Source: an uncultured Actinomycetes bacterium
GTDB taxonomy: Bacteria > Actinomycetota > Thermoleophilia > UBA2241
Direction of reading: 5' to 3'
DNA: 64,000 nt
Assembly (NCBI GenBank): GCA_963709345.1
Contig: CAVPVX010000007.1
Span: 384,001 to 448,000 of the forward strand
This document shows positions 1 through 64,000 of this stretch, piece after piece. Each line of letters begins with the position of its first letter. Position 1 is the stretch's first letter. The notes beneath the pieces were generated by a model. The model made no database searches, was not told where the DNA came from, and was given only the letters and a program-made list of their open reading frames with translations. A program made the position numbers and the translations under genes.

Positions 1-678
1 GAGAGCCGCCGCCTCCACGTCTGCCGCGATCAGGCCCACGTCGCGGAAGCCGTCGACGAGGCGCACGCGCTCGGGGAACCGCCGCGACAGCGCGGCGAAG
101 CCGGCGGCGACGCGCTGCTGGAGTTCCAGCCCCTCGGCCTCGATGCGGTCCGGGGCACCGCCGGCGCGCGCCAGACCCACGACCGGGTCGACGTCGATCA
201 CCAGCGTGAGATCAGGGAGCACGCCCTGCAGCCCGGGCCCGTTGGCGGCGAGCACCTCGTCGACGCCCAGCCCGCGGGCGAACCCCTGGTACGCGAGCGA
301 TGAGTCGACGTACCGGTCGACGACCAGCACGCGGCCGGCGTCCAGCTCGGGTCGCAGGACCGCCGCGACGAGCTGCGCCCGTGCGGCGGCATACAGGAGG
401 GCCTCCGTCCAGGGCGCAAGCGGCGCCGTGCCGTCCAGAAGGATCCCTCGGATGGCCTCACCGGCCGGGGTGCCTCCGGGTTCGCGGATCACGACGCCCG
501 GGGCGTCCGACGGGCCGACGGGGAGACCGCAGGCGACGAGACGCTCGCAGAGCAGCGCCGCCTGCGTGCTCTTGCCGCAACCGTCGCAGCCTTCGAGGCT
601 GATGAGAACGCCTCTGCGCTCGCGGAAGGATGCGGCCGCGCCGCCCCTCTCGTCGGACCTGCTGCGTCGCTCGCTCAT
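1..678 (-). CDS. tmk: Thymidylate kinase (3' end outside window)
   Basis: Manual minus-strand translation from ATG 678 (RBS GAGGAG) gives ISLEGCDGCGKST P-loop, REPGGT and DRYVDSSLAYQG motifs; lies downstream of topA. Confidence 0.92.
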   Translation of the reverse strand, partial: MSERRSRSDERGGAAASFRERRGVLISLEGCDGCGKSTQAALLCERLVACGLPVGPSDAPGVVIREPGGTPAGEAIRGILLDGTAPLAPWTEALLYAAARAQLVAAVLRPELDAGRVLVVDRYVDSSLAYQGFARGLGVDEVLAANGPGLQGVLPDLTLVIDVDPVVGLARAGGAPDRIEAEGLELQQRVAAGFAALSRRFPERVRLVDGFRDVGLIAADVEAAAL

Positions 679-742
679 GTCGTTCTCCTCCGCGAGCCGG
701 CGCGAGCGGCGCCGGCGGCGACTACCGCCGGTTCGCTCGCGC

Positions 743-3007
743 TCAGTCTGCCTTCTTCGCCTTGGCGCGGGCGCGGTACTTCTCCTTGCTCGGACAGTCG
801 ATGTCCACGCAGAGCACCCAGGGCCGGCCGCGACCGCCGCCGCCGACCACCTTGATCTCGGGCCAGCCGCACTCGCCGCAGGCCTTGCCGGTCGGGACGA
901 TGGTCCCGCGCTGCGGCAGCGGGAACGTCTGGCCGCAGCCGCGTCGCGGGCGTTCGCCCTCGGCCGGCGGCGGCGCGGGCGCCTCGCCTTCCTTGCCGAC
1001 GCACGCGGCGAAGCGCTTGCCCGTCTTGCCGCGCATCACGCGCAACTGGCCGCCGCAGTTCTTGCAGACGCCCAGGGTGAGGTCTTCGCGCACGCCGCTC
1101 TTGATGCGGTCGCGGATGTCGTCGATGTGGCCGTTCAGCAGCTTCCACGCCTGCTCGAGCATCTCCTGGCTTTCGGCGACTACCTCCGAGCGGCTGAGCT
1201 CACCCTCGCTGATGCGGTCCATCTGGCGCTCGATCTCCGCGGTCATCTCGGTCGAGGAGATGTCGACGGGCGCCTTCTCCATCGCGGCGTCGAACGCGGC
1301 GATGAGCGCCATGCCGAGCTCGGTCGGTTCCACGGGGTTGTCGCGCACGTAGTTGCGGTCGTAGAGGTGTTGGATGATATCGGCGCGCGTCGCCTTGGTC
1401 CCCAGGCCGAGATCCTCCATCTTCTCGATGAGCTTGCCCTGGCCGTACCGCCCCGGAGGCTGCGTCTCCTTGCTCTCGCTGTGCAGGTCGCGCACCGCGA
1501 GCGTGTCGCCCACGGCCAGCTTGGGGAGCGGCCGCTCGCGCTTGGCGGCGAACTTCTCGTAGACCTCGAGGTAGCCGGGCTCGGCCACGCGGCTGCCGCG
1601 CGCCAGGAAGGGCTCGACGCCGACGCGGAAGTCGACACGCTGACCCTCGATCACGGCGGCCGGGAGCAGCGTCGCCAGGAAGCGACGCACGACCAGGTCG
1701 TAGACCTTGGCCTGGTCGCCGCTGAGCTCCTTCGCGGGCACGCCGACGGGGTAGATCGGCGGGTGGTCGGTGGTGCGCTTCTTGCCTCTGCTTGGCGTGT
1801 ACCTGTCCTGCCTGGCGAGACGCGCGGCGGTAGCAGCGACGGGCTGCCAGCCGGCGAGAGCCTCGAGGCTGCCGCGCAGGTCGAGCGATGGCGGATAGAC
1901 CGTGTTGTCGGTACGCGGGTAGCTGACGAGGCCGTCGAGGTACAGCGACTCGGCGGCGCGCATCGCCCGTGCCGGCGTGATGCCGGCGCCGGACGACGCG
2001 CTCATGAGCGCGGTCGTGTTGAACGGCGGCGGCGGCGAATCCTTGCGCGGCTTGGCCTCGTACGCCGTCACCTCGGCGGTCTCGGCCGCAGCTCCGGCGA
2101 GCGCCGCTTCCATCGTCTCGAGGGTGTCGAAGCGGCCCTTGGCGTGCGCCGCCTCGACGACGTCCTCGCCGTGAGCCAACGTAGCTTTGATCTCCCAATA
2201 CGGCACCGGCACGAATGCGCGTCGCTCCAGTTCGCGGTCGACGATCAGGCGGAGCGTCGGCGACTGCACGCGGCCCACCGAGAGGTAGTCCGACCCGTAG
2301 CGATACGACGCCAGCGACATGAACCGAGTGAGCACGGCCCCCCAGATGAGGTCGATGTCCTGCCGGGAGTGCGCCGCCTCTGCGAGGTTGAAGTCGACGG
2401 TCGACGGCTTGGCGAACGCGGCATTCACCTCTTCGGGGGTGAGTGCGGAGTACCGGATGCGGACGTGCCGGTCGACGACCGCCGCAGGAAGCATCGGCTT
2501 CACGTGCGGGTCGCCCGGCACGGCCGGCTCGGGAGGCGGCGGCGTAGTGCTGCCCTTCTTCGCCCGTTTCTTCTTCTCCGGCTTGTCCCCGGGGTTGTGC
2601 TTGAGGGCGTCGCCGCGCAGGATCTCGATCGCCTCATGGCCGATGAGCTCGCCTTCGCGGTCGTAGTCGGTGGCTATCACCAGGTCGGTGGCGCCCTTGG
2701 CCACCGCGCGCAGGGCGGCCAGCGTGCCGGCGGCGCCGCCGTCGACCACCCAGGCCAAGCCGGGGTTCTCGATCATGTCGCCCAGATACTTGAGGCTCCA
2801 GCGACGATAGGTGTTCGGGAACACGGTCTCCATGACGTGACCGCGCAGACCGATGGCCACGGCATCGTCGCCCTCGAGGGTGAAGTGGTACGAGCGGACC
2901 TTCTGGCGCCCGCGGCCGTGCTCCTTGACGGAGGGCCTGCCGCCGAGGATCTCGGCGATCTTTCTGGCGGCTGAGTCTTTTTCTGTGACGATGAGCTTCA
3001 CGAGCAC
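743..3007 (-). CDS. topA: DNA topoisomerase I (type IA), archaeal-like sequence
   Basis: TOPRIM TEK and ATDYDREGE, SVGRVQSPTL, active-site SYPRT, GLGTKATR, C-terminal Cys zinc ribbons. Confidence 0.93.
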   Translation of the reverse strand: MLVKLIVTEKDSAARKIAEILGGRPSVKEHGRGRQKVRSYHFTLEGDDAVAIGLRGHVMETVFPNTYRRWSLKYLGDMIENPGLAWVVDGGAAGTLAALRAVAKGATDLVIATDYDREGELIGHEAIEILRGDALKHNPGDKPEKKKRAKKGSTTPPPPEPAVPGDPHVKPMLPAAVVDRHVRIRYSALTPEEVNAAFAKPSTVDFNLAEAAHSRQDIDLIWGAVLTRFMSLASYRYGSDYLSVGRVQSPTLRLIVDRELERRAFVPVPYWEIKATLAHGEDVVEAAHAKGRFDTLETMEAALAGAAAETAEVTAYEAKPRKDSPPPPFNTTALMSASSGAGITPARAMRAAESLYLDGLVSYPRTDNTVYPPSLDLRGSLEALAGWQPVAATAARLARQDRYTPSRGKKRTTDHPPIYPVGVPAKELSGDQAKVYDLVVRRFLATLLPAAVIEGQRVDFRVGVEPFLARGSRVAEPGYLEVYEKFAAKRERPLPKLAVGDTLAVRDLHSESKETQPPGRYGQGKLIEKMEDLGLGTKATRADIIQHLYDRNYVRDNPVEPTELGMALIAAFDAAMEKAPVDISSTEMTAEIERQMDRISEGELSRSEVVAESQEMLEQAWKLLNGHIDDIRDRIKSGVREDLTLGVCKNCGGQLRVMRGKTGKRFAACVGKEGEAPAPPPAEGERPRRGCGQTFPLPQRGTIVPTGKACGECGWPEIKVVGGGGRGRPWVLCVDIDCPSKEKYRARAKAKKAD

Positions 3008-3100
3008 CTCATGGAGTCGCGACGGAGTCGACCCGGACTGGGAGGGTTAATACCACCTGACGAACCTGGACGTCGAGATGACGTTTGCCGCTGAACGCCC

Positions 3101-3451
3101 TCAGGCGATGGCGTCGAGGGCCTCGGCGCGAGTGGCGTACATGGCGAAGACGCGGTCGAGCCCGGTCACGCCGAGCACGCGCTCGACGGGCCGGCTGGTG
3201 ACGACCAGCGCCATCGTACCGCCGGCGCCGTGTGCGCGCCGCACACTGCCGATGAGCACGCCGAGCGCCGTCGAGTCGAGGAACGTCACGTCGGTCAGGT
3301 CGATGACCAGCCGGCGCACGCCGTCGTCGAGCAGCTCGACCATGCACTCCTTGAACTGCGGCGCCGTGAAGATGTCGACCTCGCCGGCGACGATGACGAC
3401 CCCGAGGTCGTCGGCCGGGCGTTCACTGAAGACGCTGAAGAGGTCGCTCAT
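3101..3451 (-). CDS. Anti-sigma factor antagonist (STAS domain)
   Basis: GEVDIFTAP and IDLTDVTFLDSTALG motifs; ATG 3451 overlaps upstream stop. Confidence 0.88.
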   Translation of the reverse strand: MSDLFSVFSERPADDLGVVIVAGEVDIFTAPQFKECMVELLDDGVRRLVIDLTDVTFLDSTALGVLIGSVRRAHGAGGTMALVVTSRPVERVLGVTGLDRVFAMYATRAEALDAIA

Positions 3452-4098
3452 CAGTCCGAGTCCTTGGTCGGCGCCGGCGAGGGTGCGTTCGCGTCGATCC
3501 ACTCCTGTACGGCGGCCGCGTCCGGAGACTCGGGCTCGAGCTCCAGGAACTTGGTGAAGGCCAGCAGAGCAGTGTTGATGTCGCCGGCGTTGATGGCGAC
3601 GGTGGCCATGTCGAAGTACGACTGCGCATCCTTGGGCGTGAGCGCCGTGATCTGGCCGTAAACGCTGGTGGCGAGCTGGTAGTCCTCCAGGAAGAGATAG
3701 ACGTCGACCAGCCGCTTCAGCGTGTCGAGCCGCTCCTGCTTCGCCACCGCGCCCTTCTGCTTGGCGAGGAGCTTGTCGGCGCGCGCGAACGCGGCAGCGG
3801 CTTCTCCCCAGTCCGCATCCTGGGCCTCGGAGCCCACCGGCTGTGTGTTGGCGCGGAGCAGGTAGCTCTCGCCGAGGCCGCGCCAGGCCTCCACGTCCTT
3901 ATCGTTCGCCGCGATCGTCGCCCGGTACGCGGCGATGTCGGCCTTGAGCTGCTCGGTCGCCGAGTCCTCGGCGCCCATGAAGTCACAGCCGTTCAGCACG
4001 CCCGAATAGCCGAAGACGAGAAACCCGGCCATCAACACGGCCATCGCACCGAAAACGATGCGCTGCCAGAACTTGACCCTGCGGCGGTCGAGTAGCAC
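3451..4098 (-). CDS. Membrane-anchored tetratricopeptide repeat protein
   Basis: N-terminal TM helix; TPR-like helices (AWRGLGESY, AFTKFLELEP). Confidence 0.7.
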   Translation of the reverse strand: MLLDRRRVKFWQRIVFGAMAVLMAGFLVFGYSGVLNGCDFMGAEDSATEQLKADIAAYRATIAANDKDVEAWRGLGESYLLRANTQPVGSEAQDADWGEAAAAFARADKLLAKQKGAVAKQERLDTLKRLVDVYLFLEDYQLATSVYGQITALTPKDAQSYFDMATVAINAGDINTALLAFTKFLELEPESPDAAAVQEWIDANAPSPAPTKDSD

Positions 4099-5550
4099 TT
4101 AGACCGTCTCCCCTCGGTTGTCTGGTCCGGTGTGCCACCAGCCGGAGCCGGCGGCTCCGACCTGCACCCCGCCCGTCCGGACGCGGTCCTGAAGCTTGGC
4201 CCGGACCCCGATCGCCGCGGCCCTGATGGCCTCGTCGTCGAGATCCACGTACGCCCGGTCACGATAGAGCTCCCGGCCACCGATGACCGTGAGTGTAACG
4301 TCGTCCTGGTTGGCGCCGTACACCAGCGCCGAATAGGGATCGTCGATGGGCGCGAAGTGCGAACGGGCCACGTCGACGGCGATGAGGTCGGCGAACTTCC
4401 CCGGCTCCAGACTACCGACCTCGTCGCCCACGCCGAGCGCCTCGGCGCCGCCGAGAGTGGCAATGCGCACGCACTTGCGCGCGTCGAGAACGCTCACGTC
4501 GCGCTCGACGGCGCGGTGCAGGAAGAGCATCGTGCGCATCTCGTCGAACATGTCCATGATGTTGCTGGAAGCCGGGCTATCGGTGCCCAGCCCGACGCGG
4601 ACTCCCTCGTGGAGCAGGTCGGCGAGCGGGGCGACCCCGCAGCCCAGCTTGGCGTTGCTCTTGGGACAGTGAGCGACGGCGACCTCTTTGGACCGCAGGA
4701 TGCGGATGTCGTCGCGAGTGAGGTTGACGCAGTGCACCGCCAGGAAGTCGCGGTCGAAGACGTCCCACTGCTGGAGGTACTTGATCGGCGTGACGCCGTA
4801 CGGCTGCACGAGCATGCGCTCCCAGCCCATCTTCTCCCGGTAGTCGTGCGCGAGCTTGCCGGAGCCCGAGCGGACATAGGTGAGCTCATCCTTGCTCTCT
4901 GCGACGTGACTCATGACCTTGAGACCCCGGGACCGCGCCAGCTTGGAGACGGCCTGGTAGAGGCGGCTCGACACCGTGTACGGCGCGTGCGGCGCGAGCC
5001 CGACGTCGATCTGCGGAGGAGCGGCGTCCTGGGCCTCGCTCAGCCGGCGCTCGACGTCGGCGAGCGTCTCGTCGAAGCGCGAGTCGTCGACGCCGAACAC
5101 CTCGAGATACACACGACCGCGGAGGCCGAGGGCGCCGGCGGCCTCGAGCGTCACGGCGCCGTAGCTGGTGTCGGCGATCGTGGTGATGCCCGAAGAGACC
5201 GCCTCCATCGCGCCCAGACGGGCGCCGACCAGGTACTCGTCGGGCGTCAGGGACGCCTTGATGTCGACAAGGCTGATGATCCAGTCAGCGAACTGGGCAT
5301 CGTCGAGGATGCCGCGGAACGACGTGTACTCGATGTGACTGTGGCAATTGACGAACCCGGGCATGACGATGGAACGGCCGAGCTCGACGAGGCGCGCGCC
5401 GGGGTGGGCGGCCAACAGCTTGGGAGCCGGACCGACGTCGACGATACGGTCGCCGGCCACCGCGACGCCGCCGTCGGGCAGCACCGGCTTCGCGACCGGG
5501 ATGACCCAGTCGGCGCGATAGATGGTGATGTCGTGGTCGGAGGTGGTCAC
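4099..5550 (-). CDS. Metal-dependent amidohydrolase (MTA/SAH deaminase-like)
   Basis: PGFVNCHSH, PHAPYT, HVAES, HCPKSN and GTD motifs; start approximate. Confidence 0.85.
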   Translation of the reverse strand: MTTSDHDITIYRADWVIPVAKPVLPDGGVAVAGDRIVDVGPAPKLLAAHPGARLVELGRSIVMPGFVNCHSHIEYTSFRGILDDAQFADWIISLVDIKASLTPDEYLVGARLGAMEAVSSGITTIADTSYGAVTLEAAGALGLRGRVYLEVFGVDDSRFDETLADVERRLSEAQDAAPPQIDVGLAPHAPYTVSSRLYQAVSKLARSRGLKVMSHVAESKDELTYVRSGSGKLAHDYREKMGWERMLVQPYGVTPIKYLQQWDVFDRDFLAVHCVNLTRDDIRILRSKEVAVAHCPKSNAKLGCGVAPLADLLHEGVRVGLGTDSPASSNIMDMFDEMRTMLFLHRAVERDVSVLDARKCVRIATLGGAEALGVGDEVGSLEPGKFADLIAVDVARSHFAPIDDPYSALVYGANQDDVTLTVIGGRELYRDRAYVDLDDEAIRAAAIGVRAKLQDRVRTGGVQVGAAGSGWWHTGPDNRGETV

Positions 5551-5705
5551 GTGGCGTCTCGCAGCGGTCGGGACGGGACGGCGGCCCCATCGTGGCCTGG
5601 AGTATAGGGGAGCCTCACGCACACTGGCAAACACCCGCCGCCCAGGCTACCGAGCCGGGCCACCGCGGCAGTATACTCCGGCCAGGCAAGACGGAAGGAT
5701 CCAAC

Positions 5706-6044
5706 GTGCGCGACCGACAAGGACCGAGCTTCTCAGCCGATGTCGTCACCACCGCCGTCTGGGATGCGATCAAAGAAATACCTGGAGTCCGCGACCTCCA
5801 CCGCAACCCGCTGCAGACTCTGGGGGAGCGCGTGCACATGGATCGCCACGGGCCGGTCCGCCTCGACGAGGACGACGACGGACCCGTTCTCGAGGTGCAC
5901 GTGGTCGTCGAAGCCGGAGCCGGCGTCGCCGCGCTCGGCGAGGCCGTGGCACGAGCCGGAGCCACCTATCTGGAGCGCATGACGGGGACGCCGATCACCC
6001 GCGTGGAGGTCTACGTGGACGACGTCGCCGCCCCCGACGAGTGA
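5706..6044 (+). CDS. Asp23/Gls24 family protein
   Basis: EIPGV...V.V.VEAG...YLERMTG..ITRVEVYVDDV pattern; GGAAGG RBS. Confidence 0.75.
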   Translation: MRDRQGPSFSADVVTTAVWDAIKEIPGVRDLHRNPLQTLGERVHMDRHGPVRLDEDDDGPVLEVHVVVEAGAGVAALGEAVARAGATYLERMTGTPITRVEVYVDDVAAPDE

Positions 6045-6640
6045 GAGCGCTCGACCTGACGACGGCCAGCCGCGACCTCCTGGCCCCGGTCTGTGCCTCG
6101 TGTGTCTGGTGGCTGGCGCGGGCCGGCGCCGACACCCGGCCGGGCCTGCGCGAGAACTGGGAGCGGGAAGCCGAAGCCGACGCCGGCTTCTTCGGTCGCG
6201 CCCTTCTCGACGGCGACGCCGTCATCGGGTGGATGCACGCAGCCGCGCCGCGTCTGACGCCTCGGGCGCGCTGTTTGCCCGCCGGCCCTCCCTCCCCGGA
6301 TGCCTACGTACTCACCTGCTCCTACTTCTACGACGAGGAGTACCTGCACGGATTCCAGTTGCTCCTTCAGGAACTCGAGGCGGCGCTCAAGCATCGCCGG
6401 GTGGCGGCGCTCGAGGCCTTTGGCCTGCGGCGCTCGCGTGGCGGCGACGCCTTCCGCGGCTATCTGCGCGAGCTCAACCTCTTCAATCCGGACGTGCTCG
6501 AGGGCGGCGGCTTCAGGCGCGTACAGGAGAAGGGCGAGGTCGCGCGCTTCCGCATCGACCTGGCGGCTCTGGTCGAGACACCGCGCCACAGCGTAGCTTG
6601 GGAACGCGTCAAGGCGCCCGCGGGAGCGCAGCCCGTCTGA
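6041..6640 (+). CDS. Putative GNAT-fold acetyltransferase (actinobacterial type)
   Basis: CASCVWW N-terminus, LPAGPPSPDA.VLTC and ALEAFG motifs; GTG overlaps upstream TGA. Confidence 0.6.
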   Translation: MRALDLTTASRDLLAPVCASCVWWLARAGADTRPGLRENWEREAEADAGFFGRALLDGDAVIGWMHAAAPRLTPRARCLPAGPPSPDAYVLTCSYFYDEEYLHGFQLLLQELEAALKHRRVAALEAFGLRRSRGGDAFRGYLRELNLFNPDVLEGGGFRRVQEKGEVARFRIDLAALVETPRHSVAWERVKAPAGAQPV

Positions 6641-6705
6641 GTAGCCGCCGGGGCGCGCCGTCCACGCCGGCGCCGGAAGCGCTCCGGCGGCCAAGAAGGC
6701 GGCGA

Positions 6706-7968
6706 CTAGCGGTAGAGTCGCGGGAGCCGCTGCTTCCAGTCGTCGGGCACCACGGCCTCGAGCGCGTCATCGAGCGTGACGATGCCGAGCAGGTGCAGTT
6801 CCTCGTCGACGATCGGTATCGCCAGGAGGTCGTACTTGGTCATGACCCGGCCGACCTCCTCCTCGTCGACGTCGGCCGTCACTCTGATGACGTCGTCCTC
6901 CATGAACGCGACCAACTCGTCGTCGGGCGCGGCCAGGACGAGGTCACGGAGGCTCACCACCCCCACGAGCCGCTCTTCGCGGTCGACCACGTAGAGGTAG
7001 GTCATCATGTGCTGCTCGGGCCGCTCCCGGCGAATCCAGTCGAGAGCCTTGCCGGCCTTCGCCGTGTGCGGCAGCATGACGAAGTCGGTCGACATCAGCG
7101 ATCCGGCGGTGTGCTCGGGGTGGCTCGCGAGTCGGCGCAGATCCTGCTCGCGTTTGTCCGGCAGGCGCTCCAGGAGCTCCTGCGCCAGGGAGTCCGGCAG
7201 CTCGCTGAGGATGTCCGCCGCCTCGTCGGCCTCGATGCGCTCGAGGACCAGCGCCGCCCTTTCCAGGGGCATCTCCTGCAGGGCCGCCGTGCACAGGTCC
7301 TCCTCCATCTCCTGCAGCGTGTCGGCGGCCAGCCCGGCGTTGAGCGCGGCCAGCACGGCCGCGCGTTCGCGCGGCCCGACCTGGCCGATGATGTCGGCGA
7401 TGTCCGCCGGATGCAGCTCGGCCAGCTCGGCGAACGCCTCCACGAAGTTGAGCCGCGAAAGACGGAGGGCGATGAGATTGACATCGCTCCAGGGCACGAA
7501 GTCGCCACTCTTGCTGGGCAGGCGGCGCGAGAGGAAGCGCAGGCCGAAGCGGCGCGCCAGCGCGGCCGGGCTCGTGTCGACGCCGGCCACGACCAGCCGG
7601 TCGTCGCGCGTCTCGAGCGCCACATCCTGGACGCGCACGAACGCCCTGCGGCGCATGTCGAGCACCTGGTTGTCGAGCAGCGCGTCAACCAGCGACAGCT
7701 CGTCGGAACGCAGGGATGCGGGCTTCACGGCGGCGTGCGGGACGCCCAGCACCAGCCGCTCGCCGTCGACGTTGATCTCCGCCACCTGCGCCCACGAGGC
7801 CGCGAGCTGCCCGTCGTCGTGCTCGATGAAGAAGGCCGTCACGACGGGCGGGTCCTCGGCGGTGGTCGCCACCACGTCGAGCAACTCCCCGACCTCGACG
7901 CCGTCGGCGTCGACGACCTTCATGTCTTCGAGCTCGGAGAGCGCCAGCGATCCCGGCGTGTCGTCCAT
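6706..7968 (-). CDS. MgtE intracellular-domain / PRC-barrel / CBS-pair protein
   Basis: ELHPADIADII, TAGSLMSTD, YLYVVD..LVGVVSLRDL, KYDLLAIPIVD; no membrane domain. Confidence 0.85.
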   Translation of the reverse strand: MDDTPGSLALSELEDMKVVDADGVEVGELLDVVATTAEDPPVVTAFFIEHDDGQLAASWAQVAEINVDGERLVLGVPHAAVKPASLRSDELSLVDALLDNQVLDMRRRAFVRVQDVALETRDDRLVVAGVDTSPAALARRFGLRFLSRRLPSKSGDFVPWSDVNLIALRLSRLNFVEAFAELAELHPADIADIIGQVGPRERAAVLAALNAGLAADTLQEMEEDLCTAALQEMPLERAALVLERIEADEAADILSELPDSLAQELLERLPDKREQDLRRLASHPEHTAGSLMSTDFVMLPHTAKAGKALDWIRRERPEQHMMTYLYVVDREERLVGVVSLRDLVLAAPDDELVAFMEDDVIRVTADVDEEEVGRVMTKYDLLAIPIVDEELHLLGIVTLDDALEAVVPDDWKQRLPRLYR

Positions 7969-8117
7969 GGACGGTCCACTTCCTTTCGCATCGGGACCCG
8001 ACGAGGATACTCACGCCGCCGGGCGGCAGTCAATCGTGGCCCGCGCAGCAACCTCCCGCGGTGAGATATGCTCTCGCGGTCCGATCCACACCGACCCCGA
8101 AGGAGGACGAGGTCTCA

Positions 8118-9569
8118 ATGGAAGCGTCATCTGAAGCCCCTGCCGGCGTGCTGGAGCGCTTCTTCAAGTTCAAGCAGTGGGACACCTCGGTCAAGCGGGA
8201 CACGCTCGCCGGGCTCACGACATTCATGGTCATGGCCTACATCATCTTCGTGAACCCGAACATCCTGGGACTGGGCGGCGATCCCGCGGGCCTGCCGTTC
8301 GCGGCGGCCCTCACGTCGACCTGCCTCGTGGCCGGCGTCATGACCATCATCATGGGGCTCTTCACCAACCGGGCGTACGCCATCGCTCCGGGCATGGGGC
8401 TCAACGCCGTCGTCGCCTTCAGTCTGGTACTCGGCCAGGGCCTGACGATGGAGAACGCGATGGGCCTCATCGTGCTCGAGGGCGTCGCCATCACCATCCT
8501 CGTCCTGACCGGCTTCAGGGAGAAGATCTTCAAGTCGATCCCGCTCGAGCTCAAGAAGGCGATCGTCGTCGGCATCGGCTTCTTCATCCTGTTCATCGGC
8601 CTCGTCGACGGCGGGCTCATCAACGTCGAGGGCGGCACGCCCGTGGGGCTCGTCGAGCTCGGCACGGTGCCGATGGTGCCGCTGGCGGTGACCGTCGTCG
8701 CCGTCCTGGCAACGATCGTGATGCTCGCGCTGCGCTGGCGTGCCGCGATCCTTCTCGGCATCGTCTTCGCCACGGTGTTCGCCATCGTCATGAACTACAT
8801 CTGGGGCCAGAACGCCGGCTTCCTGCCGGGCCAGGCCGTCCTGCCGACAGAGTTCGTCGCGATGCCCGACTTCAGCCTCGTCGGCGCCTTCGACTTCGGC
8901 GCCATCGGCAAGCTGGGCGTCACCGCCGCGGTGCTCTGGATCTTCAGCCTCATGCTGAGCGACTTCTTCGACACCATGGGCACCGTCGTCGGGGTCGGCG
9001 GCCAGGCCGGCTACCTCGACAAGAAGGGCGACCTCCCGCAGGTCAATCGCCCGCTCCTCGTCGACTCCGTGGCCGCCATCGCCGGTGGCGCCGTGAGCGC
9101 CTCGTCGGCGACCACGTACATCGAGTCCGGCGCCGGGGTCGCTCAAGGCGGGCGAACGGGCTGGGTGGCGGTCGTCGTCGGCGTCCTGTTCCTCGCCGCG
9201 ATGTTCTTCTCGCCGATCGCCGGGATCGTCCCCGGCCAGGCGACCGCGGCGGCGCTGATCATCGTTGGCTACCTCATGATGGCCACGCTCACGAAGGCCG
9301 AGAGCGAGGCCGAGCACGACACGACGGAGCCGAAGGCGGGTATCAACTTCGGCAACCTCGCCTTCGGCCTCCCCGCCGTCCTGATCATCACGATCATGCC
9401 GCTGACCTACAGCATCACCAACGGCATCGGCGCCGGCTTCATCGCCTACGTCCTCATCCGTGTGGTGCAGGGCAAGGGTCGCGAGGTCAACTGGCTGCTC
9501 TGGGTCTCGTCCCTCGCGTTCGTGCTCTACTTCATCTTCCCCTACCTGCAGGCCAAGGGCTGGGTCTGA
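8118..9569 (+). CDS. NCS2/AzgA-family nucleobase permease
   Basis: AGLTTFMVMAYIIFVNP, APGMGLNA, DFFDTMGT, YIESGAGV, PLTYSITNGI. Confidence 0.92.
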   Translation: MEASSEAPAGVLERFFKFKQWDTSVKRDTLAGLTTFMVMAYIIFVNPNILGLGGDPAGLPFAAALTSTCLVAGVMTIIMGLFTNRAYAIAPGMGLNAVVAFSLVLGQGLTMENAMGLIVLEGVAITILVLTGFREKIFKSIPLELKKAIVVGIGFFILFIGLVDGGLINVEGGTPVGLVELGTVPMVPLAVTVVAVLATIVMLALRWRAAILLGIVFATVFAIVMNYIWGQNAGFLPGQAVLPTEFVAMPDFSLVGAFDFGAIGKLGVTAAVLWIFSLMLSDFFDTMGTVVGVGGQAGYLDKKGDLPQVNRPLLVDSVAAIAGGAVSASSATTYIESGAGVAQGGRTGWVAVVVGVLFLAAMFFSPIAGIVPGQATAAALIIVGYLMMATLTKAESEAEHDTTEPKAGINFGNLAFGLPAVLIITIMPLTYSITNGIGAGFIAYVLIRVVQGKGREVNWLLWVSSLAFVLYFIFPYLQAKGWV

Positions 9570-9670
9570 TCACCGCCTCACGCCCGGGCGACCGGGCGGA
9601 CTGAGAACGACGACGGGGGCGGGAGCCATGCGCCCCCGCCCCCGCCGTCGTGACCCTCACCTGCGCCCGG

Positions 9671-10573
9671 TCACTGGGACCCGTCGGCGCTGTCCTCAAC
9701 GTAGATGTGGACGATCGACCCTTCCGGCACCGGCGTCCCGACGGCCGGGACCACCCTGATGACGGCGCCCGGCGACATGCCGGTACCCGGCGACCAGCTC
9801 GTCCGCACCTCGAACCCGTGCGCGGTCAGCTTGTTCTGCGCCTGCTTGTAGGGCATGTTCAGCACGTCGGGCACGACGGGCTCGGGCGGGGCGCCGGCGA
9901 GCACGACGCTCACCTTGGTCCCGCGCGCGACCTTCACCGTGGCCGGCAGCGACTGGCTGATCACGGTGCCCTGCGCGGCCGTCGTGCTGACCTGGGTCCC
10001 GACGGTTCCCAAAGCGAGACCGGATCCGTTCAGGCGACTCGTCGCCTGGGCCTGGGTGAGCCCGGTCAGCGCCGGCACGACCACCGTCGGGCTCGTGTGG
10101 CTGTAGTACACGATGACGACGCTACCGCGCGGCACCTCGGTGCCGGCGGCCGGCTCCTCCTCGTAGATCTGCCCGTTCTCGACGGCGGTGCTCGCACCGG
10201 CAACGGGCTTGATGCTCAGCCCCTCCGCGGTGAGCGCGGCCTCAGCCTGTTCGAGCGTCTGCCCGCTGACATCCGGCACTGCCACCTTCGCGGCGCCGTC
10301 GCTCACCCACAGGACCACCGTAGTCCCCTTGGCGACCTTCTCACCGGAGGCCGGCTGCTGCCTCGTGACCGTCCCCTTCTCGACCTTGTCCGAGTAGGCG
10401 TGCTCGATCGAGTGCGCGAGACCGGCGCTCGTCGCCTCGCCCTTGGCGTCGGCGAGCGTCTGGCCCACGAGATCGGGAACGTCGACTCCCGAATCCATCT
10501 TCCAGACCGCGTAGCCCGCCAGACCGGCCGCAACGACGGCCACGATGGCCAGGACGATGACTGCCATCTTCAT
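9671..10573 (-). CDS. Membrane-anchored multi-PASTA domain protein
   Basis: N-terminal TM followed by four VPD.(V/S)G..... repeats. Confidence 0.85.
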   Translation of the reverse strand: MKMAVIVLAIVAVVAAGLAGYAVWKMDSGVDVPDLVGQTLADAKGEATSAGLAHSIEHAYSDKVEKGTVTRQQPASGEKVAKGTTVVLWVSDGAAKVAVPDVSGQTLEQAEAALTAEGLSIKPVAGASTAVENGQIYEEEPAAGTEVPRGSVVIVYYSHTSPTVVVPALTGLTQAQATSRLNGSGLALGTVGTQVSTTAAQGTVISQSLPATVKVARGTKVSVVLAGAPPEPVVPDVLNMPYKQAQNKLTAHGFEVRTSWSPGTGMSPGAVIRVVPAVGTPVPEGSIVHIYVEDSADGSQ

Positions 10574-10756
10574 GTCGCGTACCTCCTGCTTCCTCTTCTC
10601 GCGCTTGGGGCGCGACGGGCGTCGCGCTCGCCGTGGAGTCTCAGTCTCTATCGGCAGGCGGAGGTGCGGAACTTAGCCTGGAGCACGAGCGCTGAACGAC
10701 GACGGCCGCGCCCCTTCGAGAGACCCGGCCGTCGTGTCCGGCGTCGACGAGAAGCG

Positions 10757-12619
10757 TCAGACGGCGATGACGAGGAGCACGGTGTCGCCCACGGAGACGA
10801 CCGTCCCCGTGTCGGGTACGACCCGGACGACGGTCCCCGGCGGCTGGCCAGTGTTGGGCTTCTCCCTGAACTTGGCGGTGAGCCCGATGTCGTTGAGGGC
10901 GCCCTCGGCGACCGCCGAGTCCATGCCGTACACGTTGGGCACGGAGACCCCGCTCGGGCTCGGCGAGGGCGACGGCGTCGGCGAACCGCTGGAGATCACG
11001 ACGTTCACGGCCGAGCCCTTCGTGACCTTGGTCCCGGCGGCCGGATCCTGCCGGATCACCGAGCCGGAGGGGACGGTGCTGCTCGTCTCAGAGGTGATCG
11101 TGCCGAAGATGAGCCCGACGCCCGACAGCAGCGTCTGGGCGTCGGCCTGCGTGCGGTTGGTCAACTCGGGCACGGCCACCTGCGGCTCACCACTGCTGAC
11201 GAAGTACGTGATCGTGTCGCCGCGCTTGACGTCCGTGCCGGCGGCGGGCTCTTGCTTATAGACCCTGCCCTCGTCGGCCGCGGCCGACCTGCCTTTCTTC
11301 TGTGCGCCCTTGAGGTCGTTGTCGGCGAGCCACGCCTTGACCTCCTGGGCGGTCCAGCCACGGAAGTCCGTGAGGGTCACGGTCTCGCTGCCCTTGCTGA
11401 CCCAGATGTCGACGGTGCCGCCTTCGCGAAGGTCGGTGCCGGCCGCCGGCTCCTGCCGGCTGACGAAGCCGGCGGCGAACTCGTTGGAGAACTCGTCCTG
11501 CACGGCCGCTGTGAAGCCCTTCTTCTCGAGCGTGCGCACGGCCGCGGCCTCGGTCTGGCCGACCACTCCCGGCACCGCGACCTTGTCGCCGCTCATGGCC
11601 CACCAGAGGCCGAGAGCCGCCGCCGCGATGACGGCGAGCAGGAGGATGAGGAGCACCAGCGGCCAGCGCGAGCGCTTGCGCCGCGCCGCCGACGAGGATG
11701 CCGGACCGAGGACCGACGTGGCCTCCGGCGGCGCCGCCATGAGCCGCGTCCGCTCGCCGTCGGCGTCGAACGCCGCCGCCACGATCGGCCCCCCGGCCTT
11801 CGCCGACCGCAGGTCACGGGCAAACTCCGCCGCCGTCTGGTACCGGTCGGCGGGGTCCTTGGCCATCGCCTTGAGCACGATCTGGTTGAGCGCGTACGGC
11901 ATGCCGGGGACCAGCTCGGAGGGCTCCGCCGGAACCTCGTTCACGTGCTTGAGCGCGACCGTGACGGCGCTGTCGCCCTTGAACGGCACGGTGCCGGTCA
12001 GCATCTCGTAGAGGACCACGCCGACGGAGTACAGGTCCGAGCGCTCGTCGACCGGATACCCCTTGGCCTGCTCGGGCGCGAGATACTGCGCGGTGCCGAG
12101 GATCGAGCCGGCCTCGGTCATGCCGGAGTCCCCAGCGCGCGCGATGCCGAAGTCCATGACCTTGACGATCCCGTCGCGGTCGAGCATCACGTTCTGCGGC
12201 TTGATGTCGCGATGGATGATGCCGCTGCGATGCGCGAATTCCACTGCGGCCAGCAGCTGCAGGCCGATTCCGACGGTCTCGTTGCCGCTCAGGCGGCCGC
12301 GCCGGCGGATGAGATCCTTGAGCGTCTCGCCCTCGACGTACTCCATGACGATGTAGTAGATACCGTCGACCTCACCCCAGTCGTGGATGCCGACGAGATT
12401 AGTGTGGTTGAGCCCGGCCGCCGCCTTGGCCTCGCGGCGGAAGCGCTCGACGAACGTGGGGTCGTCGAGGAACCGGCGGAGCAGTACCTTGAGCGCGACG
12501 CGCCGGCCCAGCGTCTGATCCTCGCACAGGTACACGTCGGCCATGCCGCCGCCGCCGAGCTTGCGCAGCACCCGATACCTGCCGCCGACCACCTGCTCTG
12601 GCTGAAAGACGTCACTCAC
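10757..12619 (-). CDS. pknB: Ser/Thr protein kinase with PASTA domains
   Basis: [36 protein letters not shown], four PASTA repeats. Confidence 0.93.
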
Positions 12620-12678
12620 GTCTGCCTACCTCGTTCCCTCGTCGACTGGTACGACCCCTGGCGCAGCCTGCCCTGCCG

Positions 12679-14118
12679 TCACGGCAGGGCAGGCTGCGCC
12701 AGGGCGCTCTTGATGACTGCGGCGGCGAGCGGCGCGGACACCTCGCCGCCGGTGGATTGGGAATCCTCGATGACCACGGCCACGGCGATCTGCGGATCGT
12801 CGGCCGGGGCGAAGGCGATGAACCAGGCGAGATTCGACCCGTCGCCCTTCTCGGCCGTGCCCGTCTTGCCGGCCACCTGGATGCCCTCGAGTGCGGCGGC
12901 CGTGCCCGTGCCCGCGTTGACGACTCGCTGCATCATGATGCTGAGCTCGCTCGCAGCCTGCGGCTTCATGGCGACAAGCCACTGCTCGGGCTTGGCCCGG
13001 CGGACGACGCCGCCCGTCGCCGTGACGACCTCTTCAAGGTAATACGGCTTCATGATGCGCCCGCCGTTGGCCACACTGCCGGCGACGAGCGCCATCTGCA
13101 GAGGCGTGGCGAGCACTCGTTCCTGGCCGACGGCGGCCCACGCCACATCGAGCGGATCCATGAACGCGCCCGGAGCGAGCAGGCCCTTCTTGCCGTAGCG
13201 GCCGCTGGGCAGCACCTCACCGGCCGGCAGCGGCAGCGGCGGCGCCTCGTAGAAGCCGAACTCCTGCATGCCGGCGACGAGACGCTTGCGGCCGATATCG
13301 TTGCCGAGCTTGGCGAACGTGGTGTTGATGGAGTACGTCAGCGCCGTCGTGAAGTCGTTGGGGCCGTACACGGCGCCACCGTAGTTCGTCACCTTGCCGC
13401 CGAAGACGACGTACGTCCCCGTGTCGACGAACTCCGTGTCGGCCGTCACCTTGCCGATCCCGAGACCGACGGCGGCGGTCACCACCTTGAACGACGAGCC
13501 CGGCACGTACAGACCCTGCGTCGGCCGGTTCAGCAGCGGCGCGCCCGAGTCGGTGCTCAGCCGCGACCACTGGTCCTCGACGTCGGCCGGGTCGTAGGTG
13601 GGAGCCGACGCGGAGGCGATGAGCGCGCCGGTCGTCGGATCCAGCGCCACGATCGCGCCCTTCTGGCCCTGCAGCGCCTGCTGCGCAGCCTTCTGCACTG
13701 CAGGCACAATGGTCAGCTTGACGTTCGCGCCCCTGGGCCGGCGCCCGAGGAGCCTGTCGACCCACGACTGCACGCCGAGGTCGGTGGACTGGCCGGTGAG
13801 GTCGGCGTTGAGCTCGGACTCGATACCGCTGCGCCCGTACCGCACCGAGTCGTAGCCGAGCAGTTGCGGGGCCAGGGTGCCCTGAGGGTAGACACGGTGG
13901 TAGTACCCGGAGCGCCGTCGCGAGCCGGCCATCACGGAACCGTCGAAGCCGAGGATGTCACCACGCTTGATCTTCATCTCCTTGGCAATGGCGCGCTTGT
14001 TCTCGGGCCGCTCCTGGAACCATTGCGCGCGCACGACCATGATCCAGGTGAGGTTCACGATGAGTGCGACGAACAGCACGGCGGTGATGATGAAGACCTT
14101 GGTCATGGCCCGGTTCAC
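12679..14118 (-). CDS. pbpA: Class B penicillin-binding protein
   Basis: SxxK (GSSFK), SxN (SIN) and KTG motifs; downstream of rodA. Confidence 0.9.
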   Translation of the reverse strand: MNRAMTKVFIITAVLFVALIVNLTWIMVVRAQWFQERPENKRAIAKEMKIKRGDILGFDGSVMAGSRRRSGYYHRVYPQGTLAPQLLGYDSVRYGRSGIESELNADLTGQSTDLGVQSWVDRLLGRRPRGANVKLTIVPAVQKAAQQALQGQKGAIVALDPTTGALIASASAPTYDPADVEDQWSRLSTDSGAPLLNRPTQGLYVPGSSFKVVTAAVGLGIGKVTADTEFVDTGTYVVFGGKVTNYGGAVYGPNDFTTALTYSINTTFAKLGNDIGRKRLVAGMQEFGFYEAPPLPLPAGEVLPSGRYGKKGLLAPGAFMDPLDVAWAAVGQERVLATPLQMALVAGSVANGGRIMKPYYLEEVVTATGGVVRRAKPEQWLVAMKPQAASELSIMMQRVVNAGTGTAAALEGIQVAGKTGTAEKGDGSNLAWFIAFAPADDPQIAVAVVIEDSQSTGGEVSAPLAAAVIKSALAQPALP

Positions 14119-14123
14119 GGCGC

Positions 14124-15452
14124 CTACCCTCTCTCGGCCAGACGGCGGCGCTCGAGATCGCTGCCGCCGCGGATGATGTTGCTGCGGTTCGACACCATGA
14201 GCAGGAGCGCCATCAGCATCAGGTTCGCGGTGATGGAGCTGCCGCCGTAGCTGACGAAGGGGAGCGTGATGCCGGTGAGCGGGATCAGGCGCGTCACACC
14301 GCCGATGATGATGAACGTCTGCAGGGCGAACGCCGTAGCCAGGCCCGCGGCCAGCAGCTTCGAGAAGCCGTCCGGCGCGTTGACCGCGATGCGGAAGCCG
14401 CGCCAGACGAAGAGCAAGTATACGAGGATCACCCCGGCCGCGCCGATGAGGCCCATCTCGTTGGCGATCGCCGTGAAGATGAAGTCGGTCTGCAGGTCGG
14501 GAACCACGGGCTGGCGGTTCGTGTACAGCAGAAAGCCGCGGCCGAAGCCGGCGCCGGCGATGCCGCCGTCGGCGAGAGTGAACAGCGACTGCAGCAGCTG
14601 GTAGCCGGTCGTCGCCGCGTGCGGCCACGGGTCGAGCCAGACGCTGAACCGGTCCTGCACGTGTGGCACGACCGCCACGGCCACGCCCGCGGCGGCGGCG
14701 AACAAGCCGAAGCCGGCGACCACGTAGACGATGCGCGCGGTCGCCATGTACATGAGCGCCACGAAGATCGACATGAAGAGCAGCGCCATACCGAAGTCCT
14801 TCATGAAGACGAGCGTGGCGAGCGAGAAGATCCACATCACGAGCAGCGGGCCGAAGTACTTCGCCGCCGGCAGCGGCACGCCGAGCACGTGCCGCGTCGG
14901 CACGGACAGGAGGACCTTCTTGTCGTCCAGATAGCCCGCGAGGAAGATCACGATCGCCAGCTTTGCGAACTCCGACGGCTGGATGCTGAAGCCGAACGCC
15001 TGGATCCAGAGCTTGGCGCCGTTGATCGTCGTTCCCAGGACGATGGTGACCACGAGGAGCGCGAGGCCGACGGCGCCGATGAGGTACCGGTAGCGATCCA
15101 GCTTCATGTGGTCGCGCACGACCAGCACCGTGAGGATGAACAGGCCGGCGCCGACCAGCAGCCACTGACCCTGCGTGAGCGCCAGGGCCGGGCGGATACG
15201 GAATATCTCGGTGAGACCGATCGCGGCCAGGAGTGCGGTGATCGGCAGCAGATAGGGGTCGGCCTGCGGCAGCAGCACGCGTATGAGCACGTGCAGCAGC
15301 AGGAAGATCCCGACGAACACGAGGCCGTAGACGATCGAGACGCTGTTGATCTCGCGAAAGCGCCCCGCATACACGGAGACGTAGGCCATGGTGCTCACCG
15401 CGCCGGCCAGCACCAGGAAGGCGAGCTCGAGGTTGCGCCGGCTCACGGCCAC
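14124..15452 (-). CDS. rodA: SEDS family peptidoglycan glycosyltransferase
   Basis: QPSEFAK, DFG.ALL, TDFIF, PLTGITLPFVSYGGSS. Confidence 0.92.
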   Translation of the reverse strand: MAVSRRNLELAFLVLAGAVSTMAYVSVYAGRFREINSVSIVYGLVFVGIFLLLHVLIRVLLPQADPYLLPITALLAAIGLTEIFRIRPALALTQGQWLLVGAGLFILTVLVVRDHMKLDRYRYLIGAVGLALLVVTIVLGTTINGAKLWIQAFGFSIQPSEFAKLAIVIFLAGYLDDKKVLLSVPTRHVLGVPLPAAKYFGPLLVMWIFSLATLVFMKDFGMALLFMSIFVALMYMATARIVYVVAGFGLFAAAAGVAVAVVPHVQDRFSVWLDPWPHAATTGYQLLQSLFTLADGGIAGAGFGRGFLLYTNRQPVVPDLQTDFIFTAIANEMGLIGAAGVILVYLLFVWRGFRIAVNAPDGFSKLLAAGLATAFALQTFIIIGGVTRLIPLTGITLPFVSYGGSSITANLMLMALLLMVSNRSNIIRGGSDLERRRLAERG

Positions 15453-16687
15453 ATCTCCAGCTGCTCGGACACGTCCATGACCTCGGCGTGACCGCGCAGC
15501 GCGCGGGCGTCGACGATCGCCCGCTCCTCGGGCGACAGGGAGTCGTAGGTGCGCACGCTGCGCCGGTACGCGGCGTGCAGCTTGACCGGGCCCACCTTCG
15601 CCGGTACGCCGCTGTAGACGGTCAGCCGCCCGTCGTCGACGCCGATGAAGAACACGGTGCTGTAGACCACCGCGCCCGCCGCGACGACTACGGTGAGCGC
15701 GGCCAGCAGGCCTGCGAGGATGCCGAGGCGGCGGATGGAGCGGCGACGGTCCGCGGCGGCGGCCGACGGCGGCGCGACGATGACTCCTGCGACGGCGGCC
15801 GGGCCGTCCGCCTCGACGGTGAGACCGTCCGGCGCGGGAGCGTCGGGAGAAACGCCGTCCGGCGCGGGAGCATCCGGCGAGTCGCCGGCGGCCGGGGCGG
15901 TCACGGCCGTCAGCTCGGCCGTGTCGGCGCCGGCCTCCGGGTCGTCCGCGTCGGCGGCGTCCGGTGTGCCGGCCGGCCGGCCGCCGGACGCCTCCTCGAT
16001 GATGACGACGACAGCCGTGATGTTGTCGGGGCCGCCGCGCTTGCGCGCCTCCTTGACCAGCTTGCCGACAGCCGCCTGCGGGTCGGGCTGGGCCAGGGCG
16101 CCGGCGATCGCCTCAGCCGGCACCGGGCCGCTGAGGCCGTCGCTGCAGAGCAGCAGGGTGTCGCCGGCGCGCAGGTCGACGGCGAACTCGTCGATGCGCG
16201 CCACGGCCTCCGTCCCCAGCGCCCGGCTCAGGATGCTCCGGTGCGGGTGGACGGCGGCCTCGGTCTCGGTCAGGCGCCCGTCGCGGACCATCTCGCCGAC
16301 CAGCGAGTGGTCGTCGCTCACCTGCTCCAGGACGGCGTCGCGGAGCAGGTACGCGCGGCTGTCGCCGATGTGGACGAAGTGCGCCGTGTCGCCCTCGAGC
16401 ACGAACGCCGTCAGCGTCGTCCCCATACCCGTCTGCTCGACGTTGTCGCTGGCGCGCGCGAAGACGGCGGTGTTGGCGGCCTCCGCGGCCTCGAGCAGCG
16501 GCCGGCCGTCGGCGACAGCCGCGGCCAGCGTCTCGGCGGCCAGGCCGCTGGCGACCTCGCCGGCCTGGGCGCCGCCCATGCCGTCGCAGACGCCGAAGAG
16601 CGGCGGCTTGACCACGAACGTGTCTTCGTTCGTCTTGCGGTGCAGCCCGATATCGGTGAGGGCGCCTTGGCGGGCGACGAGCGTCAC
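15443..16687 (-). CDS. pstP: PP2C-family Ser/Thr phosphatase
   Basis: NED, CDGMGG, GDSRAY, CSDGL, GGPDNIT; C-terminal TM. Confidence 0.92.
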   Translation of the reverse strand: MTLVARQGALTDIGLHRKTNEDTFVVKPPLFGVCDGMGGAQAGEVASGLAAETLAAAVADGRPLLEAAEAANTAVFARASDNVEQTGMGTTLTAFVLEGDTAHFVHIGDSRAYLLRDAVLEQVSDDHSLVGEMVRDGRLTETEAAVHPHRSILSRALGTEAVARIDEFAVDLRAGDTLLLCSDGLSGPVPAEAIAGALAQPDPQAAVGKLVKEARKRGGPDNITAVVVIIEEASGGRPAGTPDAADADDPEAGADTAELTAVTAPAAGDSPDAPAPDGVSPDAPAPDGLTVEADGPAAVAGVIVAPPSAAAADRRRSIRRLGILAGLLAALTVVVAAGAVVYSTVFFIGVDDGRLTVYSGVPAKVGPVKLHAAYRRSVRTYDSLSPEERAIVDARALRGHAEVMDVSEQLEMWP

Positions 16688-16694
16688 CTGGCGC

Positions 16695-17261
16695 TCACTC
16701 CTCGTAGCGGAACGTGGTCTCGCCGATGCGCAGCCGGCCGTCCAGCCTGAGCTGCGCCTCCGTCACCTGCTTCTCGTTCACGAAGGTGCCGTTCGTGCTG
16801 CCGAGATCCTCGACGAAGTAGTACTGCCCCCGGGGGACGAGTCGCGCGTGGGCGCCCGAGACGAACTGCTCGTCGAGCACGATGTCGCTGGTGCCCCCCC
16901 TGCCCACGGTGATCCAGCCCTCGAGGGGGAACACGACCCCGGCGGGCACGATGGGGCTCTCCTCGACGATGAGACGGGGGTTGATGTGCTGCGAGAAATC
17001 CATCTTCTCGCCGGCCACGGTGCGCTCGACCAGGCGATCCTCGCGGCGCTGCTCGCGGTCCTCCGGCGTGAAGACCGGCGCCAGCCGGTCGCCGGCCGGC
17101 AAGGCGACATCCGGCGCCACGACCCCGGCCGCGACCGCGCCCGCGCCGCGGACGTTCGACACCGCCGTCTTCACAATCCGCCAGATGAACAGGTAGAGGA
17201 GGACGAGGATGCCGATCTTCAAGACGAGCAGGACGACGTCGATCATGAGACTCTCCCGCAC
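16695..17261 (-). CDS. fhaB: FHA domain protein (FhaB-like)
   Basis: N-terminal TM; GR..S..H..DLGSTNGT FHA motif. Confidence 0.85.
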   Translation of the reverse strand: MRESLMIDVVLLVLKIGILVLLYLFIWRIVKTAVSNVRGAGAVAAGVVAPDVALPAGDRLAPVFTPEDREQRREDRLVERTVAGEKMDFSQHINPRLIVEESPIVPAGVVFPLEGWITVGRGGTSDIVLDEQFVSGAHARLVPRGQYYFVEDLGSTNGTFVNEKQVTEAQLRLDGRLRIGETTFRYEE

Positions 17262-17309
17262 CGCTCCCCGCCGGGGGCTGCCGGCGACGCGCTCACCGGG
17301 GCCGCCGGG

Positions 17310-18116
17310 TCAGGGCTGCCTCTCGAACTGAAGCTCCGTGCTGCCGAACTCGATGCGGTCGCCGTGCTGGAGGACCGCCTGCTTGACCTCGCGCCGGTTG
17401 ACGCGCGTACCGTTGGTAGAACCGAGATCGCGCAGCAGGAAGCCGTCGTCCTGGCGGCGGATCTCGGCGTGTTCACGCGAGACGTTGGGGTCGGTGAGGA
17501 CGATGTCGCAGCGCCGGCTGCGGCCGAGCACCGTCACCGTGTCGCCGAGCGTGTGGTCGCCCTGGCGGCCGCGCAGGACGGCGCGTGGCCCGGCGCCGCT
17601 CGCCGCAGCGGCCGCGGCCGCTGCGGCCGGCGCCGCCGGCCCCTGGTAGAGCACCGTCTGGTCGACGACCGGGCCGGCCGCCACCGGCGCCATCGGCGGT
17701 GGAGCCGCCGCGGGCGCGGCGGCATCCGCGCCGGGAGCCTCAAGCGGCGCGCTGACGGTGCGCGTCGCGATACCGAACTCGCCTACCCGCAGGTCTTCGT
17801 CCTCGTGCAGTTCGATGCGTGGTGGCGCGACCAGCGTCCAGCCTTCGCGACGCGCGAACGCGGTGACGTAGTTGGAGAGCTCGCCCTTGAGAGAATCCTC
17901 GAACGAGGTGAGGTGCTCGAAGTCGGCTTTGCCGAGATACATGTCAAACTCGTTGGGCACGTAGACGTTGGAGACCCCGACCGTCTTGTGGTCGCCCATC
18001 TCCTTGGCCAGCTTGTGCGCCAGTTCCACCGGCTGCACACTGGACTTGAACGCGCGCCCGAAGCCACCCTCGACCAGGCCCTCGAGCTTCTTCTCAGCCT
18101 TCCTGAAGATCCCCAT
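17310..18116 (-). CDS. fhaA: DUF3662 + FHA domain protein (FhaA-like)
   Basis: FKSSVQPVELA N-domain; GRS..SREH..DLGSTNGT. Confidence 0.88.
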   Translation of the reverse strand: MGIFRKAEKKLEGLVEGGFGRAFKSSVQPVELAHKLAKEMGDHKTVGVSNVYVPNEFDMYLGKADFEHLTSFEDSLKGELSNYVTAFARREGWTLVAPPRIELHEDEDLRVGEFGIATRTVSAPLEAPGADAAAPAAAPPPMAPVAAGPVVDQTVLYQGPAAPAAAAAAAAASGAGPRAVLRGRQGDHTLGDTVTVLGRSRRCDIVLTDPNVSREHAEIRRQDDGFLLRDLGSTNGTRVNRREVKQAVLQHGDRIEFGSTELQFERQP

Positions 18117-19797
18117 CTTCGCGCTCCTCCGGTGCGTCACCGGTCGTCAGGACCAACCAGAAGAATATCACGGCCGCGGGGAGGGCCACACTCCAGACGA
18201 GCGGCCACGGCTCGGCCGGGTAGCCCCACACAACCGCGGGCACGACGCGGTACGCGGCGAAGGCAGCCGCGAAGGCGAGCGCCCACACCCAGAGGCGAGT
18301 CTCAAGACGTCCCCGCGACAGGGCGAAGCCGATCGCCACCGCGAGCCCGGCCCACAGGGCGGCCTGCAGCAGGCACGGGGCCGCCAGCACGTCCGCGAGC
18401 ACGCGCCCGGCGGCGGTGAACGGGTCGCCGGCCGCCGTGAACTCCTCGCCGAGCCGCCGGCGCGGCTGGTCGAGCGTGAACGGACCACGCGGCGCCCGCA
18501 CCAGGAGCAGGTAGACCATGGTGCCAATGCCGGCCCAGGCGGCGGTCAGCGGGCCGCGCACGCGGCCCAGGACCGCCGCCCCCGCCGGCGCCAGCAGCGT
18601 CAGATAGACGGGCGTCAGCAGAAGCGCGAGGACGGGCCACAAAGCGGCGATCGGGCGGGTACGGGCGAGCAGGAACACGGCGACCGCGAACGCCAGGTAC
18701 GCGGCGCCCAAGCTGAGCGAGAGATTGAAGACCGGGAAGGCGAGGATGCCCAGCAGCCAGGCGAGGCCGGCCTGCGGCGCGACCGCCCAGACGGCGGCGC
18801 TCAGGGCGATGAGAGGCAGCGTCCAGCTCTGCGGGTAGGCCGGCAGCGCGCCGAGCACGAAGCCGCCGGTCACGGCGGCCAGCGCCGCGCCTCCGGCGCG
18901 CTCGATCGCCGCGGCGGCCCGGCCGAGCGGGCGCACGAACCTCTGCGCCTTGCGCAGGCGCCGGGCCTGCAGCGTGCCGCTGCGCAACAGCTCGCCGAAG
19001 GCCTCGCTGAGCTCGGCCGCGTTCGGCCGCTCGCCCGGACGGGGGGCGCAGGCGTCGTCGATCAGCGCGACCAGGTCGTCCGGCAGGTCCGAGCGCAGGG
19101 CGGACAACGAGGGCAGCCGCGCGCCGGCAACGTTCGAGAGCGTCTCGGCCGGCGTCTCGCCGCGCAGCGGGTGCTCGCCGGCCAGCAGTTCGTACAGCAC
19201 CATGCCGGCGGAGTACACGTCGCTCGGCGGCCCGGCGCGCCGGCCGGCCGCCTGCTCTGGCGACATGTAGGCGACGGTACCGATAACGTCGCCGTCGCCG
19301 GTGAGCGTGTCGGCGTCGAGCAAGCGGGCTATGCCGAAGTCCATGACCTTGACGTGGCCGTCCTCGCTGAGCATCACGTTCTGTGGCTTGACGTCGCGGT
19401 GGACGATGCCCTGGCTGTGGGCGAAGGCGAGCGCGTCCAGCAGCTCCGCGCCGACGGCCACGACGTCACCGTCTCCGAGCTCCCCCCCGAGCCGGTCGAG
19501 CGACTCCCCCCTCACCAGTTCCCATACGAGGATGCTCCGCTCGCCGTCACCGAACCAGTCGTACAGGGCGACGATGTTCGGGTGCGACAGCGCCGCCGCC
19601 GCCTCCACCTCGCGAACGACCCTCCCGGACATCGCGCGGCCGTCGGCCACCACTTTCAGCGCGACGCGCTCGTCGAGCGTCACGTCGCGCGCTTCGTAGA
19701 CGTCGGCGAACCCGCCGCTGCCGATCCTGCCGATCAGCTCGTAGCGGTCGCGCCAGTCGACGTACAGGGGTGTGGTGCTGTGGGCAGCGACGGACAT
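18094..19797 (-). CDS. Ser/Thr protein kinase with C-terminal multi-pass membrane domain
   Basis: GSGGFA, VALK, HRDVKPQN, DFG, YMSPEQ; about 8 hydrophobic helices after the kinase. Confidence 0.88.
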   Translation of the reverse strand: MSVAAHSTTPLYVDWRDRYELIGRIGSGGFADVYEARDVTLDERVALKVVADGRAMSGRVVREVEAAAALSHPNIVALYDWFGDGERSILVWELVRGESLDRLGGELGDGDVVAVGAELLDALAFAHSQGIVHRDVKPQNVMLSEDGHVKVMDFGIARLLDADTLTGDGDVIGTVAYMSPEQAAGRRAGPPSDVYSAGMVLYELLAGEHPLRGETPAETLSNVAGARLPSLSALRSDLPDDLVALIDDACAPRPGERPNAAELSEAFGELLRSGTLQARRLRKAQRFVRPLGRAAAAIERAGGAALAAVTGGFVLGALPAYPQSWTLPLIALSAAVWAVAPQAGLAWLLGILAFPVFNLSLSLGAAYLAFAVAVFLLARTRPIAALWPVLALLLTPVYLTLLAPAGAAVLGRVRGPLTAAWAGIGTMVYLLLVRAPRGPFTLDQPRRRLGEEFTAAGDPFTAAGRVLADVLAAPCLLQAALWAGLAVAIGFALSRGRLETRLWVWALAFAAAFAAYRVVPAVVWGYPAEPWPLVWSVALPAAVIFFWLVLTTGDAPEEREDGDLQEG

Positions 19798-19839
19798 CGG
19801 GAATCGCCTCGCGTCCTTCCTTTGGGTCGATATTCGTTA

Positions 19840-19848
19840 TGGTACAAT
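19840..19848 (+). promoter_or_regulatory. Extended -10 (TGgTACAAT) of tRNA-Leu
   Basis: TG-N-TACAAT about 20 nt before the tRNA; similar TAnnnT boxes precede the other tRNAs. Confidence 0.6.
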
Positions 19849-19869
19849 CCGAACCCTGTAAGAGCTGCT

Positions 19870-19956
19870 GGGCGAGTGGCGGAATTGGCAGACGCGCTAG
19901 GTTCAGGGTCTAGTGCACTTACGTGCGTGCGGGTTCAAGTCCCGCCTCGCCCACCA
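19870..19956 (+). tRNA. tRNA-Leu(CAG)
   Basis: GGGCGAG/CTCGCCC acceptor stem, anticodon CAG, long variable arm, GTTCAA T-loop, encoded CCA. Confidence 0.95.
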
Positions 19957-19983
19957 ACCGCTTGACGAACGGGGGTCTGCGGA

Positions 19984-21082
19984 GTGGATTTCTTCGACGA
20001 CGACGCGACCAGCCGGGCTCCCGCCGACAGCGGCGGGCCGCCCGCAGCTCCCCCAGCGCCGTCGCCCCGACCGCCGCCGCACTCGTATCCAGCGTCTCGC
20101 CATCCTTGCAGTCATCCTGTTCGTGGTCGTGTTCGCCATGGCCTGGTGGGCGCGGAGCTGCCAGCAGAACCGCAAGATCGACACCTACCGCACCTACTTC
20201 GACGGCGTGACCGTCGCGGTCAAAGACTCGACCACCCTCGGCAAGCAGTTCAACGCCATCGTCAACAACCCCACGAAGCTCTCGCGCAAGGAGCTCATCG
20301 CCAAGCTCGAGGAGCTGACCGCGAAGCAAGATGAGCTCGCGGTACGCTCTGGCCGGCTCGAGCCGCCGGACACCCTCGAAGCCGAGCAGGACGCGTTCGC
20401 GACCGGCATGAGGGTCCGCGCCAACGGCTTCAAGCTGCTGCAGGCGGCGATGCTCGGGGCCCTCACCACGAAGAAGGTGGGGCCCGCCAGGATCGCCGCC
20501 CTCGACGGCTACTTCGCCGGTCCCGACGCTTACTACATGGATCTCGTGTACCTGCCGGCGCGGACGGTGATGAGCGACGAGGGCGTCGCCGACGTCGCCG
20601 TCCCCACGTCCACCTACTTCCTCAACTGGAAAGCCCTCGACCCGGCCCGCCTCGAGTCCATGCTCAGCCGCGTCGGCAGCTCGTCCAAGCTCTCGGGCAT
20701 CCACGGCGTGGGCCTCCTGAGCGTGACGGCGAAGTCCGGAGAGCAGGAGGTCAAGCTCGTCAAGGGCAAGACTGCCGACGTCCCGGCGGCCGCCGACCTC
20801 GCCTTCATCGCCAAGATCGAGAACCAGGGCAGTGTGGTCGAGAACGACGTCCGCGTCACGGCCACGCTCACGCTCCCCGGCGGCAGCAAGCTGAATCAGG
20901 AAGCCACGATCGCGAGCATCGAGTCCGGCAAGTCGCAGAACGTCACCATCACGGGCTTCAACATCCCCACGGAGGCACTGAGCAAGGTCCTGACGCTGAA
21001 GGTCATGGCGGTTCCCGTCCCGGACGAGCGCGTCGAGACGAACAACAGCGGCCTGTTCAAGCTCGTGCTGCAGCTCCAGTAG
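19984..21082 (+). CDS. Membrane-anchored protein with C-terminal Ig/CARDB-like domain; probable frameshift near 20050
   Basis: Long ORF with TM and ERVETNN-type C-terminus; the plausible start (GTG, MDFFDD) is in another frame. Confidence 0.6.
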
Positions 21083-21095
21083 GATCCGGGACACC

Positions 21096-21932
21096 ATGCA
21101 GATCCTGCGCGACATCGCCCCCTACGTGGCTGCTGTGGCCGCCCTTCTCTCGCTGGCCCTTCTCGTGCTCGTCCTCGTGCTCTGGAGCCGCGTGCGGCGC
21201 CTGCGCCGCGCTCAGACTGTGGTGCTGGGGCGCCACGAGGAACGAGACATCGTCGGCCATGTCGAGGATCTCGACTCACAGGTCCGCAACCTGCGCGAGG
21301 CCGTCGAGATCCTCACCGATCAGCTCGACGACCAGAAGCGGCACCTCGACCGCGCCCTCACGAACCGCGCCATCGTGCGCTACGACGCGTTTCGTGACGC
21401 CGGCGGCGAGCAGAGCGCCTCGTTCGCGCTGCTCGACCAGCACAGGTCGGGCGTCGTCTTCAGCGCCATCGCCGCCCGCGACTTCGCACGCATCTACGTC
21501 AAGCACCTGAGCGAGGGCGTCGCCGACCGCGACCTCTCGCCGGAAGAGGCCCGGGTCGTCGCGGCCGCAGTACCGCGGCCCCTCGTCGCCGGCGAAGACG
21601 GCCCGCGCGCGGCGCGCGCCCCCCTGCCGGCGGACAAGCCTCCAGCCGGCATCGGCAGCGCGGCCGCCGGCGAGCCGGCCGCGAGCGGTGGTGACGCGGA
21701 CGCCGAGCCGCGTCCCGTCGCGCTCCCCTCGGCCCCACCGCCCTCCGCGCCGGCGGCCCACGACACCGCCGACATGCCGGCGCCCCCGGCCGGCGGCGCC
21801 GCGCCCGGCGAGGCGCGCCCGAGGCCGCACCGCTCCCGACCCGTCGAGGAGCCCCTCCCCGCCGACGCTGCGGAATTCGTCTGGGAGCCTCCGCCCACGC
21901 GCCGCCCGGACGACGAGCCGCCCGCGGGCTGA
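21096..21932 (+). CDS. DUF4446 family protein with Pro/Ala-rich tail
   Basis: VRYDAF.D.GGEQS.SFALLD...G motif. Confidence 0.8.
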   Translation: MQILRDIAPYVAAVAALLSLALLVLVLVLWSRVRRLRRAQTVVLGRHEERDIVGHVEDLDSQVRNLREAVEILTDQLDDQKRHLDRALTNRAIVRYDAFRDAGGEQSASFALLDQHRSGVVFSAIAARDFARIYVKHLSEGVADRDLSPEEARVVAAAVPRPLVAGEDGPRAARAPLPADKPPAGIGSAAAGEPAASGGDADAEPRPVALPSAPPPSAPAAHDTADMPAPPAGGAAPGEARPRPHRSRPVEEPLPADAAEFVWEPPPTRRPDDEPPAG

Positions 21933-21997
21933 CCGTCGAGCGTCGTCTGATAGCCTAGCGGTACCAGCGCAGTACCCAACGAGAAAAGGCGGCGACC

Positions 21998-22843
21998 GTG
22001 GCGGCAGGCGGCAGCGACAGGGTGGCGTTTCTCGGTCCCGAGGGCACCTTCACCGAAGAGGCCCTGCTCACCAACCTGCCGGGCGGCGATTTCCACCCTT
22101 TCCCTTACGGATCCATCCGCGACGTCCTCGTCGCGGTGCGCGACGGTGAAGCCGTGCTCGGCGCCGTGCCCATCGAGAACTCACTCGAGGGCTCGGTCGC
22201 CGTCACGCTCGACCTGCTGGCCTTCGGCTTCGACGAACTCCGTATCGTGCGCGAGATCATCCACCCCATCCGCCACCAGCTCATCGCGCGAGGCCCTGTC
22301 GAACTCGAGCGCCTCACCAAGATCCTCAGTCACCCGCACGCCTACGGACAGTGCCGTCAGTTCCTCGACGCCCACGTGCCTGGGGTCGAACACGAGGCCG
22401 CCAACTCCACCGCCGAGGCCGTGCGGAGAGTCAGCCGTGTCGATCGACCGTGGGCGGCGATAGGCACCAGGCTCGCCGCCGAGATGTACGAATGCATCGT
22501 CCTTCGCGACGACATCGAGGACTCCGTCGAAAACCGCACCCGGTTCGTCTACCTGAGCAAAGAGCCCGCGCCGCAGGACCTCGAGAGCGACTACAAGACC
22601 AGCATCGTCTGCGGCATCGCCCACGACCAGCCTGGCAGCCTGCTGCTGATCCTCAACGAGTTCGCTCACCGCTACATCAACCTCACGAAGATCGAGTCAC
22701 GGCCCTCGAGGCAGGGACTCGGCGACTACATCTTCTTCATCGACGTCATGGGCCGGCGCGACGACACCGCCATGGAGCAGGCGCTCAAGTGCCTCGCCTG
22801 CAAGCTTGCCTGGGTCAAGGTGCTCGGATCGTACCCGGTGTGA
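21998..22843 (+). CDS. pheA: Prephenate dehydratase
   Basis: FLGPEGTFTE, PIENSLEG, NRTRF, INLTKIESRP, LGSYP. Confidence 0.95.
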   Translation: MAAGGSDRVAFLGPEGTFTEEALLTNLPGGDFHPFPYGSIRDVLVAVRDGEAVLGAVPIENSLEGSVAVTLDLLAFGFDELRIVREIIHPIRHQLIARGPVELERLTKILSHPHAYGQCRQFLDAHVPGVEHEAANSTAEAVRRVSRVDRPWAAIGTRLAAEMYECIVLRDDIEDSVENRTRFVYLSKEPAPQDLESDYKTSIVCGIAHDQPGSLLLILNEFAHRYINLTKIESRPSRQGLGDYIFFIDVMGRRDDTAMEQALKCLACKLAWVKVLGSYPV

Positions 22844-22863
22844 CAGCCTCGAGGAGCTGACGA

Positions 22864-23916
22864 ATGACGACGGAGACCGACGTCCACGTACCGGAGTCGC
22901 GGTCCTTCTTCGTGCGCCGCGTCACCGCTGTACGCGACTTCGAGCTGTTCTTCGTCTCGTCGGTGGCGACGATCCTGCTCGTGCGCGCCATCCTGGCGGC
23001 CACGGGCTGGCCACAGCTCGGCGGCGGCAAGATCCACTTCGCCCACCTGCTGTGGGGCGGCGTCGGGATGCTCATCGCCTTCGTCCTCTTCATGGCCATG
23101 CAGGGCCGCCTGTGGAACCAGCTCGCGACCCTGTCGGCGGGAATCGGCTTCGGCCTCTTCATCGACGAGCTGGGCAAGTTCATCACGTCGGACAACGACT
23201 ACTTCTTCCGGCCGACGATCGCCATCATCTACGTGATCTTCGTGGTGCTCTTCTTCCTGTTTCGCTGGCTCGGCAACGTGGAGAACATCTCGCCGCAGGC
23301 GGCCCTCGTCAACGCCTTCGACCTCTCAAAGGAAGCCGTCCTGCGCGACATGGACAGTTCCGAGAAGGAGGAGGCGCTGTGGCTGCTGCGCCGCGCCGAC
23401 CCGGCCAGCCCCATCGCGCTCTCCCTGCGCGTGATGCTCGAGGATATGGAACCGGCGAAGAGGGCGTCGCTCAACCCCCTGCTCCGGGCCAAGCAGGCGG
23501 TGCGCCGCGTCTACGGCGGCCTGGTCCGGCGACGCTGGTTCAAGCGCATGGTCTTCGGCTGGTTCGTCTTCACCTCACTGATCGCGCTGCTGGCCCCCTT
23601 CATCGGCGACACGAGCCCCGCCCAGCTCACCTTCGCCCAGACCGGCGGCTTGATCTCGGGCGTGCTCACGGGAGCGTGCGTCGCCCTCGGCATCGTGCGC
23701 TGGCGACGCTCGAAGCTGCAGGCGTTCGGCTGGTTCGAGCGCGGCGCGCTGGTGAGCATCCTGATCGGCGAGTTCTTCTCCTTCTACCAGAGCCAGGTGC
23801 TCGCCGTCTTCGGGCTGCTGTGGCTCTTGCTCACGCTCGGCGTGATCCGCTCTATGATCGCCGCGGAACTGCCCCGAGTGGCGACGGCCGACCAGAACCC
23901 ACCGGCAGGAGGCTGA
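22864..23916 (+). CDS. Conserved membrane protein
   Basis: HFAHLLWGG and GFGLFIDELGKF motifs; multiple TMs. Confidence 0.7.
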   Translation: MTTETDVHVPESRSFFVRRVTAVRDFELFFVSSVATILLVRAILAATGWPQLGGGKIHFAHLLWGGVGMLIAFVLFMAMQGRLWNQLATLSAGIGFGLFIDELGKFITSDNDYFFRPTIAIIYVIFVVLFFLFRWLGNVENISPQAALVNAFDLSKEAVLRDMDSSEKEEALWLLRRADPASPIALSLRVMLEDMEPAKRASLNPLLRAKQAVRRVYGGLVRRRWFKRMVFGWFVFTSLIALLAPFIGDTSPAQLTFAQTGGLISGVLTGACVALGIVRWRRSKLQAFGWFERGALVSILIGEFFSFYQSQVLAVFGLLWLLLTLGVIRSMIAAELPRVATADQNPPAGG

Positions 23917-23918
23917 CC

Positions 23919-24380
23919 ATGGACCGGATCAAGTGCGACATCCAGGCAGCGGGGGACGACGACCACAGCATGCTTGTCCTGCTCGCCGAAGAGACGCTTC
24001 ACCCGCTGGCCGAGGGCTCCGGGCATCCGGAGCGCTACCACAGCGGTGAGTTCGTCGAACTGCTGGGCCGGGCCGATGTGTACGTCGCCCGGGCCGACGC
24101 TGATCTCGCCGGCTTCGTCGCCGTCGAGACCGACGAAGGCGCGCTCGCCGTGCGCTGCATCTGCGTGCACCCGGCCTTCGAGGCCCGCGGCGTCGCCAAC
24201 CAGCTGCTGGACTGGGCCGAAGGCGTGGCCATCGACAGACGTCTGGAGCGGCTGACGGCCTACGTACCCGCCGCCGACGCACCCTCGCTGCGCCTGTACC
24301 GCGGCCACGGCTTCGCCGCCGGCGCCCCGGTCGCCGAGATGCTGGCGCTCGAGAAGCGGCTCCCCATGCTCCCGGAGTGA
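23919..24380 (+). CDS. GNAT family acetyltransferase
   Basis: VHPAFEARGVA motif A; LYRGHGF; AGGAGG RBS. Confidence 0.8.
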   Translation: MDRIKCDIQAAGDDDHSMLVLLAEETLHPLAEGSGHPERYHSGEFVELLGRADVYVARADADLAGFVAVETDEGALAVRCICVHPAFEARGVANQLLDWAEGVAIDRRLERLTAYVPAADAPSLRLYRGHGFAAGAPVAEMLALEKRLPMLPE

Positions 24381-25300
24381 GCAGCATGCGCATCACCCTC
24401 ATCAGCGTCCCCTACGACCTCGGCCGCGCCGACGTGGGCAGCGGGCGGGGACCGGCCGCCTACCTCAGGGCCGGCGCCGCCGAGGCGCTGCAGGCCCGAG
24501 GCCACGAGGTCGACGTCGTCACCGCTCGCCGCGCCGGGAAGTACGAGAACGAGCTCCAGGCAGTGCTGGCCGTGAACGAGGCCGTGGCCGCGGCGGTCGC
24601 CGGAGCGCGCGCACGCGGCTCACTGCCGCTCGTCCTCGCCGGCAACTGCAACGCCGCGCTCGGCGTGCGCGCCGGACTGCAGCGACTCGGCGACGGCGCA
24701 GCCGCGCTCGTGTGGCTCGACGCGCACGGCGACTTCAATACTCCGTCGACCACGGAGACGGGCTACCTCGACGGCATGCCGCTCGCAATGCTCTGCGGCC
24801 GCGCGTACCGAGATGCCGTGGGCAGGGCGCTCGGCTCCACTCCGGTGGCCGAGCCCGCGGTCCTTCACATCGGCGCCCGCGAGCTGGATCGCGGCGAGGC
24901 CGCGTCCCTCGCGGCCTCCGGAGTGCTCGTGGTGAACGGCGCCCAGTTGAGCGAAGGTGATCGCGCACGACTGCTCGGCGAGCGCCTCGACGAACTCGCA
25001 GCGAGACCGTCGTCGGATGCCGGCGGACGGGCCGCCGCCCACCTGCACGTCGACCTCGACGTGCTCGATCCGGCGGCGGCTCCGGGCGTCAGCTTCCCCA
25101 CGCCCGGCGGCTTCACGGCGGCTCAGCTGTTGGAGGTCATAGAGCTCGTCATGGCGCGCTTCGAGATCGTCGCCGTGACGGTCGCCTCGTTCACCCCCGA
25201 CCGCGACGACGCGGCTGAATCCACGCTGGCCGCGGGCCTCGCCGTGCTGGGTCTGGTGGCCGGCAGCGCCCACGCGAGAGCGGCGGCCGCGCGACGCTGA
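24377..25300 (+). CDS. Arginase/ureohydrolase family protein
   Basis: WLDAHGDFN, GMP, HVDLDVLDP, PGG. Confidence 0.85.
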   Translation: MSSMRITLISVPYDLGRADVGSGRGPAAYLRAGAAEALQARGHEVDVVTARRAGKYENELQAVLAVNEAVAAAVAGARARGSLPLVLAGNCNAALGVRAGLQRLGDGAAALVWLDAHGDFNTPSTTETGYLDGMPLAMLCGRAYRDAVGRALGSTPVAEPAVLHIGARELDRGEAASLAASGVLVVNGAQLSEGDRARLLGERLDELAARPSSDAGGRAAAHLHVDLDVLDPAAAPGVSFPTPGGFTAAQLLEVIELVMARFEIVAVTVASFTPDRDDAAESTLAAGLAVLGLVAGSAHARAAAARR

Positions 25301-25350
25301 GGGGGCCGGGCGCGGCTCAGCGCGACTGGCCGCTCGCCGCGACGAGCGGC

Positions 25351-26604
25351 TCAGCGATAGATGTAGACGCGCTCGCCCACCCACGACTGGCCGTACACCC
25401 ACTGGGCCACCCACATCGGCTCGCGCACGCAGCCGTGGCTGGCGGGATACGGCGGTACGGACACCCAGCCGTGGATCGCGAAGTTGCCGAGGAATCCCAT
25501 GGTGCGGAAGAGCACGCCGCCCCCGGTGAAGGTGGAGGTGTACGGATGCTTCTGCTGGATGCGGAAGGCGCCCTCGGGGGTGTTGCCGGTCGCGCCGGTG
25601 GAGACGGCGATCAGCCCCGAGACTTGCCCGTTCCGGACGATCATCAGGATCTGGCGCGCCTTGTCCACCTCGATGTGGACGGCGGGCGACGCGTATCGCG
25701 GCTTGACCGGCCTGGCGCCGTCGAGCTTGCGCCAGTCGGCGTATGCGAAGGCGTAGGTGCGTGGCAGCCGGTAGGCCTTCTGGAAGGCCACGACCGCGTC
25801 GCGGGTGCTGGAGCTGAACCGGGTCCCCATGCCGGGCACGCGGATCTTCAGCCGCACGAGCCCGGTGAGCATGCCCTTGACGTGGGCGCCGCTGGAGCCG
25901 ACCGAAAGCCGGCGCCACTTGACGTCGACCTTCTTCTGCGCGCTGCGCGCGGCGAGGCCGCCGTCCGACGGCAGGGCGAACGTGACCGTGAACCAATCGA
26001 TGCCGCGCAGCGGGATGCCGAAGACGGCGCGGCCGTTGCGCACGCGCACCCGGTACGTCCCGGCCGCCGCACCTCGGTGGGAGACCCGAGCGGTGACGAC
26101 GCCGTCGTAGGCGAGAGGCGCCACCTTGACGACGAACCGCGCCTTCAGGAAGGGCACCGCCGCGCCCCTAGTGACCGTCACTCTGGGCTTGACGGCGAGG
26201 GCTCGGGGCGCGGCGGTCGTGCCGTCGGCGACGACGCGCGCCACCACCGAGCCGCCGCGGCGCGGCGTGAAGGCTACGGAGTACGCGCCGGTGTCGTCCG
26301 TGACCGCGGTCGCCACATCGGCGCCGCCAAGCGAGACGGCGACCTCGACGTCCTCCACCGCCGGCGTGACCACGCCGCGGACCGTGACCGAGTCGCCGAA
26401 GACGACGGACGCGCGATTGAGAAGACAGGTGATCGTCGCCGGCTCGGGAGACGCGGACTCGCCGGTGGCGACCGGCTCGGCAACCGTCTCCTGCGTCTCC
26501 GCCACGGCAGCGCCCGCTCCGAGCAGGCTCGCGGCGGCGAGCGCCAGCGCCAGCACGAGAACGACGAGGGGGCGTGGAACGGGGCGGGACGTGGTGTGGC
26601 GCAT
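25351..26604 (-). CDS. L,D-transpeptidase family protein with peptidoglycan-binding domain
   Basis: Signal peptide; AVVAFQK; C-terminal AIHG...SHGCVR. Confidence 0.85.
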   Translation of the reverse strand: MRHTTSRPVPRPLVVLVLALALAAASLLGAGAAVAETQETVAEPVATGESASPEPATITCLLNRASVVFGDSVTVRGVVTPAVEDVEVAVSLGGADVATAVTDDTGAYSVAFTPRRGGSVVARVVADGTTAAPRALAVKPRVTVTRGAAVPFLKARFVVKVAPLAYDGVVTARVSHRGAAAGTYRVRVRNGRAVFGIPLRGIDWFTVTFALPSDGGLAARSAQKKVDVKWRRLSVGSSGAHVKGMLTGLVRLKIRVPGMGTRFSSSTRDAVVAFQKAYRLPRTYAFAYADWRKLDGARPVKPRYASPAVHIEVDKARQILMIVRNGQVSGLIAVSTGATGNTPEGAFRIQQKHPYTSTFTGGGVLFRTMGFLGNFAIHGWVSVPPYPASHGCVREPMWVAQWVYGQSWVGERVYIYR

Positions 26605-26755
26605 GGACCGGCTCCTCGGTGAGGCGCGCACGAGGCGCGAGCGTGTGCGGTGGCGGCAGCGTAGCACGTGCACGCACGAAAGGTCGACCACGGGCCGGGC
26701 CCCGCCCCGTGCGGTACCATGTGAGTCACGACCGAACCGACCGCGAGGAGTGACG

Positions 26756-28015
26756 ATGCTCGACGTCAAGATGGTGCGCGCCGAACCGGACGAGGTCCGC
26801 AGGGCCCTGGAGCGGCGGGGCGAGCCCACGTCACCGCTCGACGAGTTCCTCGCGGTCGAGAGCCGGCGCCGCGAGCTGCTCACCGAGGTCGAGAGCCGGC
26901 GCGCCGAGCGCAAGCGCGCCAGCGACGAGATCGCCGTCGTCAAGAAGGCCGGCGGCGACGCCGCCGAGGCGATCGCCGCCATGCGCACGCTCGGCGATGC
27001 CATCAAGGAGCACGAGGCGGCGCTCGCCGAGACCGAGGAGCGGCTGAACGCCATGCTCCTCGAGCTCCCGAACATCCCGCTCGCCGACGTGCCCGACGGC
27101 GGCGAAGAGGACTCCGTGGTGCTGCGCCTCGTCGGCGAGCCGCGCGTCTTCGACTTCGAGCCCAAGGACCACCTCGACCTCGGCCTCGCCCTCGACGTCA
27201 TCGACATGGAGCGTGGCGCCAAGGTCAGCGGCTCGCGCTTCGCCTACCTCAAGGGCGACCTCGTGATGCTGCAGTTCGCCCTCGTGCGCTACGCGCTCGA
27301 CGTCATCCAGTCAAAGGGCTTCCGCCCGGTGATCCCCCCCGTGCTGGTCCGTGAGGAGGCCATGTACGGTACCGGTTTCTTCCCCACCGACCGCGCCCAG
27401 GTCTACGAGACAGTCGACGGCGACTGCCTCGCCGGTACCAGCGAGGTGCCGCTGGCGGCGATGCACATGGAGGAGTTCCTCGACGAGACCGCCTTCCCGA
27501 TCCGCTACGCAGGCTATTCGACCTGCTTCCGCCGTGAGGCCGGCGCCGCCGGCCGCGACACGCGCGGCATCCTGCGCGTGCACCAGTTCGACAAGGTCGA
27601 GATGTTCAGCTTCTGCACGCCCGAGCAGAGCGCGGCCGAGCACCGGCTCATCCTCTCGGCCGAGGAGGAGATCCTGCAGGGCCTCGGCATCCCCTACCGC
27701 GTCGTGAACATCGCCGCCGGCGACCTCGGCGCCCCGGCGGCACAGAAGTTCGACTGCGAGGCGTGGCTGCCCGGCCAGCAGCAGTACCGGGAGCTCACGA
27801 GCTGCAGCAACTGCACCGACTACCAGGCACGGCGTCTCAACTGCCGCTTCCGCACCGAGAAGGGCCCGCGCTTCGTGCACACGCTCAACGGCACCGGCGT
27901 GGCCGTCGGGCGTACGCTCATCGCGATCATGGAGAACTACCAGCAGGCCGACGGCGCCATCGCCGTGCCGGAGGCGCTGCGGCCGCTGTTCGGCAAGGAC
28001 GCGATCGGCGTCTGA
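26756..28015 (+). CDS. serS: Serine--tRNA ligase
   Basis: MLD.K.VR, GTSEVP, CFRREAG, RVHQFDKVE, SCSNCTDYQARR, HTLNGT. Confidence 0.97.
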   Translation: MLDVKMVRAEPDEVRRALERRGEPTSPLDEFLAVESRRRELLTEVESRRAERKRASDEIAVVKKAGGDAAEAIAAMRTLGDAIKEHEAALAETEERLNAMLLELPNIPLADVPDGGEEDSVVLRLVGEPRVFDFEPKDHLDLGLALDVIDMERGAKVSGSRFAYLKGDLVMLQFALVRYALDVIQSKGFRPVIPPVLVREEAMYGTGFFPTDRAQVYETVDGDCLAGTSEVPLAAMHMEEFLDETAFPIRYAGYSTCFRREAGAAGRDTRGILRVHQFDKVEMFSFCTPEQSAAEHRLILSAEEEILQGLGIPYRVVNIAAGDLGAPAAQKFDCEAWLPGQQQYRELTSCSNCTDYQARRLNCRFRTEKGPRFVHTLNGTGVAVGRTLIAIMENYQQADGAIAVPEALRPLFGKDAIGV

Positions 28016-28024
28016 CGGCGAGCG

Positions 28025-28438
28025 TCAGTCTTCGACCGCGAGCGCCGGCCCGAAGGAGGCGCCCCCGCCGTTCTCGCGCCAGGGGATCACGAAGCAGTGC
28101 ACGTCGACGCCCGGGAGGTTCGTCTCGAGGAGCGTCCTGACCCGGCGGAGGTCGCGCTCGAGGAGCTCCTGCTGGTCGAAGCCGAACCCGCCGAGCGCGC
28201 GCTCGTAGGCCGTGCACTCCTGGTGCGAAACGAGGTAGATCGTGCGCACGTCGTGCGCCTCGACGAGCTCGCTGACGCAGCTCAGGGCGACGCGGCGGTC
28301 CATGCCCGGCCGCGTCAGGATCAGCGGGCCGCCGGGCACGATCAAGCGGTGAGCTTCGGCTCCGCCGACCTGGTCCTGCAGTGTCGAGACGGCAGGCGCC
28401 ACGCAGCCGTCCGAACAGGCGATGATGAGAACGCTCAT
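28025..28438 (-). CDS. Small beta-carbonic-anhydrase-like protein
   Basis: CxD (ACSD) and HxxC (HQEC) metal-ligand spacing. Confidence 0.5.
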   Translation of the reverse strand: MSVLIIACSDGCVAPAVSTLQDQVGGAEAHRLIVPGGPLILTRPGMDRRVALSCVSELVEAHDVRTIYLVSHQECTAYERALGGFGFDQQELLERDLRRVRTLLETNLPGVDVHCFVIPWRENGGGASFGPALAVED

Positions 28439-28575
28439 GGCGACGGAGTATGCCAGACACCGCCCCGACTGGCCAGCGCGATGCCCGGCGGCTGCGGGAG
28501 GCCGGGCGCGGCCGCGAAGCCCGCGGCCCGCGTCGCTGTGAGACTCAGCCCCCGGTTGCTACACTGGCGCTTGCC

Positions 28576-28665
28576 GGAGGGGTGGCCGAGAGGTCGAAGG
28601 CAGCGGTCTTGAAAACCGCCAACGGGGCGACTCGTTCGTGGGTTCGAATCCCACCCCCTCCGCCA
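28576..28665 (+). tRNA. tRNA-Ser(TGA)
   Basis: GGAGGGG/CCCCTCC stem, anticodon TGA, long variable arm, GCCA end. Confidence 0.95.
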
Positions 28666-28902
28666 TTTGCAGGAAAAAGCGCCCGCCAACACAATCCCTC
28701 TCCCGAAGGCCGCTACGTCCATCGGTCGGCGAGCTCCTGGTCGGCAGAAACCGCGGCGGCGCCCGCGTCGATGTTCCCGCGCGCGGCCTCGCGGTCGCGA
28801 AGCTCGGCCACCTCGACCTCGTGCGGCCACGGCCATTGCGCCGCTTCGCCGCGCAAGAGATACTCTGCCGCATCCAGGCCGGACATCAAGGAGGCAGCCA
28901 CC

Positions 28903-29787
28903 ATGAGAAGGACGATGCACGGGCGCCTGTCGCGGACCCTCACCTCGACCCTTCTGCTGGCGCTGCTCGCCGCCCTGCTGCTCGCCGGCAGCGCCTTGGC
29001 CGCCGGCAAGCCCGGCAAGCCCACCGCCAAGGCGCCAAAGGGCACCGTCACCACCGCCAAACCGGTCTTCACATGGAGCAAGGCGCCGCGCGCCGCCAAG
29101 TACGAGCTGCGCGTCTCCAAGGGCGGCAAGCTGCTGCTCAAGAAGACCGGCCTCAAGAAGACCACCTGGACGAGCACCAAGGCGCTGCCCAAGAACGTCT
29201 CTCTCACCTGGAAGGTGCGGGCGAGCAACGCCCGCGGCGCCGGCGCCTGGAGCAAGCCCCTCGCGTTCAAGGTGGCGTCGTCCGGCCCCTCACTCAAGAT
29301 CGGTGACGCCTACGGCGGCGGCATCGTCGCCCACATCGACGGGACTGGAGCGCACGGCCTCATCGCTGCCGTGGCCGATCAGACCCCGGCCGACTCGGGG
29401 ATCCGGTGGGCGACAGAGCCGTACTGGTACACCGACGTGCCGGGTGCGAGAGGAATGGCTATCGGCACCGGCGGCGCCAACACGGATGCGATCATCGCCC
29501 AGAACCGCGTCGGCACGACCTACGCGGCCGGCTTGGCACGCGCGTATACCGGCGGCGGCTACAGCGACTGGTACCTGCCCAGCAGGGACGAGCTGAGCAA
29601 GCTCTACGTCAACCGCGCGGCAATCGGCGGTTTCACCACTGCTGCGAGCGACTGGCCCTGGTACTGGAGTTCCACCCAGGAAACGGGCTTCCCGGGCCTG
29701 GCGTGGTACTTGAGCTTCGGGGACGGCTACCTGTACCGCGGCATCAAGAGCGACACGAACAGGGTGCGCGCCGTCCGAGCCTTCTGA
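28903..29787 (+). CDS. Secreted protein with Fn3-like domain and C-terminal DUF1566/Lcl-type domain
   Basis: Signal peptide; GGYSDWYLPS.DEL, YWSST, AWY..F..G, VRAVRAF. Confidence 0.8.
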   Translation: MRRTMHGRLSRTLTSTLLLALLAALLLAGSALAAGKPGKPTAKAPKGTVTTAKPVFTWSKAPRAAKYELRVSKGGKLLLKKTGLKKTTWTSTKALPKNVSLTWKVRASNARGAGAWSKPLAFKVASSGPSLKIGDAYGGGIVAHIDGTGAHGLIAAVADQTPADSGIRWATEPYWYTDVPGARGMAIGTGGANTDAIIAQNRVGTTYAAGLARAYTGGGYSDWYLPSRDELSKLYVNRAAIGGFTTAASDWPWYWSSTQETGFPGLAWYLSFGDGYLYRGIKSDTNRVRAVRAF

Positions 29788-29962
29788 CCGTTCGACCAGT
29801 GGACTGGTGAGAAGGGGCGGCGGGGAGCCTCTGCGATTCTCTTGAGAGGGGGCCTGTGAGCTCCCACGATGGCCGGCCCGCCCCCTTCCGTACGCGTGAC
29901 GGCGCAGGCGGGCGGGGCTGCACGTGCCCCGCCCGCCTGCGCCGCTCGAACGCGATACCGTG

Positions 29963-30145
29963 TCAGGCGCCCGCTGGCGTCTCTTCGGCCGGTGTTTCCT
30001 CGGCCGGCGGCGTGTAGCTGCTCCAGGGGTCGCTGGTGTCGCCGCCCCAGCCGCAGCAGCCGCCGTCACCCTTCAGCATCTTCCAGGCGAAGTAGGCGCC
30101 GATACCGGCGAGCATGATGAACACGACGAAGATGATCTTCTTCAC
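29963..30145 (-). CDS. Small membrane-anchored hypothetical protein
   Basis: GGAGG RBS, KKII + TM helix, acidic tail. Confidence 0.55.
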   Translation of the reverse strand: MKKIIFVVFIMLAGIGAYFAWKMLKGDGGCCGWGGDTSDPWSSYTPPAEETPAEETPAGA

Positions 30146-30255
30146 AGGGGTCCCTCCTCCCATTGCATTGAGACCATGTTACCCCATGACGCGCTTCGTA
30201 AGCGCAAGATTCGCGGCTGGCGCCGAGCCGAGCCTTCCCATAGGCTCGCGGCGCC

Positions 30256-30693
30256 ATGTGGGTCAGCACACACGTCCTCGCCGGTCTCGCCATCGCCGCC
30301 GCCCTCGGCGGACCGTGGTGGCTCATCCTCGTCCTCGTGATCCTCGCGCACGTCCTCATGGACCTCGTCCCGCACTGGGACTACACCGTCTCGCGCCACC
30401 CCGTCGTGTACGGCTGGTGCGACTTCCTCGCCTCGTTCGCCGCCTTCTGGATCGCCTGGCTGCTGCTGGGCTACCCGTGGTGGATCGCTCTCATGGGCCT
30501 GGTCTCGGGCGCCCCGGACTGGGATGTGCTCATCTGGATCGTGCGCGGCCAGCGCGGGCGCAAGTACTTCCCGAGCCACTGGGACAGCTTCCCGCACGGC
30601 AGATCCGGCCCGGGATGGGGCATCAGCGTCCAGGTGGCGATCATGGTGGTGTCCGTGGGCGTGGTGCTGGCGCTGCGACCCGGTGGGGTCTGA
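30256..30693 (+). CDS. Membrane protein, possible metal-dependent hydrolase
   Basis: TH..AG and H..MD.VPHWD motifs; TMs. Confidence 0.55.
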   Translation: MWVSTHVLAGLAIAAALGGPWWLILVLVILAHVLMDLVPHWDYTVSRHPVVYGWCDFLASFAAFWIAWLLLGYPWWIALMGLVSGAPDWDVLIWIVRGQRGRKYFPSHWDSFPHGRSGPGWGISVQVAIMVVSVGVVLALRPGGV

Positions 30694-30724
30694 CCGATGA
30701 GAACCCGAATCCAGGAGGGATGAC

Positions 30725-31183
30725 ATGGACTACGAGATCGCCGAGAAGGAACTGGCGCCGCAGCCGGCGCTCACCTACCGCACGCGGGTGACCATGACGA
30801 CGATCGCGGACCGGATCGGCGCCGGGTTCGGCGTGCTCATGGAGCACGCCGCCAAGACCGGCGTGCAGTGGGCCGGCCCGCCGTTCATCCTCTATCCGGA
30901 GAGCTGCGACGACGAGTACGAGATCGTCATCTGCATGCCCGTCGCGCCGGGAGCCACAGGCGGCGGCGAGGTCGCCCTCGAGGAGATCCCGGGCGGGCGC
31001 GTCGCGGCGACGACGCACGTCGGGCCGTATCCCGAGGTCGGGAAGGCCTACACGGCCCTGCAGAAGTGGATGACGGACAACGGCTGCCGGCCGGCGGGTC
31101 CGCCGCGCGAGATCTACCTGAACGAGCCCGGCGTGGTGCCGGACGCCGAGCTGCTCACCGAGGTGGACTGGCCCATCGCCTGA
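30725..31183 (+). CDS. GyrI-like small-molecule-binding domain protein
   Basis: HVGPY...AY, PREIYLNEP, LLTEV. Confidence 0.85.
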   Translation: MDYEIAEKELAPQPALTYRTRVTMTTIADRIGAGFGVLMEHAAKTGVQWAGPPFILYPESCDDEYEIVICMPVAPGATGGGEVALEEIPGGRVAATTHVGPYPEVGKAYTALQKWMTDNGCRPAGPPREIYLNEPGVVPDAELLTEVDWPIA

Positions 31184-31219
31184 GCGGCGAGCGGGCCGCG
31201 CGCGGGCAGAGGCGCCGCG

Positions 31220-31378
31220 TCACTGCCCGCGCTTCCACAGCTGGTAGATGAGCATCAGCCCGGCTCCGGCGCCCAGGAGCATGACGAGCCCGAGCGTGGT
31301 GCTGCCGCTCAGTAAGAAGTAGGCCGCCGCCGCCAGGTCGATGAAGGTGACGATCACGCCAACGAGCCAGGTCTTCAC
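31220..31378 (-). CDS. Small two-TM hypothetical protein
   Basis: 52-aa hydrophobic ORF with host-like codon usage. Confidence 0.5.
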   Translation of the reverse strand: MKTWLVGVIVTFIDLAAAAYFLLSGSTTLGLVMLLGAGAGLMLIYQLWKRGQ

Positions 31379-31418
31379 GTTATACCCCCGCAATCGGGTC
31401 GAGGACTGGACGCTCCGG

Positions 31419-32783
31419 TCATCGTAGCAACTCCAGCGCCACGTGCTCGGCGAACAGCGCCTGACAGGCGAGGTCGCGCACGTGGATGCGCTCGTCGACG
31501 TTGTGGTACCGCGGCGTGACTTCCTCGTACGATTCCACGACGTGCGGCGCGAAGTTGTAGGCCACCGTGTCGGGATACGCGGCGCGGAACCAGTTCGAAT
31601 CGGTGAACCCGACGCAGTGGCTGTTGGCAAGCTCGGCGCCGGGAGCCGTGCGCTCCAGCACCGCGCTGATCGCGTCGGAGAGCGGCGTCGGATACGGCGA
31701 GGCGTTACCGCAGACGACGGGGCCGGCCCACTCGAGCTCCCACTCGGCGTCGACGCCGGCCAGCGCCGCGCGCACCTCGGCCGCAACCTCGCGCTCGTCG
31801 TGGCCGGCGAGCGTGCGGCAGTCGACGCTGACCTCGACGCGCGTCGGGTAGACGTTCACGGCGACGCTGTTCGAACGGACGATGGTGGGAGAGAACGCGA
31901 AGCCGTAGAGCGGCTCGATCAGGTCGGCGAGCTGCGCGTCGCGGCGCTCGAGCTCGGCAAGGGCCGCGCGCGCCGTCTTCGGCTCGCGCAGGCGCGAGCG
32001 CAGGTCCGGGTCGTCGACGAGAAGCCGGACCAGCTCCTCGGACGAGCCGTCGATCACCAGCGGGAGCTCGTGCGCGACCAGCGCCTCGACGACCCGCGCC
32101 GCGGAGACGACGGCGTTGCCGTGGCGCAGCGGCACCGAGGCGTGGCCGGCCGCGCCGCGCACGACGAGGCGGAATTGCGCGGTGCCCTTCTCCCCGCTCT
32201 CGAGCAGGTAGACGCGGCGATCGCCACGGCGGATGAACCCGCCGCCGCCCTCGTTGATGACGTAGTCGGTACGGATGAGGTCCGGGCGGTGCTCGACGAG
32301 CCAGCGGGCGCCGCCGACACTCCCCTCCTCCTCGTCGGCGGTGCACGCGTAGACGACCGTCCCGGCGAAGTCCGCGCCGGCGGCCGCCAGACGCGCCGTG
32401 GCGACGGCGTGCGCGGCCACCAGGTTCTTGATGTCGAGCGCGCCGCGGCCCCAGACGTAGCCGTCCCTGATCAGCCCGGAGAACGGCGGCATCTGCCAAT
32501 CCTCGGCGGTCGCCGGCACGACGTCCTCGTGTGCGAGCAGCAGCAGTGAAGGACCGGGGCGCCGGCCCTGCAGGCGCAGCACGAAGCTGCGCCTGTCCGC
32601 CGGCTCGCCCACGATCTGCCCCTCGAGGCCGCGCTCCGCGAACCACGCGGCCATGAAGACGGCGACCTCGGTCTCGTTGCCGGGAGGGTTGGTGGTGTCG
32701 ATGCGGATGAGCCGGCTGAGCAGCTCGCTCGTCTCGCGCTCGACCTCGGCCACCACGGCAGGGTCCACACCGGCGATTTCCAC
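31419..32783 (-). CDS. M20/M25/M40 family metallo-hydrolase
   Basis: TTNPPGNE, HEDVVP, GRGALDIK, ADEE, NEGGG, HNVDER. Confidence 0.9.
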   Translation of the reverse strand: MEIAGVDPAVVAEVERETSELLSRLIRIDTTNPPGNETEVAVFMAAWFAERGLEGQIVGEPADRRSFVLRLQGRRPGPSLLLLAHEDVVPATAEDWQMPPFSGLIRDGYVWGRGALDIKNLVAAHAVATARLAAAGADFAGTVVYACTADEEEGSVGGARWLVEHRPDLIRTDYVINEGGGGFIRRGDRRVYLLESGEKGTAQFRLVVRGAAGHASVPLRHGNAVVSAARVVEALVAHELPLVIDGSSEELVRLLVDDPDLRSRLREPKTARAALAELERRDAQLADLIEPLYGFAFSPTIVRSNSVAVNVYPTRVEVSVDCRTLAGHDEREVAAEVRAALAGVDAEWELEWAGPVVCGNASPYPTPLSDAISAVLERTAPGAELANSHCVGFTDSNWFRAAYPDTVAYNFAPHVVESYEEVTPRYHNVDERIHVRDLACQALFAEHVALELLR

Positions 32784-32902
32784 TCCAGCCCCTCCCTCGC
32801 GTCGACGCCCGGACTCACGACGAGCATCATAACGGGCCGCCGGCGACCGCGCTCCCCAGCTTTCCGGGCTCCGGGGGGTGCGGTATAGTGTGTCTCCCGC
32901 GC

Positions 32903-32995
32903 GGAGAAGTGGCCGAGTGGCTGAAGGCAACCGCCTGCTAAGCGGTTAAGGGGGCTTAACCTCCTTCCCGGGTTCGAATCCCGGCTTCTCCGCCA
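32903..32995 (+). tRNA. tRNA-Ser(GCT)
   Basis: GGAGAAG/CTTCTCC stem, anticodon GCT, long variable arm, CCA. Confidence 0.95.
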
Positions 32996-33020
32996 GTCTC
33001 ATCGACCTTCCGGAGCCCGC

Positions 33021-33473
33021 ATGACCCCGCTCATCCAGCTTCGCGACGTCACCGCGGAGAACTGGCGTGCCTGCGCCGACCTGGAAGTCACGGACGACCA
33101 GGCGGCCTTCGTCTCTCCGGTGACCCGCTACCTCTGCCTCTGCCAGTACGGCGGCGTGTGGAAGCCGCTGGCCGTATACGCCGGCGAGGACGTCGTGGGC
33201 TTCGCGATGTGGGCCGTCGACCCGGACGACTCCAGCGGCTGGATCGGCGGCCTCGCGATCGACGAGTCGCGGCAGCGACAGGGCTACGGCCGCGCCGCCG
33301 TGCTCGCCGTGCTCGAGCGGCTGCGCCGCGAGCACGCCTGCCCTTCGGCGGCGCTGAGCTACTCCCCGGACAACGAGGCCGCTCGCGGGCTGTACCGTTC
33401 GCTCGGCTTCATCGAGACCGGCGAGCGCGAGGACGACGAGCTCGTCGCGCGCCTCACCTTCGCCGTCGACTGA
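33021..33473 (+). CDS. GNAT acetyltransferase (diamine/spermidine acetyltransferase-like)
   Basis: VTAENW, QRQGYGR, SYSPDNEAARGLY.SLGF.ETG. Confidence 0.85.
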   Translation: MTPLIQLRDVTAENWRACADLEVTDDQAAFVSPVTRYLCLCQYGGVWKPLAVYAGEDVVGFAMWAVDPDDSSGWIGGLAIDESRQRQGYGRAAVLAVLERLRREHACPSAALSYSPDNEAARGLYRSLGFIETGEREDDELVARLTFAVD

Positions 33474-33578
33474 CGACTGCCGGGCCGACGGCGAGCCGAA
33501 GGCCCGGCGCCTGACGGCCGTCGGACGCTCCGGCGTTGTTCCCCGCCGGGGCTTTCGGGTATACTCTCGGTTCCTCGT

Positions 33579-33656
33579 GCGCACGTAGCTCAGTTGGATT
33601 AGAGCGTCGGTCTACGGAACCGAAGGCCGCAGGTTCGAGTCCTGCCGTGCGCGCCA
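33579..33656 (+). tRNA. tRNA-Arg(ACG)
   Basis: GCGCACG/CGTGCGC stem, anticodon ACG, CCA. Confidence 0.95.
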
Positions 33657-33761
33657 GCTTCTTCTTCCCCTCCCCTCCGTCCCATCGACGCCCTTCGGCA
33701 CGGACTCCCTGCGGCCCGGGATGAAGCGCCGCCCCGTGTGCTCTACCATGGAGCGGGATCA

Positions 33762-34997
33762 ATGAGGCACGAGCTCACAGGCGGGAGACCCTCGACCATC
33801 GTGCGTGCGGCCGCGGCCGCGACGCTCGCGCTGTCGCTCGCGGCCGTCGCGACGGCCTGCGGCACCGCGGAGGTCATCAGCCGCCCCACGCCGCCACCCG
33901 TGCGCATCGGAGCGCTCTACAACCTCACCGGCTCGCAGGCCGTGCTCGACGCCCCATCGCTCGACGGCGCCCGGCTGGCGGTCGACCGCATCAATGCGAA
34001 CGGCGGCCTGCTCGGCCGTCGCGTCGAGCTGCTCGAGCGTGACGGCCAGACCCACACCGCCGACGTGCGCCGCGCCGCCCAAAGCCTGGTCGCGGCGGAC
34101 GTCTCCGCGATCATCGGGCTCTCCGACACCGAGCAGGTGCTGGCGGCCGCGCCCATCGCGGCGGCCGCCGGCATCCCCTTCGTGACCAGCGGAGCCACCT
34201 CCCCGCGCCTCCCGGCGCAGGTGCCGGACTGGCTGTTCCTCGCCTGCTTCGGCGACAACACCCAGGCGGCGGCCGGCGCCGAGTACGCCTACCGGCGGCT
34301 CGGGGCCCGCACCGCCGTCGTCGTCTACGACCGCGAGATGGAGTACACGCGGCTCCTGGCGCGCTACTTCTCGCAGACGTTCCGCTCCCTGGGCGGCAGC
34401 GTAGGCGTCTCGCGCGGGTTCGACGACGGCGACGAGGACGTCACAAGGCTGCTCGCCGCGCCCGGACGCTCCGGCGGCTCCCGCGACGCGGCCTCCGCGG
34501 ACATGGTGTTCCTTGCAGCAGGGCCGGAGGACGCCGGGCCGGTCGTGCGACGGCTGCGCGCCGCCGGCTACCGGCAGCCGATCATGGGCGGCGACAGCTT
34601 CGACAGCGTCGCGCTGGCGAAGGCCGCCAAGGCAACGGGCGGCGGCGTCTACTACACGACGCACGCGGCGCCCGGCCTCCCGTCGGCGAACGCCGCCATG
34701 CGGCGCTTCGATGCCTCGTACACCTCCGCCTACGGGCGGCCGCCGCAGAACGCCTTCGCCTGCCTCGGCTACGACGCCGTCGACCTCGTGGCGTCGGCCA
34801 TCGAGAGCGCCGGCTCGGTGCGGCCGGCGGCCGTGCGCGACGCCTTGCAGGCGACGCGGCGCTTTGTCGGCGTCAGCGGCACGCTGAGCTACGAGGACGA
34901 CGAACGCGTGCCGCGTAAACGCGTCACGGTCGTCCTCGTGGACCGGAGACCCGAAGTGGTGGCGCAGTTCACGCCACGCTTCGTGCCCGAGCCCTGA
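33762..34997 (+). CDS. ABC transporter substrate-binding lipoprotein (branched-chain amino acid type)
   Basis: Lipobox-like TAC; IGALYNLTG, INANGGLLGR, GYDAV. Confidence 0.85.
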   Translation: MRHELTGGRPSTIVRAAAAATLALSLAAVATACGTAEVISRPTPPPVRIGALYNLTGSQAVLDAPSLDGARLAVDRINANGGLLGRRVELLERDGQTHTADVRRAAQSLVAADVSAIIGLSDTEQVLAAAPIAAAAGIPFVTSGATSPRLPAQVPDWLFLACFGDNTQAAAGAEYAYRRLGARTAVVVYDREMEYTRLLARYFSQTFRSLGGSVGVSRGFDDGDEDVTRLLAAPGRSGGSRDAASADMVFLAAGPEDAGPVVRRLRAAGYRQPIMGGDSFDSVALAKAAKATGGGVYYTTHAAPGLPSANAAMRRFDASYTSAYGRPPQNAFACLGYDAVDLVASAIESAGSVRPAAVRDALQATRRFVGVSGTLSYEDDERVPRKRVTVVLVDRRPEVVAQFTPRFVPEP

Positions 34998-35044
34998 CGG
35001 CGCCGGCCGGGTGAGCCCCGGCCGGCCGGCGCAGCCCCGCCGGC

Positions 35045-35731
35045 TCAGTCGCGTCCGCCGCCGAACAACAGCAGGAAGTAGAGCAACTGCGAGATCGAGG
35101 CGAGGGCGCCGGCGACGTACGTCATGGCGGCAGCCGTCAGTGTCTGCCGCGCCGCCACGGCCTCACCCGCGTTGACCAGGCCGTACTCCCGGATGTTGGC
35201 CATGGCTCGCCGCGAGGCGTTGAACTCCACCGGCAGCGTGACGAGCTGGAAGATGATCACCGCTGCGAAGACGATCAGCGCCAGCTGGACGAGCCCGAAG
35301 GCGCCGAAGATCATGCCGGCTATGAGGATGAAGAACCAGGCCTGCGAGCCGAAGGCGGCGACCGGCCAGATCGCCGAACGAATGGCCATCGGCGTGTACG
35401 CCTTGGCGTGCTGGATGGCGTGCCCGACCTCGTGCGCGGCCACCGCCGTCGCCGCCACCGACCGCCCCGAGTAGACGGCCTCCGAGAGGAACACCCCGCG
35501 CGTGCGCGGGTCGTAGTGGTCGCTGAGCGGTCCGGCCTTGGACGGCTGGACGGGCACGTTCTGCAGCCCGTTGCGGTCAAGGATCTCGCGGGCGACGTCG
35601 GCGCCGCTCCTGCCGCTGGAGACCGGCACGCGGCTGTTCTTCGAGAACGTGCTGCGCAGCCAGCCTTGGACGGCGAGGCCGAGGATGAGCGGGATTCCGA
35701 AGAAGATCAGATACAGAGAAAGGCTGTTCAT
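35045..35731 (-). CDS. Membrane zinc metallopeptidase (YugP-like)
   Basis: LSDHYDP, AAHEVGHAIQH, TLPVEFNASRRA, AAAMTYVA. Confidence 0.9.
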   Translation of the reverse strand: MNSLSLYLIFFGIPLILGLAVQGWLRSTFSKNSRVPVSSGRSGADVAREILDRNGLQNVPVQPSKAGPLSDHYDPRTRGVFLSEAVYSGRSVAATAVAAHEVGHAIQHAKAYTPMAIRSAIWPVAAFGSQAWFFILIAGMIFGAFGLVQLALIVFAAVIIFQLVTLPVEFNASRRAMANIREYGLVNAGEAVAARQTLTAAAMTYVAGALASISQLLYFLLLFGGGRD

Positions 35732-35894
35732 CGATCGGGTCCACCTCTTGCGTGTAGAAGATCCGGTCAGAAACGTACAGCTACTCTACCCAGAACAGCC
35801 GGCGCCCGAGTCGCGGCGCTCGTGAAGAAGTGTGAAGACGGCGGCGCGGGTCGCCGGGGTTCTCACGCAGCCCGGATTCGGGCATGATGCGGCC

Positions 35895-36359
35895 ATGGGT
35901 GACCTGCACTTCCCGAGGCACGAGTACTACATGCGCCTGGCGCTGCGCGAGGCGCAGCGCGCGACCACGCACGGCGACGTCCCCATCGGCGCCGTCGTCG
36001 TGCTCGACGGCGAGGTCATCGCCGCGGCCGGCAACGAGCGCGAGCTGCGCAAGAGCCCCGTCGCTCACGCCGAGATCATCGCCATCGAGGAGGCCGCCGC
36101 CCGCATGGGCAGCTGGCGGCTCCTCAACACCGTCATCTACGTGACCCTCGAGCCCTGCCCCATGTGCGCCGGCGCCATCGTGCAGGCGCGCATCCCCCAC
36201 CTCGTCTACGGCGCCACCGACGAGAAGGCCGGCGCCGCCGGCACGCTGTACAACGTCTGCCAGGACGACCGGCTCAACCACTGCCTGGAGATCACCAGCG
36301 GCGTGCTCGCCGACGACTCGGCGGCGCTGCTGCGGCGGTTCTTCCAGGCGCGTCGCTAG
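35895..36359 (+). CDS. tadA: tRNA adenosine(34) deaminase
   Basis: VPIGAV, HAE, TLEPCPMCAGA, RLNH, FFQARR. Confidence 0.93.
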   Translation: MGDLHFPRHEYYMRLALREAQRATTHGDVPIGAVVVLDGEVIAAAGNERELRKSPVAHAEIIAIEEAAARMGSWRLLNTVIYVTLEPCPMCAGAIVQARIPHLVYGATDEKAGAAGTLYNVCQDDRLNHCLEITSGVLADDSAALLRRFFQARR

Positions 36360-36495
36360 CGCCGAGTACCACCTGCGCGCCTACATCGGCTCCGGTCGCG
36401 GCGACGGCAGGTTCCGCGCCGGCCGCCGTGAACATAGCTCAAGGTGCGCCGGCCGCGCACCGAGATGAGGTGGAGAGCCGAGCGAAGGGGGACGC

Positions 36496-37959
36496 ATGGC
36501 AAGCACCGAGGCGGCGCTGGACACGGCCGCACGACCGGCGAAGACGAAGGCCCTGCCCTCACCCAGGACGATCACCTGGCTGACGATGTGCTTCATGACG
36601 GTGTCGGCCGTGGCGAGCATCCGCAACACACCCAGCATGGCCGTCTACGGCCTCGCCTGCGTCTTCCTCTACGTGCTGCCGGCGCTCGTCTTTCTGCTGC
36701 CCACCTCGCTGATCGCTGCCGAGCTGGCCTCCGGCTGGGACGGCGGCGTCTACAACTGGGTCAGCGAAGGCATCGGGCCCCGGGCAGGGTTCATCGCCAT
36801 CTGGACCCAGTTCGCGATGACGCTCACCTACTACCCGAGCCTCCTCGCTTACGTCGCCAGCACGCTCGCCTACGTCTTCATGCCGAGCCTCGCCAGCAAC
36901 GGTGTGTACACGGCCGCGGTGATCATCGTCGTCTACTGGGTCTCGACGCTGGTCAGCATGCGCGGTGTGGGGCTCGTCGCCAAGCTCTCGAGCAGTTCGA
37001 TGCTCCTCGGCACCGCCATCCCCGGCGCGGCGCTCGCGCTCCTCGGCGTCATCTACCTGGTCCAGGGCAACCCGAGCGCCGCGCCCATCGCGGCCTCGGC
37101 GCTCCTCCCGCAGATCGCCGGCATCGCCGGCCTCGTGCTCATTGTCAACAACTTCCTGTCGTACGCGGGCATGGAAGTGAACGCCGTCCACGTCAAGAAC
37201 ATGGCGAACCCCGCCAAGGAGTTCCCCAAGGCCATGTTCCTGGCCATGGGGCTCGTCGTCGTGATCTTCGTGGTGCCCGCCCTGGCCATCAGCTGGGTCG
37301 TGCCGTCCAGCCAGCTCACGCTCACCGGCGGCGTCATGCAGGCCTTCACCGCCTTCTTCGACCACTTCCGCGTCTCGTGGCTGACCCCGATCCTCGGCAT
37401 CATGCTCATCACCGCGTCTCTCGGCGGCATGATGGCGTGGCTGGCCGGACCGTCCAAGGGTCTGCTGCTCATCGGGCGCAAGGAGGGCTACCTGCCACCG
37501 TTCTTCCAGAAGGTGAACCCGGCGGGGATCCAGGTGAACATCCTGTTCGCGCAGGGCGCGATCGTCACCGTGATCGCCCTGCTCTTCGCCCTGATCCCGA
37601 ACGTCTCGAGCGTCTACTGGATCTTCTCGGTGATCACGACGCAGGTGTACCTGATCATGTACTTCCTGATGTTCATCTCGGCGATGCGGCTCCGCAAGTC
37701 GCAGCCCGACCACCCGCGCGGCTACCGGGCGCCGATCCTGCCGGTGCTCGCCACGGTCGGCCTCGTGAGCGCCGCCGCGGCCTTCCTCATCGGCTTCGTG
37801 CCGTCCAGCCAGTTCGGCGGCGGCAGCACCGCCCTCTACATGCTGATCATCGGCGGGGGGCTCCTGGTGATCGGCCTGCTGATCCCGTTCCTGTTCCTGT
37901 GGCTGCGCAAGCCGGCCTGGAAGAACGCCGTGCCGGCGCCGGCCGACGATCAAGCATGA
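36496..37959 (+). CDS. APC family amino acid permease (GadC-like)
   Basis: 12 TMs; AELAS, GGVY.WV, YAGMEVNA, GPSKGL. Confidence 0.85.
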   Translation: MASTEAALDTAARPAKTKALPSPRTITWLTMCFMTVSAVASIRNTPSMAVYGLACVFLYVLPALVFLLPTSLIAAELASGWDGGVYNWVSEGIGPRAGFIAIWTQFAMTLTYYPSLLAYVASTLAYVFMPSLASNGVYTAAVIIVVYWVSTLVSMRGVGLVAKLSSSSMLLGTAIPGAALALLGVIYLVQGNPSAAPIAASALLPQIAGIAGLVLIVNNFLSYAGMEVNAVHVKNMANPAKEFPKAMFLAMGLVVVIFVVPALAISWVVPSSQLTLTGGVMQAFTAFFDHFRVSWLTPILGIMLITASLGGMMAWLAGPSKGLLLIGRKEGYLPPFFQKVNPAGIQVNILFAQGAIVTVIALLFALIPNVSSVYWIFSVITTQVYLIMYFLMFISAMRLRKSQPDHPRGYRAPILPVLATVGLVSAAAAFLIGFVPSSQFGGGSTALYMLIIGGGLLVIGLLIPFLFLWLRKPAWKNAVPAPADDQA

Positions 37960-37972
37960 GGGGGTGATCGCG

Positions 37973-38389
37973 ATGGAGGAGAAGTCACACAAGTGGGTCT
38001 ACGTCACGCTCATCGTCGTCATCGTCGCCCTGATGGTCGTGGGGGCCGTGCTCTACCGCGACCAGAAGCAGACCGAGGAGGCGCGTGCCAAGGCGAAGGA
38101 GTTCATCGCCAAGCTGAACGCCGCCGGGATGCAAGCCCCGAGCGAAGAGGCCGCCGTCCGGCTCTTCGGCGGCGACGGCGGCCCCTTCGCCCAAGACCCG
38201 GACAAGACCCTGCTGCAGTCGCAGTACGCCTGGCAGCTGGGCACGTCCGGGCCGGCGAGCCGGCCCGTGATCCTCGACCCGGACTTCGTCAAGGCGGCCG
38301 AGATCTTCGTCTCGGTCTACGCCCCGGACAAGCTGGCCGAGTTCCAGGAGTTCGTGAACGGCCTGGAGCTCGAAGAGACCACCGAATGA
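37973..38389 (+). CDS. Membrane-anchored hypothetical protein
   Basis: N-terminal TM; between permease and peptidase in an apparent operon. Confidence 0.65.
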   Translation: MEEKSHKWVYVTLIVVIVALMVVGAVLYRDQKQTEEARAKAKEFIAKLNAAGMQAPSEEAAVRLFGGDGGPFAQDPDKTLLQSQYAWQLGTSGPASRPVILDPDFVKAAEIFVSVYAPDKLAEFQEFVNGLELEETTE

Positions 38390-38402
38390 CGAGGAGGGCA
38401 CG

Positions 38403-39746
38403 ATGCCCGCTGACGACCTGAAGCAGAAGACCGGCGACCTGATGCCGCAGCTGCGGGCCGAGCTCGAGAAGCTCGTGCGCCTGCCCTCCGTGGCCTTCCC
38501 TGACTTCCCTGAAGAGCCGGTGACGCAGGCCGGTGCGGCAGTCGCGCAGCTCCTGAGAGATGCCGGCCTGCCCGAGGTGCGCATGGTAGACGTGGCGCGC
38601 GCGCCGCAGGCGGTGTTCGGGCAGCGGCCGGCGCAGCCGGGCGCGCCCACCGTCCTGCTCTACGCGCACTACGACGTGCAGCCGGCGGGTCCGGCCGAAG
38701 CCTGGGCGAGCCCGCCCTTCGAGCCCACCGAGCGCGCCGGTCGCCTCTACGGCCGCGGCGCGGCCGACGACAAGAGCGGCGTCGTCATGCACGCCGGCGC
38801 GATCCTCGCGCTCGGCCCGGACTGCCCCGTGGGCATCAAGGTCCTGATCGAGGGCCAGGAGGAGAACGGCCAGGGCGGCATGGAGGAATTCGCGAGGGCG
38901 AATGCCGAGTTGCTCGCCGCCGACGTGATCGTCATCGCCGACGTCGGCAACTACGCCCTCGGCGTGCCCACGCTGACCACGTCGCTGCGGGGCATGGCCG
39001 CCCTCGACGTCGAGGTCGAGACCCTCGAGGGCGCCGTGCACAGCGGCATGTTCGGCGGTCCCGGCCCGGATGCGCTCATCGCCCTCACGCGCATGATCGC
39101 GACGCTGCACGACGACGCCGGCAACGCGGTCGTCCCCGGTCTCGACATCATCGAATACGACGGCGCCGACTACGACGAGTCCGCCTACCGCACCGACGCC
39201 GGCGTGCTGCCCGGCGTGGATCTCATCGGCAGCGGCACCGTCGCCCAGCGGCTCTACGGCAAGCCGTCGATCAGCGTGATCGGCATCGACACTCCGGCCG
39301 TCGACGGCGCCGCCAACGCGCTGATCCCGAAGGCCCGGGCGCGCGTCAGCGTGCGCCTCGCGCCCGGGCAACAGCCAGACGACGCCCAGGCGGCCATGAA
39401 GATACACCTTGAGGCGGCCGCCCCGTGGCACGTCCGGGTCAAGGTCACGCCGCAAGGCACCGGCGAGGGCTTCCTGGCTGCGACCGGCGGGCCCGGCTAC
39501 GCCGCCGCCGGCCGCGCCCTGGAGGCGGCCTTCGGCAGGCCGGTCGTCCACTACGGCCAAGGCGGCTCGATCCCGCTGGTCGCCGCGTTCCTCGAGGGCC
39601 AGCCGGGCACCGAGATGATCCTCTGGGGCTGTGAAGAGCCCCAGTGCAGAATCCACGCCCCCGACGAGAGCGTCGACCTCGCCGAGCTCGAGCGCTGCGT
39701 GCTCGCCGAGACGCTTTTCATCGCGGGGTTGGCCGAGACAGCTTGA
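38403..39746 (+). CDS. M20 family dipeptidase
   Basis: YAHYDVQP, GRGAADDK, EGQEE, HSG.FGG, GGSIP, HAPDES. Confidence 0.9.
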   Translation: MPADDLKQKTGDLMPQLRAELEKLVRLPSVAFPDFPEEPVTQAGAAVAQLLRDAGLPEVRMVDVARAPQAVFGQRPAQPGAPTVLLYAHYDVQPAGPAEAWASPPFEPTERAGRLYGRGAADDKSGVVMHAGAILALGPDCPVGIKVLIEGQEENGQGGMEEFARANAELLAADVIVIADVGNYALGVPTLTTSLRGMAALDVEVETLEGAVHSGMFGGPGPDALIALTRMIATLHDDAGNAVVPGLDIIEYDGADYDESAYRTDAGVLPGVDLIGSGTVAQRLYGKPSISVIGIDTPAVDGAANALIPKARARVSVRLAPGQQPDDAQAAMKIHLEAAAPWHVRVKVTPQGTGEGFLAATGGPGYAAAGRALEAAFGRPVVHYGQGGSIPLVAAFLEGQPGTEMILWGCEEPQCRIHAPDESVDLAELERCVLAETLFIAGLAETA

Positions 39747-39817
39747 CCGGCAAGCGGAAAGACCGGCACGCCGCGCGCGACCGGCAGGCAGACCCGGGAG
39801 CTGCGGAGAAGCGACCG

Positions 39818-41359
39818 GTGGCGAGCGCCGCGGCCGCCGGCTCTCTGCGCTGGTGGTCGCTCGCCGGCCTGACGGCGGCGGCGGCGATCGTCTGGTTCGC
39901 CGCCGCCGGCATGCCCGTGGCGACCCCGCTGATCGCCGAGGACCTCGGCGGCTCGGTCACCGCTCTGCAGTGGGCGAACACCGCCTTCACGCTGATGTGC
40001 GGTGCGCTGGTCATCGCCGGCGGCCGCTTCGGCGACATCTTCGGCCGGCGGCGCGTGCTCGTCCTGGGGCTCGCCTTCTTCGCCGCCGCGTCGCTGATCG
40101 CAGCGCTGGCCCGCAGCCCGGAGATGCTGATCGCCGGCCGCGCCCTCATGGGCGTCGCCGCAGCCGCGATCCTCCCGGCGACGCTCGCCATCATCCCCAT
40201 CGAGTTCAGCGGCAAGGAGGAGGTGACGGCCTTCAGCGTGTGGATGGCCGTCGCGGGGGCGGGCCAGGCGCTGGCCCCCGCCGTCTCCGGCGCCCTGACC
40301 CAGGTCTTCGCCTGGCAGGCGATCTTCTGGGTCAACGTGCCGCTCTGCCTCGCCGCCTTCCTGCTCGTCCGGTCGACGACGCCGGAATCCCGCGACGAGG
40401 CCGCTCCGCACTCCATCGACGTGCCCGGCCTCCTGACGGTCGGCGGCGGGCTCATCGCGCTGATCTACGCGCTGAACGAGGGACCGGGCCGCGGATGGGC
40501 CTCTCCAGAGGTGCTGGGCGCGCTCGTGCTCGCCGCCGTGCTCCTGACCGCGTGCCTCCTCATCGAGCGCCATGTGCGCAACCCGCTGATCGACTTCGGC
40601 CTCTTCCGCCGCCGCTCCTTCAACGGCGCCCTCGCCGACAACTTCGTCTACAACTTCACGCTCGCCGGCACGATGTACGTGCTCGCACTGTATCTCGTGG
40701 AGGTGCGCCACTACGCCCCGTTCACCGCCGGTCTGCTCCTGCTGCCCTCCACCGTCGGGATGCTGCTGCTGCTACCCCTCGGCGCCCGGATGCAGTTGCG
40801 GACGGGTCCGCGCCTCCCCCTCGCCGCCGGCACGCTGATCATGGGCGCCGGCACCTTCATGGTGGGCTTTCTGACCACCTCGACGCCCTACTGGTGGTTC
40901 GCCGCCGGTCTGCTCATCCAGGGCATCGGCATCGGTCTCTTCTCCACGCCGCTCAGCGACACGGCGGTCGGCCTGGCGCCGCCGGCCGAGTCGGGAGCGG
41001 CTTCCGGCGTCTTCAAGATGAGCAGTATGGTCGGCGGGGCGTTCGGCATCGCCGTGCTCGCCGCACTCTACCGCGGGCTCCAGATCGCAATCGTGAAGGC
41101 CGACGTCGCCGCGGCCCACCTCACGCCGGCCCAGCAGTCGCAGGTGGACGACGCGTTCGGGAGCACCAGCCAGGCCGATGCGCTGTTCGCCAAGCTGCCA
41201 CCCGACGCTCAGACACGGGTCCTCGAAGCGGTGCGTGATGCCTTGGCCGGCGGCATCGGCGACTCGCTCAAGATCGCTGCCGTCTTCTCGCTGCTGGCGT
41301 TCGCCGCGGTGCTGTGGCTCGTGCCCAAGGGCATCCTGCACGCCGATCGCCACCGCTGA
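39818..41359 (+). CDS. MFS transporter (DHA2 type)
   Basis: GRFGDIFGRRR motif A; WQAIFWVNVP; about 14 TMs. Confidence 0.88.
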   Translation: MASAAAAGSLRWWSLAGLTAAAAIVWFAAAGMPVATPLIAEDLGGSVTALQWANTAFTLMCGALVIAGGRFGDIFGRRRVLVLGLAFFAAASLIAALARSPEMLIAGRALMGVAAAAILPATLAIIPIEFSGKEEVTAFSVWMAVAGAGQALAPAVSGALTQVFAWQAIFWVNVPLCLAAFLLVRSTTPESRDEAAPHSIDVPGLLTVGGGLIALIYALNEGPGRGWASPEVLGALVLAAVLLTACLLIERHVRNPLIDFGLFRRRSFNGALADNFVYNFTLAGTMYVLALYLVEVRHYAPFTAGLLLLPSTVGMLLLLPLGARMQLRTGPRLPLAAGTLIMGAGTFMVGFLTTSTPYWWFAAGLLIQGIGIGLFSTPLSDTAVGLAPPAESGAASGVFKMSSMVGGAFGIAVLAALYRGLQIAIVKADVAAAHLTPAQQSQVDDAFGSTSQADALFAKLPPDAQTRVLEAVRDALAGGIGDSLKIAAVFSLLAFAAVLWLVPKGILHADRHR

Positions 41360-41429
41360 GCGGTACCTCGCCGCCCGCGCCCTGTCGTATACTGTTCGTC
41401 CGCTTCGGGCGCACGCCCTGAGGCTTCGC

Positions 41430-41522
41430 GGAGAGGTGTCCGAGTTGGCTTAAGGAGCGCGACTGGAAATCGCGTGGGCGGGGTTACCTGCCTCGAGGGT
41501 TCGAATCCCTCCCTCTCCGCCA
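41430..41522 (+). tRNA. tRNA-Ser(GGA)
   Basis: GGAGAGG/CCTCTCC stem, anticodon GGA, long variable arm, CCA. Confidence 0.95.
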
Positions 41523-41615
41523 CATCCACCAGCGCAGATGCAGCGGCCCCCACGACGCTTCAGAAGTCCTTCACAACTCCCCCGTATCCTTGCCTGACGG
41601 TGATGTCGGCGACCC

Positions 41616-42857
41616 ATGGGTCGCCTCGCGAAGGGAGCGGGCGTGGCATGCGAACGAGCGAACGAGGCGGCGCAGCAGCGCGCGCGCTGGATACGCTGGG
41701 GTATCCTGGGCGGCGTCCTCGTCGCCGTCACGGCGATCGTCACCGCCCATCGAATGGCCGTGGGGCCCGGCAAGCCGCCCGGCGTCGACGCCCTCTGCCC
41801 GCTCGGCGGCGTGGAGACGCTCTACTCACTGCTGACCGGCGCCGGGTTCATCCGGCAGACGGCCGCCAGCGCCGTGATCCTGCTCGTCGGCATGCTGCTC
41901 ATGGCCGTCGTCTACCGGCGCTCCTTCTGCGGGCACCTGTGCCCGCTGGGAGCGCTGCAGGGCATCTTCGGGGCGCTCGGGCGCAAGCTGATCAAGCGTC
42001 GTCGGACGATCCCGCCAGCCGTCGACCGCGTCGCCCGCTGGCTCAAATACGTCGTGCTCGTCTTCTTCGCCGTCTGGTCGTGGCAGGCGGCCGCGCTCGT
42101 GATGCGGCCCTACGACCCGTGGGTGGCCTGGGCGCACCTCACATCCGCCACGCTGTTCACCGAGTTCGGGATCGGGCTCGCGGTGCTGGTCGTGTCGCTC
42201 GCCGGCTCGCTGGTCTACGAGCGCTTCTTCTGCAAGTACCTCTGCCCCACCGGCGCCTTGCTCGGGCTGCTGGCCGGGATCAGCCTGTTCCGTATCCGCC
42301 GCGACCCCGCAACCTGCATCGACTGCGGTCTCTGCGACCGCGCCTGCCCCATGAACGTCGACGTCGCCACCGCCGCGACCGTCACCTCGTCCGAGTGCAT
42401 CTCCTGCAACGAGTGCGTCAACGTGTGTCCCGCCGCCGGCGCCCTCGAGGTCGTCACCGCCGGCAGCCGCAAGCCCTCGACCGTTCTGGCCGCCGGCATC
42501 GTGGTGGCGCTGATGGCCGGCATCATCGGCCTGACCACCCTGACCGGCGACTTCGAGTGGCAGAAGGAGAGAAACGGCGAAGGTCGCGGCGCAGGGCACG
42601 CCGGCCAGGGGGAAGGCCAAGGTCAGGGCGAGGGCCAGGGCCAGGGCGAGGGCCAGGGCGGAAGCGAGTCGGCCGTCAAGGGCTGGATGTCCTTCGCCGA
42701 CATCGCCGCGATGACGGGCATACCCCTCGCGGACTTCAGCGCCGAGTGGGGCGTGCCGGACGCGGACCTCGGCCTGCCGATGAAGGACATCAAGGACAGG
42801 TACGGCTTCACGCCGGAGGCCGTCCGCGCCTGGGTGGAGGAACGCCTTACGGAGTGA
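41616..42857 (+). CDS. Membrane 4Fe-4S binding protein (NapH/MauN-like)
   Basis: CPLG, FCGHLCP, FCKYLCP, two CxxCxxCxxxCP motifs; GQGE repeat linker; start may be GTG 41643. Confidence 0.85.
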   Translation: MGRLAKGAGVACERANEAAQQRARWIRWGILGGVLVAVTAIVTAHRMAVGPGKPPGVDALCPLGGVETLYSLLTGAGFIRQTAASAVILLVGMLLMAVVYRRSFCGHLCPLGALQGIFGALGRKLIKRRRTIPPAVDRVARWLKYVVLVFFAVWSWQAAALVMRPYDPWVAWAHLTSATLFTEFGIGLAVLVVSLAGSLVYERFFCKYLCPTGALLGLLAGISLFRIRRDPATCIDCGLCDRACPMNVDVATAATVTSSECISCNECVNVCPAAGALEVVTAGSRKPSTVLAAGIVVALMAGIIGLTTLTGDFEWQKERNGEGRGAGHAGQGEGQGQGEGQGQGEGQGGSESAVKGWMSFADIAAMTGIPLADFSAEWGVPDADLGLPMKDIKDRYGFTPEAVRAWVEERLTE

Positions 42858-43024
42858 GGCGGCGGAGCGGTTGCATGCGGCGGTCTCGGCAATCCTTGAT
42901 CCGGCCAACCGGGCTCGGAGGCGCATGTTCAAGTCCCGGGGCGGCGCCGTCGGCACGGTAGAGCGGCTGCGCTTACTCGGGTAGTGTAGAGACCGACCCC
43001 TTGAGACTACCCCAGGAGTGGACC

Positions 43025-43444
43025 GTGACTACTCTCATGAACGTCGTCGCCGTCGTTCTCGTCGTGCTGGTCGTCCTCTTGACGGTGCCGAAGCTGATGA
43101 TGGCATCCAAGGCGCGGAGGATGAGGGGCAAGCCGGCGCCGGCGCCGCACAAAGCATCCGCCAAGAGGATCAAGTCGGGCGCCCGGACGATCCTGTACTT
43201 CCACACGACGACGTGCCGTGCGTGCAAGACCCAGGACCCCATCATGCGCAAGGTCCAGAAGCGCTATCCGGATGCCGTGTTCAAGATCGACACGGCGGCG
43301 AACCGGCCGGCCGCGTCCGCATACGGCGTCATGGGTGTGCCCTATCTCGCATTCATCGAGGGCGGGAAGCTGGTCTCGGCGCGATCGGGCGTGCAGCGGG
43401 AGGACGCGCTCGTCGGCTTTCTCTCCGGCAAGGGGAAGGCATAG
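43025..43444 (+). CDS. Thioredoxin-like protein with N-terminal membrane anchor
   Basis: YFHTTTCRACK (CxxC), YGVMGVP. Confidence 0.8.
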   Translation: MTTLMNVVAVVLVVLVVLLTVPKLMMASKARRMRGKPAPAPHKASAKRIKSGARTILYFHTTTCRACKTQDPIMRKVQKRYPDAVFKIDTAANRPAASAYGVMGVPYLAFIEGGKLVSARSGVQREDALVGFLSGKGKA

Positions 43445-43491
43445 GAGCGGTCCACCCGGCGTGCTGCGACCGAGGTCCGCATCGCGTGCGG

Positions 43492-43625
43492 CGACATCGC
43501 CGCGATGACCGGCTTCCCCTCGCCGACTTCGGCCTGCTGATGACGGACAACTGGAACCGGTACGGCTTCACGCGAGAGGTCGACCGCGCCTGGGTGGAGG
43601 AGCGCATGGCGGAGTGAGGCGGCGG
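43492..43625 (+). pseudogene. Decayed copy of the 3' end of the 4Fe-4S gene (42698-42866)
   Basis: Shared cgacatcgccgcgatgac, ggtacggcttcacgc, ccgcgcctgggtggagga and ggagtgaggcggcgg, with indels. Confidence 0.8.
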
Positions 43626-43690
43626 GGGGCCGCGTGCTACACTACGCGTCCGCGGCCCCTGCCTCGCGCGCACGGCGGCCGCCGCCTCGC

Positions 43691-43785
<95 letters not shown>

Positions 43786-44002
43786 GCAGGTAAAAGACCC
43801 GCCCGAGCTACTCCTGAGCGGGTCTATCTTCAGCCTGAGCCGGAGCCATCTGGAGCCATCTCCAGAGGTGACGGCGGCCGACGGTGGTCGCCAGACGCGC
43901 TGCGAACGGGCGCCGCTATGGGTCCGCGAGTCATAGAGTTTCGGCACTGGTGCCTGATCTCGCCCTGCTTTCGATGAAGCTCGACAGGCCGATCGCTGGC
44001 TC

Positions 44003-45067
44003 GTGCCGCAGCCCTTCCGTCCCCCGCCACCGCCACACTGGTGCGCCGCCCAGCGACCCACGGAGCACCGCAGGTCAGAGCTGCTCACGCAGATGCGCGC
44101 CGGCCTCACGGCTCGCCACTACAGCCGCCGCACCGAAGAGGTCTACTGCCACTGGGTGCGCCGGTACGTGCGCTTCCACCAGCTGCGCCACCCGGCGGAG
44201 CTCGGCGACGAGGAGATCAACGCCTTCCTCACGCACCTCGCCGTCACCGAGCACGTCAGCGCCTCGACCCAGACGCAGGCGCTCAGCGCGCTGCTCTTCC
44301 TCTACCGCCAGGTGCTCGGGCGCGAGGTCGGCGAGCTCGACCTGGTGCGCGCGAACAAGCCGCGGCACCTGCCGGTCGTGCTCACGCGCGAGGAGGTGCG
44401 CCGGCTGCTCGCTGGGCTCGAGGGCGACCCGCGGCTGGTGGCCGCGCTGCTCTACGGCTCCGGCCTGCGCCTCATGGAGGCGCTGCGCCTGCGCGTCTGC
44501 GACCTCGAGCCGGGGCGCGGCGAGCTCCTCGTGCGCAGCGGCAAGGGCGGCCGCGACCGCGTCACCATGCTGCCACGCTCGCTGCAGCCGGCCCTCGAAG
44601 CCCAGCTCGCGCGAGGGCGCGCCCTGCACGAACGCGATCTCGCCGCGGGCTGGGGGCGCGTCGAGCTCCCCGGAGCCCTGGCGCGCAAGTACCCCAAGGC
44701 GCCCTGGGAGTGGCGCTGGCAGTGGGTCTTCCCGCAGCAGCGCCGCTGGCGCAACCGGGAGAACGGCGAGGAGGGGCGCCACCACATCCACGAGACCATC
44801 GTGCAGCGCGCCGTGACCGCCGCCGTGCGCCGCGCCGAGATCGACAAGCACGCCACCTGCCACACCCTGCGCCACTCGTTCGCGACCCACCTGCTCGAGG
44901 ACGGCTACGACATCCGCACGATCCAGGAGTTGCTCGGCCACAAGGACGTGCGCACGACGATGATCTACGCGCACGTGCTGAACCGTGGCGGCCAGGGCGT
45001 GCGCAGCCCGATCGACGACCTCGTCGGGGAAAGGCGGTCTGCCTTTCGCGCACCTTCAGGCTCGTGA
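44003..45067 (+). CDS. intI: Integron integrase (tyrosine recombinase)
   Basis: RHYSRRTEEVY, SASTQTQALSALLFLY, LPVVLT, LYGSGLR, GKGGRDR, IntI-specific insertion LPGALARKYP..WQWVFP, RHH, HTLRHSFATHLL, LLGHKDV.TT.IY; start uncertain. Confidence 0.95.
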   Translation: MPQPFRPPPPPHWCAAQRPTEHRRSELLTQMRAGLTARHYSRRTEEVYCHWVRRYVRFHQLRHPAELGDEEINAFLTHLAVTEHVSASTQTQALSALLFLYRQVLGREVGELDLVRANKPRHLPVVLTREEVRRLLAGLEGDPRLVAALLYGSGLRLMEALRLRVCDLEPGRGELLVRSGKGGRDRVTMLPRSLQPALEAQLARGRALHERDLAAGWGRVELPGALARKYPKAPWEWRWQWVFPQQRRWRNRENGEEGRHHIHETIVQRAVTAAVRRAEIDKHATCHTLRHSFATHLLEDGYDIRTIQELLGHKDVRTTMIYAHVLNRGGQGVRSPIDDLVGERRSAFRAPSGS

Positions 45068-45090
45068 TAGCGTCATATACAGAAAGGGAG

Positions 45091-45135
45091 AGTCTGTGTC
45101 GATGACAAACGCAGACTGTCTAATAGTAGTTAGCC
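45091..45135 (+). other. Candidate attI site
   Basis: Core GTTAGCC 45129-45135 preceded by L-like TGTCTAA; exact inverse of the first cassette's R''. Confidence 0.7.
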
Positions 45136-45148
45136 CGAACTCCGGGGT

Positions 45149-45778
45149 GTGATTGCTGTGTACCTCGCCAAACCTGAGATCCCGACCGGCCAGGGAGTCT
45201 TGGTCTTGCACTCGTGGTGGGGCTTGAACGGGTTCTTCCGCGACCTGTGCGACCGGCTGGCATCTGACGGCTTCGTCGCACTCGCGGCGGACCTCTACGA
45301 CGGCAAGACCGCGAGCACGATCGGGGACGCAAAGGCCCTACGTGCCGAGGCCGGCGCCTCCAGGAGGGAGTCCGCCTACCGCTACCTCATCCGCATGATC
45401 GGCGAGCTCGAGTCGCAGGCCTCTGGAGACGTTGCCCTGCTCGGCTTCTCGATGGGTGGACACTGGGCCTACTGGCTCTCTCGGCGCCCTGAGCTTCCCA
45501 TCTCCAAGACGGCGACGTTCTACGCCGCACGCGACGGGGACTACTCGACAAGCCGCTCGGCCTTTCTTGCTCACTTCGCCGAGACCGATGAATGGGTGTC
45601 AGACGCCGGCGTGCTGAGACTCGAGCGTAGCTTGGAGAAGGCGGGTCGCGAGCATACGTTCCATACCTACGAAGGCACCGGGCACTGGTTCTTCGAGTCC
45701 GACAGGCCGGAGTACGACCCTGAGGCCGCGGCGCTCGCATGGGAGAGGACGGTTGCCTTCCTGCGGCGGTCGGGCTAA
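45149..45778 (+). CDS. Dienelactone hydrolase family protein (cassette 1)
   Basis: LHSWWGLN, ADLYDG, GFSMGG, YEGTGHWF, AW.RT..FL; stop TAA lies inside R''. Confidence 0.9.
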   Translation: MIAVYLAKPEIPTGQGVLVLHSWWGLNGFFRDLCDRLASDGFVALAADLYDGKTASTIGDAKALRAEAGASRRESAYRYLIRMIGELESQASGDVALLGFSMGGHWAYWLSRRPELPISKTATFYAARDGDYSTSRSAFLAHFAETDEWVSDAGVLRLERSLEKAGREHTFHTYEGTGHWFFESDRPEYDPEAAALAWERTVAFLRRSG

Positions 45779-45859
45779 CAAGCACATCAACCTGATGCGC
45801 CGAAGGGCCGAGATGGACTGGGAGCGCACTTCGCACAGGTTATGTGCCGAGCGTTCGGC
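45773..45859 (+). repeat. attC site 1
   Basis: R'' GGCTAAC, R' GTTCGGC; stem GCACAT-C-AACCTG-A-TGCG / CGCA-CAGGTT-ATGTGC with unpaired bases. Confidence 0.92.
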
Positions 45860-45933
45860 GTAGCAGGTTCGCAGCGTCTTCCGTAGGCGAGGCGGGGTAG
45901 AATCCTTGTCGTGATGTCTCAGGGATGTGAGTG

Positions 45934-46146
45934 ATGTCGGTCGTGTTTCGCATCGAGCTCGAGCGCGAGGCTGACGGGCGCTGGATCGCCGAGGTGGTCG
46001 AGTTGCCCGGAGTGCTCGCCTACGGCTCGAGCCAGGACGACGCCATCGCTCGCGTGCAGGCCCTTGCCCTGCGCGTCGTCGCCGACCGGCTCGAGAACGA
46101 AGAGGCCGGCCGCGAGTACCTGAACATCTCCTTTGCCGCTGCGTGA
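45934..46146 (+). CDS. hicB: HicB family antitoxin (cassette 2)
   Basis: EREADGRWIAEV.ELPGVLAYG; TAGAAT -10 at 45898. Confidence 0.88.
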   Translation: MSVVFRIELEREADGRWIAEVVELPGVLAYGSSQDDAIARVQALALRVVADRLENEEAGREYLNISFAAA

Positions 46147-46355
46147 GCGACTGGCCCAGCACCCGCACCAAGCTCGTTCTCGCGGCTCTCCTGCGCATCG
46201 GCTGGACGGTCGAGCGCCAGACCGGTTCCCACAAGATCCTCTCGCGCCCCGGCTGGCCCAACCTCGTCTTCGCCTTCCACGACCGCGAGGAGATCGGCCC
46301 GCGGATGCTCGCGCGCATCGCCAAGCACAGCGGCCTGAGGCCCGAGGACCTGTGA
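46143..46355 (+). CDS. hicA: HicA family toxin (cassette 2)
   Basis: LLRIGW..RQTGSH, FAFHD.EEIGP.ML.RI; GTGA overlap with hicB. Confidence 0.9.
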   Translation: MSDWPSTRTKLVLAALLRIGWTVERQTGSHKILSRPGWPNLVFAFHDREEIGPRMLARIAKHSGLRPEDL

Positions 46356-46365
46356 TGTTGGGCAC

Positions 46366-46455
46366 GCCGAACAAGCGGATCAAGCTGGCTCGCCGCGGCG
46401 CCGGCGACCTCACGGGAGGTCGGCGCGCTCGCAGCTTATCGGCGGTGCGTTGAGC
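46366..46455 (+). repeat. attC site 2
   Basis: R'' GCCGAAC, R' GTTGAGC; stem GCGGAT-C-AAGCTG / CAGCTT-ATCGGC. Confidence 0.9.
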
Positions 46456-46482
46456 GTACTCGTTGCACGTAGTCGGGGGGCA

Positions 46483-46857
46483 ATGATGAACCAGGCGCTG
46501 CTCTATGTTGCATCCGGCCTCACCGGCATATGGGGTGTGGCGCATCTGTTCGCCACCAAAGGGGCGGTTGCGGACTTCGGCGATATCATGCCTGACAACC
46601 GTCGCATCATCACCATGGAATGGATCGCTGAGGGCGTAGCCCTGATCTCCACGGCCGCGTTCGTTGCAGTGGCAGCCGCGATCCAGCCGGGATCCGACGT
46701 CTCGTCGGCGGTGTTCGCCGTGGCAATCGGCACCCTCACCACACTCGCCGTTGTCTCAATGTTTACGGGATTCCGCGTCCACTTCTTGCCCTATCGGCTC
46801 TGCCCGTTCATCTTCGGGCTGTCGGCGGTACTGATTGCATGGGGCGCGTGGTTCTAG
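46483..46857 (+). CDS. Hypothetical four-TM membrane protein (cassette 3)
   Basis: WGVAHLF.T, RRIITMEWI.EG; hydrophobic; bounded by attC2 and attC3. Confidence 0.8.
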   Translation: MMNQALLYVASGLTGIWGVAHLFATKGAVADFGDIMPDNRRIITMEWIAEGVALISTAAFVAVAAAIQPGSDVSSAVFAVAIGTLTTLAVVSMFTGFRVHFLPYRLCPFIFGLSAVLIAWGAWF

Positions 46858-46883
46858 GAGTCTAGATCCGCCGCTCGGGAGAC

Positions 46884-46987
46884 GCCCAACAAGCGTTTCG
46901 ACACTGACAAGACTCGGCGTTCGAGCTACGCTCGACCAGACGAGGCCAAACGCCTCGCCCTGCAGGTCAAACGCAAACACGTTAGGC
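46884..46987 (+). repeat. attC site 3
   Basis: R'' GCCCAAC, R' GTTAGGC; stem GCGTTT-C-GAC-A-CTG / CAG-GTC-AAACGC. Confidence 0.88.
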
Positions 46988-47048
46988 ACAACCCTGCCAC
47001 CCTCACTGCGGGCCTCGCCCCTTGCCGTCGCGTCGTGGCGCATCCGGA

Positions 47049-47109
47049 TGTAAAGCGTCCTTGACTTCTCTCAATCCCGTGTGCATTATGGTGTCAAGCG
47101 AGCTTTACA
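47049..47109 (+). promoter_or_regulatory. Sigma70-type promoter with two operator-like palindromes
   Basis: TTGACT(47061)-17 nt-CATTAT(47084); TGTAAAG-N4-CTTGACT and TGTCAAG-N4-CTTTACA. Confidence 0.75.
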
Positions 47110-47122
47110 CCAAGGGGTTTCG

Positions 47123-47323
47123 ATGCAGAACCGTGTGCGTGAGCTTCGTCTGGTCGCCAACCTTCGGCAGGAGGATCTCGCCGAACGCGTTGGTGTCAGC
47201 CGCCAGACGATCATCTCCATAGAGGGCGGGCGCTACAACCCATCGCTCGAGCTCGCTTGGAAGCTGTCCCGGACTCTGTCGGTGTCCATCGAGGATCTGT
47301 TCCAGTTTGGGGAGGTGAAGTAG
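47123..47323 (+). CDS. Xre-family HTH transcriptional regulator (cassette 4)
   Basis: MQNRVRELR, QEDLAERVGVSRQTIISIEGGRYNPSLELA. Confidence 0.92.
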   Translation: MQNRVRELRLVANLRQEDLAERVGVSRQTIISIEGGRYNPSLELAWKLSRTLSVSIEDLFQFGEVK

Positions 47324-47704
47324 GTGCGAACTGTGCGCAACACCATGCTCCTTGCGATTGCGCTGGCCGCTCCATACGTCTTGGTCGGTCTTCTCTCGAA
47401 TGGCCCCTACGCGTCTCGCGTTCTCCAAGGCGGGCTGGTCCTCTTGATAGTGGTTGCCGCGGTCTCGGTTTGGATGTGGCGGCAAGGGCCACGCATCGAC
47501 CGCGAGCAAGATGAGCGGGAGCGGCTGATCCTCTATCGCTCCGCGAGCTTCACGCTCTTGGTAACGGCCGTTGCACTGCAGACCTACTGGGCTATGCGCT
47601 TTGCCGCCGATGGGAACGCTGGAGACGATGTCTTCTGGCTGCTCGTGGTCTTCTGGGGCACCTTCGGGGGTTCGTACGCGTACAACCGGATTCGCGTCAG
47701 GTGA
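47324..47704 (+). CDS. Membrane protein, DUF2178-like (cassette 4)
   Basis: Four TMs with central DERE..I motif typical of Xre-associated membrane proteins. Confidence 0.7.
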   Translation: MRTVRNTMLLAIALAAPYVLVGLLSNGPYASRVLQGGLVLLIVVAAVSVWMWRQGPRIDREQDERERLILYRSASFTLLVTAVALQTYWAMRFAADGNAGDDVFWLLVVFWGTFGGSYAYNRIRVR

Positions 47705-47716
47705 GGGGTGAATGTG

Positions 47717-47923
47717 ATGTCTGAGAAGCGCTCGGACGCAGACGAGTCGAAGTCAGCTGACTCGATGGGCAACTGGATCGGCATCGGGGCGGGCTTGGGA
47801 GTCGCCATTGGGGTGATCTACGGCAACATTGGCCTTGGTACGGCGCTCGGGGCATGCCTCGGGGCGATCATCGGCGCAGCGGAACAGGCACGCGTCTCGA
47901 AGCGCGATCCGGGGGACAAGTAG
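47717..47923 (+). CDS. Small glycine-zipper membrane protein (cassette 4)
   Basis: GIGAGLGVAIG..GLG.ALGA.LGA repeats; GAGGGG RBS. Confidence 0.7.
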   Translation: MSEKRSDADESKSADSMGNWIGIGAGLGVAIGVIYGNIGLGTALGACLGAIIGAAEQARVSKRDPGDK

Positions 47924-47936
47924 TAGTGACTGGTGT

Positions 47937-47996
47937 GCCTGACAATGAGATCAACCCGACTCACTTCGCTCGCGGGTTATCTCAAACACGTTAGCC
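47937..47996 (+). repeat. attC site 4 (short; R'' AAC changed to GAC)
   Basis: R'' GCCTGAC, R' GTTAGCC; stem TGAGAT-C-AACCCG / CGGGTT-ATCTCA. Confidence 0.85.
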
Positions 47997-48002
47997 GGAC
48001 GC

Positions 48003-48638
48003 TCAACCAGCCGAAGCGGTCCTCGTCCTCACCCAGGCGGCAAGTTGCTCTTCGCTCAGCTCACCAGCAGCCAGGCCCAGCATCACCGTGACGACCTCGC
48101 CCTCGTCTGCCTCCAGTTCCACTCCGTTGAGCTCCAGGAACACGGCCATGGTGATGAAGGCGATGCGCTTGTTGCCGTCTTGGAACAGATGCCCGGTCAC
48201 GAGGCCGTGACCGTGGGCTGCCGCCAGCTCGGCGAGGTCGGCGTCAGGCCGGTAGGCTCTGCGCTGCAGGGGCCGGGCCAAGGCCGCCTCGAGCCCGTGC
48301 TCGTTGCGCAGGCCGGGCATGCCGCCTTGCTCGCGGATGAGGTCGAACTGCACCGCCTCCACGACCAGGCGGTCGATCCAGCGCGGCGCTTCGCCTCGCG
48401 GCTCCACCGGCTGCTTGGCCAGTTCTCGCAGGGCGCTGCGGTAGCGCCCTGCCACCTTGCCGGCGATGGCGAGCGCCTCCTCGACCGCAGGGTCGTAGGG
48501 CGTGAGCAGGATGCCGCGCTCGGTCTCGGCGGCGAGCACCGTGTCGCCCGCCGCGAGGTGCAGGCGCTCGGCCATGTCCTTGGGGAGCGTGGCGCTGATC
48601 GAGCCGCCGGCCTGGCGGAGCTTCAGTCCGCGGGTCAT
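48003..48638 (-). CDS. AbrB/MazE-type antitoxin fused in frame to Doc/Fic toxin (cassette 5, truncated)
   Basis: LRQAGGSISATLPK..LTPYDP..ALRELAK then Doc-like GG.PGLR..LEAALARP..HLFQDGNKR. Confidence 0.8.
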   Translation of the reverse strand: MTRGLKLRQAGGSISATLPKDMAERLHLAAGDTVLAAETERGILLTPYDPAVEEALAIAGKVAGRYRSALRELAKQPVEPRGEAPRWIDRLVVEAVQFDLIREQGGMPGLRNEHGLEAALARPLQRRAYRPDADLAELAAAHGHGLVTGHLFQDGNKRIAFITMAVFLELNGVELEADEGEVVTVMLGLAAGELSEEQLAAWVRTRTASAG

Positions 48639-49194
48639 GGTGCTGAACAGGCTCAACATGATCATCGGCGCCTTCTTCAGCGAGTGCGGCACCGACCTCC
48701 TCGGACGCATCGCGCAGCTGGACTCGCGACTCGGTGAGGTGAGAGGCGACCTCGTGGCGACGTCCGCGTGGCGGCCCGCTGCCTGCGCGCGCGCCAAACG
48801 CGCCTTTCGTGCGCACGCACCGGTCATCGATCTGAGTGCCGACGACCTTACCGGCCTGCGTGACCGCCTCGACGGCGAGAAGTCCTACCTGCTCGGTCTG
48901 ATCGGCAACCAGGCGTTGCTGGAGCACGAGACGTTCACGGACCTGCTTTGGGCCGTGACCCACGTGGCCGAGGAGCTGGAGGCGCGGGACGACCTCGAGA
49001 CACTGCCGGCGGCCGATGCCGAACACCTCGCCGGCGACGTCGAACGAGTCTACACGCTGCTCGGCGTGCAGTGGCTCGACTACCTGCGCCACCTGCAGAC
49101 GCAGTACCCGTTCCTGTTCTCGTTGGCCGTGCGGACCGATCCGCTGGACCCCGATGCCAGCGTGACCGTCTCCGGTGAGGCCGCACTCCCGTAG
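48637..49194 (+). pseudogene. Probably 5'-truncated hypothetical protein
   Basis: LNMIIGAFFSE.G, LLEHETFTDLLWAV.H..EEL, YPFLFSLAVR; begins abruptly on the antitoxin ATG with no RBS or promoter space. Confidence 0.55.
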
Positions 49195-49206
49195 GGAGGT
49201 CCTGCG

Positions 49207-49429
49207 GTGGTCGGGCTGCTCACACTGCTCGTGATCCCGCCGAAAGCGCCGATGCCCGCCAAGTCGGCGAAGATGAAGGGCAAGCCGGCAGGCCGCGTCC
49301 GCCTACGGCGTCATGGGTGTGCCCTATCTCGCAGTCATCGAGGGCGGGAAGCTCGTCTCGGCGACGTCCGGCGTACGGCGCGAAGCGACGATCACGGGCT
49401 TCCCGCCCGGGAGCGCTCACGGCGCCTGA
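49207..49429 (+). pseudogene. Internally deleted copy of the thioredoxin-like gene at 43025-43444
   Basis: 42 of 43 nt identical to 43309-43351; upstream KMKGKPA matches RMRGKPA; the CxxC region is missing. Confidence 0.8.
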
Positions 49430-49453
49430 CCGGTCGCTCGGGTCGCCACGCTC

Positions 49454-50695
49454 TCACAGCCCGACCTGCAGCCTCCGCTCGCCGTCTGGGGGCGTCGCCG
49501 TCGCGGGCCCGCCACCCGGCTTCGCGCGGCCCAGGAGCAACTGCGCCGCGAACGGGAAGATGAGGGCGGAGACCATGCCGGCCGCGATCAGCGCTTCGCC
49601 GCCCTTGGGCGTGATCAGCTGGAGGCTGTCACCGACGCTGACCGCGACCACGATGAACGAGAGGTTGGTCGCCTGCAGCAGGCCGGCCGCGAGCAGCTCA
49701 TGCCGGCTCAGGTACTTGCGGTAGAGCAGAGCCGGCAGCCCGCGGGCCGCGAGCAGTACCAGGACGAGGACGAGGACGGTCCCGATCTCGTACCAGCCGA
49801 ACAGCCGGCTGACCTGGAAGCTCATGCCGCTGGCGACGAAGAACACCGGGACGAACACACCGAAGCCCACCGCGTCGAGCTTGCTGCGCAGCCCCTCTTC
49901 GTCGTGCCACGTACGCACGATGGCGCCCAGGATACCGCCGGCCAGAAAGGCACCGAGCACCGCCTCGAAGCCGACGCCCACGGCGAGCACCACGGAGGCG
50001 AAGAGCACGGCGACGGCGAGCCGCACACGTATCTGTGACGACGACCGGTCGAGCCGCGCGAACACATCACGGGCCGAACGGGAGCGGGAGAAGCGGGCGA
50101 GGCCGAACAGGAGGCCGACGCTCGCCACCGCGATGAGCAGCAGCGTCGCCGCGTCCGTCCACACCGAGGCGTCGGGCTTGGCGAAGAAGAGGCCGAGCAG
50201 CACGATCGTGCCGAACTCGGCCACCGTGCCGCCGGCCACCGCAAAGCGACCGAGCTCGCTCTGCAGACGACCCGAGTCACGCAATATGGGGATTATGATG
50301 CCGACGGAGGTGGCCGAGAGCGCCACGGCGACGAGCAGAGGCGTGAGCACCAGGCTCTCGGCGGAGAAGACGAGCTCCACCCCGAGGGCGATGACCAGTG
50401 TGAGCCCGAAGCCGATCGCTCCAAGAACCAGCGGCGGTCCCTTGAGCGAGTCGAGGTCGAGTTCCATGCCGGCGAGGAAGAGGAGAAAGACCACACCGAT
50501 CTCGCTGAGCACCTCCACAGGGGCGTCGATCTTGACCAAGCCAAGTACGAAGGGCCCGAGGACGATGCCGGCGATCAGCTCAGCGACCGCCGGGGGAATG
50601 CGCACCTTGGGAAACAGCCCGAGGATGTAGGGGACCGCGAACGCGGCCGCGCCGACGATCGCCAGGTTCACCAGAGTCGTCTGCGTGCCCTCCAT
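49454..50695 (-). CDS. Cation:proton antiporter (CPA2 family)
   Basis: GIVLGP, FLLFLAGMELD, LSATSVGII, LGAFLAG, FVPVFF. Confidence 0.88.
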   Translation of the reverse strand: MEGTQTTLVNLAIVGAAAFAVPYILGLFPKVRIPPAVAELIAGIVLGPFVLGLVKIDAPVEVLSEIGVVFLLFLAGMELDLDSLKGPPLVLGAIGFGLTLVIALGVELVFSAESLVLTPLLVAVALSATSVGIIIPILRDSGRLQSELGRFAVAGGTVAEFGTIVLLGLFFAKPDASVWTDAATLLLIAVASVGLLFGLARFSRSRSARDVFARLDRSSSQIRVRLAVAVLFASVVLAVGVGFEAVLGAFLAGGILGAIVRTWHDEEGLRSKLDAVGFGVFVPVFFVASGMSFQVSRLFGWYEIGTVLVLVLVLLAARGLPALLYRKYLSRHELLAAGLLQATNLSFIVVAVSVGDSLQLITPKGGEALIAAGMVSALIFPFAAQLLLGRAKPGGGPATATPPDGERRLQVGL

Positions 50696-50909
50696 CTCAG
50701 CCTCCATCGCGATCTCGGCCGCCGCCACGGACACGCTCCGTACTGTCGGCAACGAGCCGGTCTGACTCAAGCGGGCCGATGTCTGCCCTGCGACCCGGCG
50801 CCCGTGCTTCCGCCGCAACGGCGCGACTTGCAGCCGGGACAGGATCCATCATAGTATGCAATTGTATTATTTGAACCTTCCGTTTCATGCAATCAACTGA
50901 GGTGACTCC

Positions 50910-51626
50910 ATGACGCAGCCGGAGACCGTGCCCGCCTTGCTCGCCGAGCTTGAGGGCGCCTCCGCCGAACATGTGCTCGCCGACGCCGCCAAACGCTTCG
51001 CTGGGCGCGTGGCCTTCGCCTCCTCCCTGGGGCTTGAGGATCAGGTCCTCACACACATGATCGCCGAGGCCGAGCTTGAGATCCCGATCTTCACACTCGA
51101 CACCGGTCGCCTCTACCCCGAGACCTACGACCTCATCGACCGCACCAGCAAGCGGTACGGCCTGCGGATCGACGTGCACTTCCCCGACGCTGCCGAGGTC
51201 GAGGAGATGGTGGCGCAGAACGGCATCAACCTCTTCCGAGACAGCATCGAGGCGCGCAAGCTCTGTTGCGGCCTGCGCAAGGTGAAGCCGCTGCGGCGCG
51301 CCCAGGCGGAGCTCGACGCCTGGATCTGCGGTCTGCGCAGCGGCCAGGGCGCAACGCGCCAGAAGGTCGAGCCGGCCGAGTGGGACGACGGCGCCGGCAT
51401 CGTCAAGATCAACCCGCTGGCAGCTTGGGACGAAGCGGGCGTATGGGACTACGTCCGCGCCCACGACGTGCCCTACAACCCGCTGCACGACGCCGGCTTC
51501 CCGAGCATCGGCTGCGCGCCCTGCACGCGTGCCGTCCCCGAGGGCGAGGACGCGCGCTCCGGGCGCTGGTGGTGGGAGAGCGCCGAGCACCGCGAGTGCG
51601 GACTGCATCACAGGAGCGCCTCATGA
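50910..51626 (+). CDS. cysH: APS/PAPS reductase ([4Fe-4S] type)
   Basis: [37 protein letters not shown]. Confidence 0.93.
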
Positions 51627-52504
51627 ACCAGATCGAGACCCTCGAAGCCAAGAGCGTCCACATCCTGCGCGAGGCGTACCGCTCGCTCGGCAACGTCTGC
51701 ATGCTCTGGTCGATCGGCAAAGACAGCACCGTGCTCCTGCACCTCGCGCGCAAGGCCTTCTTCGGCCACGTGCCGATCCCGCTGGTCCACATCGACACGG
51801 CCTACAAGATGCCGGAGATGATCGAGTACCGTGACAGGCTGGCGCTCGAGTGGCGCCTCAACCTGGTGGTCGGCCAGAACCGCAAGGCGCTCGAGGAGAA
51901 GGCGACCTTCCCCGACGGCAACGTCGACCGCATCACCTGCTGCCGCAACCTCAAGACGATGGCGCTCAAGCACACCCTCTCAGGCGAGTGGCCGCGGCTG
52001 CGCATGGACCACACACTCGGCAAGCTCGTCGAGGACGAGGATCTCTCACCGTACACCGGCGTGATCGTCGGCGTGCGCGCGGACGAAGAGGGTTCGCGCT
52101 CCAAGGAGCGCTACTTCTCGCCACGCGACGTGGAGAACGACTGGAACGTCGATGACCAGCCGCCGGAGCTCTGGCGGTACTTCAAGACCGACTTCGAGCC
52201 CGGCACGCACGTGCGCGTACACCCGCTGCTCGACTGGACCGAGCTCAACGTGTGGGAGTACATCGAGCGCGAGAGCATCCCGGTGACGTCGCTCTACTTC
52301 GACGACGGCACCGGCACCCGCTGCCGCTCCCTGGGCTGCGAGCCGTGCACGACTCCAGTGCAGTCGACGGCGACCAACGTCGCCGAGATCATCGAAGAGC
52401 TGCGCACCGGCAAGTTCAGCAACATCGCCGAGCGCAGCGGCCGCGCCCAGGACAAGGACGACGGCGGTGGCCTGGAGTCACTGCGTCGCGGGGGGTACAT
52501 GTGA
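51623..52504 (+). CDS. cysD: Sulfate adenylyltransferase subunit 2
   Basis: [45 protein letters not shown]. Confidence 0.95.
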
Positions 52505-54315
52505 TCCCGTCAGCCGAGAACATCCCCGCAGGGAAGCCGGCACCGGTCTTCGTCTCTCCCGACCTGGAGCGCATGGACATCGTCGCCGTCGGTCACGTCG
52601 ACCACGGCAAGAGCACCGTCATCGGCCGGCTCATGGCCGACACCGGGTCGCTGCCCGACGGCAAGCTCGACCAGGTCAAGGCGATGTGCAAGATCAACGC
52701 CCGCCCGTTCGAGTACGCCTTCCTGCTCGACGCGCTCAAGAACGAGCAGGCGCAGGGCATCACCATCGACACGGCGCGCTGCTTCTTCAACACACCCAAG
52801 CGCCACTACATCATCCACGACGCCCCCGGCCACGTGGAGTTCCTCAAGAACATGATCACCGGCGCCTCGCGCGCCCAGGCCGCGCTGCTCGTGATCGACG
52901 CCAAGGAGGGGGTGCGCGAGAACTCCAAGCGCCACGGCTACATCCTCTCGATGCTCGGCATCCGCCAGATCTCGGTGCTGGTCAACAAGATGGACCTGCT
53001 GGACTGGGACCAGGCGGCGTTCGATGCGATCAGGCACGAGTACGCCGACTTCCTCGGCCGCCTCGGCGTACACCCGCTCAGCTTCGTCCCGGTCAGCGCG
53101 CGCGACGGCGCCAACATCGTGCACAGGGCCGTCGAGGCGCCGTGGTACGACGGCCCCACCGTGCTTGAGCAGGTCGAGGACTTCAAGCGTCTCGACGACG
53201 ACCTCGACAGGCCGTTCCGCATGCCGCTCCAGGACGTCTACAAGTTCACCGCGGCGGGCGACGACCGGCGCATCTTCGTCGGCACCGTCGAGACCGGCCG
53301 CATCCGGCCCGGCGACAACGTCGTCTTCTTGCCGTCGGGCAAACACTCGACGGTGAGGACGATCGAGGCCCTCTCCGGGCCACGACCGGACGAAGCGTAT
53401 TCCGGCCAGGCAGCGGGCCTGACCCTCGACACGCAGGTCTACGCGAAGCCGGGCGAGATGATGGTCCGCGCCGACGAGCCCGCGCCGTTGATCGCCACAC
53501 GCCTGCGCGCCAACGTCTTCTGGATGGGGACGGCGCCGCTGATCCGCGGCCGGCGCTACGTGCTGCGCATGGGCGCCGCCCGCGTGCCCGTCGAGCTCGA
53601 GTCCGTGATGAGCGTGCTCGACGAGCAGGAACTGCAGTCGGTGACCGGCGCGGCGCAAGTCGAGCGCCACGCCGTCGCCGAGGTGATCTTCCGCGCCACG
53701 CGCCCGGTGGCCTTCGACGCCGCCGACACGCTCGAGCCGACCTCGCGCTTCGTGATCGTCCACGGCTGGGACACGGCCGGCTGCGGCATCGCCCTCGAGG
53801 CGCTGCCCGAGGCGGCCGCGAGCGGCGAGGGAGAGCGGCGCTTCGGCGGCGGCGATGTGACCGAAGAGCAGCGCGCCGCGCGCTACGGCCACGGCGGCAA
53901 GGCGATCGTCTTCGTCGGCGAGTCCGGCGCGGACGCGCGCGACGTCGCCGCGGCACTCGAGCGCCGCGCGTTCGACCGCGGCGTGCACTCGTACTGCCTC
54001 ACCGCCACGGACCTGGGTGAGGACGAGGACGTCCTCGGCCGCGACGCGCAGCTCGGCCGCCTCGGCGAGATCGCCTGGGCGATGACCGACGCCGGCATCG
54101 TCCTGGTGGCGGCCCTCGGCGACATGGACCGCTTCGACCTCGAGCGCCTGCGCACTCTGGCCGCGCCGCACGAGGTCTTCGTGATCGGGCGCGGCGACGG
54201 CGGCGACCTCGGCGCGGACCTGGATCTGCCCGCCGGCCTGGGCGTCGAGGCGGCGGCGGAGGAGGCGCTCCGCGCCCTGACCACCGCCGGCGTGCTGCCG
54301 CAGCCCGGGCGCTAG
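52501..54315 (+). CDS. cysN: Sulfate adenylyltransferase subunit 1 with degenerate APS-kinase-like C-terminus
   Basis: [23 protein letters not shown]; C-terminal domain lacks the P-loop GKS. Confidence 0.9.
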
Positions 54316-54467
54316 AGCGCGACGACTTCACCGTCCGCGTCGAGCGGCCAGCCGGCTGGATACCGCCGGCTGGCCGCAGAACGTGCCCTGACTCAGGTCA
54401 CCACACGACGTCGTGGCCGGCGGCGAGAGGTGCGCATCGGCGCCCTCTCCCGCTCGCCACGTTATCG

Positions 54468-56022
54468 TCAGGGACGCATGGCGTCGTACATGATCGTCAG
54501 CAGCTCGGGAGTCGTGTACGGCCTCCAGCTATGCCCGCCGTTCGGCCCGTACCAGAACTCCGCGTTCGCGAGGGGGTCTGTTCTCCTCGAAGAAGATGCG
54601 AAGGTCCATGGGCCGCCATGCCTCGGCCACGGTCTTGTCGATCTGCCCGGTGACCTTGTCCCAGATCGGAGCAGGGTAGCCGTCCGGCCCCTGCGGGCCG
54701 TAGACGGCCTGCCAGATGTCCCACTGGCCCCACCCTGAGCGCCCGTGTGTGCCCAGGGCCAGCTCGAAATGGTTCTCCTGCGCCATCGTCAACCGGACGT
54801 CCCCAGATATGTCTCTCGAGGCCGGCCTCGGCACATCCACCCAGTCGCTCTGAGTGAAGTACGCGTTCTCGTCCTCGTACACGTTGATGAGCTGGTGGAA
54901 CCTGAAGTCCACCGAGTCCGGCGCGAACGCCCACGTCCCCTGGTACATGTCCGGGTAGAACGCCATCTGGGCGAGTGCCTCCCACCCGCCGGTGGAGCCC
55001 CCGGTGAGGGTCCGTGCCCAGCGCTCCGGGATGATCCGGAAGGCGGCCTCTATGGCCGGGATCAGCTCCTGCGTGATGGCGTCCCCATACGGCCCCAGGT
55101 TCGCCGAGTTCACCGCATAGGAGTCGTCGTAGTACGGGTTCTCGTGGCGGATGGTGATCGCCATCATCCGCGGCGTCTCCTCCGCGACCCACCACGCGGA
55201 GAAGCTGTTGCTCAGATCCTCCTTGAACCCGAACGGATTGCTGAACGGGAAGTGGCCGTGAGAGTAGACCACCGGGTAGTTGGTGATGGAGCTGTCGTAG
55301 CCCTCGGGCAGGAGGATGTTCGCCCCGATGTACATCGGCGTCCCCCAGAAGGCTGTCAGCAGATCGCTCTGGATCTTGATGTGCTTCACGTGAGCGGAAT
55401 CGCTCGGGTTGCCCTGCTGGGTCGTGCCACCCGGCGGCACCGGGTCGGCCGGCTCGATGACCTGGTCGAGGAGGAGCTTGACGGTCATCGCACGCGCAGG
55501 ATTGAGGCGGACCTTGATCACCTTGCTGTACAGGTTGCCCGGCGAGCTGAACGGGTCCTGACCATCGCCGCCCGGCATGTGGAGCCGCACGGTCGAGCCG
55601 TCGGAGCGCTCGAACTTCGTGTAGACGTTGAAGAACGCCTGCACGTAGTACACCCCCGCAGGGATCTTGCGGATCGACGTCAGTGGATAGCCATAGACGT
55701 TCGCCCCACGTGACATCGTCACCGTACGGCCCGGCCGGACTGTGAAGACGTCCATCCCGAAGAAGGGCACTCCGGTCGTGTCGATCTGGAAGCGCGGCTC
55801 GGATTCGCCGTCCTTGGTGATGATGACGTAGGCGCGTCCAGTGACCCGGGCGCTGACAGCGCTCTTCGCAACCTTGATCTGGAACCCCAGGGTCCCCTGC
55901 TTCGAATCCTTGAGCCCCGCCGCGGGCTCCGCCGGCCTCCTGGCGCCGGCGCCGCCGGCCAGGCCGGCGAACACGGCGAGGACCGCCGCCACGGCGACGA
56001 CCACGAACAACCGCCTTCTCAT
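54468..56022 (-). pseudogene. Secreted alpha/beta-hydrolase (esterase-like) with frame break near the C-terminus
   Basis: Signal peptide, GGSTGGW nucleophile elbow; a GHSW-containing tail continues in another frame to TGA at 54468. Confidence 0.65.
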
Positions 56023-56318
56023 GATGCACTCCCTTCGCTCTCCTGGATGGACGACGCGCCGGTCGTACGCCGGATCGCGGCAGGTGCCCCCCGCGCGAAC
56101 GTACCACTCGTTCGTTTTCTGTCAGGAGGGTCCAGCTCTGCCAACAGGGCGAGCGACGCGATCTGCCCCCATGTGCGCCCGGTATCTGACCGCCGCAGGC
56201 AGCCTGATGGGACCGCCGCCCGGCCGCTCGGCCGCTCGCGCACGTGCGCGCAGGCGGGCGGCGGGGAACACTCTGGTCGGGGCGCGCCGTGCCCACCGCG
56301 CCGCACGAACGGGGGATC

Positions 56319-57665
56319 ATGGACGACCGGCTCGTTCACTACAACCGCTACGCCTGGAGAGGCGTCGTCCTGCGCGGCCCCGGCGCCGGCGTCTCGCGCC
56401 TGGCGACGACGGCGCTGCGCCGTTGGCTGGTCGGTGCCGAGCAGAGCTGGGCCTTCTCCCCGCCGACGCCGGCCTGGCGGCCGCCGCGGGTCGCCCGCAC
56501 GTCCCTCTACCTGCACGTCCCCTTCTGCCGCAACGCCTGCCCGTACTGCCCGTACACAAAGCTGCCGTACGACCCCCGCCTCGTCCCGACGTACGAGCGA
56601 GCCGCCCTCACGGAGGTCGACTGGTGGGCCGGGGCGATCGGCCCCGCGGAGGTGACCAGCATCTACATCGGCGGCGGGACGCCGACCCTGGCGCTGGAGA
56701 GCGTGGCGCGCGTCCTCACGCGGATGCGCGCCCGCTTCCGGGTCACCGGCGACATCTGCGTCGAGACCAGCCCGCCGGAGGTGGACGCCATGCTCGTCAC
56801 GCGACTCCACGAAGCCGGCGTCGACATGGTGTCGCTCGGCGTGCAATCGTTCCAGGCAGCGCGCCTGTTGGCCGCCGGCCGCCGGTACACCCCCGAAGTC
56901 GCAGCCGATGCCCTCGCGCGCCTCGCGGCGGGCGGCTTCGCCGCGGTCAACGCCGATATCATGTTCGCCCTGCCCGGCCAGACCGCCGCCGACGTCGTCG
57001 CCGACCTGGAGCGCGCCGACCGCTTGGGTGCCGACCAGGTCACCGCCTACCCCCTCTTCACGTTCCCATACTCGGAGGTGGGCGAGTACCTGCGACTCTC
57101 GGGCGTCGGGATGCCCCGCCTCGCGATCCGGCGGGAGCACTATCGGGCGATCACGAGGTGGGCTCGCGAGGCGGGCTTCGAGCGCGTGTCGGTCTGGGGC
57201 TTCCGCCGCGGCGACGCACCGCGCTACTCATCCGTCACGCGCGACGGCTACATCGGTATCGGCCCCGGCGCAGGCTCGCACCTGCCGGACGGTTTCACCC
57301 TGAACACGTTCGACCTCGACGCCTGGGAGGGCGCCGTCGCCGCCGGCCGTTCGCCGATCGCTCTGCGCCTCCCGTTCGCCGCGCAGATGAGCGGCTGGTG
57401 GTGGCTCTACTGGCGCTTCTACGATACGCGCATCCCACTGGCGGTCCTGGACGAGCAACTCGGTCCGGATGCGGCAAAGGCGCGCCGGTGGCTTCGCGGT
57501 ATCGCCGCCGTCGGCCTCGCCCGGTTAGACGACGGCGACATCACGCTCACCGACGCCGGTGCCTTCTGGCTGCACCTGGCACAGAACCACTTCGCGCTCG
57601 CCTCCGTGGACAGGCTGTGGGCCGCCGGCCGCCGGGAGCCGTGGCCGCTCGAGGTACGCGTGTGA
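56319..57665 (+). CDS. Radical SAM protein, HemN/HemW-like
   Basis: LYLHVPFCRNACPYC, YIGGGTPT, SLGVQSF. Confidence 0.88.
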   Translation: MDDRLVHYNRYAWRGVVLRGPGAGVSRLATTALRRWLVGAEQSWAFSPPTPAWRPPRVARTSLYLHVPFCRNACPYCPYTKLPYDPRLVPTYERAALTEVDWWAGAIGPAEVTSIYIGGGTPTLALESVARVLTRMRARFRVTGDICVETSPPEVDAMLVTRLHEAGVDMVSLGVQSFQAARLLAAGRRYTPEVAADALARLAAGGFAAVNADIMFALPGQTAADVVADLERADRLGADQVTAYPLFTFPYSEVGEYLRLSGVGMPRLAIRREHYRAITRWAREAGFERVSVWGFRRGDAPRYSSVTRDGYIGIGPGAGSHLPDGFTLNTFDLDAWEGAVAAGRSPIALRLPFAAQMSGWWWLYWRFYDTRIPLAVLDEQLGPDAAKARRWLRGIAAVGLARLDDGDITLTDAGAFWLHLAQNHFALASVDRLWAAGRREPWPLEVRV

Positions 57666-57842
57666 CCACAGGCGGCGCGGGACTTCCTTGACAAGATGAT
57701 GTAGACTGCACGCACGGGTCAGAATGAGACCCGAGGTTTGGCGGCGTGACCACTTGCTTCTCCGCCGGCACAAGCAGCGGAATAAGGCAAATGGTCACGC
57801 CGCTTTGTTTAAGCCCCCAGGGGCTGGAAAAGGATGCGTCAG

Positions 57843-58046
57843 ATGGCAGAAGGCACAGTCAAGTGGTTCAACGCGGCTAAGGGTTACGGCTTCATCTCCC
57901 GTGAAGATGGCGACGATCTGTTCGTCCACTTCCGCGAGATCCAGTCCGAGGGCTTCAAGACCCTCGACGAGGGCGACAAGGTCTCCTTCGACGTGACCGA
58001 AGGCCAGAACGGCAAGATGCAGGCGAGCAACGTCCGCAAGGTCTGA
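57843..58046 (+). CDS. csp: Cold-shock protein
   Basis: [26 protein letters not shown]. Confidence 0.96.
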
Positions 58047-58069
58047 CGCACGCGCGGGCAGCCGAAGCC

Positions 58070-58108
58070 GCACCGAGGGCGGTCCCGTTTCGGGGCCGCC
58101 CTCGGTGC
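58070..58108 (+). terminator. GC-rich hairpin after csp
   Basis: GCACCGAGGGCGG / CCGCCCTCGGTGC inverted repeat. Confidence 0.65.
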
Positions 58109-58201
58109 GTACGGACATCCCTCCTGGCGCACAGGACCCCCACCGCGGATCGGGCGGTGACGCCGGATCCCGCCATGGACCCCCGCTCACGATGCGCTAG
58201 G

Positions 58202-58930
58202 ATGCCCGCCGTGAAGCTCCGCCGCCCCCCGATCGAATCGCTCACCGTGGACGGCCTGACCTTCGCCGTGCGCTGGAGCCGGCGCCGGCGTACGGTGGGC
58301 ATCACCGTGGCGCGCGACGGCCGTCTCGTCGTGGCGGCGCCGGCAGGCGTTCCGGCGCGCAAACTCGAAGGCTTCGTGCGCGCCAAGCTCCCATGGGTAC
58401 GCCGCAAGCTCGACGAGTTCGAGGCGCTCGGCCCCGCACCCGAGCCGACACGTTTCGTCGCCGGCGAGCACCTCCCCTACCTGGGGCGCGCATACCAGAT
58501 CGCGCTCGTCGACGATCCACCGGCGCCCGTCGCCCTGCGCCGAGGCCGTTTCGAGATCGCGCACGGGCTCGACGGCGCGGCCCGCACCGAGGTCGTCGGC
58601 TGGTACACGTCGCGTGCCCGGCCCCACATCGACCGCTCGGTGGCGCGGTTCACCCCCCTCATCGGCGCCGCTCCGCGCACCGTCGTCGTGCGCGACCTGG
58701 GCAAGCGGCGTTGGGGCGTCTGCGACCACCGTGCTGCAAAGGTGAGCTTTCACTGGCAGCTCGTCACCCAGCCGCCGGACCTCGTCGACTACGTGGTCGT
58801 GCACGAGCTGGCACATCTCCTCGAACCGCACCACGGCCCGGCGTTCTGGGCCCGCGTCGCCGCCGTACTGCCCGACTGGAAGACTCGGCGACAGCGGCTC
58901 AGAGACCGAGGGCAGGGTCTCCTCCTCTGA
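58202..58930 (+). CDS. YgjP/DUF45 (SprT-like) zinc metalloprotease
   Basis: RWGVC, YVVVHELAH, HGPAFW. Confidence 0.88.
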   Translation: MPAVKLRRPPIESLTVDGLTFAVRWSRRRRTVGITVARDGRLVVAAPAGVPARKLEGFVRAKLPWVRRKLDEFEALGPAPEPTRFVAGEHLPYLGRAYQIALVDDPPAPVALRRGRFEIAHGLDGAARTEVVGWYTSRARPHIDRSVARFTPLIGAAPRTVVVRDLGKRRWGVCDHRAAKVSFHWQLVTQPPDLVDYVVVHELAHLLEPHHGPAFWARVAAVLPDWKTRRQRLRDRGQGLLL

Positions 58931-58999
58931 CGAAACGCCCGCGTGAGAGCACGACCCTGCGCGGGTAGCTACAGGACGACATCCCGCGGAGGAGGCCCC

Positions 59000-59467
59000 A
59001 TGCAGACACTGCACGCAGACATCGAGATCGACGCGCCCGCCGACCTTGTCTGGCGCGTCGTGAGCGACCTGCCGAACTACGAGGAGTGGAACCCCTTCAT
59101 CATCCGCGCTGCGGGCGACCTGCGCGTCGGCGCACACCTCGACGTCGCGATCCGGGCGCCCGGCATGAAGCCGGTCGGTTTCAAGCCCCGGGTCCTCGAC
59201 CTCGAGCCGGGGCGGCTGATCCGCTGGAAGGGGCGGCTCTGGGTACCCGGCCTCTTCGACGGACGTCACGCGCTCAGCGTGGAGCCTCTCGGCGCCGAGC
59301 GCTCTCGATTCACGAGCCACGAAGAAGTGAGCGGCGTACTGACGCCCCTCCTCAAGAAGACGATGCGCGCCTCGCAGCAGGGCTTCGAGGAAATGGCCCG
59401 CGCGCTGGCAGAGCGTGTGCTGCAGCTGACGACCGACGAGGCGGCGGACGTGACGACGGCGCCATGA
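59000..59467 (+). CDS. SRPBCC/START domain protein
   Basis: IEIDAP..VW, Y.EWNPFI, PGLFDG.H. Confidence 0.85.
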   Translation: MQTLHADIEIDAPADLVWRVVSDLPNYEEWNPFIIRAAGDLRVGAHLDVAIRAPGMKPVGFKPRVLDLEPGRLIRWKGRLWVPGLFDGRHALSVEPLGAERSRFTSHEEVSGVLTPLLKKTMRASQQGFEEMARALAERVLQLTTDEAADVTTAP

Positions 59468-59799
59468 GGAACCCCCGTCGCGCCTCGACCGACGGACTGC
59501 AGCGCATCCCCGGCGTGGGGCCGTCCATGGCCACCGACCTGCGTCGCGTCGGTGTCGAACGGCTCGAGGACCTGGCCGGGCGCGACCCACGGCAGCTCTA
59601 CGAACAGCTCGAGGACCTCGCCGGCGAGCACGTCGACCGTTGCGTGCTCTACGTTTTTCGCGCGGCGGTCTACTTCGCGAGCACCGCCGACCTCGAGCCC
59701 GAGCTCACGAAATGGTGGAGCTGGAAGGATGGCGGTCTCGCCGAGCGCCGTGGGCTCGTGGCCCCGCCAGACACCCGACCGCGGCGCGAAACCGCGTAG
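59464..59799 (+). CDS. Helix-hairpin-helix / Cdd1-like protein
   Basis: LQRIPGVGPS, DP..LY, DRCVLYVFR, KWWSWKD. Confidence 0.8.
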   Translation: MRNPRRASTDGLQRIPGVGPSMATDLRRVGVERLEDLAGRDPRQLYEQLEDLAGEHVDRCVLYVFRAAVYFASTADLEPELTKWWSWKDGGLAERRGLVAPPDTRPRRETA

Positions 59800-60177
59800 C
59801 ATGAGGTAGTCCGTGGCCGATTCGACCTGATCGCCCGCGAACCTCCAGATGTGAATGAACGGCACGGGGATGACCTCCCAGGTGCCGCGCGACCGGGGGC
59901 GATACCGGCCCCCGACGACGAGCCGGGCGCGGCGCTCGTCGCAGTCCCACGGGCAGAGCTCCACGCCGACGAGCTCGAAGCGAGCGGGCATGGCGCCGAA
60001 CAGAGCCACGGCGACGATCCTCCCGGAGACGCGCATGCGCCCCGCGTCGACCAGGTCACGGACAACCCCCTGCGGATCTGTTCCAGCACGTCCATACCAT
60101 CGTTTTCCCCGCTGCAGGGCCTGTGGTATCCTCTGCCTCCCGCGGGGCCGACACGGCGTCCGTCACCCCGCACCCGT

Positions 60178-60252
60178 GGGCGATTAGCTCAGCGGGAGAG
60201 CGCCCGCCTCACACGCGGGAGGTCGTTGGTTCAAATCCAACATCGCCCACCA
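60178..60252 (+). tRNA. tRNA-Val(CAC)
   Basis: GGGCGAT/ATCGCCC stem, anticodon CAC, CCA. Confidence 0.95.
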
Positions 60253-60608
60253 CTCTCGCCATAGCCGCATCGTGGATGCTGCCTCCACGCAGCGGAAATC
60301 TTGTCCAGCCTGCACGCTCACGGCCTGCCAGATATCGCCCGCGAAGGGCTTGCTTTTGGCCCGTTGCCGCTCTAGTGTGTGCGATTGGTCAAGCCCGAGG
60401 AGCGCGACGCAAGCCGCCGTCGTCCAGCCCGACCGGTCCAGGACCACGGGGCGCGATGGATCGACACCTGCGAACGCCGCGCTGGCTGGTCGCGCCGCGT
60501 GGGAACCTGGTAGCCCGCCGGCCGCGGACGAGCCTCCCCCAGGCACGAGCGCAGGAGAAGATCCTGCCGACAATCGAACCAGTGAAAGGTTCATGGGAGG
60601 TGAACAGG

Positions 60609-62561
60609 GTGGCTGACGAGCCCAAGCTGTTCCCAGCGTCGCCCGAGTTCTCGCAGCACGCGTACTTCAAGTCGATGGACGAGTACGAGGCCGCGTACAA
60701 GCGGTCTGTCGAGGACCCCGAAGGCTATTGGTCCGAGCGCGCCAAGGATGCGCTGGTCTGGACGAAGGACTGGGACACGACGCTCGACTGGAGCTTCGAC
60801 CCTACCCCGTACGTCAAGTGGTTCCAGGGCGGCGAGCTCAACGCGTCCTACAACTGCCTCGACCGCCACGTCGAGGCCGGCAGGGGCGACAAGCCGGCGA
60901 TCATCTTCGAAGGCGACCCCGGCGACACCAGGACGCGCACCTACAAGGAGCTCCTCGACGAGGTCAGCCGGTTCGCCAACGTCCTCAAGAAGCACGGCGT
61001 GCAGAAGGGCGACCGCGTCGCCGTCTACCTGCCGATGATCGGCGAGCTGCCGGTCGTGCTCCTCGCCTGCGCGCGTCTGGGCGCCATCCACATGGTCGTC
61101 TTCGGCGGCTTCAGCGCCGAGGCCCTCAAGGCGCGCATCGACAACTGCGGCGCCAAGGTCCTCGTCTGCGCGGACAAGGGTCACCGCGGCGCCAAGAACA
61201 CGCCGTCCAAGACCAACGCCGACGTCGCCATCAGCGGCGAGACGACGGTCGAGACGGTCATCGTCGTCAAGCGCGTCGACGGCGATGTGCCGATGCAGGA
61301 TGGCCGCGACGTCTGGTACCACGACGAGATCGCGGCTCCCGACATCACCGCCGACTGTCCGCCCGTACCGGTCGATGCCGAGCATCCGCTCTTCATCCTC
61401 TATACGTCCGGCTCCACGGGAACGCCCAAGGGCGTGCTCCACAGCACCGGCGGCTATTTGCTCTACGCGCACGACACGGCCAAGTACGTGTTCAACCTGC
61501 ATGACGACGACATCCACTTCTGCACCGCCGACATCGGCTGGATCACGGGCCACAGCTACATCGTGTACGGTCCCCTGGCCGCCGGCGCCACCAGCATCCT
61601 CTTCGAGGGTCTGCCCACCTATCCGAAGCCGGACCGCTACTGGGAGGTCGTCGAGAAGCACAAGGCGACCACGATCTACACGGCGCCGACGGTGATCCGC
61701 AGCCTCATCGGCCAGGGCGACGAGTGGCCGGACGCGCACGACATGCCGTCGCTGCGCGTCATGGGCTCGGTCGGCGAGCCGATCGATGCCGGCAGCTGGC
61801 TCTGGTACTACGAGAAGATCGGCAAGGGCCGCATCCCGCTCTGCGACACGTGGTGGCAGACCGAGACCGGCGGCCTCATGATCACGCCGCTGCCCGGCGC
61901 CTCCACGCTGAAGCCCGCCTCTGCGAACCGCCCCTTCTTCGGCGTGCAGACTGCGGTGCTCACGGACAAGGGCGAGCCCGCCGGTGTCGGTGAGGACGGC
62001 CATCTCGTCATCACCGCCCCGTGGCCCGGCATGATCCGCGGCACGTGGGGTGACGTCGACGGCAAACGCTTCAAGGACGTCTACTTCTCGATGTTCAAGG
62101 GTTACTTCACCACCGGTGACGGCTGCGCCATCGACGCCGACGGCGACCACTGGCTCAAGGGCCGCATCGACGACGTGCTCAACGTCTCCGGCCACCGCAT
62201 CGGCACCTCCGACGTCGAGGGCGCGCTGGTCAGCTATCCCAAGGTGGCCGAGGCCGCCGTGGTCGGCTACCCGCACCCCATCAAGGGCACCGGCATCTAC
62301 GCCTACGTGACCCTCAACGACGGCGTCGAGCCGAGCGACGAACTCAAGAAGGAGCTCGTCGTGCACGTCCGCAAGGTCGTCGGACCCATCGCAACGCCGG
62401 ACAAGATGCAGTTCTCCTCCGGCCTGCCGAAGACCCGTTCCGGCAAGATCATGCGCCGCATCCTGCGCAAGATCGCCGAGGGCGAGTTCGACTCTCTGGG
62501 CGACACCTCCACCCTGGCCGACCCGGCCGTGGTCGAGGAGCTCAAGGAGCACAAGCAGTAG
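60609..62561 (+). CDS. acs: Acetyl-CoA synthetase
   Basis: YTSGSTGTPKG, DIGWITGHSY, SVGEP, DTWWQTETG, PKTRSGKIMRR. Confidence 0.96.
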   Translation: MADEPKLFPASPEFSQHAYFKSMDEYEAAYKRSVEDPEGYWSERAKDALVWTKDWDTTLDWSFDPTPYVKWFQGGELNASYNCLDRHVEAGRGDKPAIIFEGDPGDTRTRTYKELLDEVSRFANVLKKHGVQKGDRVAVYLPMIGELPVVLLACARLGAIHMVVFGGFSAEALKARIDNCGAKVLVCADKGHRGAKNTPSKTNADVAISGETTVETVIVVKRVDGDVPMQDGRDVWYHDEIAAPDITADCPPVPVDAEHPLFILYTSGSTGTPKGVLHSTGGYLLYAHDTAKYVFNLHDDDIHFCTADIGWITGHSYIVYGPLAAGATSILFEGLPTYPKPDRYWEVVEKHKATTIYTAPTVIRSLIGQGDEWPDAHDMPSLRVMGSVGEPIDAGSWLWYYEKIGKGRIPLCDTWWQTETGGLMITPLPGASTLKPASANRPFFGVQTAVLTDKGEPAGVGEDGHLVITAPWPGMIRGTWGDVDGKRFKDVYFSMFKGYFTTGDGCAIDADGDHWLKGRIDDVLNVSGHRIGTSDVEGALVSYPKVAEAAVVGYPHPIKGTGIYAYVTLNDGVEPSDELKKELVVHVRKVVGPIATPDKMQFSSGLPKTRSGKIMRRILRKIAEGEFDSLGDTSTLADPAVVEELKEHKQ

Positions 62562-62590
62562 CAGGCGCGTCTTCGAGGGAACGAACGCTC

Positions 62591-62633
62591 TCAAAGAGGG
62601 CGGGCGGCCGAAAAGGCCGCCCGCCCTCTTTGA
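62591..62633. terminator. Bidirectional intrinsic terminator
   Basis: TCAAAGAGGGCGGGCGGCC / GGCCGCCCGCCCTCTTTGA inverted repeat between convergent genes. Confidence 0.85.
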
Positions 62634-62685
62634 CCTTCTGGTGCGCCGCCGGTCGCCCCGCGGGGCGACCGGCGGCGCTACCGGG

Positions 62686-63999
62686 TCACGGGCTCGGTGA
62701 AGCCGTCGGCGTGGGCGCACCCGTGGAGATGAGGATGCGCACCTTGCTGCCGGTGGCGGCCATGACTCCCTCGGACGGATCCTGCGCGATCACGACACCG
62801 GCGGCGACCGTCTCACTCGCCTCGTCGCCGGCAACGACGACGAAGCCGACGGCCGTGAGAGCCGACGTCGCGGCGCTCTCGGACTGCCCGACCACCCCCG
62901 GAACGGCCACGCTCGCCGGAGCCGTCGGCGACGGGGTCGCGGCGATGTCCAGATCTACGGCGGATCCCTCGTCCGCCTCGGCGCCAGCGGCGGGAGACTG
63001 CTTCACGACCGTGCCCTGCGGCGCCTCGTCACTGGGCACGTCGGTGACCTTGCCGGCCTTGAGTCCGGCCTGCTCGAGCGCCTTGCCCGCCCCGGCGGCG
63101 GTCATACCGCTCACGTCTGGCACCTCGACCTGCTTGGTCGACGAGTCCGAGGCGAAGGCGCCGAGCGCCCAGGCGGCGGCCAGCGCCGCGGCCGCGACGA
63201 TCAGGACGGCGACCACCCAGATCCAGGCCTTGCTGCGCGGCTTCTCGGGTGCCGGCTGCACCTGGGCTGATCCCAGCACGCGTTCGATGGATTCCTGGTA
63301 CTGCACCGCCGTGCCGCGCGCCCCCGGGTCCTTCTCGAGCGCGCGCATCACGATCTGGGCGAGTGCCGGAGGCACGGCCGGGTTGAGCAACTGTGGCGGC
63401 TGCACGACGCCGTCGAGCTGCTCCTGCGCGACGACGCGGCCGTCGGCGCCGTCAAAGGCGTGGCGCCCTGTGAGCAGCAGGTAGGTGACGAGGCCGAGCC
63501 GGTACACGTCGGAGGCGGGCGACGCGGCGCGCCCCGCCACCTCTTCCGGACTCAGATAGCGGGCCACGGCGGCGTCGGTGCCCGGCGCCAGGTCCGGTGG
63601 CGGGTAGGCGACGCCGAGGCCGGCACCCGTGAGCTTGACGGCACCGTCGCTGCCCCTGACGACGCTCGCCGGATCGACGCCTCCGTGGACGACACCGCGC
63701 TCATGCAACGCAGCCAGTCCGGCGGCGGCCTCGGCGGCCACGAGCGCCGCGTCCGCCGGGGTCAACGGGCCGCGAGCGGCGAGCCCCGCCGCGTCGGCGC
63801 CACCCGGGTCCTCGGTGACGACGAAGCAGTCGGCCCCGTCGCGCCCCGCTTCGACCACAGGAGCCACATCGAGGTGGCGCACGGCGGCCACGAGGCCCAT
63901 GGTGCGCAGAAAGCCGTCGGCATCCCGGGGCCGCACCACGGTCACGACGACCGGGCGCCCCTGCTCGTCGCGGCCCCGATACGCGGCCTCGGCTCGGCC
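62686..63999 (-). CDS. Ser/Thr kinase-like protein with two PASTA domains, catalytic motifs degenerate (5' end outside window)
   Basis: YLSPE, SDVY.LG, TM, PASTA; HGGVDPAS and LTGAG replace HRDIKPxN and DFG. Confidence 0.8.
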   Translation of the reverse strand, partial: GRAEAAYRGRDEQGRPVVVTVVRPRDADGFLRTMGLVAAVRHLDVAPVVEAGRDGADCFVVTEDPGGADAAGLAARGPLTPADAALVAAEAAAGLAALHERGVVHGGVDPASVVRGSDGAVKLTGAGLGVAYPPPDLAPGTDAAVARYLSPEEVAGRAASPASDVYRLGLVTYLLLTGRHAFDGADGRVVAQEQLDGVVQPPQLLNPAVPPALAQIVMRALEKDPGARGTAVQYQESIERVLGSAQVQPAPEKPRSKAWIWVVAVLIVAAAALAAAWALGAFASDSSTKQVEVPDVSGMTAAGAGKALEQAGLKAGKVTDVPSDEAPQGTVVKQSPAAGAEADEGSAVDLDIAATPSPTAPASVAVPGVVGQSESAATSALTAVGFVVVAGDEASETVAAGVVIAQDPSEGVMAATGSKVRILISTGAPTPTASPSP

Positions 64000-64000
64000 T

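What the first reader, a model, noticed from the sequence alone, without database searches (positions are those of the whole stretch)
44003..48638. Complete reverse-orientation integron in an apparent actinobacterial chromosome
Seen: an IntI with all catalytic residues (R, K, H-x-x-R, H, Y) and the IntI-specific insertion, followed on the same strand by an attI-like core and five cassettes separated by four attC hairpins. Established: in most integrons intI points away from the array; the towards-array form is the less common clade described in Treponema and some environmental lineages. To my knowledge, integrons in Actinomycetota are known mainly as acquired class 1 elements. The integrase looks as GC-rich as the host genes while the cassettes look more AT-rich. 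Inference: a resident gene-capture platform in a lineage where these are hardly described.
Basis: partly seen in the sequence, partly recalled or inferred. Interest (0 to 1): 0.92.

Follow-up and report, generated by a model that had tools for sequence, protein, structure and literature searches.

The report
Reverse-orientation chromosomal integron in Thermoleophilia
This is a real, structurally complete integron (a gene-capture platform) whose integrase points towards its cassettes, sitting in the chromosome of an uncultured actinobacterium, a phylum that published surveys describe as almost devoid of integrons.

Summary
The ORF at 44093-45067 is an integron integrase: TIGR02249 scores 464 bits against a cut-off of 265, and it aligns end to end with VchIntIA, including the IntI-specific insert and the R-K-H-R-H-Y residues. 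An attI core (GTTAGCC, 45129-45135) lies 62 bp downstream on the same strand. Four canonical attC sites follow. A covariance model built only from relatives' sites finds exactly these four in the 64-kb window (E 5e-19 to 1e-8; next hit 0.086).

There are four complete cassettes. A fifth (Phd-Doc) is cut before its attC and fused to a 5'-truncated backbone gene. Cassettes recur in other genomes' arrays at other positions, with homology breaking at the G|TT crossover.

The host genus carries titles "Thermoleophilia/Actinomycetota". IntI passes the cut-off in 29 of 54 genus genomes, in 53 of 401 class genomes and in 24 of 401 phylum genomes. Arrays lie downstream of intI on its strand wherever they were detected.

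At this locus the integron is not ancestral. It fills a variable slot after tRNA-Ser(CGA). The genome also holds intI-less arrays and attI remnants.

Kind: known (inverted-integrase chromosomal integron). The lineage is new to the literature I could search. Interest is moderate to high.

The parts
43691..43782 (+). tRNA-Ser(CGA), the backbone gene immediately upstream of the integron
   Evidence: ARAGORN; Rfam tRNA 58.5 bits; orthologous in relatives
43845..43880 (.). Left boundary. Backbone homology to the closest relatives (G047, G064) ends at 43864 and 43873. A 29-nt motif at 43845-43873 occurs once in the window.
43874..44092 (+). Spacer upstream of intI. It is shared only with a degenerate second integron next to tRNA-Ser(TGA) in genome G021. 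All other integrons match only from about 43993-44111 onwards.
44093..45067 (+). intI, integron integrase, 324 aa, intact (maximal ORF from GTG 44003)
45068..45135 (+). attI region. The core GTTAGCC lies at 45129-45135 and the crossover falls between G45129 and T45130. The motif CTGTCTAAT-N5-GTTAG is conserved in 5 related integrons.
45130..45853 (+). Cassette 1: dienelactone-hydrolase-family protein (ORF 45149-45778) with attC1 at 45773-45859
45854..46449 (+). Cassette 2: HicB-like (45931-46146) plus HicA toxin (46143-46355), with attC2 at 46366-46455
46450..46981 (+). Cassette 3: small membrane protein of no known family (ORF ending at 46857), with attC3 at 46884-46987
46982..47990 (+). Cassette 4: XRE-type HTH regulator (to 47323), a 126-aa membrane protein (47324-47704) and a 71-aa Gly-zipper-like protein (47708-47923). 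It has its own promoter-like site (47061-47089), which lies between the arms of an inverted repeat (47049-47065 and 47093-47109) and overlaps the first arm. attC4 lies at 47937-47996.
47991..48638 (-). Cassette 5, truncated: Phd-type antitoxin and Doc toxin read as one fused 211-aa ORF (48003-48638), inverted relative to the array. Its distal ~146 bp, including its attC, are missing.
48641..49194 (+). Backbone gene lacking its first 71 codons (250 aa in G016). This is the right boundary of the integron.

Best explanation
This is a genuine chromosomal integron of the inverted-integrase type, in which intI is transcribed towards attI and the array. It belongs to an IntI clade that is largely confined to Actinomycetota and is common in the host's genus and family (class Thermoleophilia).

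Inferred mechanism, taken from established integron biology: IntI recombines the folded bottom strand of a cassette's attC with double-stranded attI at G|TT and so inserts cassettes next to attI. attC x attC recombination excises them as circles.

What is shown here:
- an intact IntI;
- an attI core;
- four canonical attCs, with R''/R' boxes, an asymmetric spacer, L''/L' boxes and an extrahelical base;
- cassette boundaries that coincide with homology breakpoints;
- the 'circle signature', in which each cassette's R'' box complements the R' box that precedes it;
- the same cassettes at different array positions in other genomes.

What is inferred:
- the integrase is currently active;
- the first cassettes are co-transcribed with intI. 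Only 62 bp separate the intI stop codon from attI, and no promoter-like or terminator-like site lies between them.

In this genome the platform occupies a variable slot downstream of tRNA-Ser(CGA). Its array is short (4 cassettes plus a stump), and a deletion or rearrangement has fused its far end to a truncated host gene. Other intI-less arrays and two attI remnants elsewhere in the genome could be served in trans by this single intact IntI.
For: IntI identity.

attC sites: model R1, built without any window sequence, finds exactly 4 sites in 64 kb. Bottom-strand folds of attC3 and attC4 show the R stem, the unpaired spacer and a bulged G.

Structure: on 83 relatives' attCs, 93.5% of cells pair, against 26-35% when the partner is slid. 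11 of 19 pairs change on both sides, and 0 of 500 shuffles reach the covariation score. These 83 were pre-selected for pairing, so the result is partly circular.

Arrays: 188 R1 hits at E<=1e-3 in 27 loci, all downstream of intI and on its strand.

Circle signature: R''(n) equals the reverse complement of R'(n-1) in 109 of 171 adjacent pairs. The figure is 16 of 171 for a site's own R'. Random partners give 13.8+-3.5, with a maximum of 25. In the window the matches are 7/7, 7/7, 6/7 and 6/7.

Cassette mobility:
- the DLH cassette 45129-45900 matches G019 L028 11468-12241 at 86.7%;
- HicAB 45852-46381 matches L028 9110-9639 at 88.9%, where it lies upstream of the DLH cassette, and L072 at 90%;
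- Phd-Doc 47990-48638 matches the first cassette of L038 at 86%.
In addition, a metagenome contig (run X4, depth 42.5) joins the end of attC1 to the start of cassette 1 within the shared GTT.

Lineage: 29 of 54 genus genomes are over the cut-off. In the class sample 53 of 401 are over the cut-off; the per-family tallies count matches at E<=1e-40 and give family f1 43/79 and f4 14/61. In the phylum sample 24 of 401 are over the cut-off, a count that includes G000 and two unpublished genomes, G482 and G543. In 6 of 8 further actinobacterial loci, 24 of 24 R1 hits lie downstream on intI's strand.

Tree: 26 Actinomycetota rows (24 distinct loci) plus one 2.4-kb 'Eubacteriales' contig form a clade with SH-aLRT 98.
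Against: - No sequencing run holds the locus (best share 0.09), so contig continuity across 43.87 kb and 48.64 kb is unverified.
- The location is not conserved. 32 distinct genus loci fall into 11 upstream contexts. The closest relatives lack the integron at this tRNA.
- The array is short, its end is truncated, and the phd stop codon is lost, so Phd and Doc are fused. All of this is compatible with decay.
- No Pc-like promoter, no LexA box and no terminator was found around intI and attI.
- IntegronFinder's own attC model could not be run.
- Two f20 actinobacterial IntIs fall outside the main clade.
- R1 found no attC in 2 of the 8 extra loci (L150, L156).
Confidence: 0.9

Rival explanations
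1. The integron is cargo of, or was relocated by, an integrative mobile element that targets tRNA genes. On this reading its presence here is a recent within-lineage transfer rather than long residence at this locus.
For: - It lies directly downstream of a tRNA, in a slot whose length varies among relatives: about 1.1 kb in G016, 1.7 kb in G023, 5.1 kb in G008 and 7.2 kb in G005.
- G021 has a homologous spacer and an intI remnant next to a different tRNA-Ser (TGA).
- G064 carries a 3' fragment of tRNA-Ser(TGA) just after the same 29-nt motif.
- Elsewhere in G000, two 'intI 3' end - attI - cassettes' remnants abut a phage-type tyrosine integrase (a 433-aa ORF at C7 ~767 kb, PF00589 at 1.8e-22, and a degraded copy on C5). 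One of them is near tRNA-Arg(CCT).
- 11 upstream contexts among 32 loci.
Against: - No phage-type integrase, transposase or other mobility gene lies between 43783 and 48640.
- No direct repeat of the tRNA 3' end flanks the segment.
- IntI's nearest relatives are from the same genus, and intI matches the host GC.
- The right end is a deletion junction, not an att site.
Confidence: 0.2
2. The structure is a frozen relic. The parts look complete, but the platform no longer captures or excises cassettes in this organism.
For: - The array is short and its terminal cassette is truncated and fused to a truncated host gene.
- Phd-Doc has lost the phd stop codon.
- intI is split, frameshifted or fragmentary in several congeners: G001, G008, G012, G018 and G019.
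- No recognisable SOS box or Pc promoter was found.
Against: - intI here is full length with all six catalytic residues.
- The two cassettes nearest attI have perfect 7/7 circle signatures.
- A near-identical attI copy on C5 (91% over 125 nt) and cassettes shared at 87-90% with other species argue for turnover on a recent evolutionary scale.
Confidence: 0.25
3. The placement of the integron on this contig is an assembly artefact (a chimeric join).
For: - The genome is assembled from a metagenome.
- The locus is unique to this genome among those examined.
- The genome contains diverged paralogous pieces that could in principle mislead an assembler: an attI copy at 91% and a Phd-Doc copy at 87%.
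- Read support could not be checked.
Against: - The contig is 777 kb, and backbone synteny holds on both sides.
- The junctions lie in unique sequence with no shared repeat.
- The tRNA-Ser-spacer-intI junction is seen independently in G021.
- The paralogues are too diverged (87-91%) and too short to collapse.
Confidence: 0.04

Closest known systems
Inverted-integrase ('reverse' or 'unusual') chromosomal integrons, type example Treponema denticola
   Same: [quoted passage not shown] The element is chromosomal, and its cassettes are mostly of unknown function plus toxin-antitoxin pairs. This arrangement is described in passages read in PMC3607928, PMC4909258 and PMC4889954.
   Different: The host phylum is Actinomycetota, not Spirochaetota. 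Whether IntI is related to the Treponema IntI was not tested, because no Treponema sequence was in my trees. Cury et al. (PMC4889954, passage) found the inverted group paraphyletic, so a shared orientation does not imply shared descent.
Sedentary chromosomal integrons of Vibrio and Xanthomonas
   Same: Species-level homogeneous attC repeats of 87-90 nt, long arrays in relatives (21 full-length attCs plus one cut off by the end of the locus, within 12 kb of L026), toxin-antitoxin cassettes, and presence in most members of a lineage.
   Different: The orientation is reversed. The chromosomal position is not conserved (11 contexts in 32 loci). The array in this genome is small and fragmented into several intI-less clusters.
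Mobile integrons (classes 1-5)
   Same: The same recombination machinery and a small array.
   Different: There is no transposon or plasmid context. The class-1-type equivalog NF011946 scores 345 bits, below its cut-off of 435. No resistance cassettes are present.
VchIntIA (PDB 2A3V)
   Same: Full-length alignment at E 5.6e-92, including the IntI-specific domain and the catalytic residues.
   Different: It is only a sequence relative. No structure or activity is known for the actinobacterial enzyme.

Membership tests
Integron (complete: intI + attI + attC) | Tyrosine recombinase of the IntI family carrying the IntI-specific additional domain | tested here: met
   TIGR02249 scores 463.9 bits against a cut-off of 265. 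Full-length alignment to IntI4 (2A3V); Xer proteins skip residues ~171-234.
Integron (complete: intI + attI + attC) | Catalytic R-K-H-x-x-R-H-Y residues | tested here: met
   R126, K151, H257, R260, H283 and Y292 align with the corresponding VchIntIA columns. The VchIntIA residue numbers are recalled, not taken from a call.
Integron (complete: intI + attI + attC) | attC sites with R''(RYYYAAC)/R'(GTTRRRY), L''/L', an unpaired central spacer and extrahelical base(s), folding as a bottom-strand hairpin | tested here: met
   The consensus definition of the boxes is recalled. IntegronFinder's own model was not available.
Integron (complete: intI + attI + attC) | attI next to intI, with insertion at G|TT | tested here: met
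   The core GTTAGCC is at 45129-45135. Homology of cassette 1 to L028 starts exactly at G45129. There is a 7/7 complement with the R'' box of attC1. The attI motif is conserved in L035, L037, L038, L072, L118 and L146. Actual binding by IntI is not testable here.
Integron (complete: intI + attI + attC) | Cassette promoter Pc | tested here: inconclusive
   The only sigma-70-like hit lies inside cassette 4. The scan does not cover actinobacterial promoter types.
Integron (complete: intI + attI + attC) | Demonstrated cassette recombination | not testable with these tools
   Indirect evidence only: shuffled cassettes, the circle signature in 109 of 171 pairs, and the X4 contig joint 45852->45129.
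Inverted-integrase integron group | intI on the same strand as the attCs, with its 3' end facing attI | tested here: met
   All 188 hits in relatives and 24 of 24 in other actinobacterial families show the same arrangement.
Inverted-integrase integron group | Phylogenetic affinity to Treponema, Chlorobi or Planctomycetes IntI | tested here: inconclusive
   Planctomycetota IntIs are close but form a separate clade. Treponema IntIs are not in the tree, and the tree is rooted on very distant Xer proteins.
Sedentary chromosomal integron | Chromosomal, large array, homogeneous attCs, conserved locus within the lineage | tested here: inconclusive
   Chromosomal location and homogeneous attCs are met. 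A large array is met in relatives but not in the window, which has 4 attCs. A conserved locus is not met.
Mobile (class 1-like) integron | IntI1-type integrase with a transposon or plasmid context | tested here: not met
   NF011946 scores 345 bits, below its cut-off of 435. No mobility genes lie in 43.7-48.7 kb.

The most novel reading that the evidence does not exclude
Actinomycetota are not integron-poor. Uncultured classes of the phylum harbour their own, largely phylum-specific clade of reverse-orientation chromosomal integrons, found in about 6% of sampled species and in more than half of this family. These integrons have homogeneous attCs of about 87-90 nt. Unlike classical sedentary integrons, their platforms are unusually restless within genomes. 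They occupy many chromosomal contexts. They leave duplicated attI sites and intI stumps. They are associated with tRNA genes and phage-type integrases. This suggests a so far undescribed route by which whole integron platforms relocate.
Probability: 0.5. Interest if true: 0.75.

Novelty: new member of a known kind. Interest (0 to 1): 0.62.

Why it matters
Three published surveys that I read in passages state that Actinobacteria lack complete integrons.
- Cury 2016 (PMC4889954).
[quoted passage not shown] The absence has been treated as a puzzle, perhaps caused by an unknown barrier in Gram-positive lineages. This window, and the dozens of related arrays found here, show that the gap partly reflects sampling of cultured, complete genomes.

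If the element is confirmed experimentally, three things follow. It gives a Gram-positive, high-GC system for asking whether single-stranded attC folding and IntI catalysis work as they do in Proteobacteria. It adds a new attC family for tracing the origin of cassettes in soil and sediment. It offers a case in which cassette expression may be coupled to intI transcription.

Tried and rejected
- Rfam has no attC family, so only tRNAs were found.
- My regex/pairing scanner is not significant window-wide on its own: 7 hits against 4.0 in shuffles. It served only to harvest seeds.
- The same scanner found essentially nothing in 18 loci of other phyla: 1 upstream hit in L061 and 4 downstream hits in L065. 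The orientation of the nearest non-actinobacterial integrons therefore stays unresolved. Contig ends close to intI are only a weak hint.
- Read support: the look-up of sequencing runs gave 24 runs, all with a share of 0.09 or less. Laying X1-X4 gave short contigs of relatives. None bridges the 43.87-kb or 48.64-kb junction. Parts without cover are no evidence either way.
- A LexA-box search gave 1 match in the window, inside a tRNA, against 3.06 expected. It was rejected.
- The promoter/terminator scan gave 1 promoter-like site and 0 terminators.
- A search for the missing 71 N-terminal codons of the backbone gene elsewhere in G000 found nothing. This does not prove they are absent.
- The ORF upstream of intI in G064 (195 aa, with two copies in G000) and the backbone gene have no Pfam family. 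I dropped this thread.
- No direct repeat of the tRNA 3' end was found.
- Supplementary files of papers were not consulted because they are closed. Supplementary tables of PMC9024848 and PMC4889954, and the Extended Data of PMC13323075, may list the few actinobacterial In0/CALIN elements and could bear on the novelty claim.
- Novelty searches found no paper describing chromosomal integrons of Thermoleophilia or a native actinobacterial integron clade. Subscription journals are not covered.

Full report
**What is in the window.**

The region 43.7-48.7 kb has a clear dip in GC. Flanks and intI are 0.68-0.76, while 45.0-48.0 kb is 0.60-0.66. It lies just after a tRNA-Ser(CGA) at 43691-43782.

The ORF ending at 45067 has a maximal start at 44003. 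Its likely start is the ATG at 44093, which gives 324 aa, identical to database protein P0001. It scores 463.9 bits on NCBIfam TIGR02249 'integron integrase' (cut-off 265). Its Xer scores are all far below their cut-offs. It is the only over-cut-off match among 8 tyrosine-recombinase matches in the 3.11-Mb, 11-contig genome.

Against solved structures, it aligns with Vibrio IntI4 (2A3V) over residues 4-308 at E 5.6e-92. XerA aligns in two pieces, 6-170 and 235-296. The intervening ~60 residues are therefore the IntI-specific domain. The six catalytic positions are conserved in that alignment.

**Recombination sites.**

Read by eye, the four intergenic stretches share one architecture:
- a 7-nt R'' box ending in AAC (GAC in attC4);
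- the dinucleotide AA;
- a 6-nt L'' box;
- one extra C, which is a bulged G on the bottom strand;
- three to six further pairs;
- a variable loop;
- the complementary L' box;
- a 5-6-nt spacer;
- an R' box GTTNRGC.

Bottom-strand DNA folds of attC3 and attC4 reproduce the R stem, spacer and bulge. For attC1 and attC2 the minimum-energy folds are messier.

To test this without circularity, I built covariance model R1 from 83 attCs of other genomes. These were 83 of the 124 hits of my scanner in relatives' loci; I dropped off-consensus and opposite-strand hits and all hits from five loci. Scanning the whole window with filters off gave exactly the four sites at E 4.9e-19, 5.8e-19, 1.5e-9 and 1.2e-8. 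The next hit had E 0.086.

On the seed alignment the proposed helices pair in 93.5% of cells, against 26-35% when partners are slid. 11 of 19 pairs show changes on both sides. Because the seeds were picked for pairing, this count leans towards the structure.

**attI and cassette boundaries.**

GTTAGCC lies at 45129-45135, 62 bp after the intI stop codon. It is preceded by CTGTCTAAT. That motif recurs before the first cassette in five related integrons and in a second copy in this genome.

A test independent of my site selection is the 'circle signature'. A cassette excised as a circle has an attC whose R'' box complements the R' box formed with its own first bases. In an array, R''(n) should therefore complement R'(n-1).

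I took 190 sites. These were 186 of the 188 R1 hits in relatives, dropping two partial hits, plus the window's four. Results:
- R''(n) complements R'(n-1) perfectly in 109 of 171 adjacent pairs;
- a site's own R' matches in 16 of 171;
- random partners give 13.8+-3.5, with a maximum of 25 in 1000 draws;
- in the window the values are 7/7 (attI to attC1), 7/7, 6/7 and 6/7.

**Cassettes.**

The cassette contents are:
1. a dienelactone-hydrolase-family protein;
2. a HicB-like/HicA pair;
3. a small membrane protein;
4. an XRE regulator with two small membrane or Gly-zipper proteins, plus its own promoter-like site flanked by an inverted repeat;
5. a Phd-Doc pair on the opposite strand.

Homology to other genomes' arrays breaks at the predicted crossover points:
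- cassette 1 matches G019 (L028) from exactly G45129, at 86.7%;
- cassette 2 matches L028 at 88.9%, where it lies upstream of the DLH cassette, and L072 at 90%;
- cassette 3 matches L022 and L028 at about 70%;
- cassette 5 matches the first cassette of L038 at 86%.

In L038, and in a second complete copy in this genome (contig C2), the Phd-Doc cassette ends with its own attC. The window copy stops at 48638, the phd start codon. It lacks that attC and has lost the phd stop codon, so the two genes read as one ORF.

In run X4, one 548-nt contig (depth 42.5, 93% identical) joins the end of an attC1-like site to the first base of cassette 1 within the shared GTT. That is what an excised DLH circle would give, or a different array order.

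**Where it sits.**

Backbone homology to relatives runs up to 43864/43873 on the left and resumes at 48641 on the right.

In relatives without an integron here (G016, G023, G044, G008, G005), the tRNA and the right-hand gene are 1-7 kb apart and the filling varies. That gene is 250 aa in G016. The window copy lacks its first 71 codons. The array end is therefore a deletion or rearrangement junction.

No tRNA lies next to intI in 20 loci of relatives or in 15 further loci. The only exception is a degenerate second integron in G021. There, tRNA-Ser(TGA) is followed by a homologous spacer and then by about 220 nt of intI. That stub is fused directly to an attI core.

I clustered 1.2 kb upstream of intI in 36 loci, which are 32 after removing four duplicates of the same genomes. 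This gives 11 contexts; the largest holds 11 genomes. The window's nearest IntI relatives (G064, G013) share a context that the window does not have.

No direct repeat of the tRNA end flanks the segment.

**The rest of the genome.**

R1 finds 17 further attCs in G000 outside the window:
- eight in a row on C2;
- four on C7 near 765-772 kb;
- two on C5;
- two on C11;
- one on C6.

On C5 and on C7 (~768 kb), the last ~50 nt of intI plus an attI copy precede cassettes. The C5 copy is 91% identical to the window over 125 nt, and the C7 copy is 83% identical over 58 nt. Both abut a divergent phage-type tyrosine integrase, which is intact (433 aa) on C7 and degraded on C5. The C7 copy is near tRNA-Arg(CCT).

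The window therefore holds the genome's only intact intI. The genome has several arrays that this enzyme could in principle service.

**Host and distribution.**

The closest IntI-encoding public contigs are titled 'uncultured Thermoleophilia bacterium' or 'Actinomycetota bacterium', at 72-88% identity. The next closest are Acidobacteriota, Planctomycetota and Pseudomonadota at 53-69%. Several of the titled contigs coincide with same-genus G handles.

IntI distribution:
- Genus: over the cut-off in 29 of 54 genomes, with fragments in three more.
- Class: over the cut-off in 53 of 401 evenly drawn genomes. By family, counting matches at E<=1e-40: f1 43/79, f4 14/61, f6 1/24, and none in f2, f3, f5 or f7.
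- Phylum: over the cut-off in 24 of 401 genomes. This includes G000 and two unpublished genomes, G482 and G543.

In 18 of the 27 loci searched, all 188 R1 hits are downstream of intI on its strand. The nine loci without hits are 'empty-site' loci or contigs that end near intI. In eight loci from other actinobacterial families, 24 of 24 hits (in six loci) show the same orientation; two loci gave none.

A quick maximum-likelihood tree was rooted on the genome's own Xer proteins, so the root is unreliable. It places 26 actinobacterial rows (24 distinct loci) plus one short 'Eubacteriales'-labelled contig in a clade with SH-aLRT 98. It places two f20 IntIs beside Planctomycetota.

**Literature.**

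Passages read in PMC4889954, PMC9024848 and PMC13323075 state that Actinobacteria/Actinomycetota lack complete integrons. PMC2426708 had already noted the absence in 2008.

The reverse arrangement is known from Treponema (PMC3607928 and PMC4909258, passages; Coleman 2004 was seen only as a citation). Cury et al. found it paraphyletic.

Six searches found no description of native actinobacterial integrons. Supplements and subscription journals were not seen.

**Verdict.**

The finding is real and correctly interpreted. It is an ordinary integron in kind, of a known minority architecture, in a lineage where the literature says there are none. It turns out to be common there.

The added results raise its value beyond a single locus. 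They are genus-, class- and phylum-wide prevalence, uniform reverse orientation, the circle signature, fragmented arrays and attI remnants, and a non-conserved position.

There are no functional data. Contig continuity is unverified. Public databases already auto-annotate these proteins as integron integrases.

Noticed in passing
G000 contig C2:215713-220740 (locus L144 3214-8241, minus strand): An intI-less array of eight attCs (a CALIN). Its first cassette is a complete Phd-Doc cassette with separate phd and doc genes and its own attC. It is 87% identical to the truncated window copy.
   Followed up: partly
G000 C7 ~767-772.5 kb (L145 4482-10021) and C5 ~10.2-13.2 kb (L146 714-3651): Two paralogous composites. 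In each, a phage-type tyrosine integrase (433 aa and intact on C7, degraded on C5) lies divergent from the last ~50 nt of intI plus an attI copy and 2-3 cassettes. The C7 copy lies near tRNA-Arg(CCT), and another attC sits on the other side of that tRNA.
   Followed up: partly
L118 (G021:C7:447000-453000), about 3032-3645 minus strand: A second, degenerate integron in a congener. tRNA-Ser(TGA) is followed by a spacer homologous to window 43874-44092, then by the first ~220 nt of intI fused directly to an attI core (TAGTAG|TTAGGC). No attC was found within 3 kb.
   Followed up: partly
L119 (G064), just downstream of tRNA-Ser(CGA): About 60 nt of the 3' half of a tRNA-Ser(TGA) lies ~40 nt after the same 29-nt motif that marks the left boundary in the window. 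This suggests past integration or recombination between the two tRNA-Ser loci.
   Followed up: no
window 49279-49383: A 105-nt fragment is 88% identical to part of the thioredoxin-like gene at 43297-43401. It looks like a pseudogene remnant in the variable region downstream of the integron.
   Followed up: no
window 48003-48638 (minus strand): Phd and Doc are fused into one 211-aa ORF because the phd stop codon, present in the C2 copy and in L038, is a Gln codon here.
   Followed up: yes
L038 10589-11787 (minus strand): Two overlapping minus-strand ORFs (298 aa at 10589-11485 and 101 aa at 11482-11787) lie directly after the second cassette of that relative's array. By eye they resemble an IS3-type transposase pair; I did not run a family search.
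   Followed up: no
window 28576-43782: Four tRNA-Ser genes of different anticodons (TGA, GCT, GGA, CGA) lie within 15 kb on the same strand. The thioredoxin-like and ferredoxin-like genes between the last two are variably duplicated in relatives.
   Followed up: no
Genus loci L027, L028, L029, L030, L031 (G001, G019, G012, G008, G018): intI is split, frameshifted or reduced to a fragment in these genomes, yet long attC arrays persist downstream: 18, 14, 11, 9 and 2 full-length hits.
   Followed up: partly
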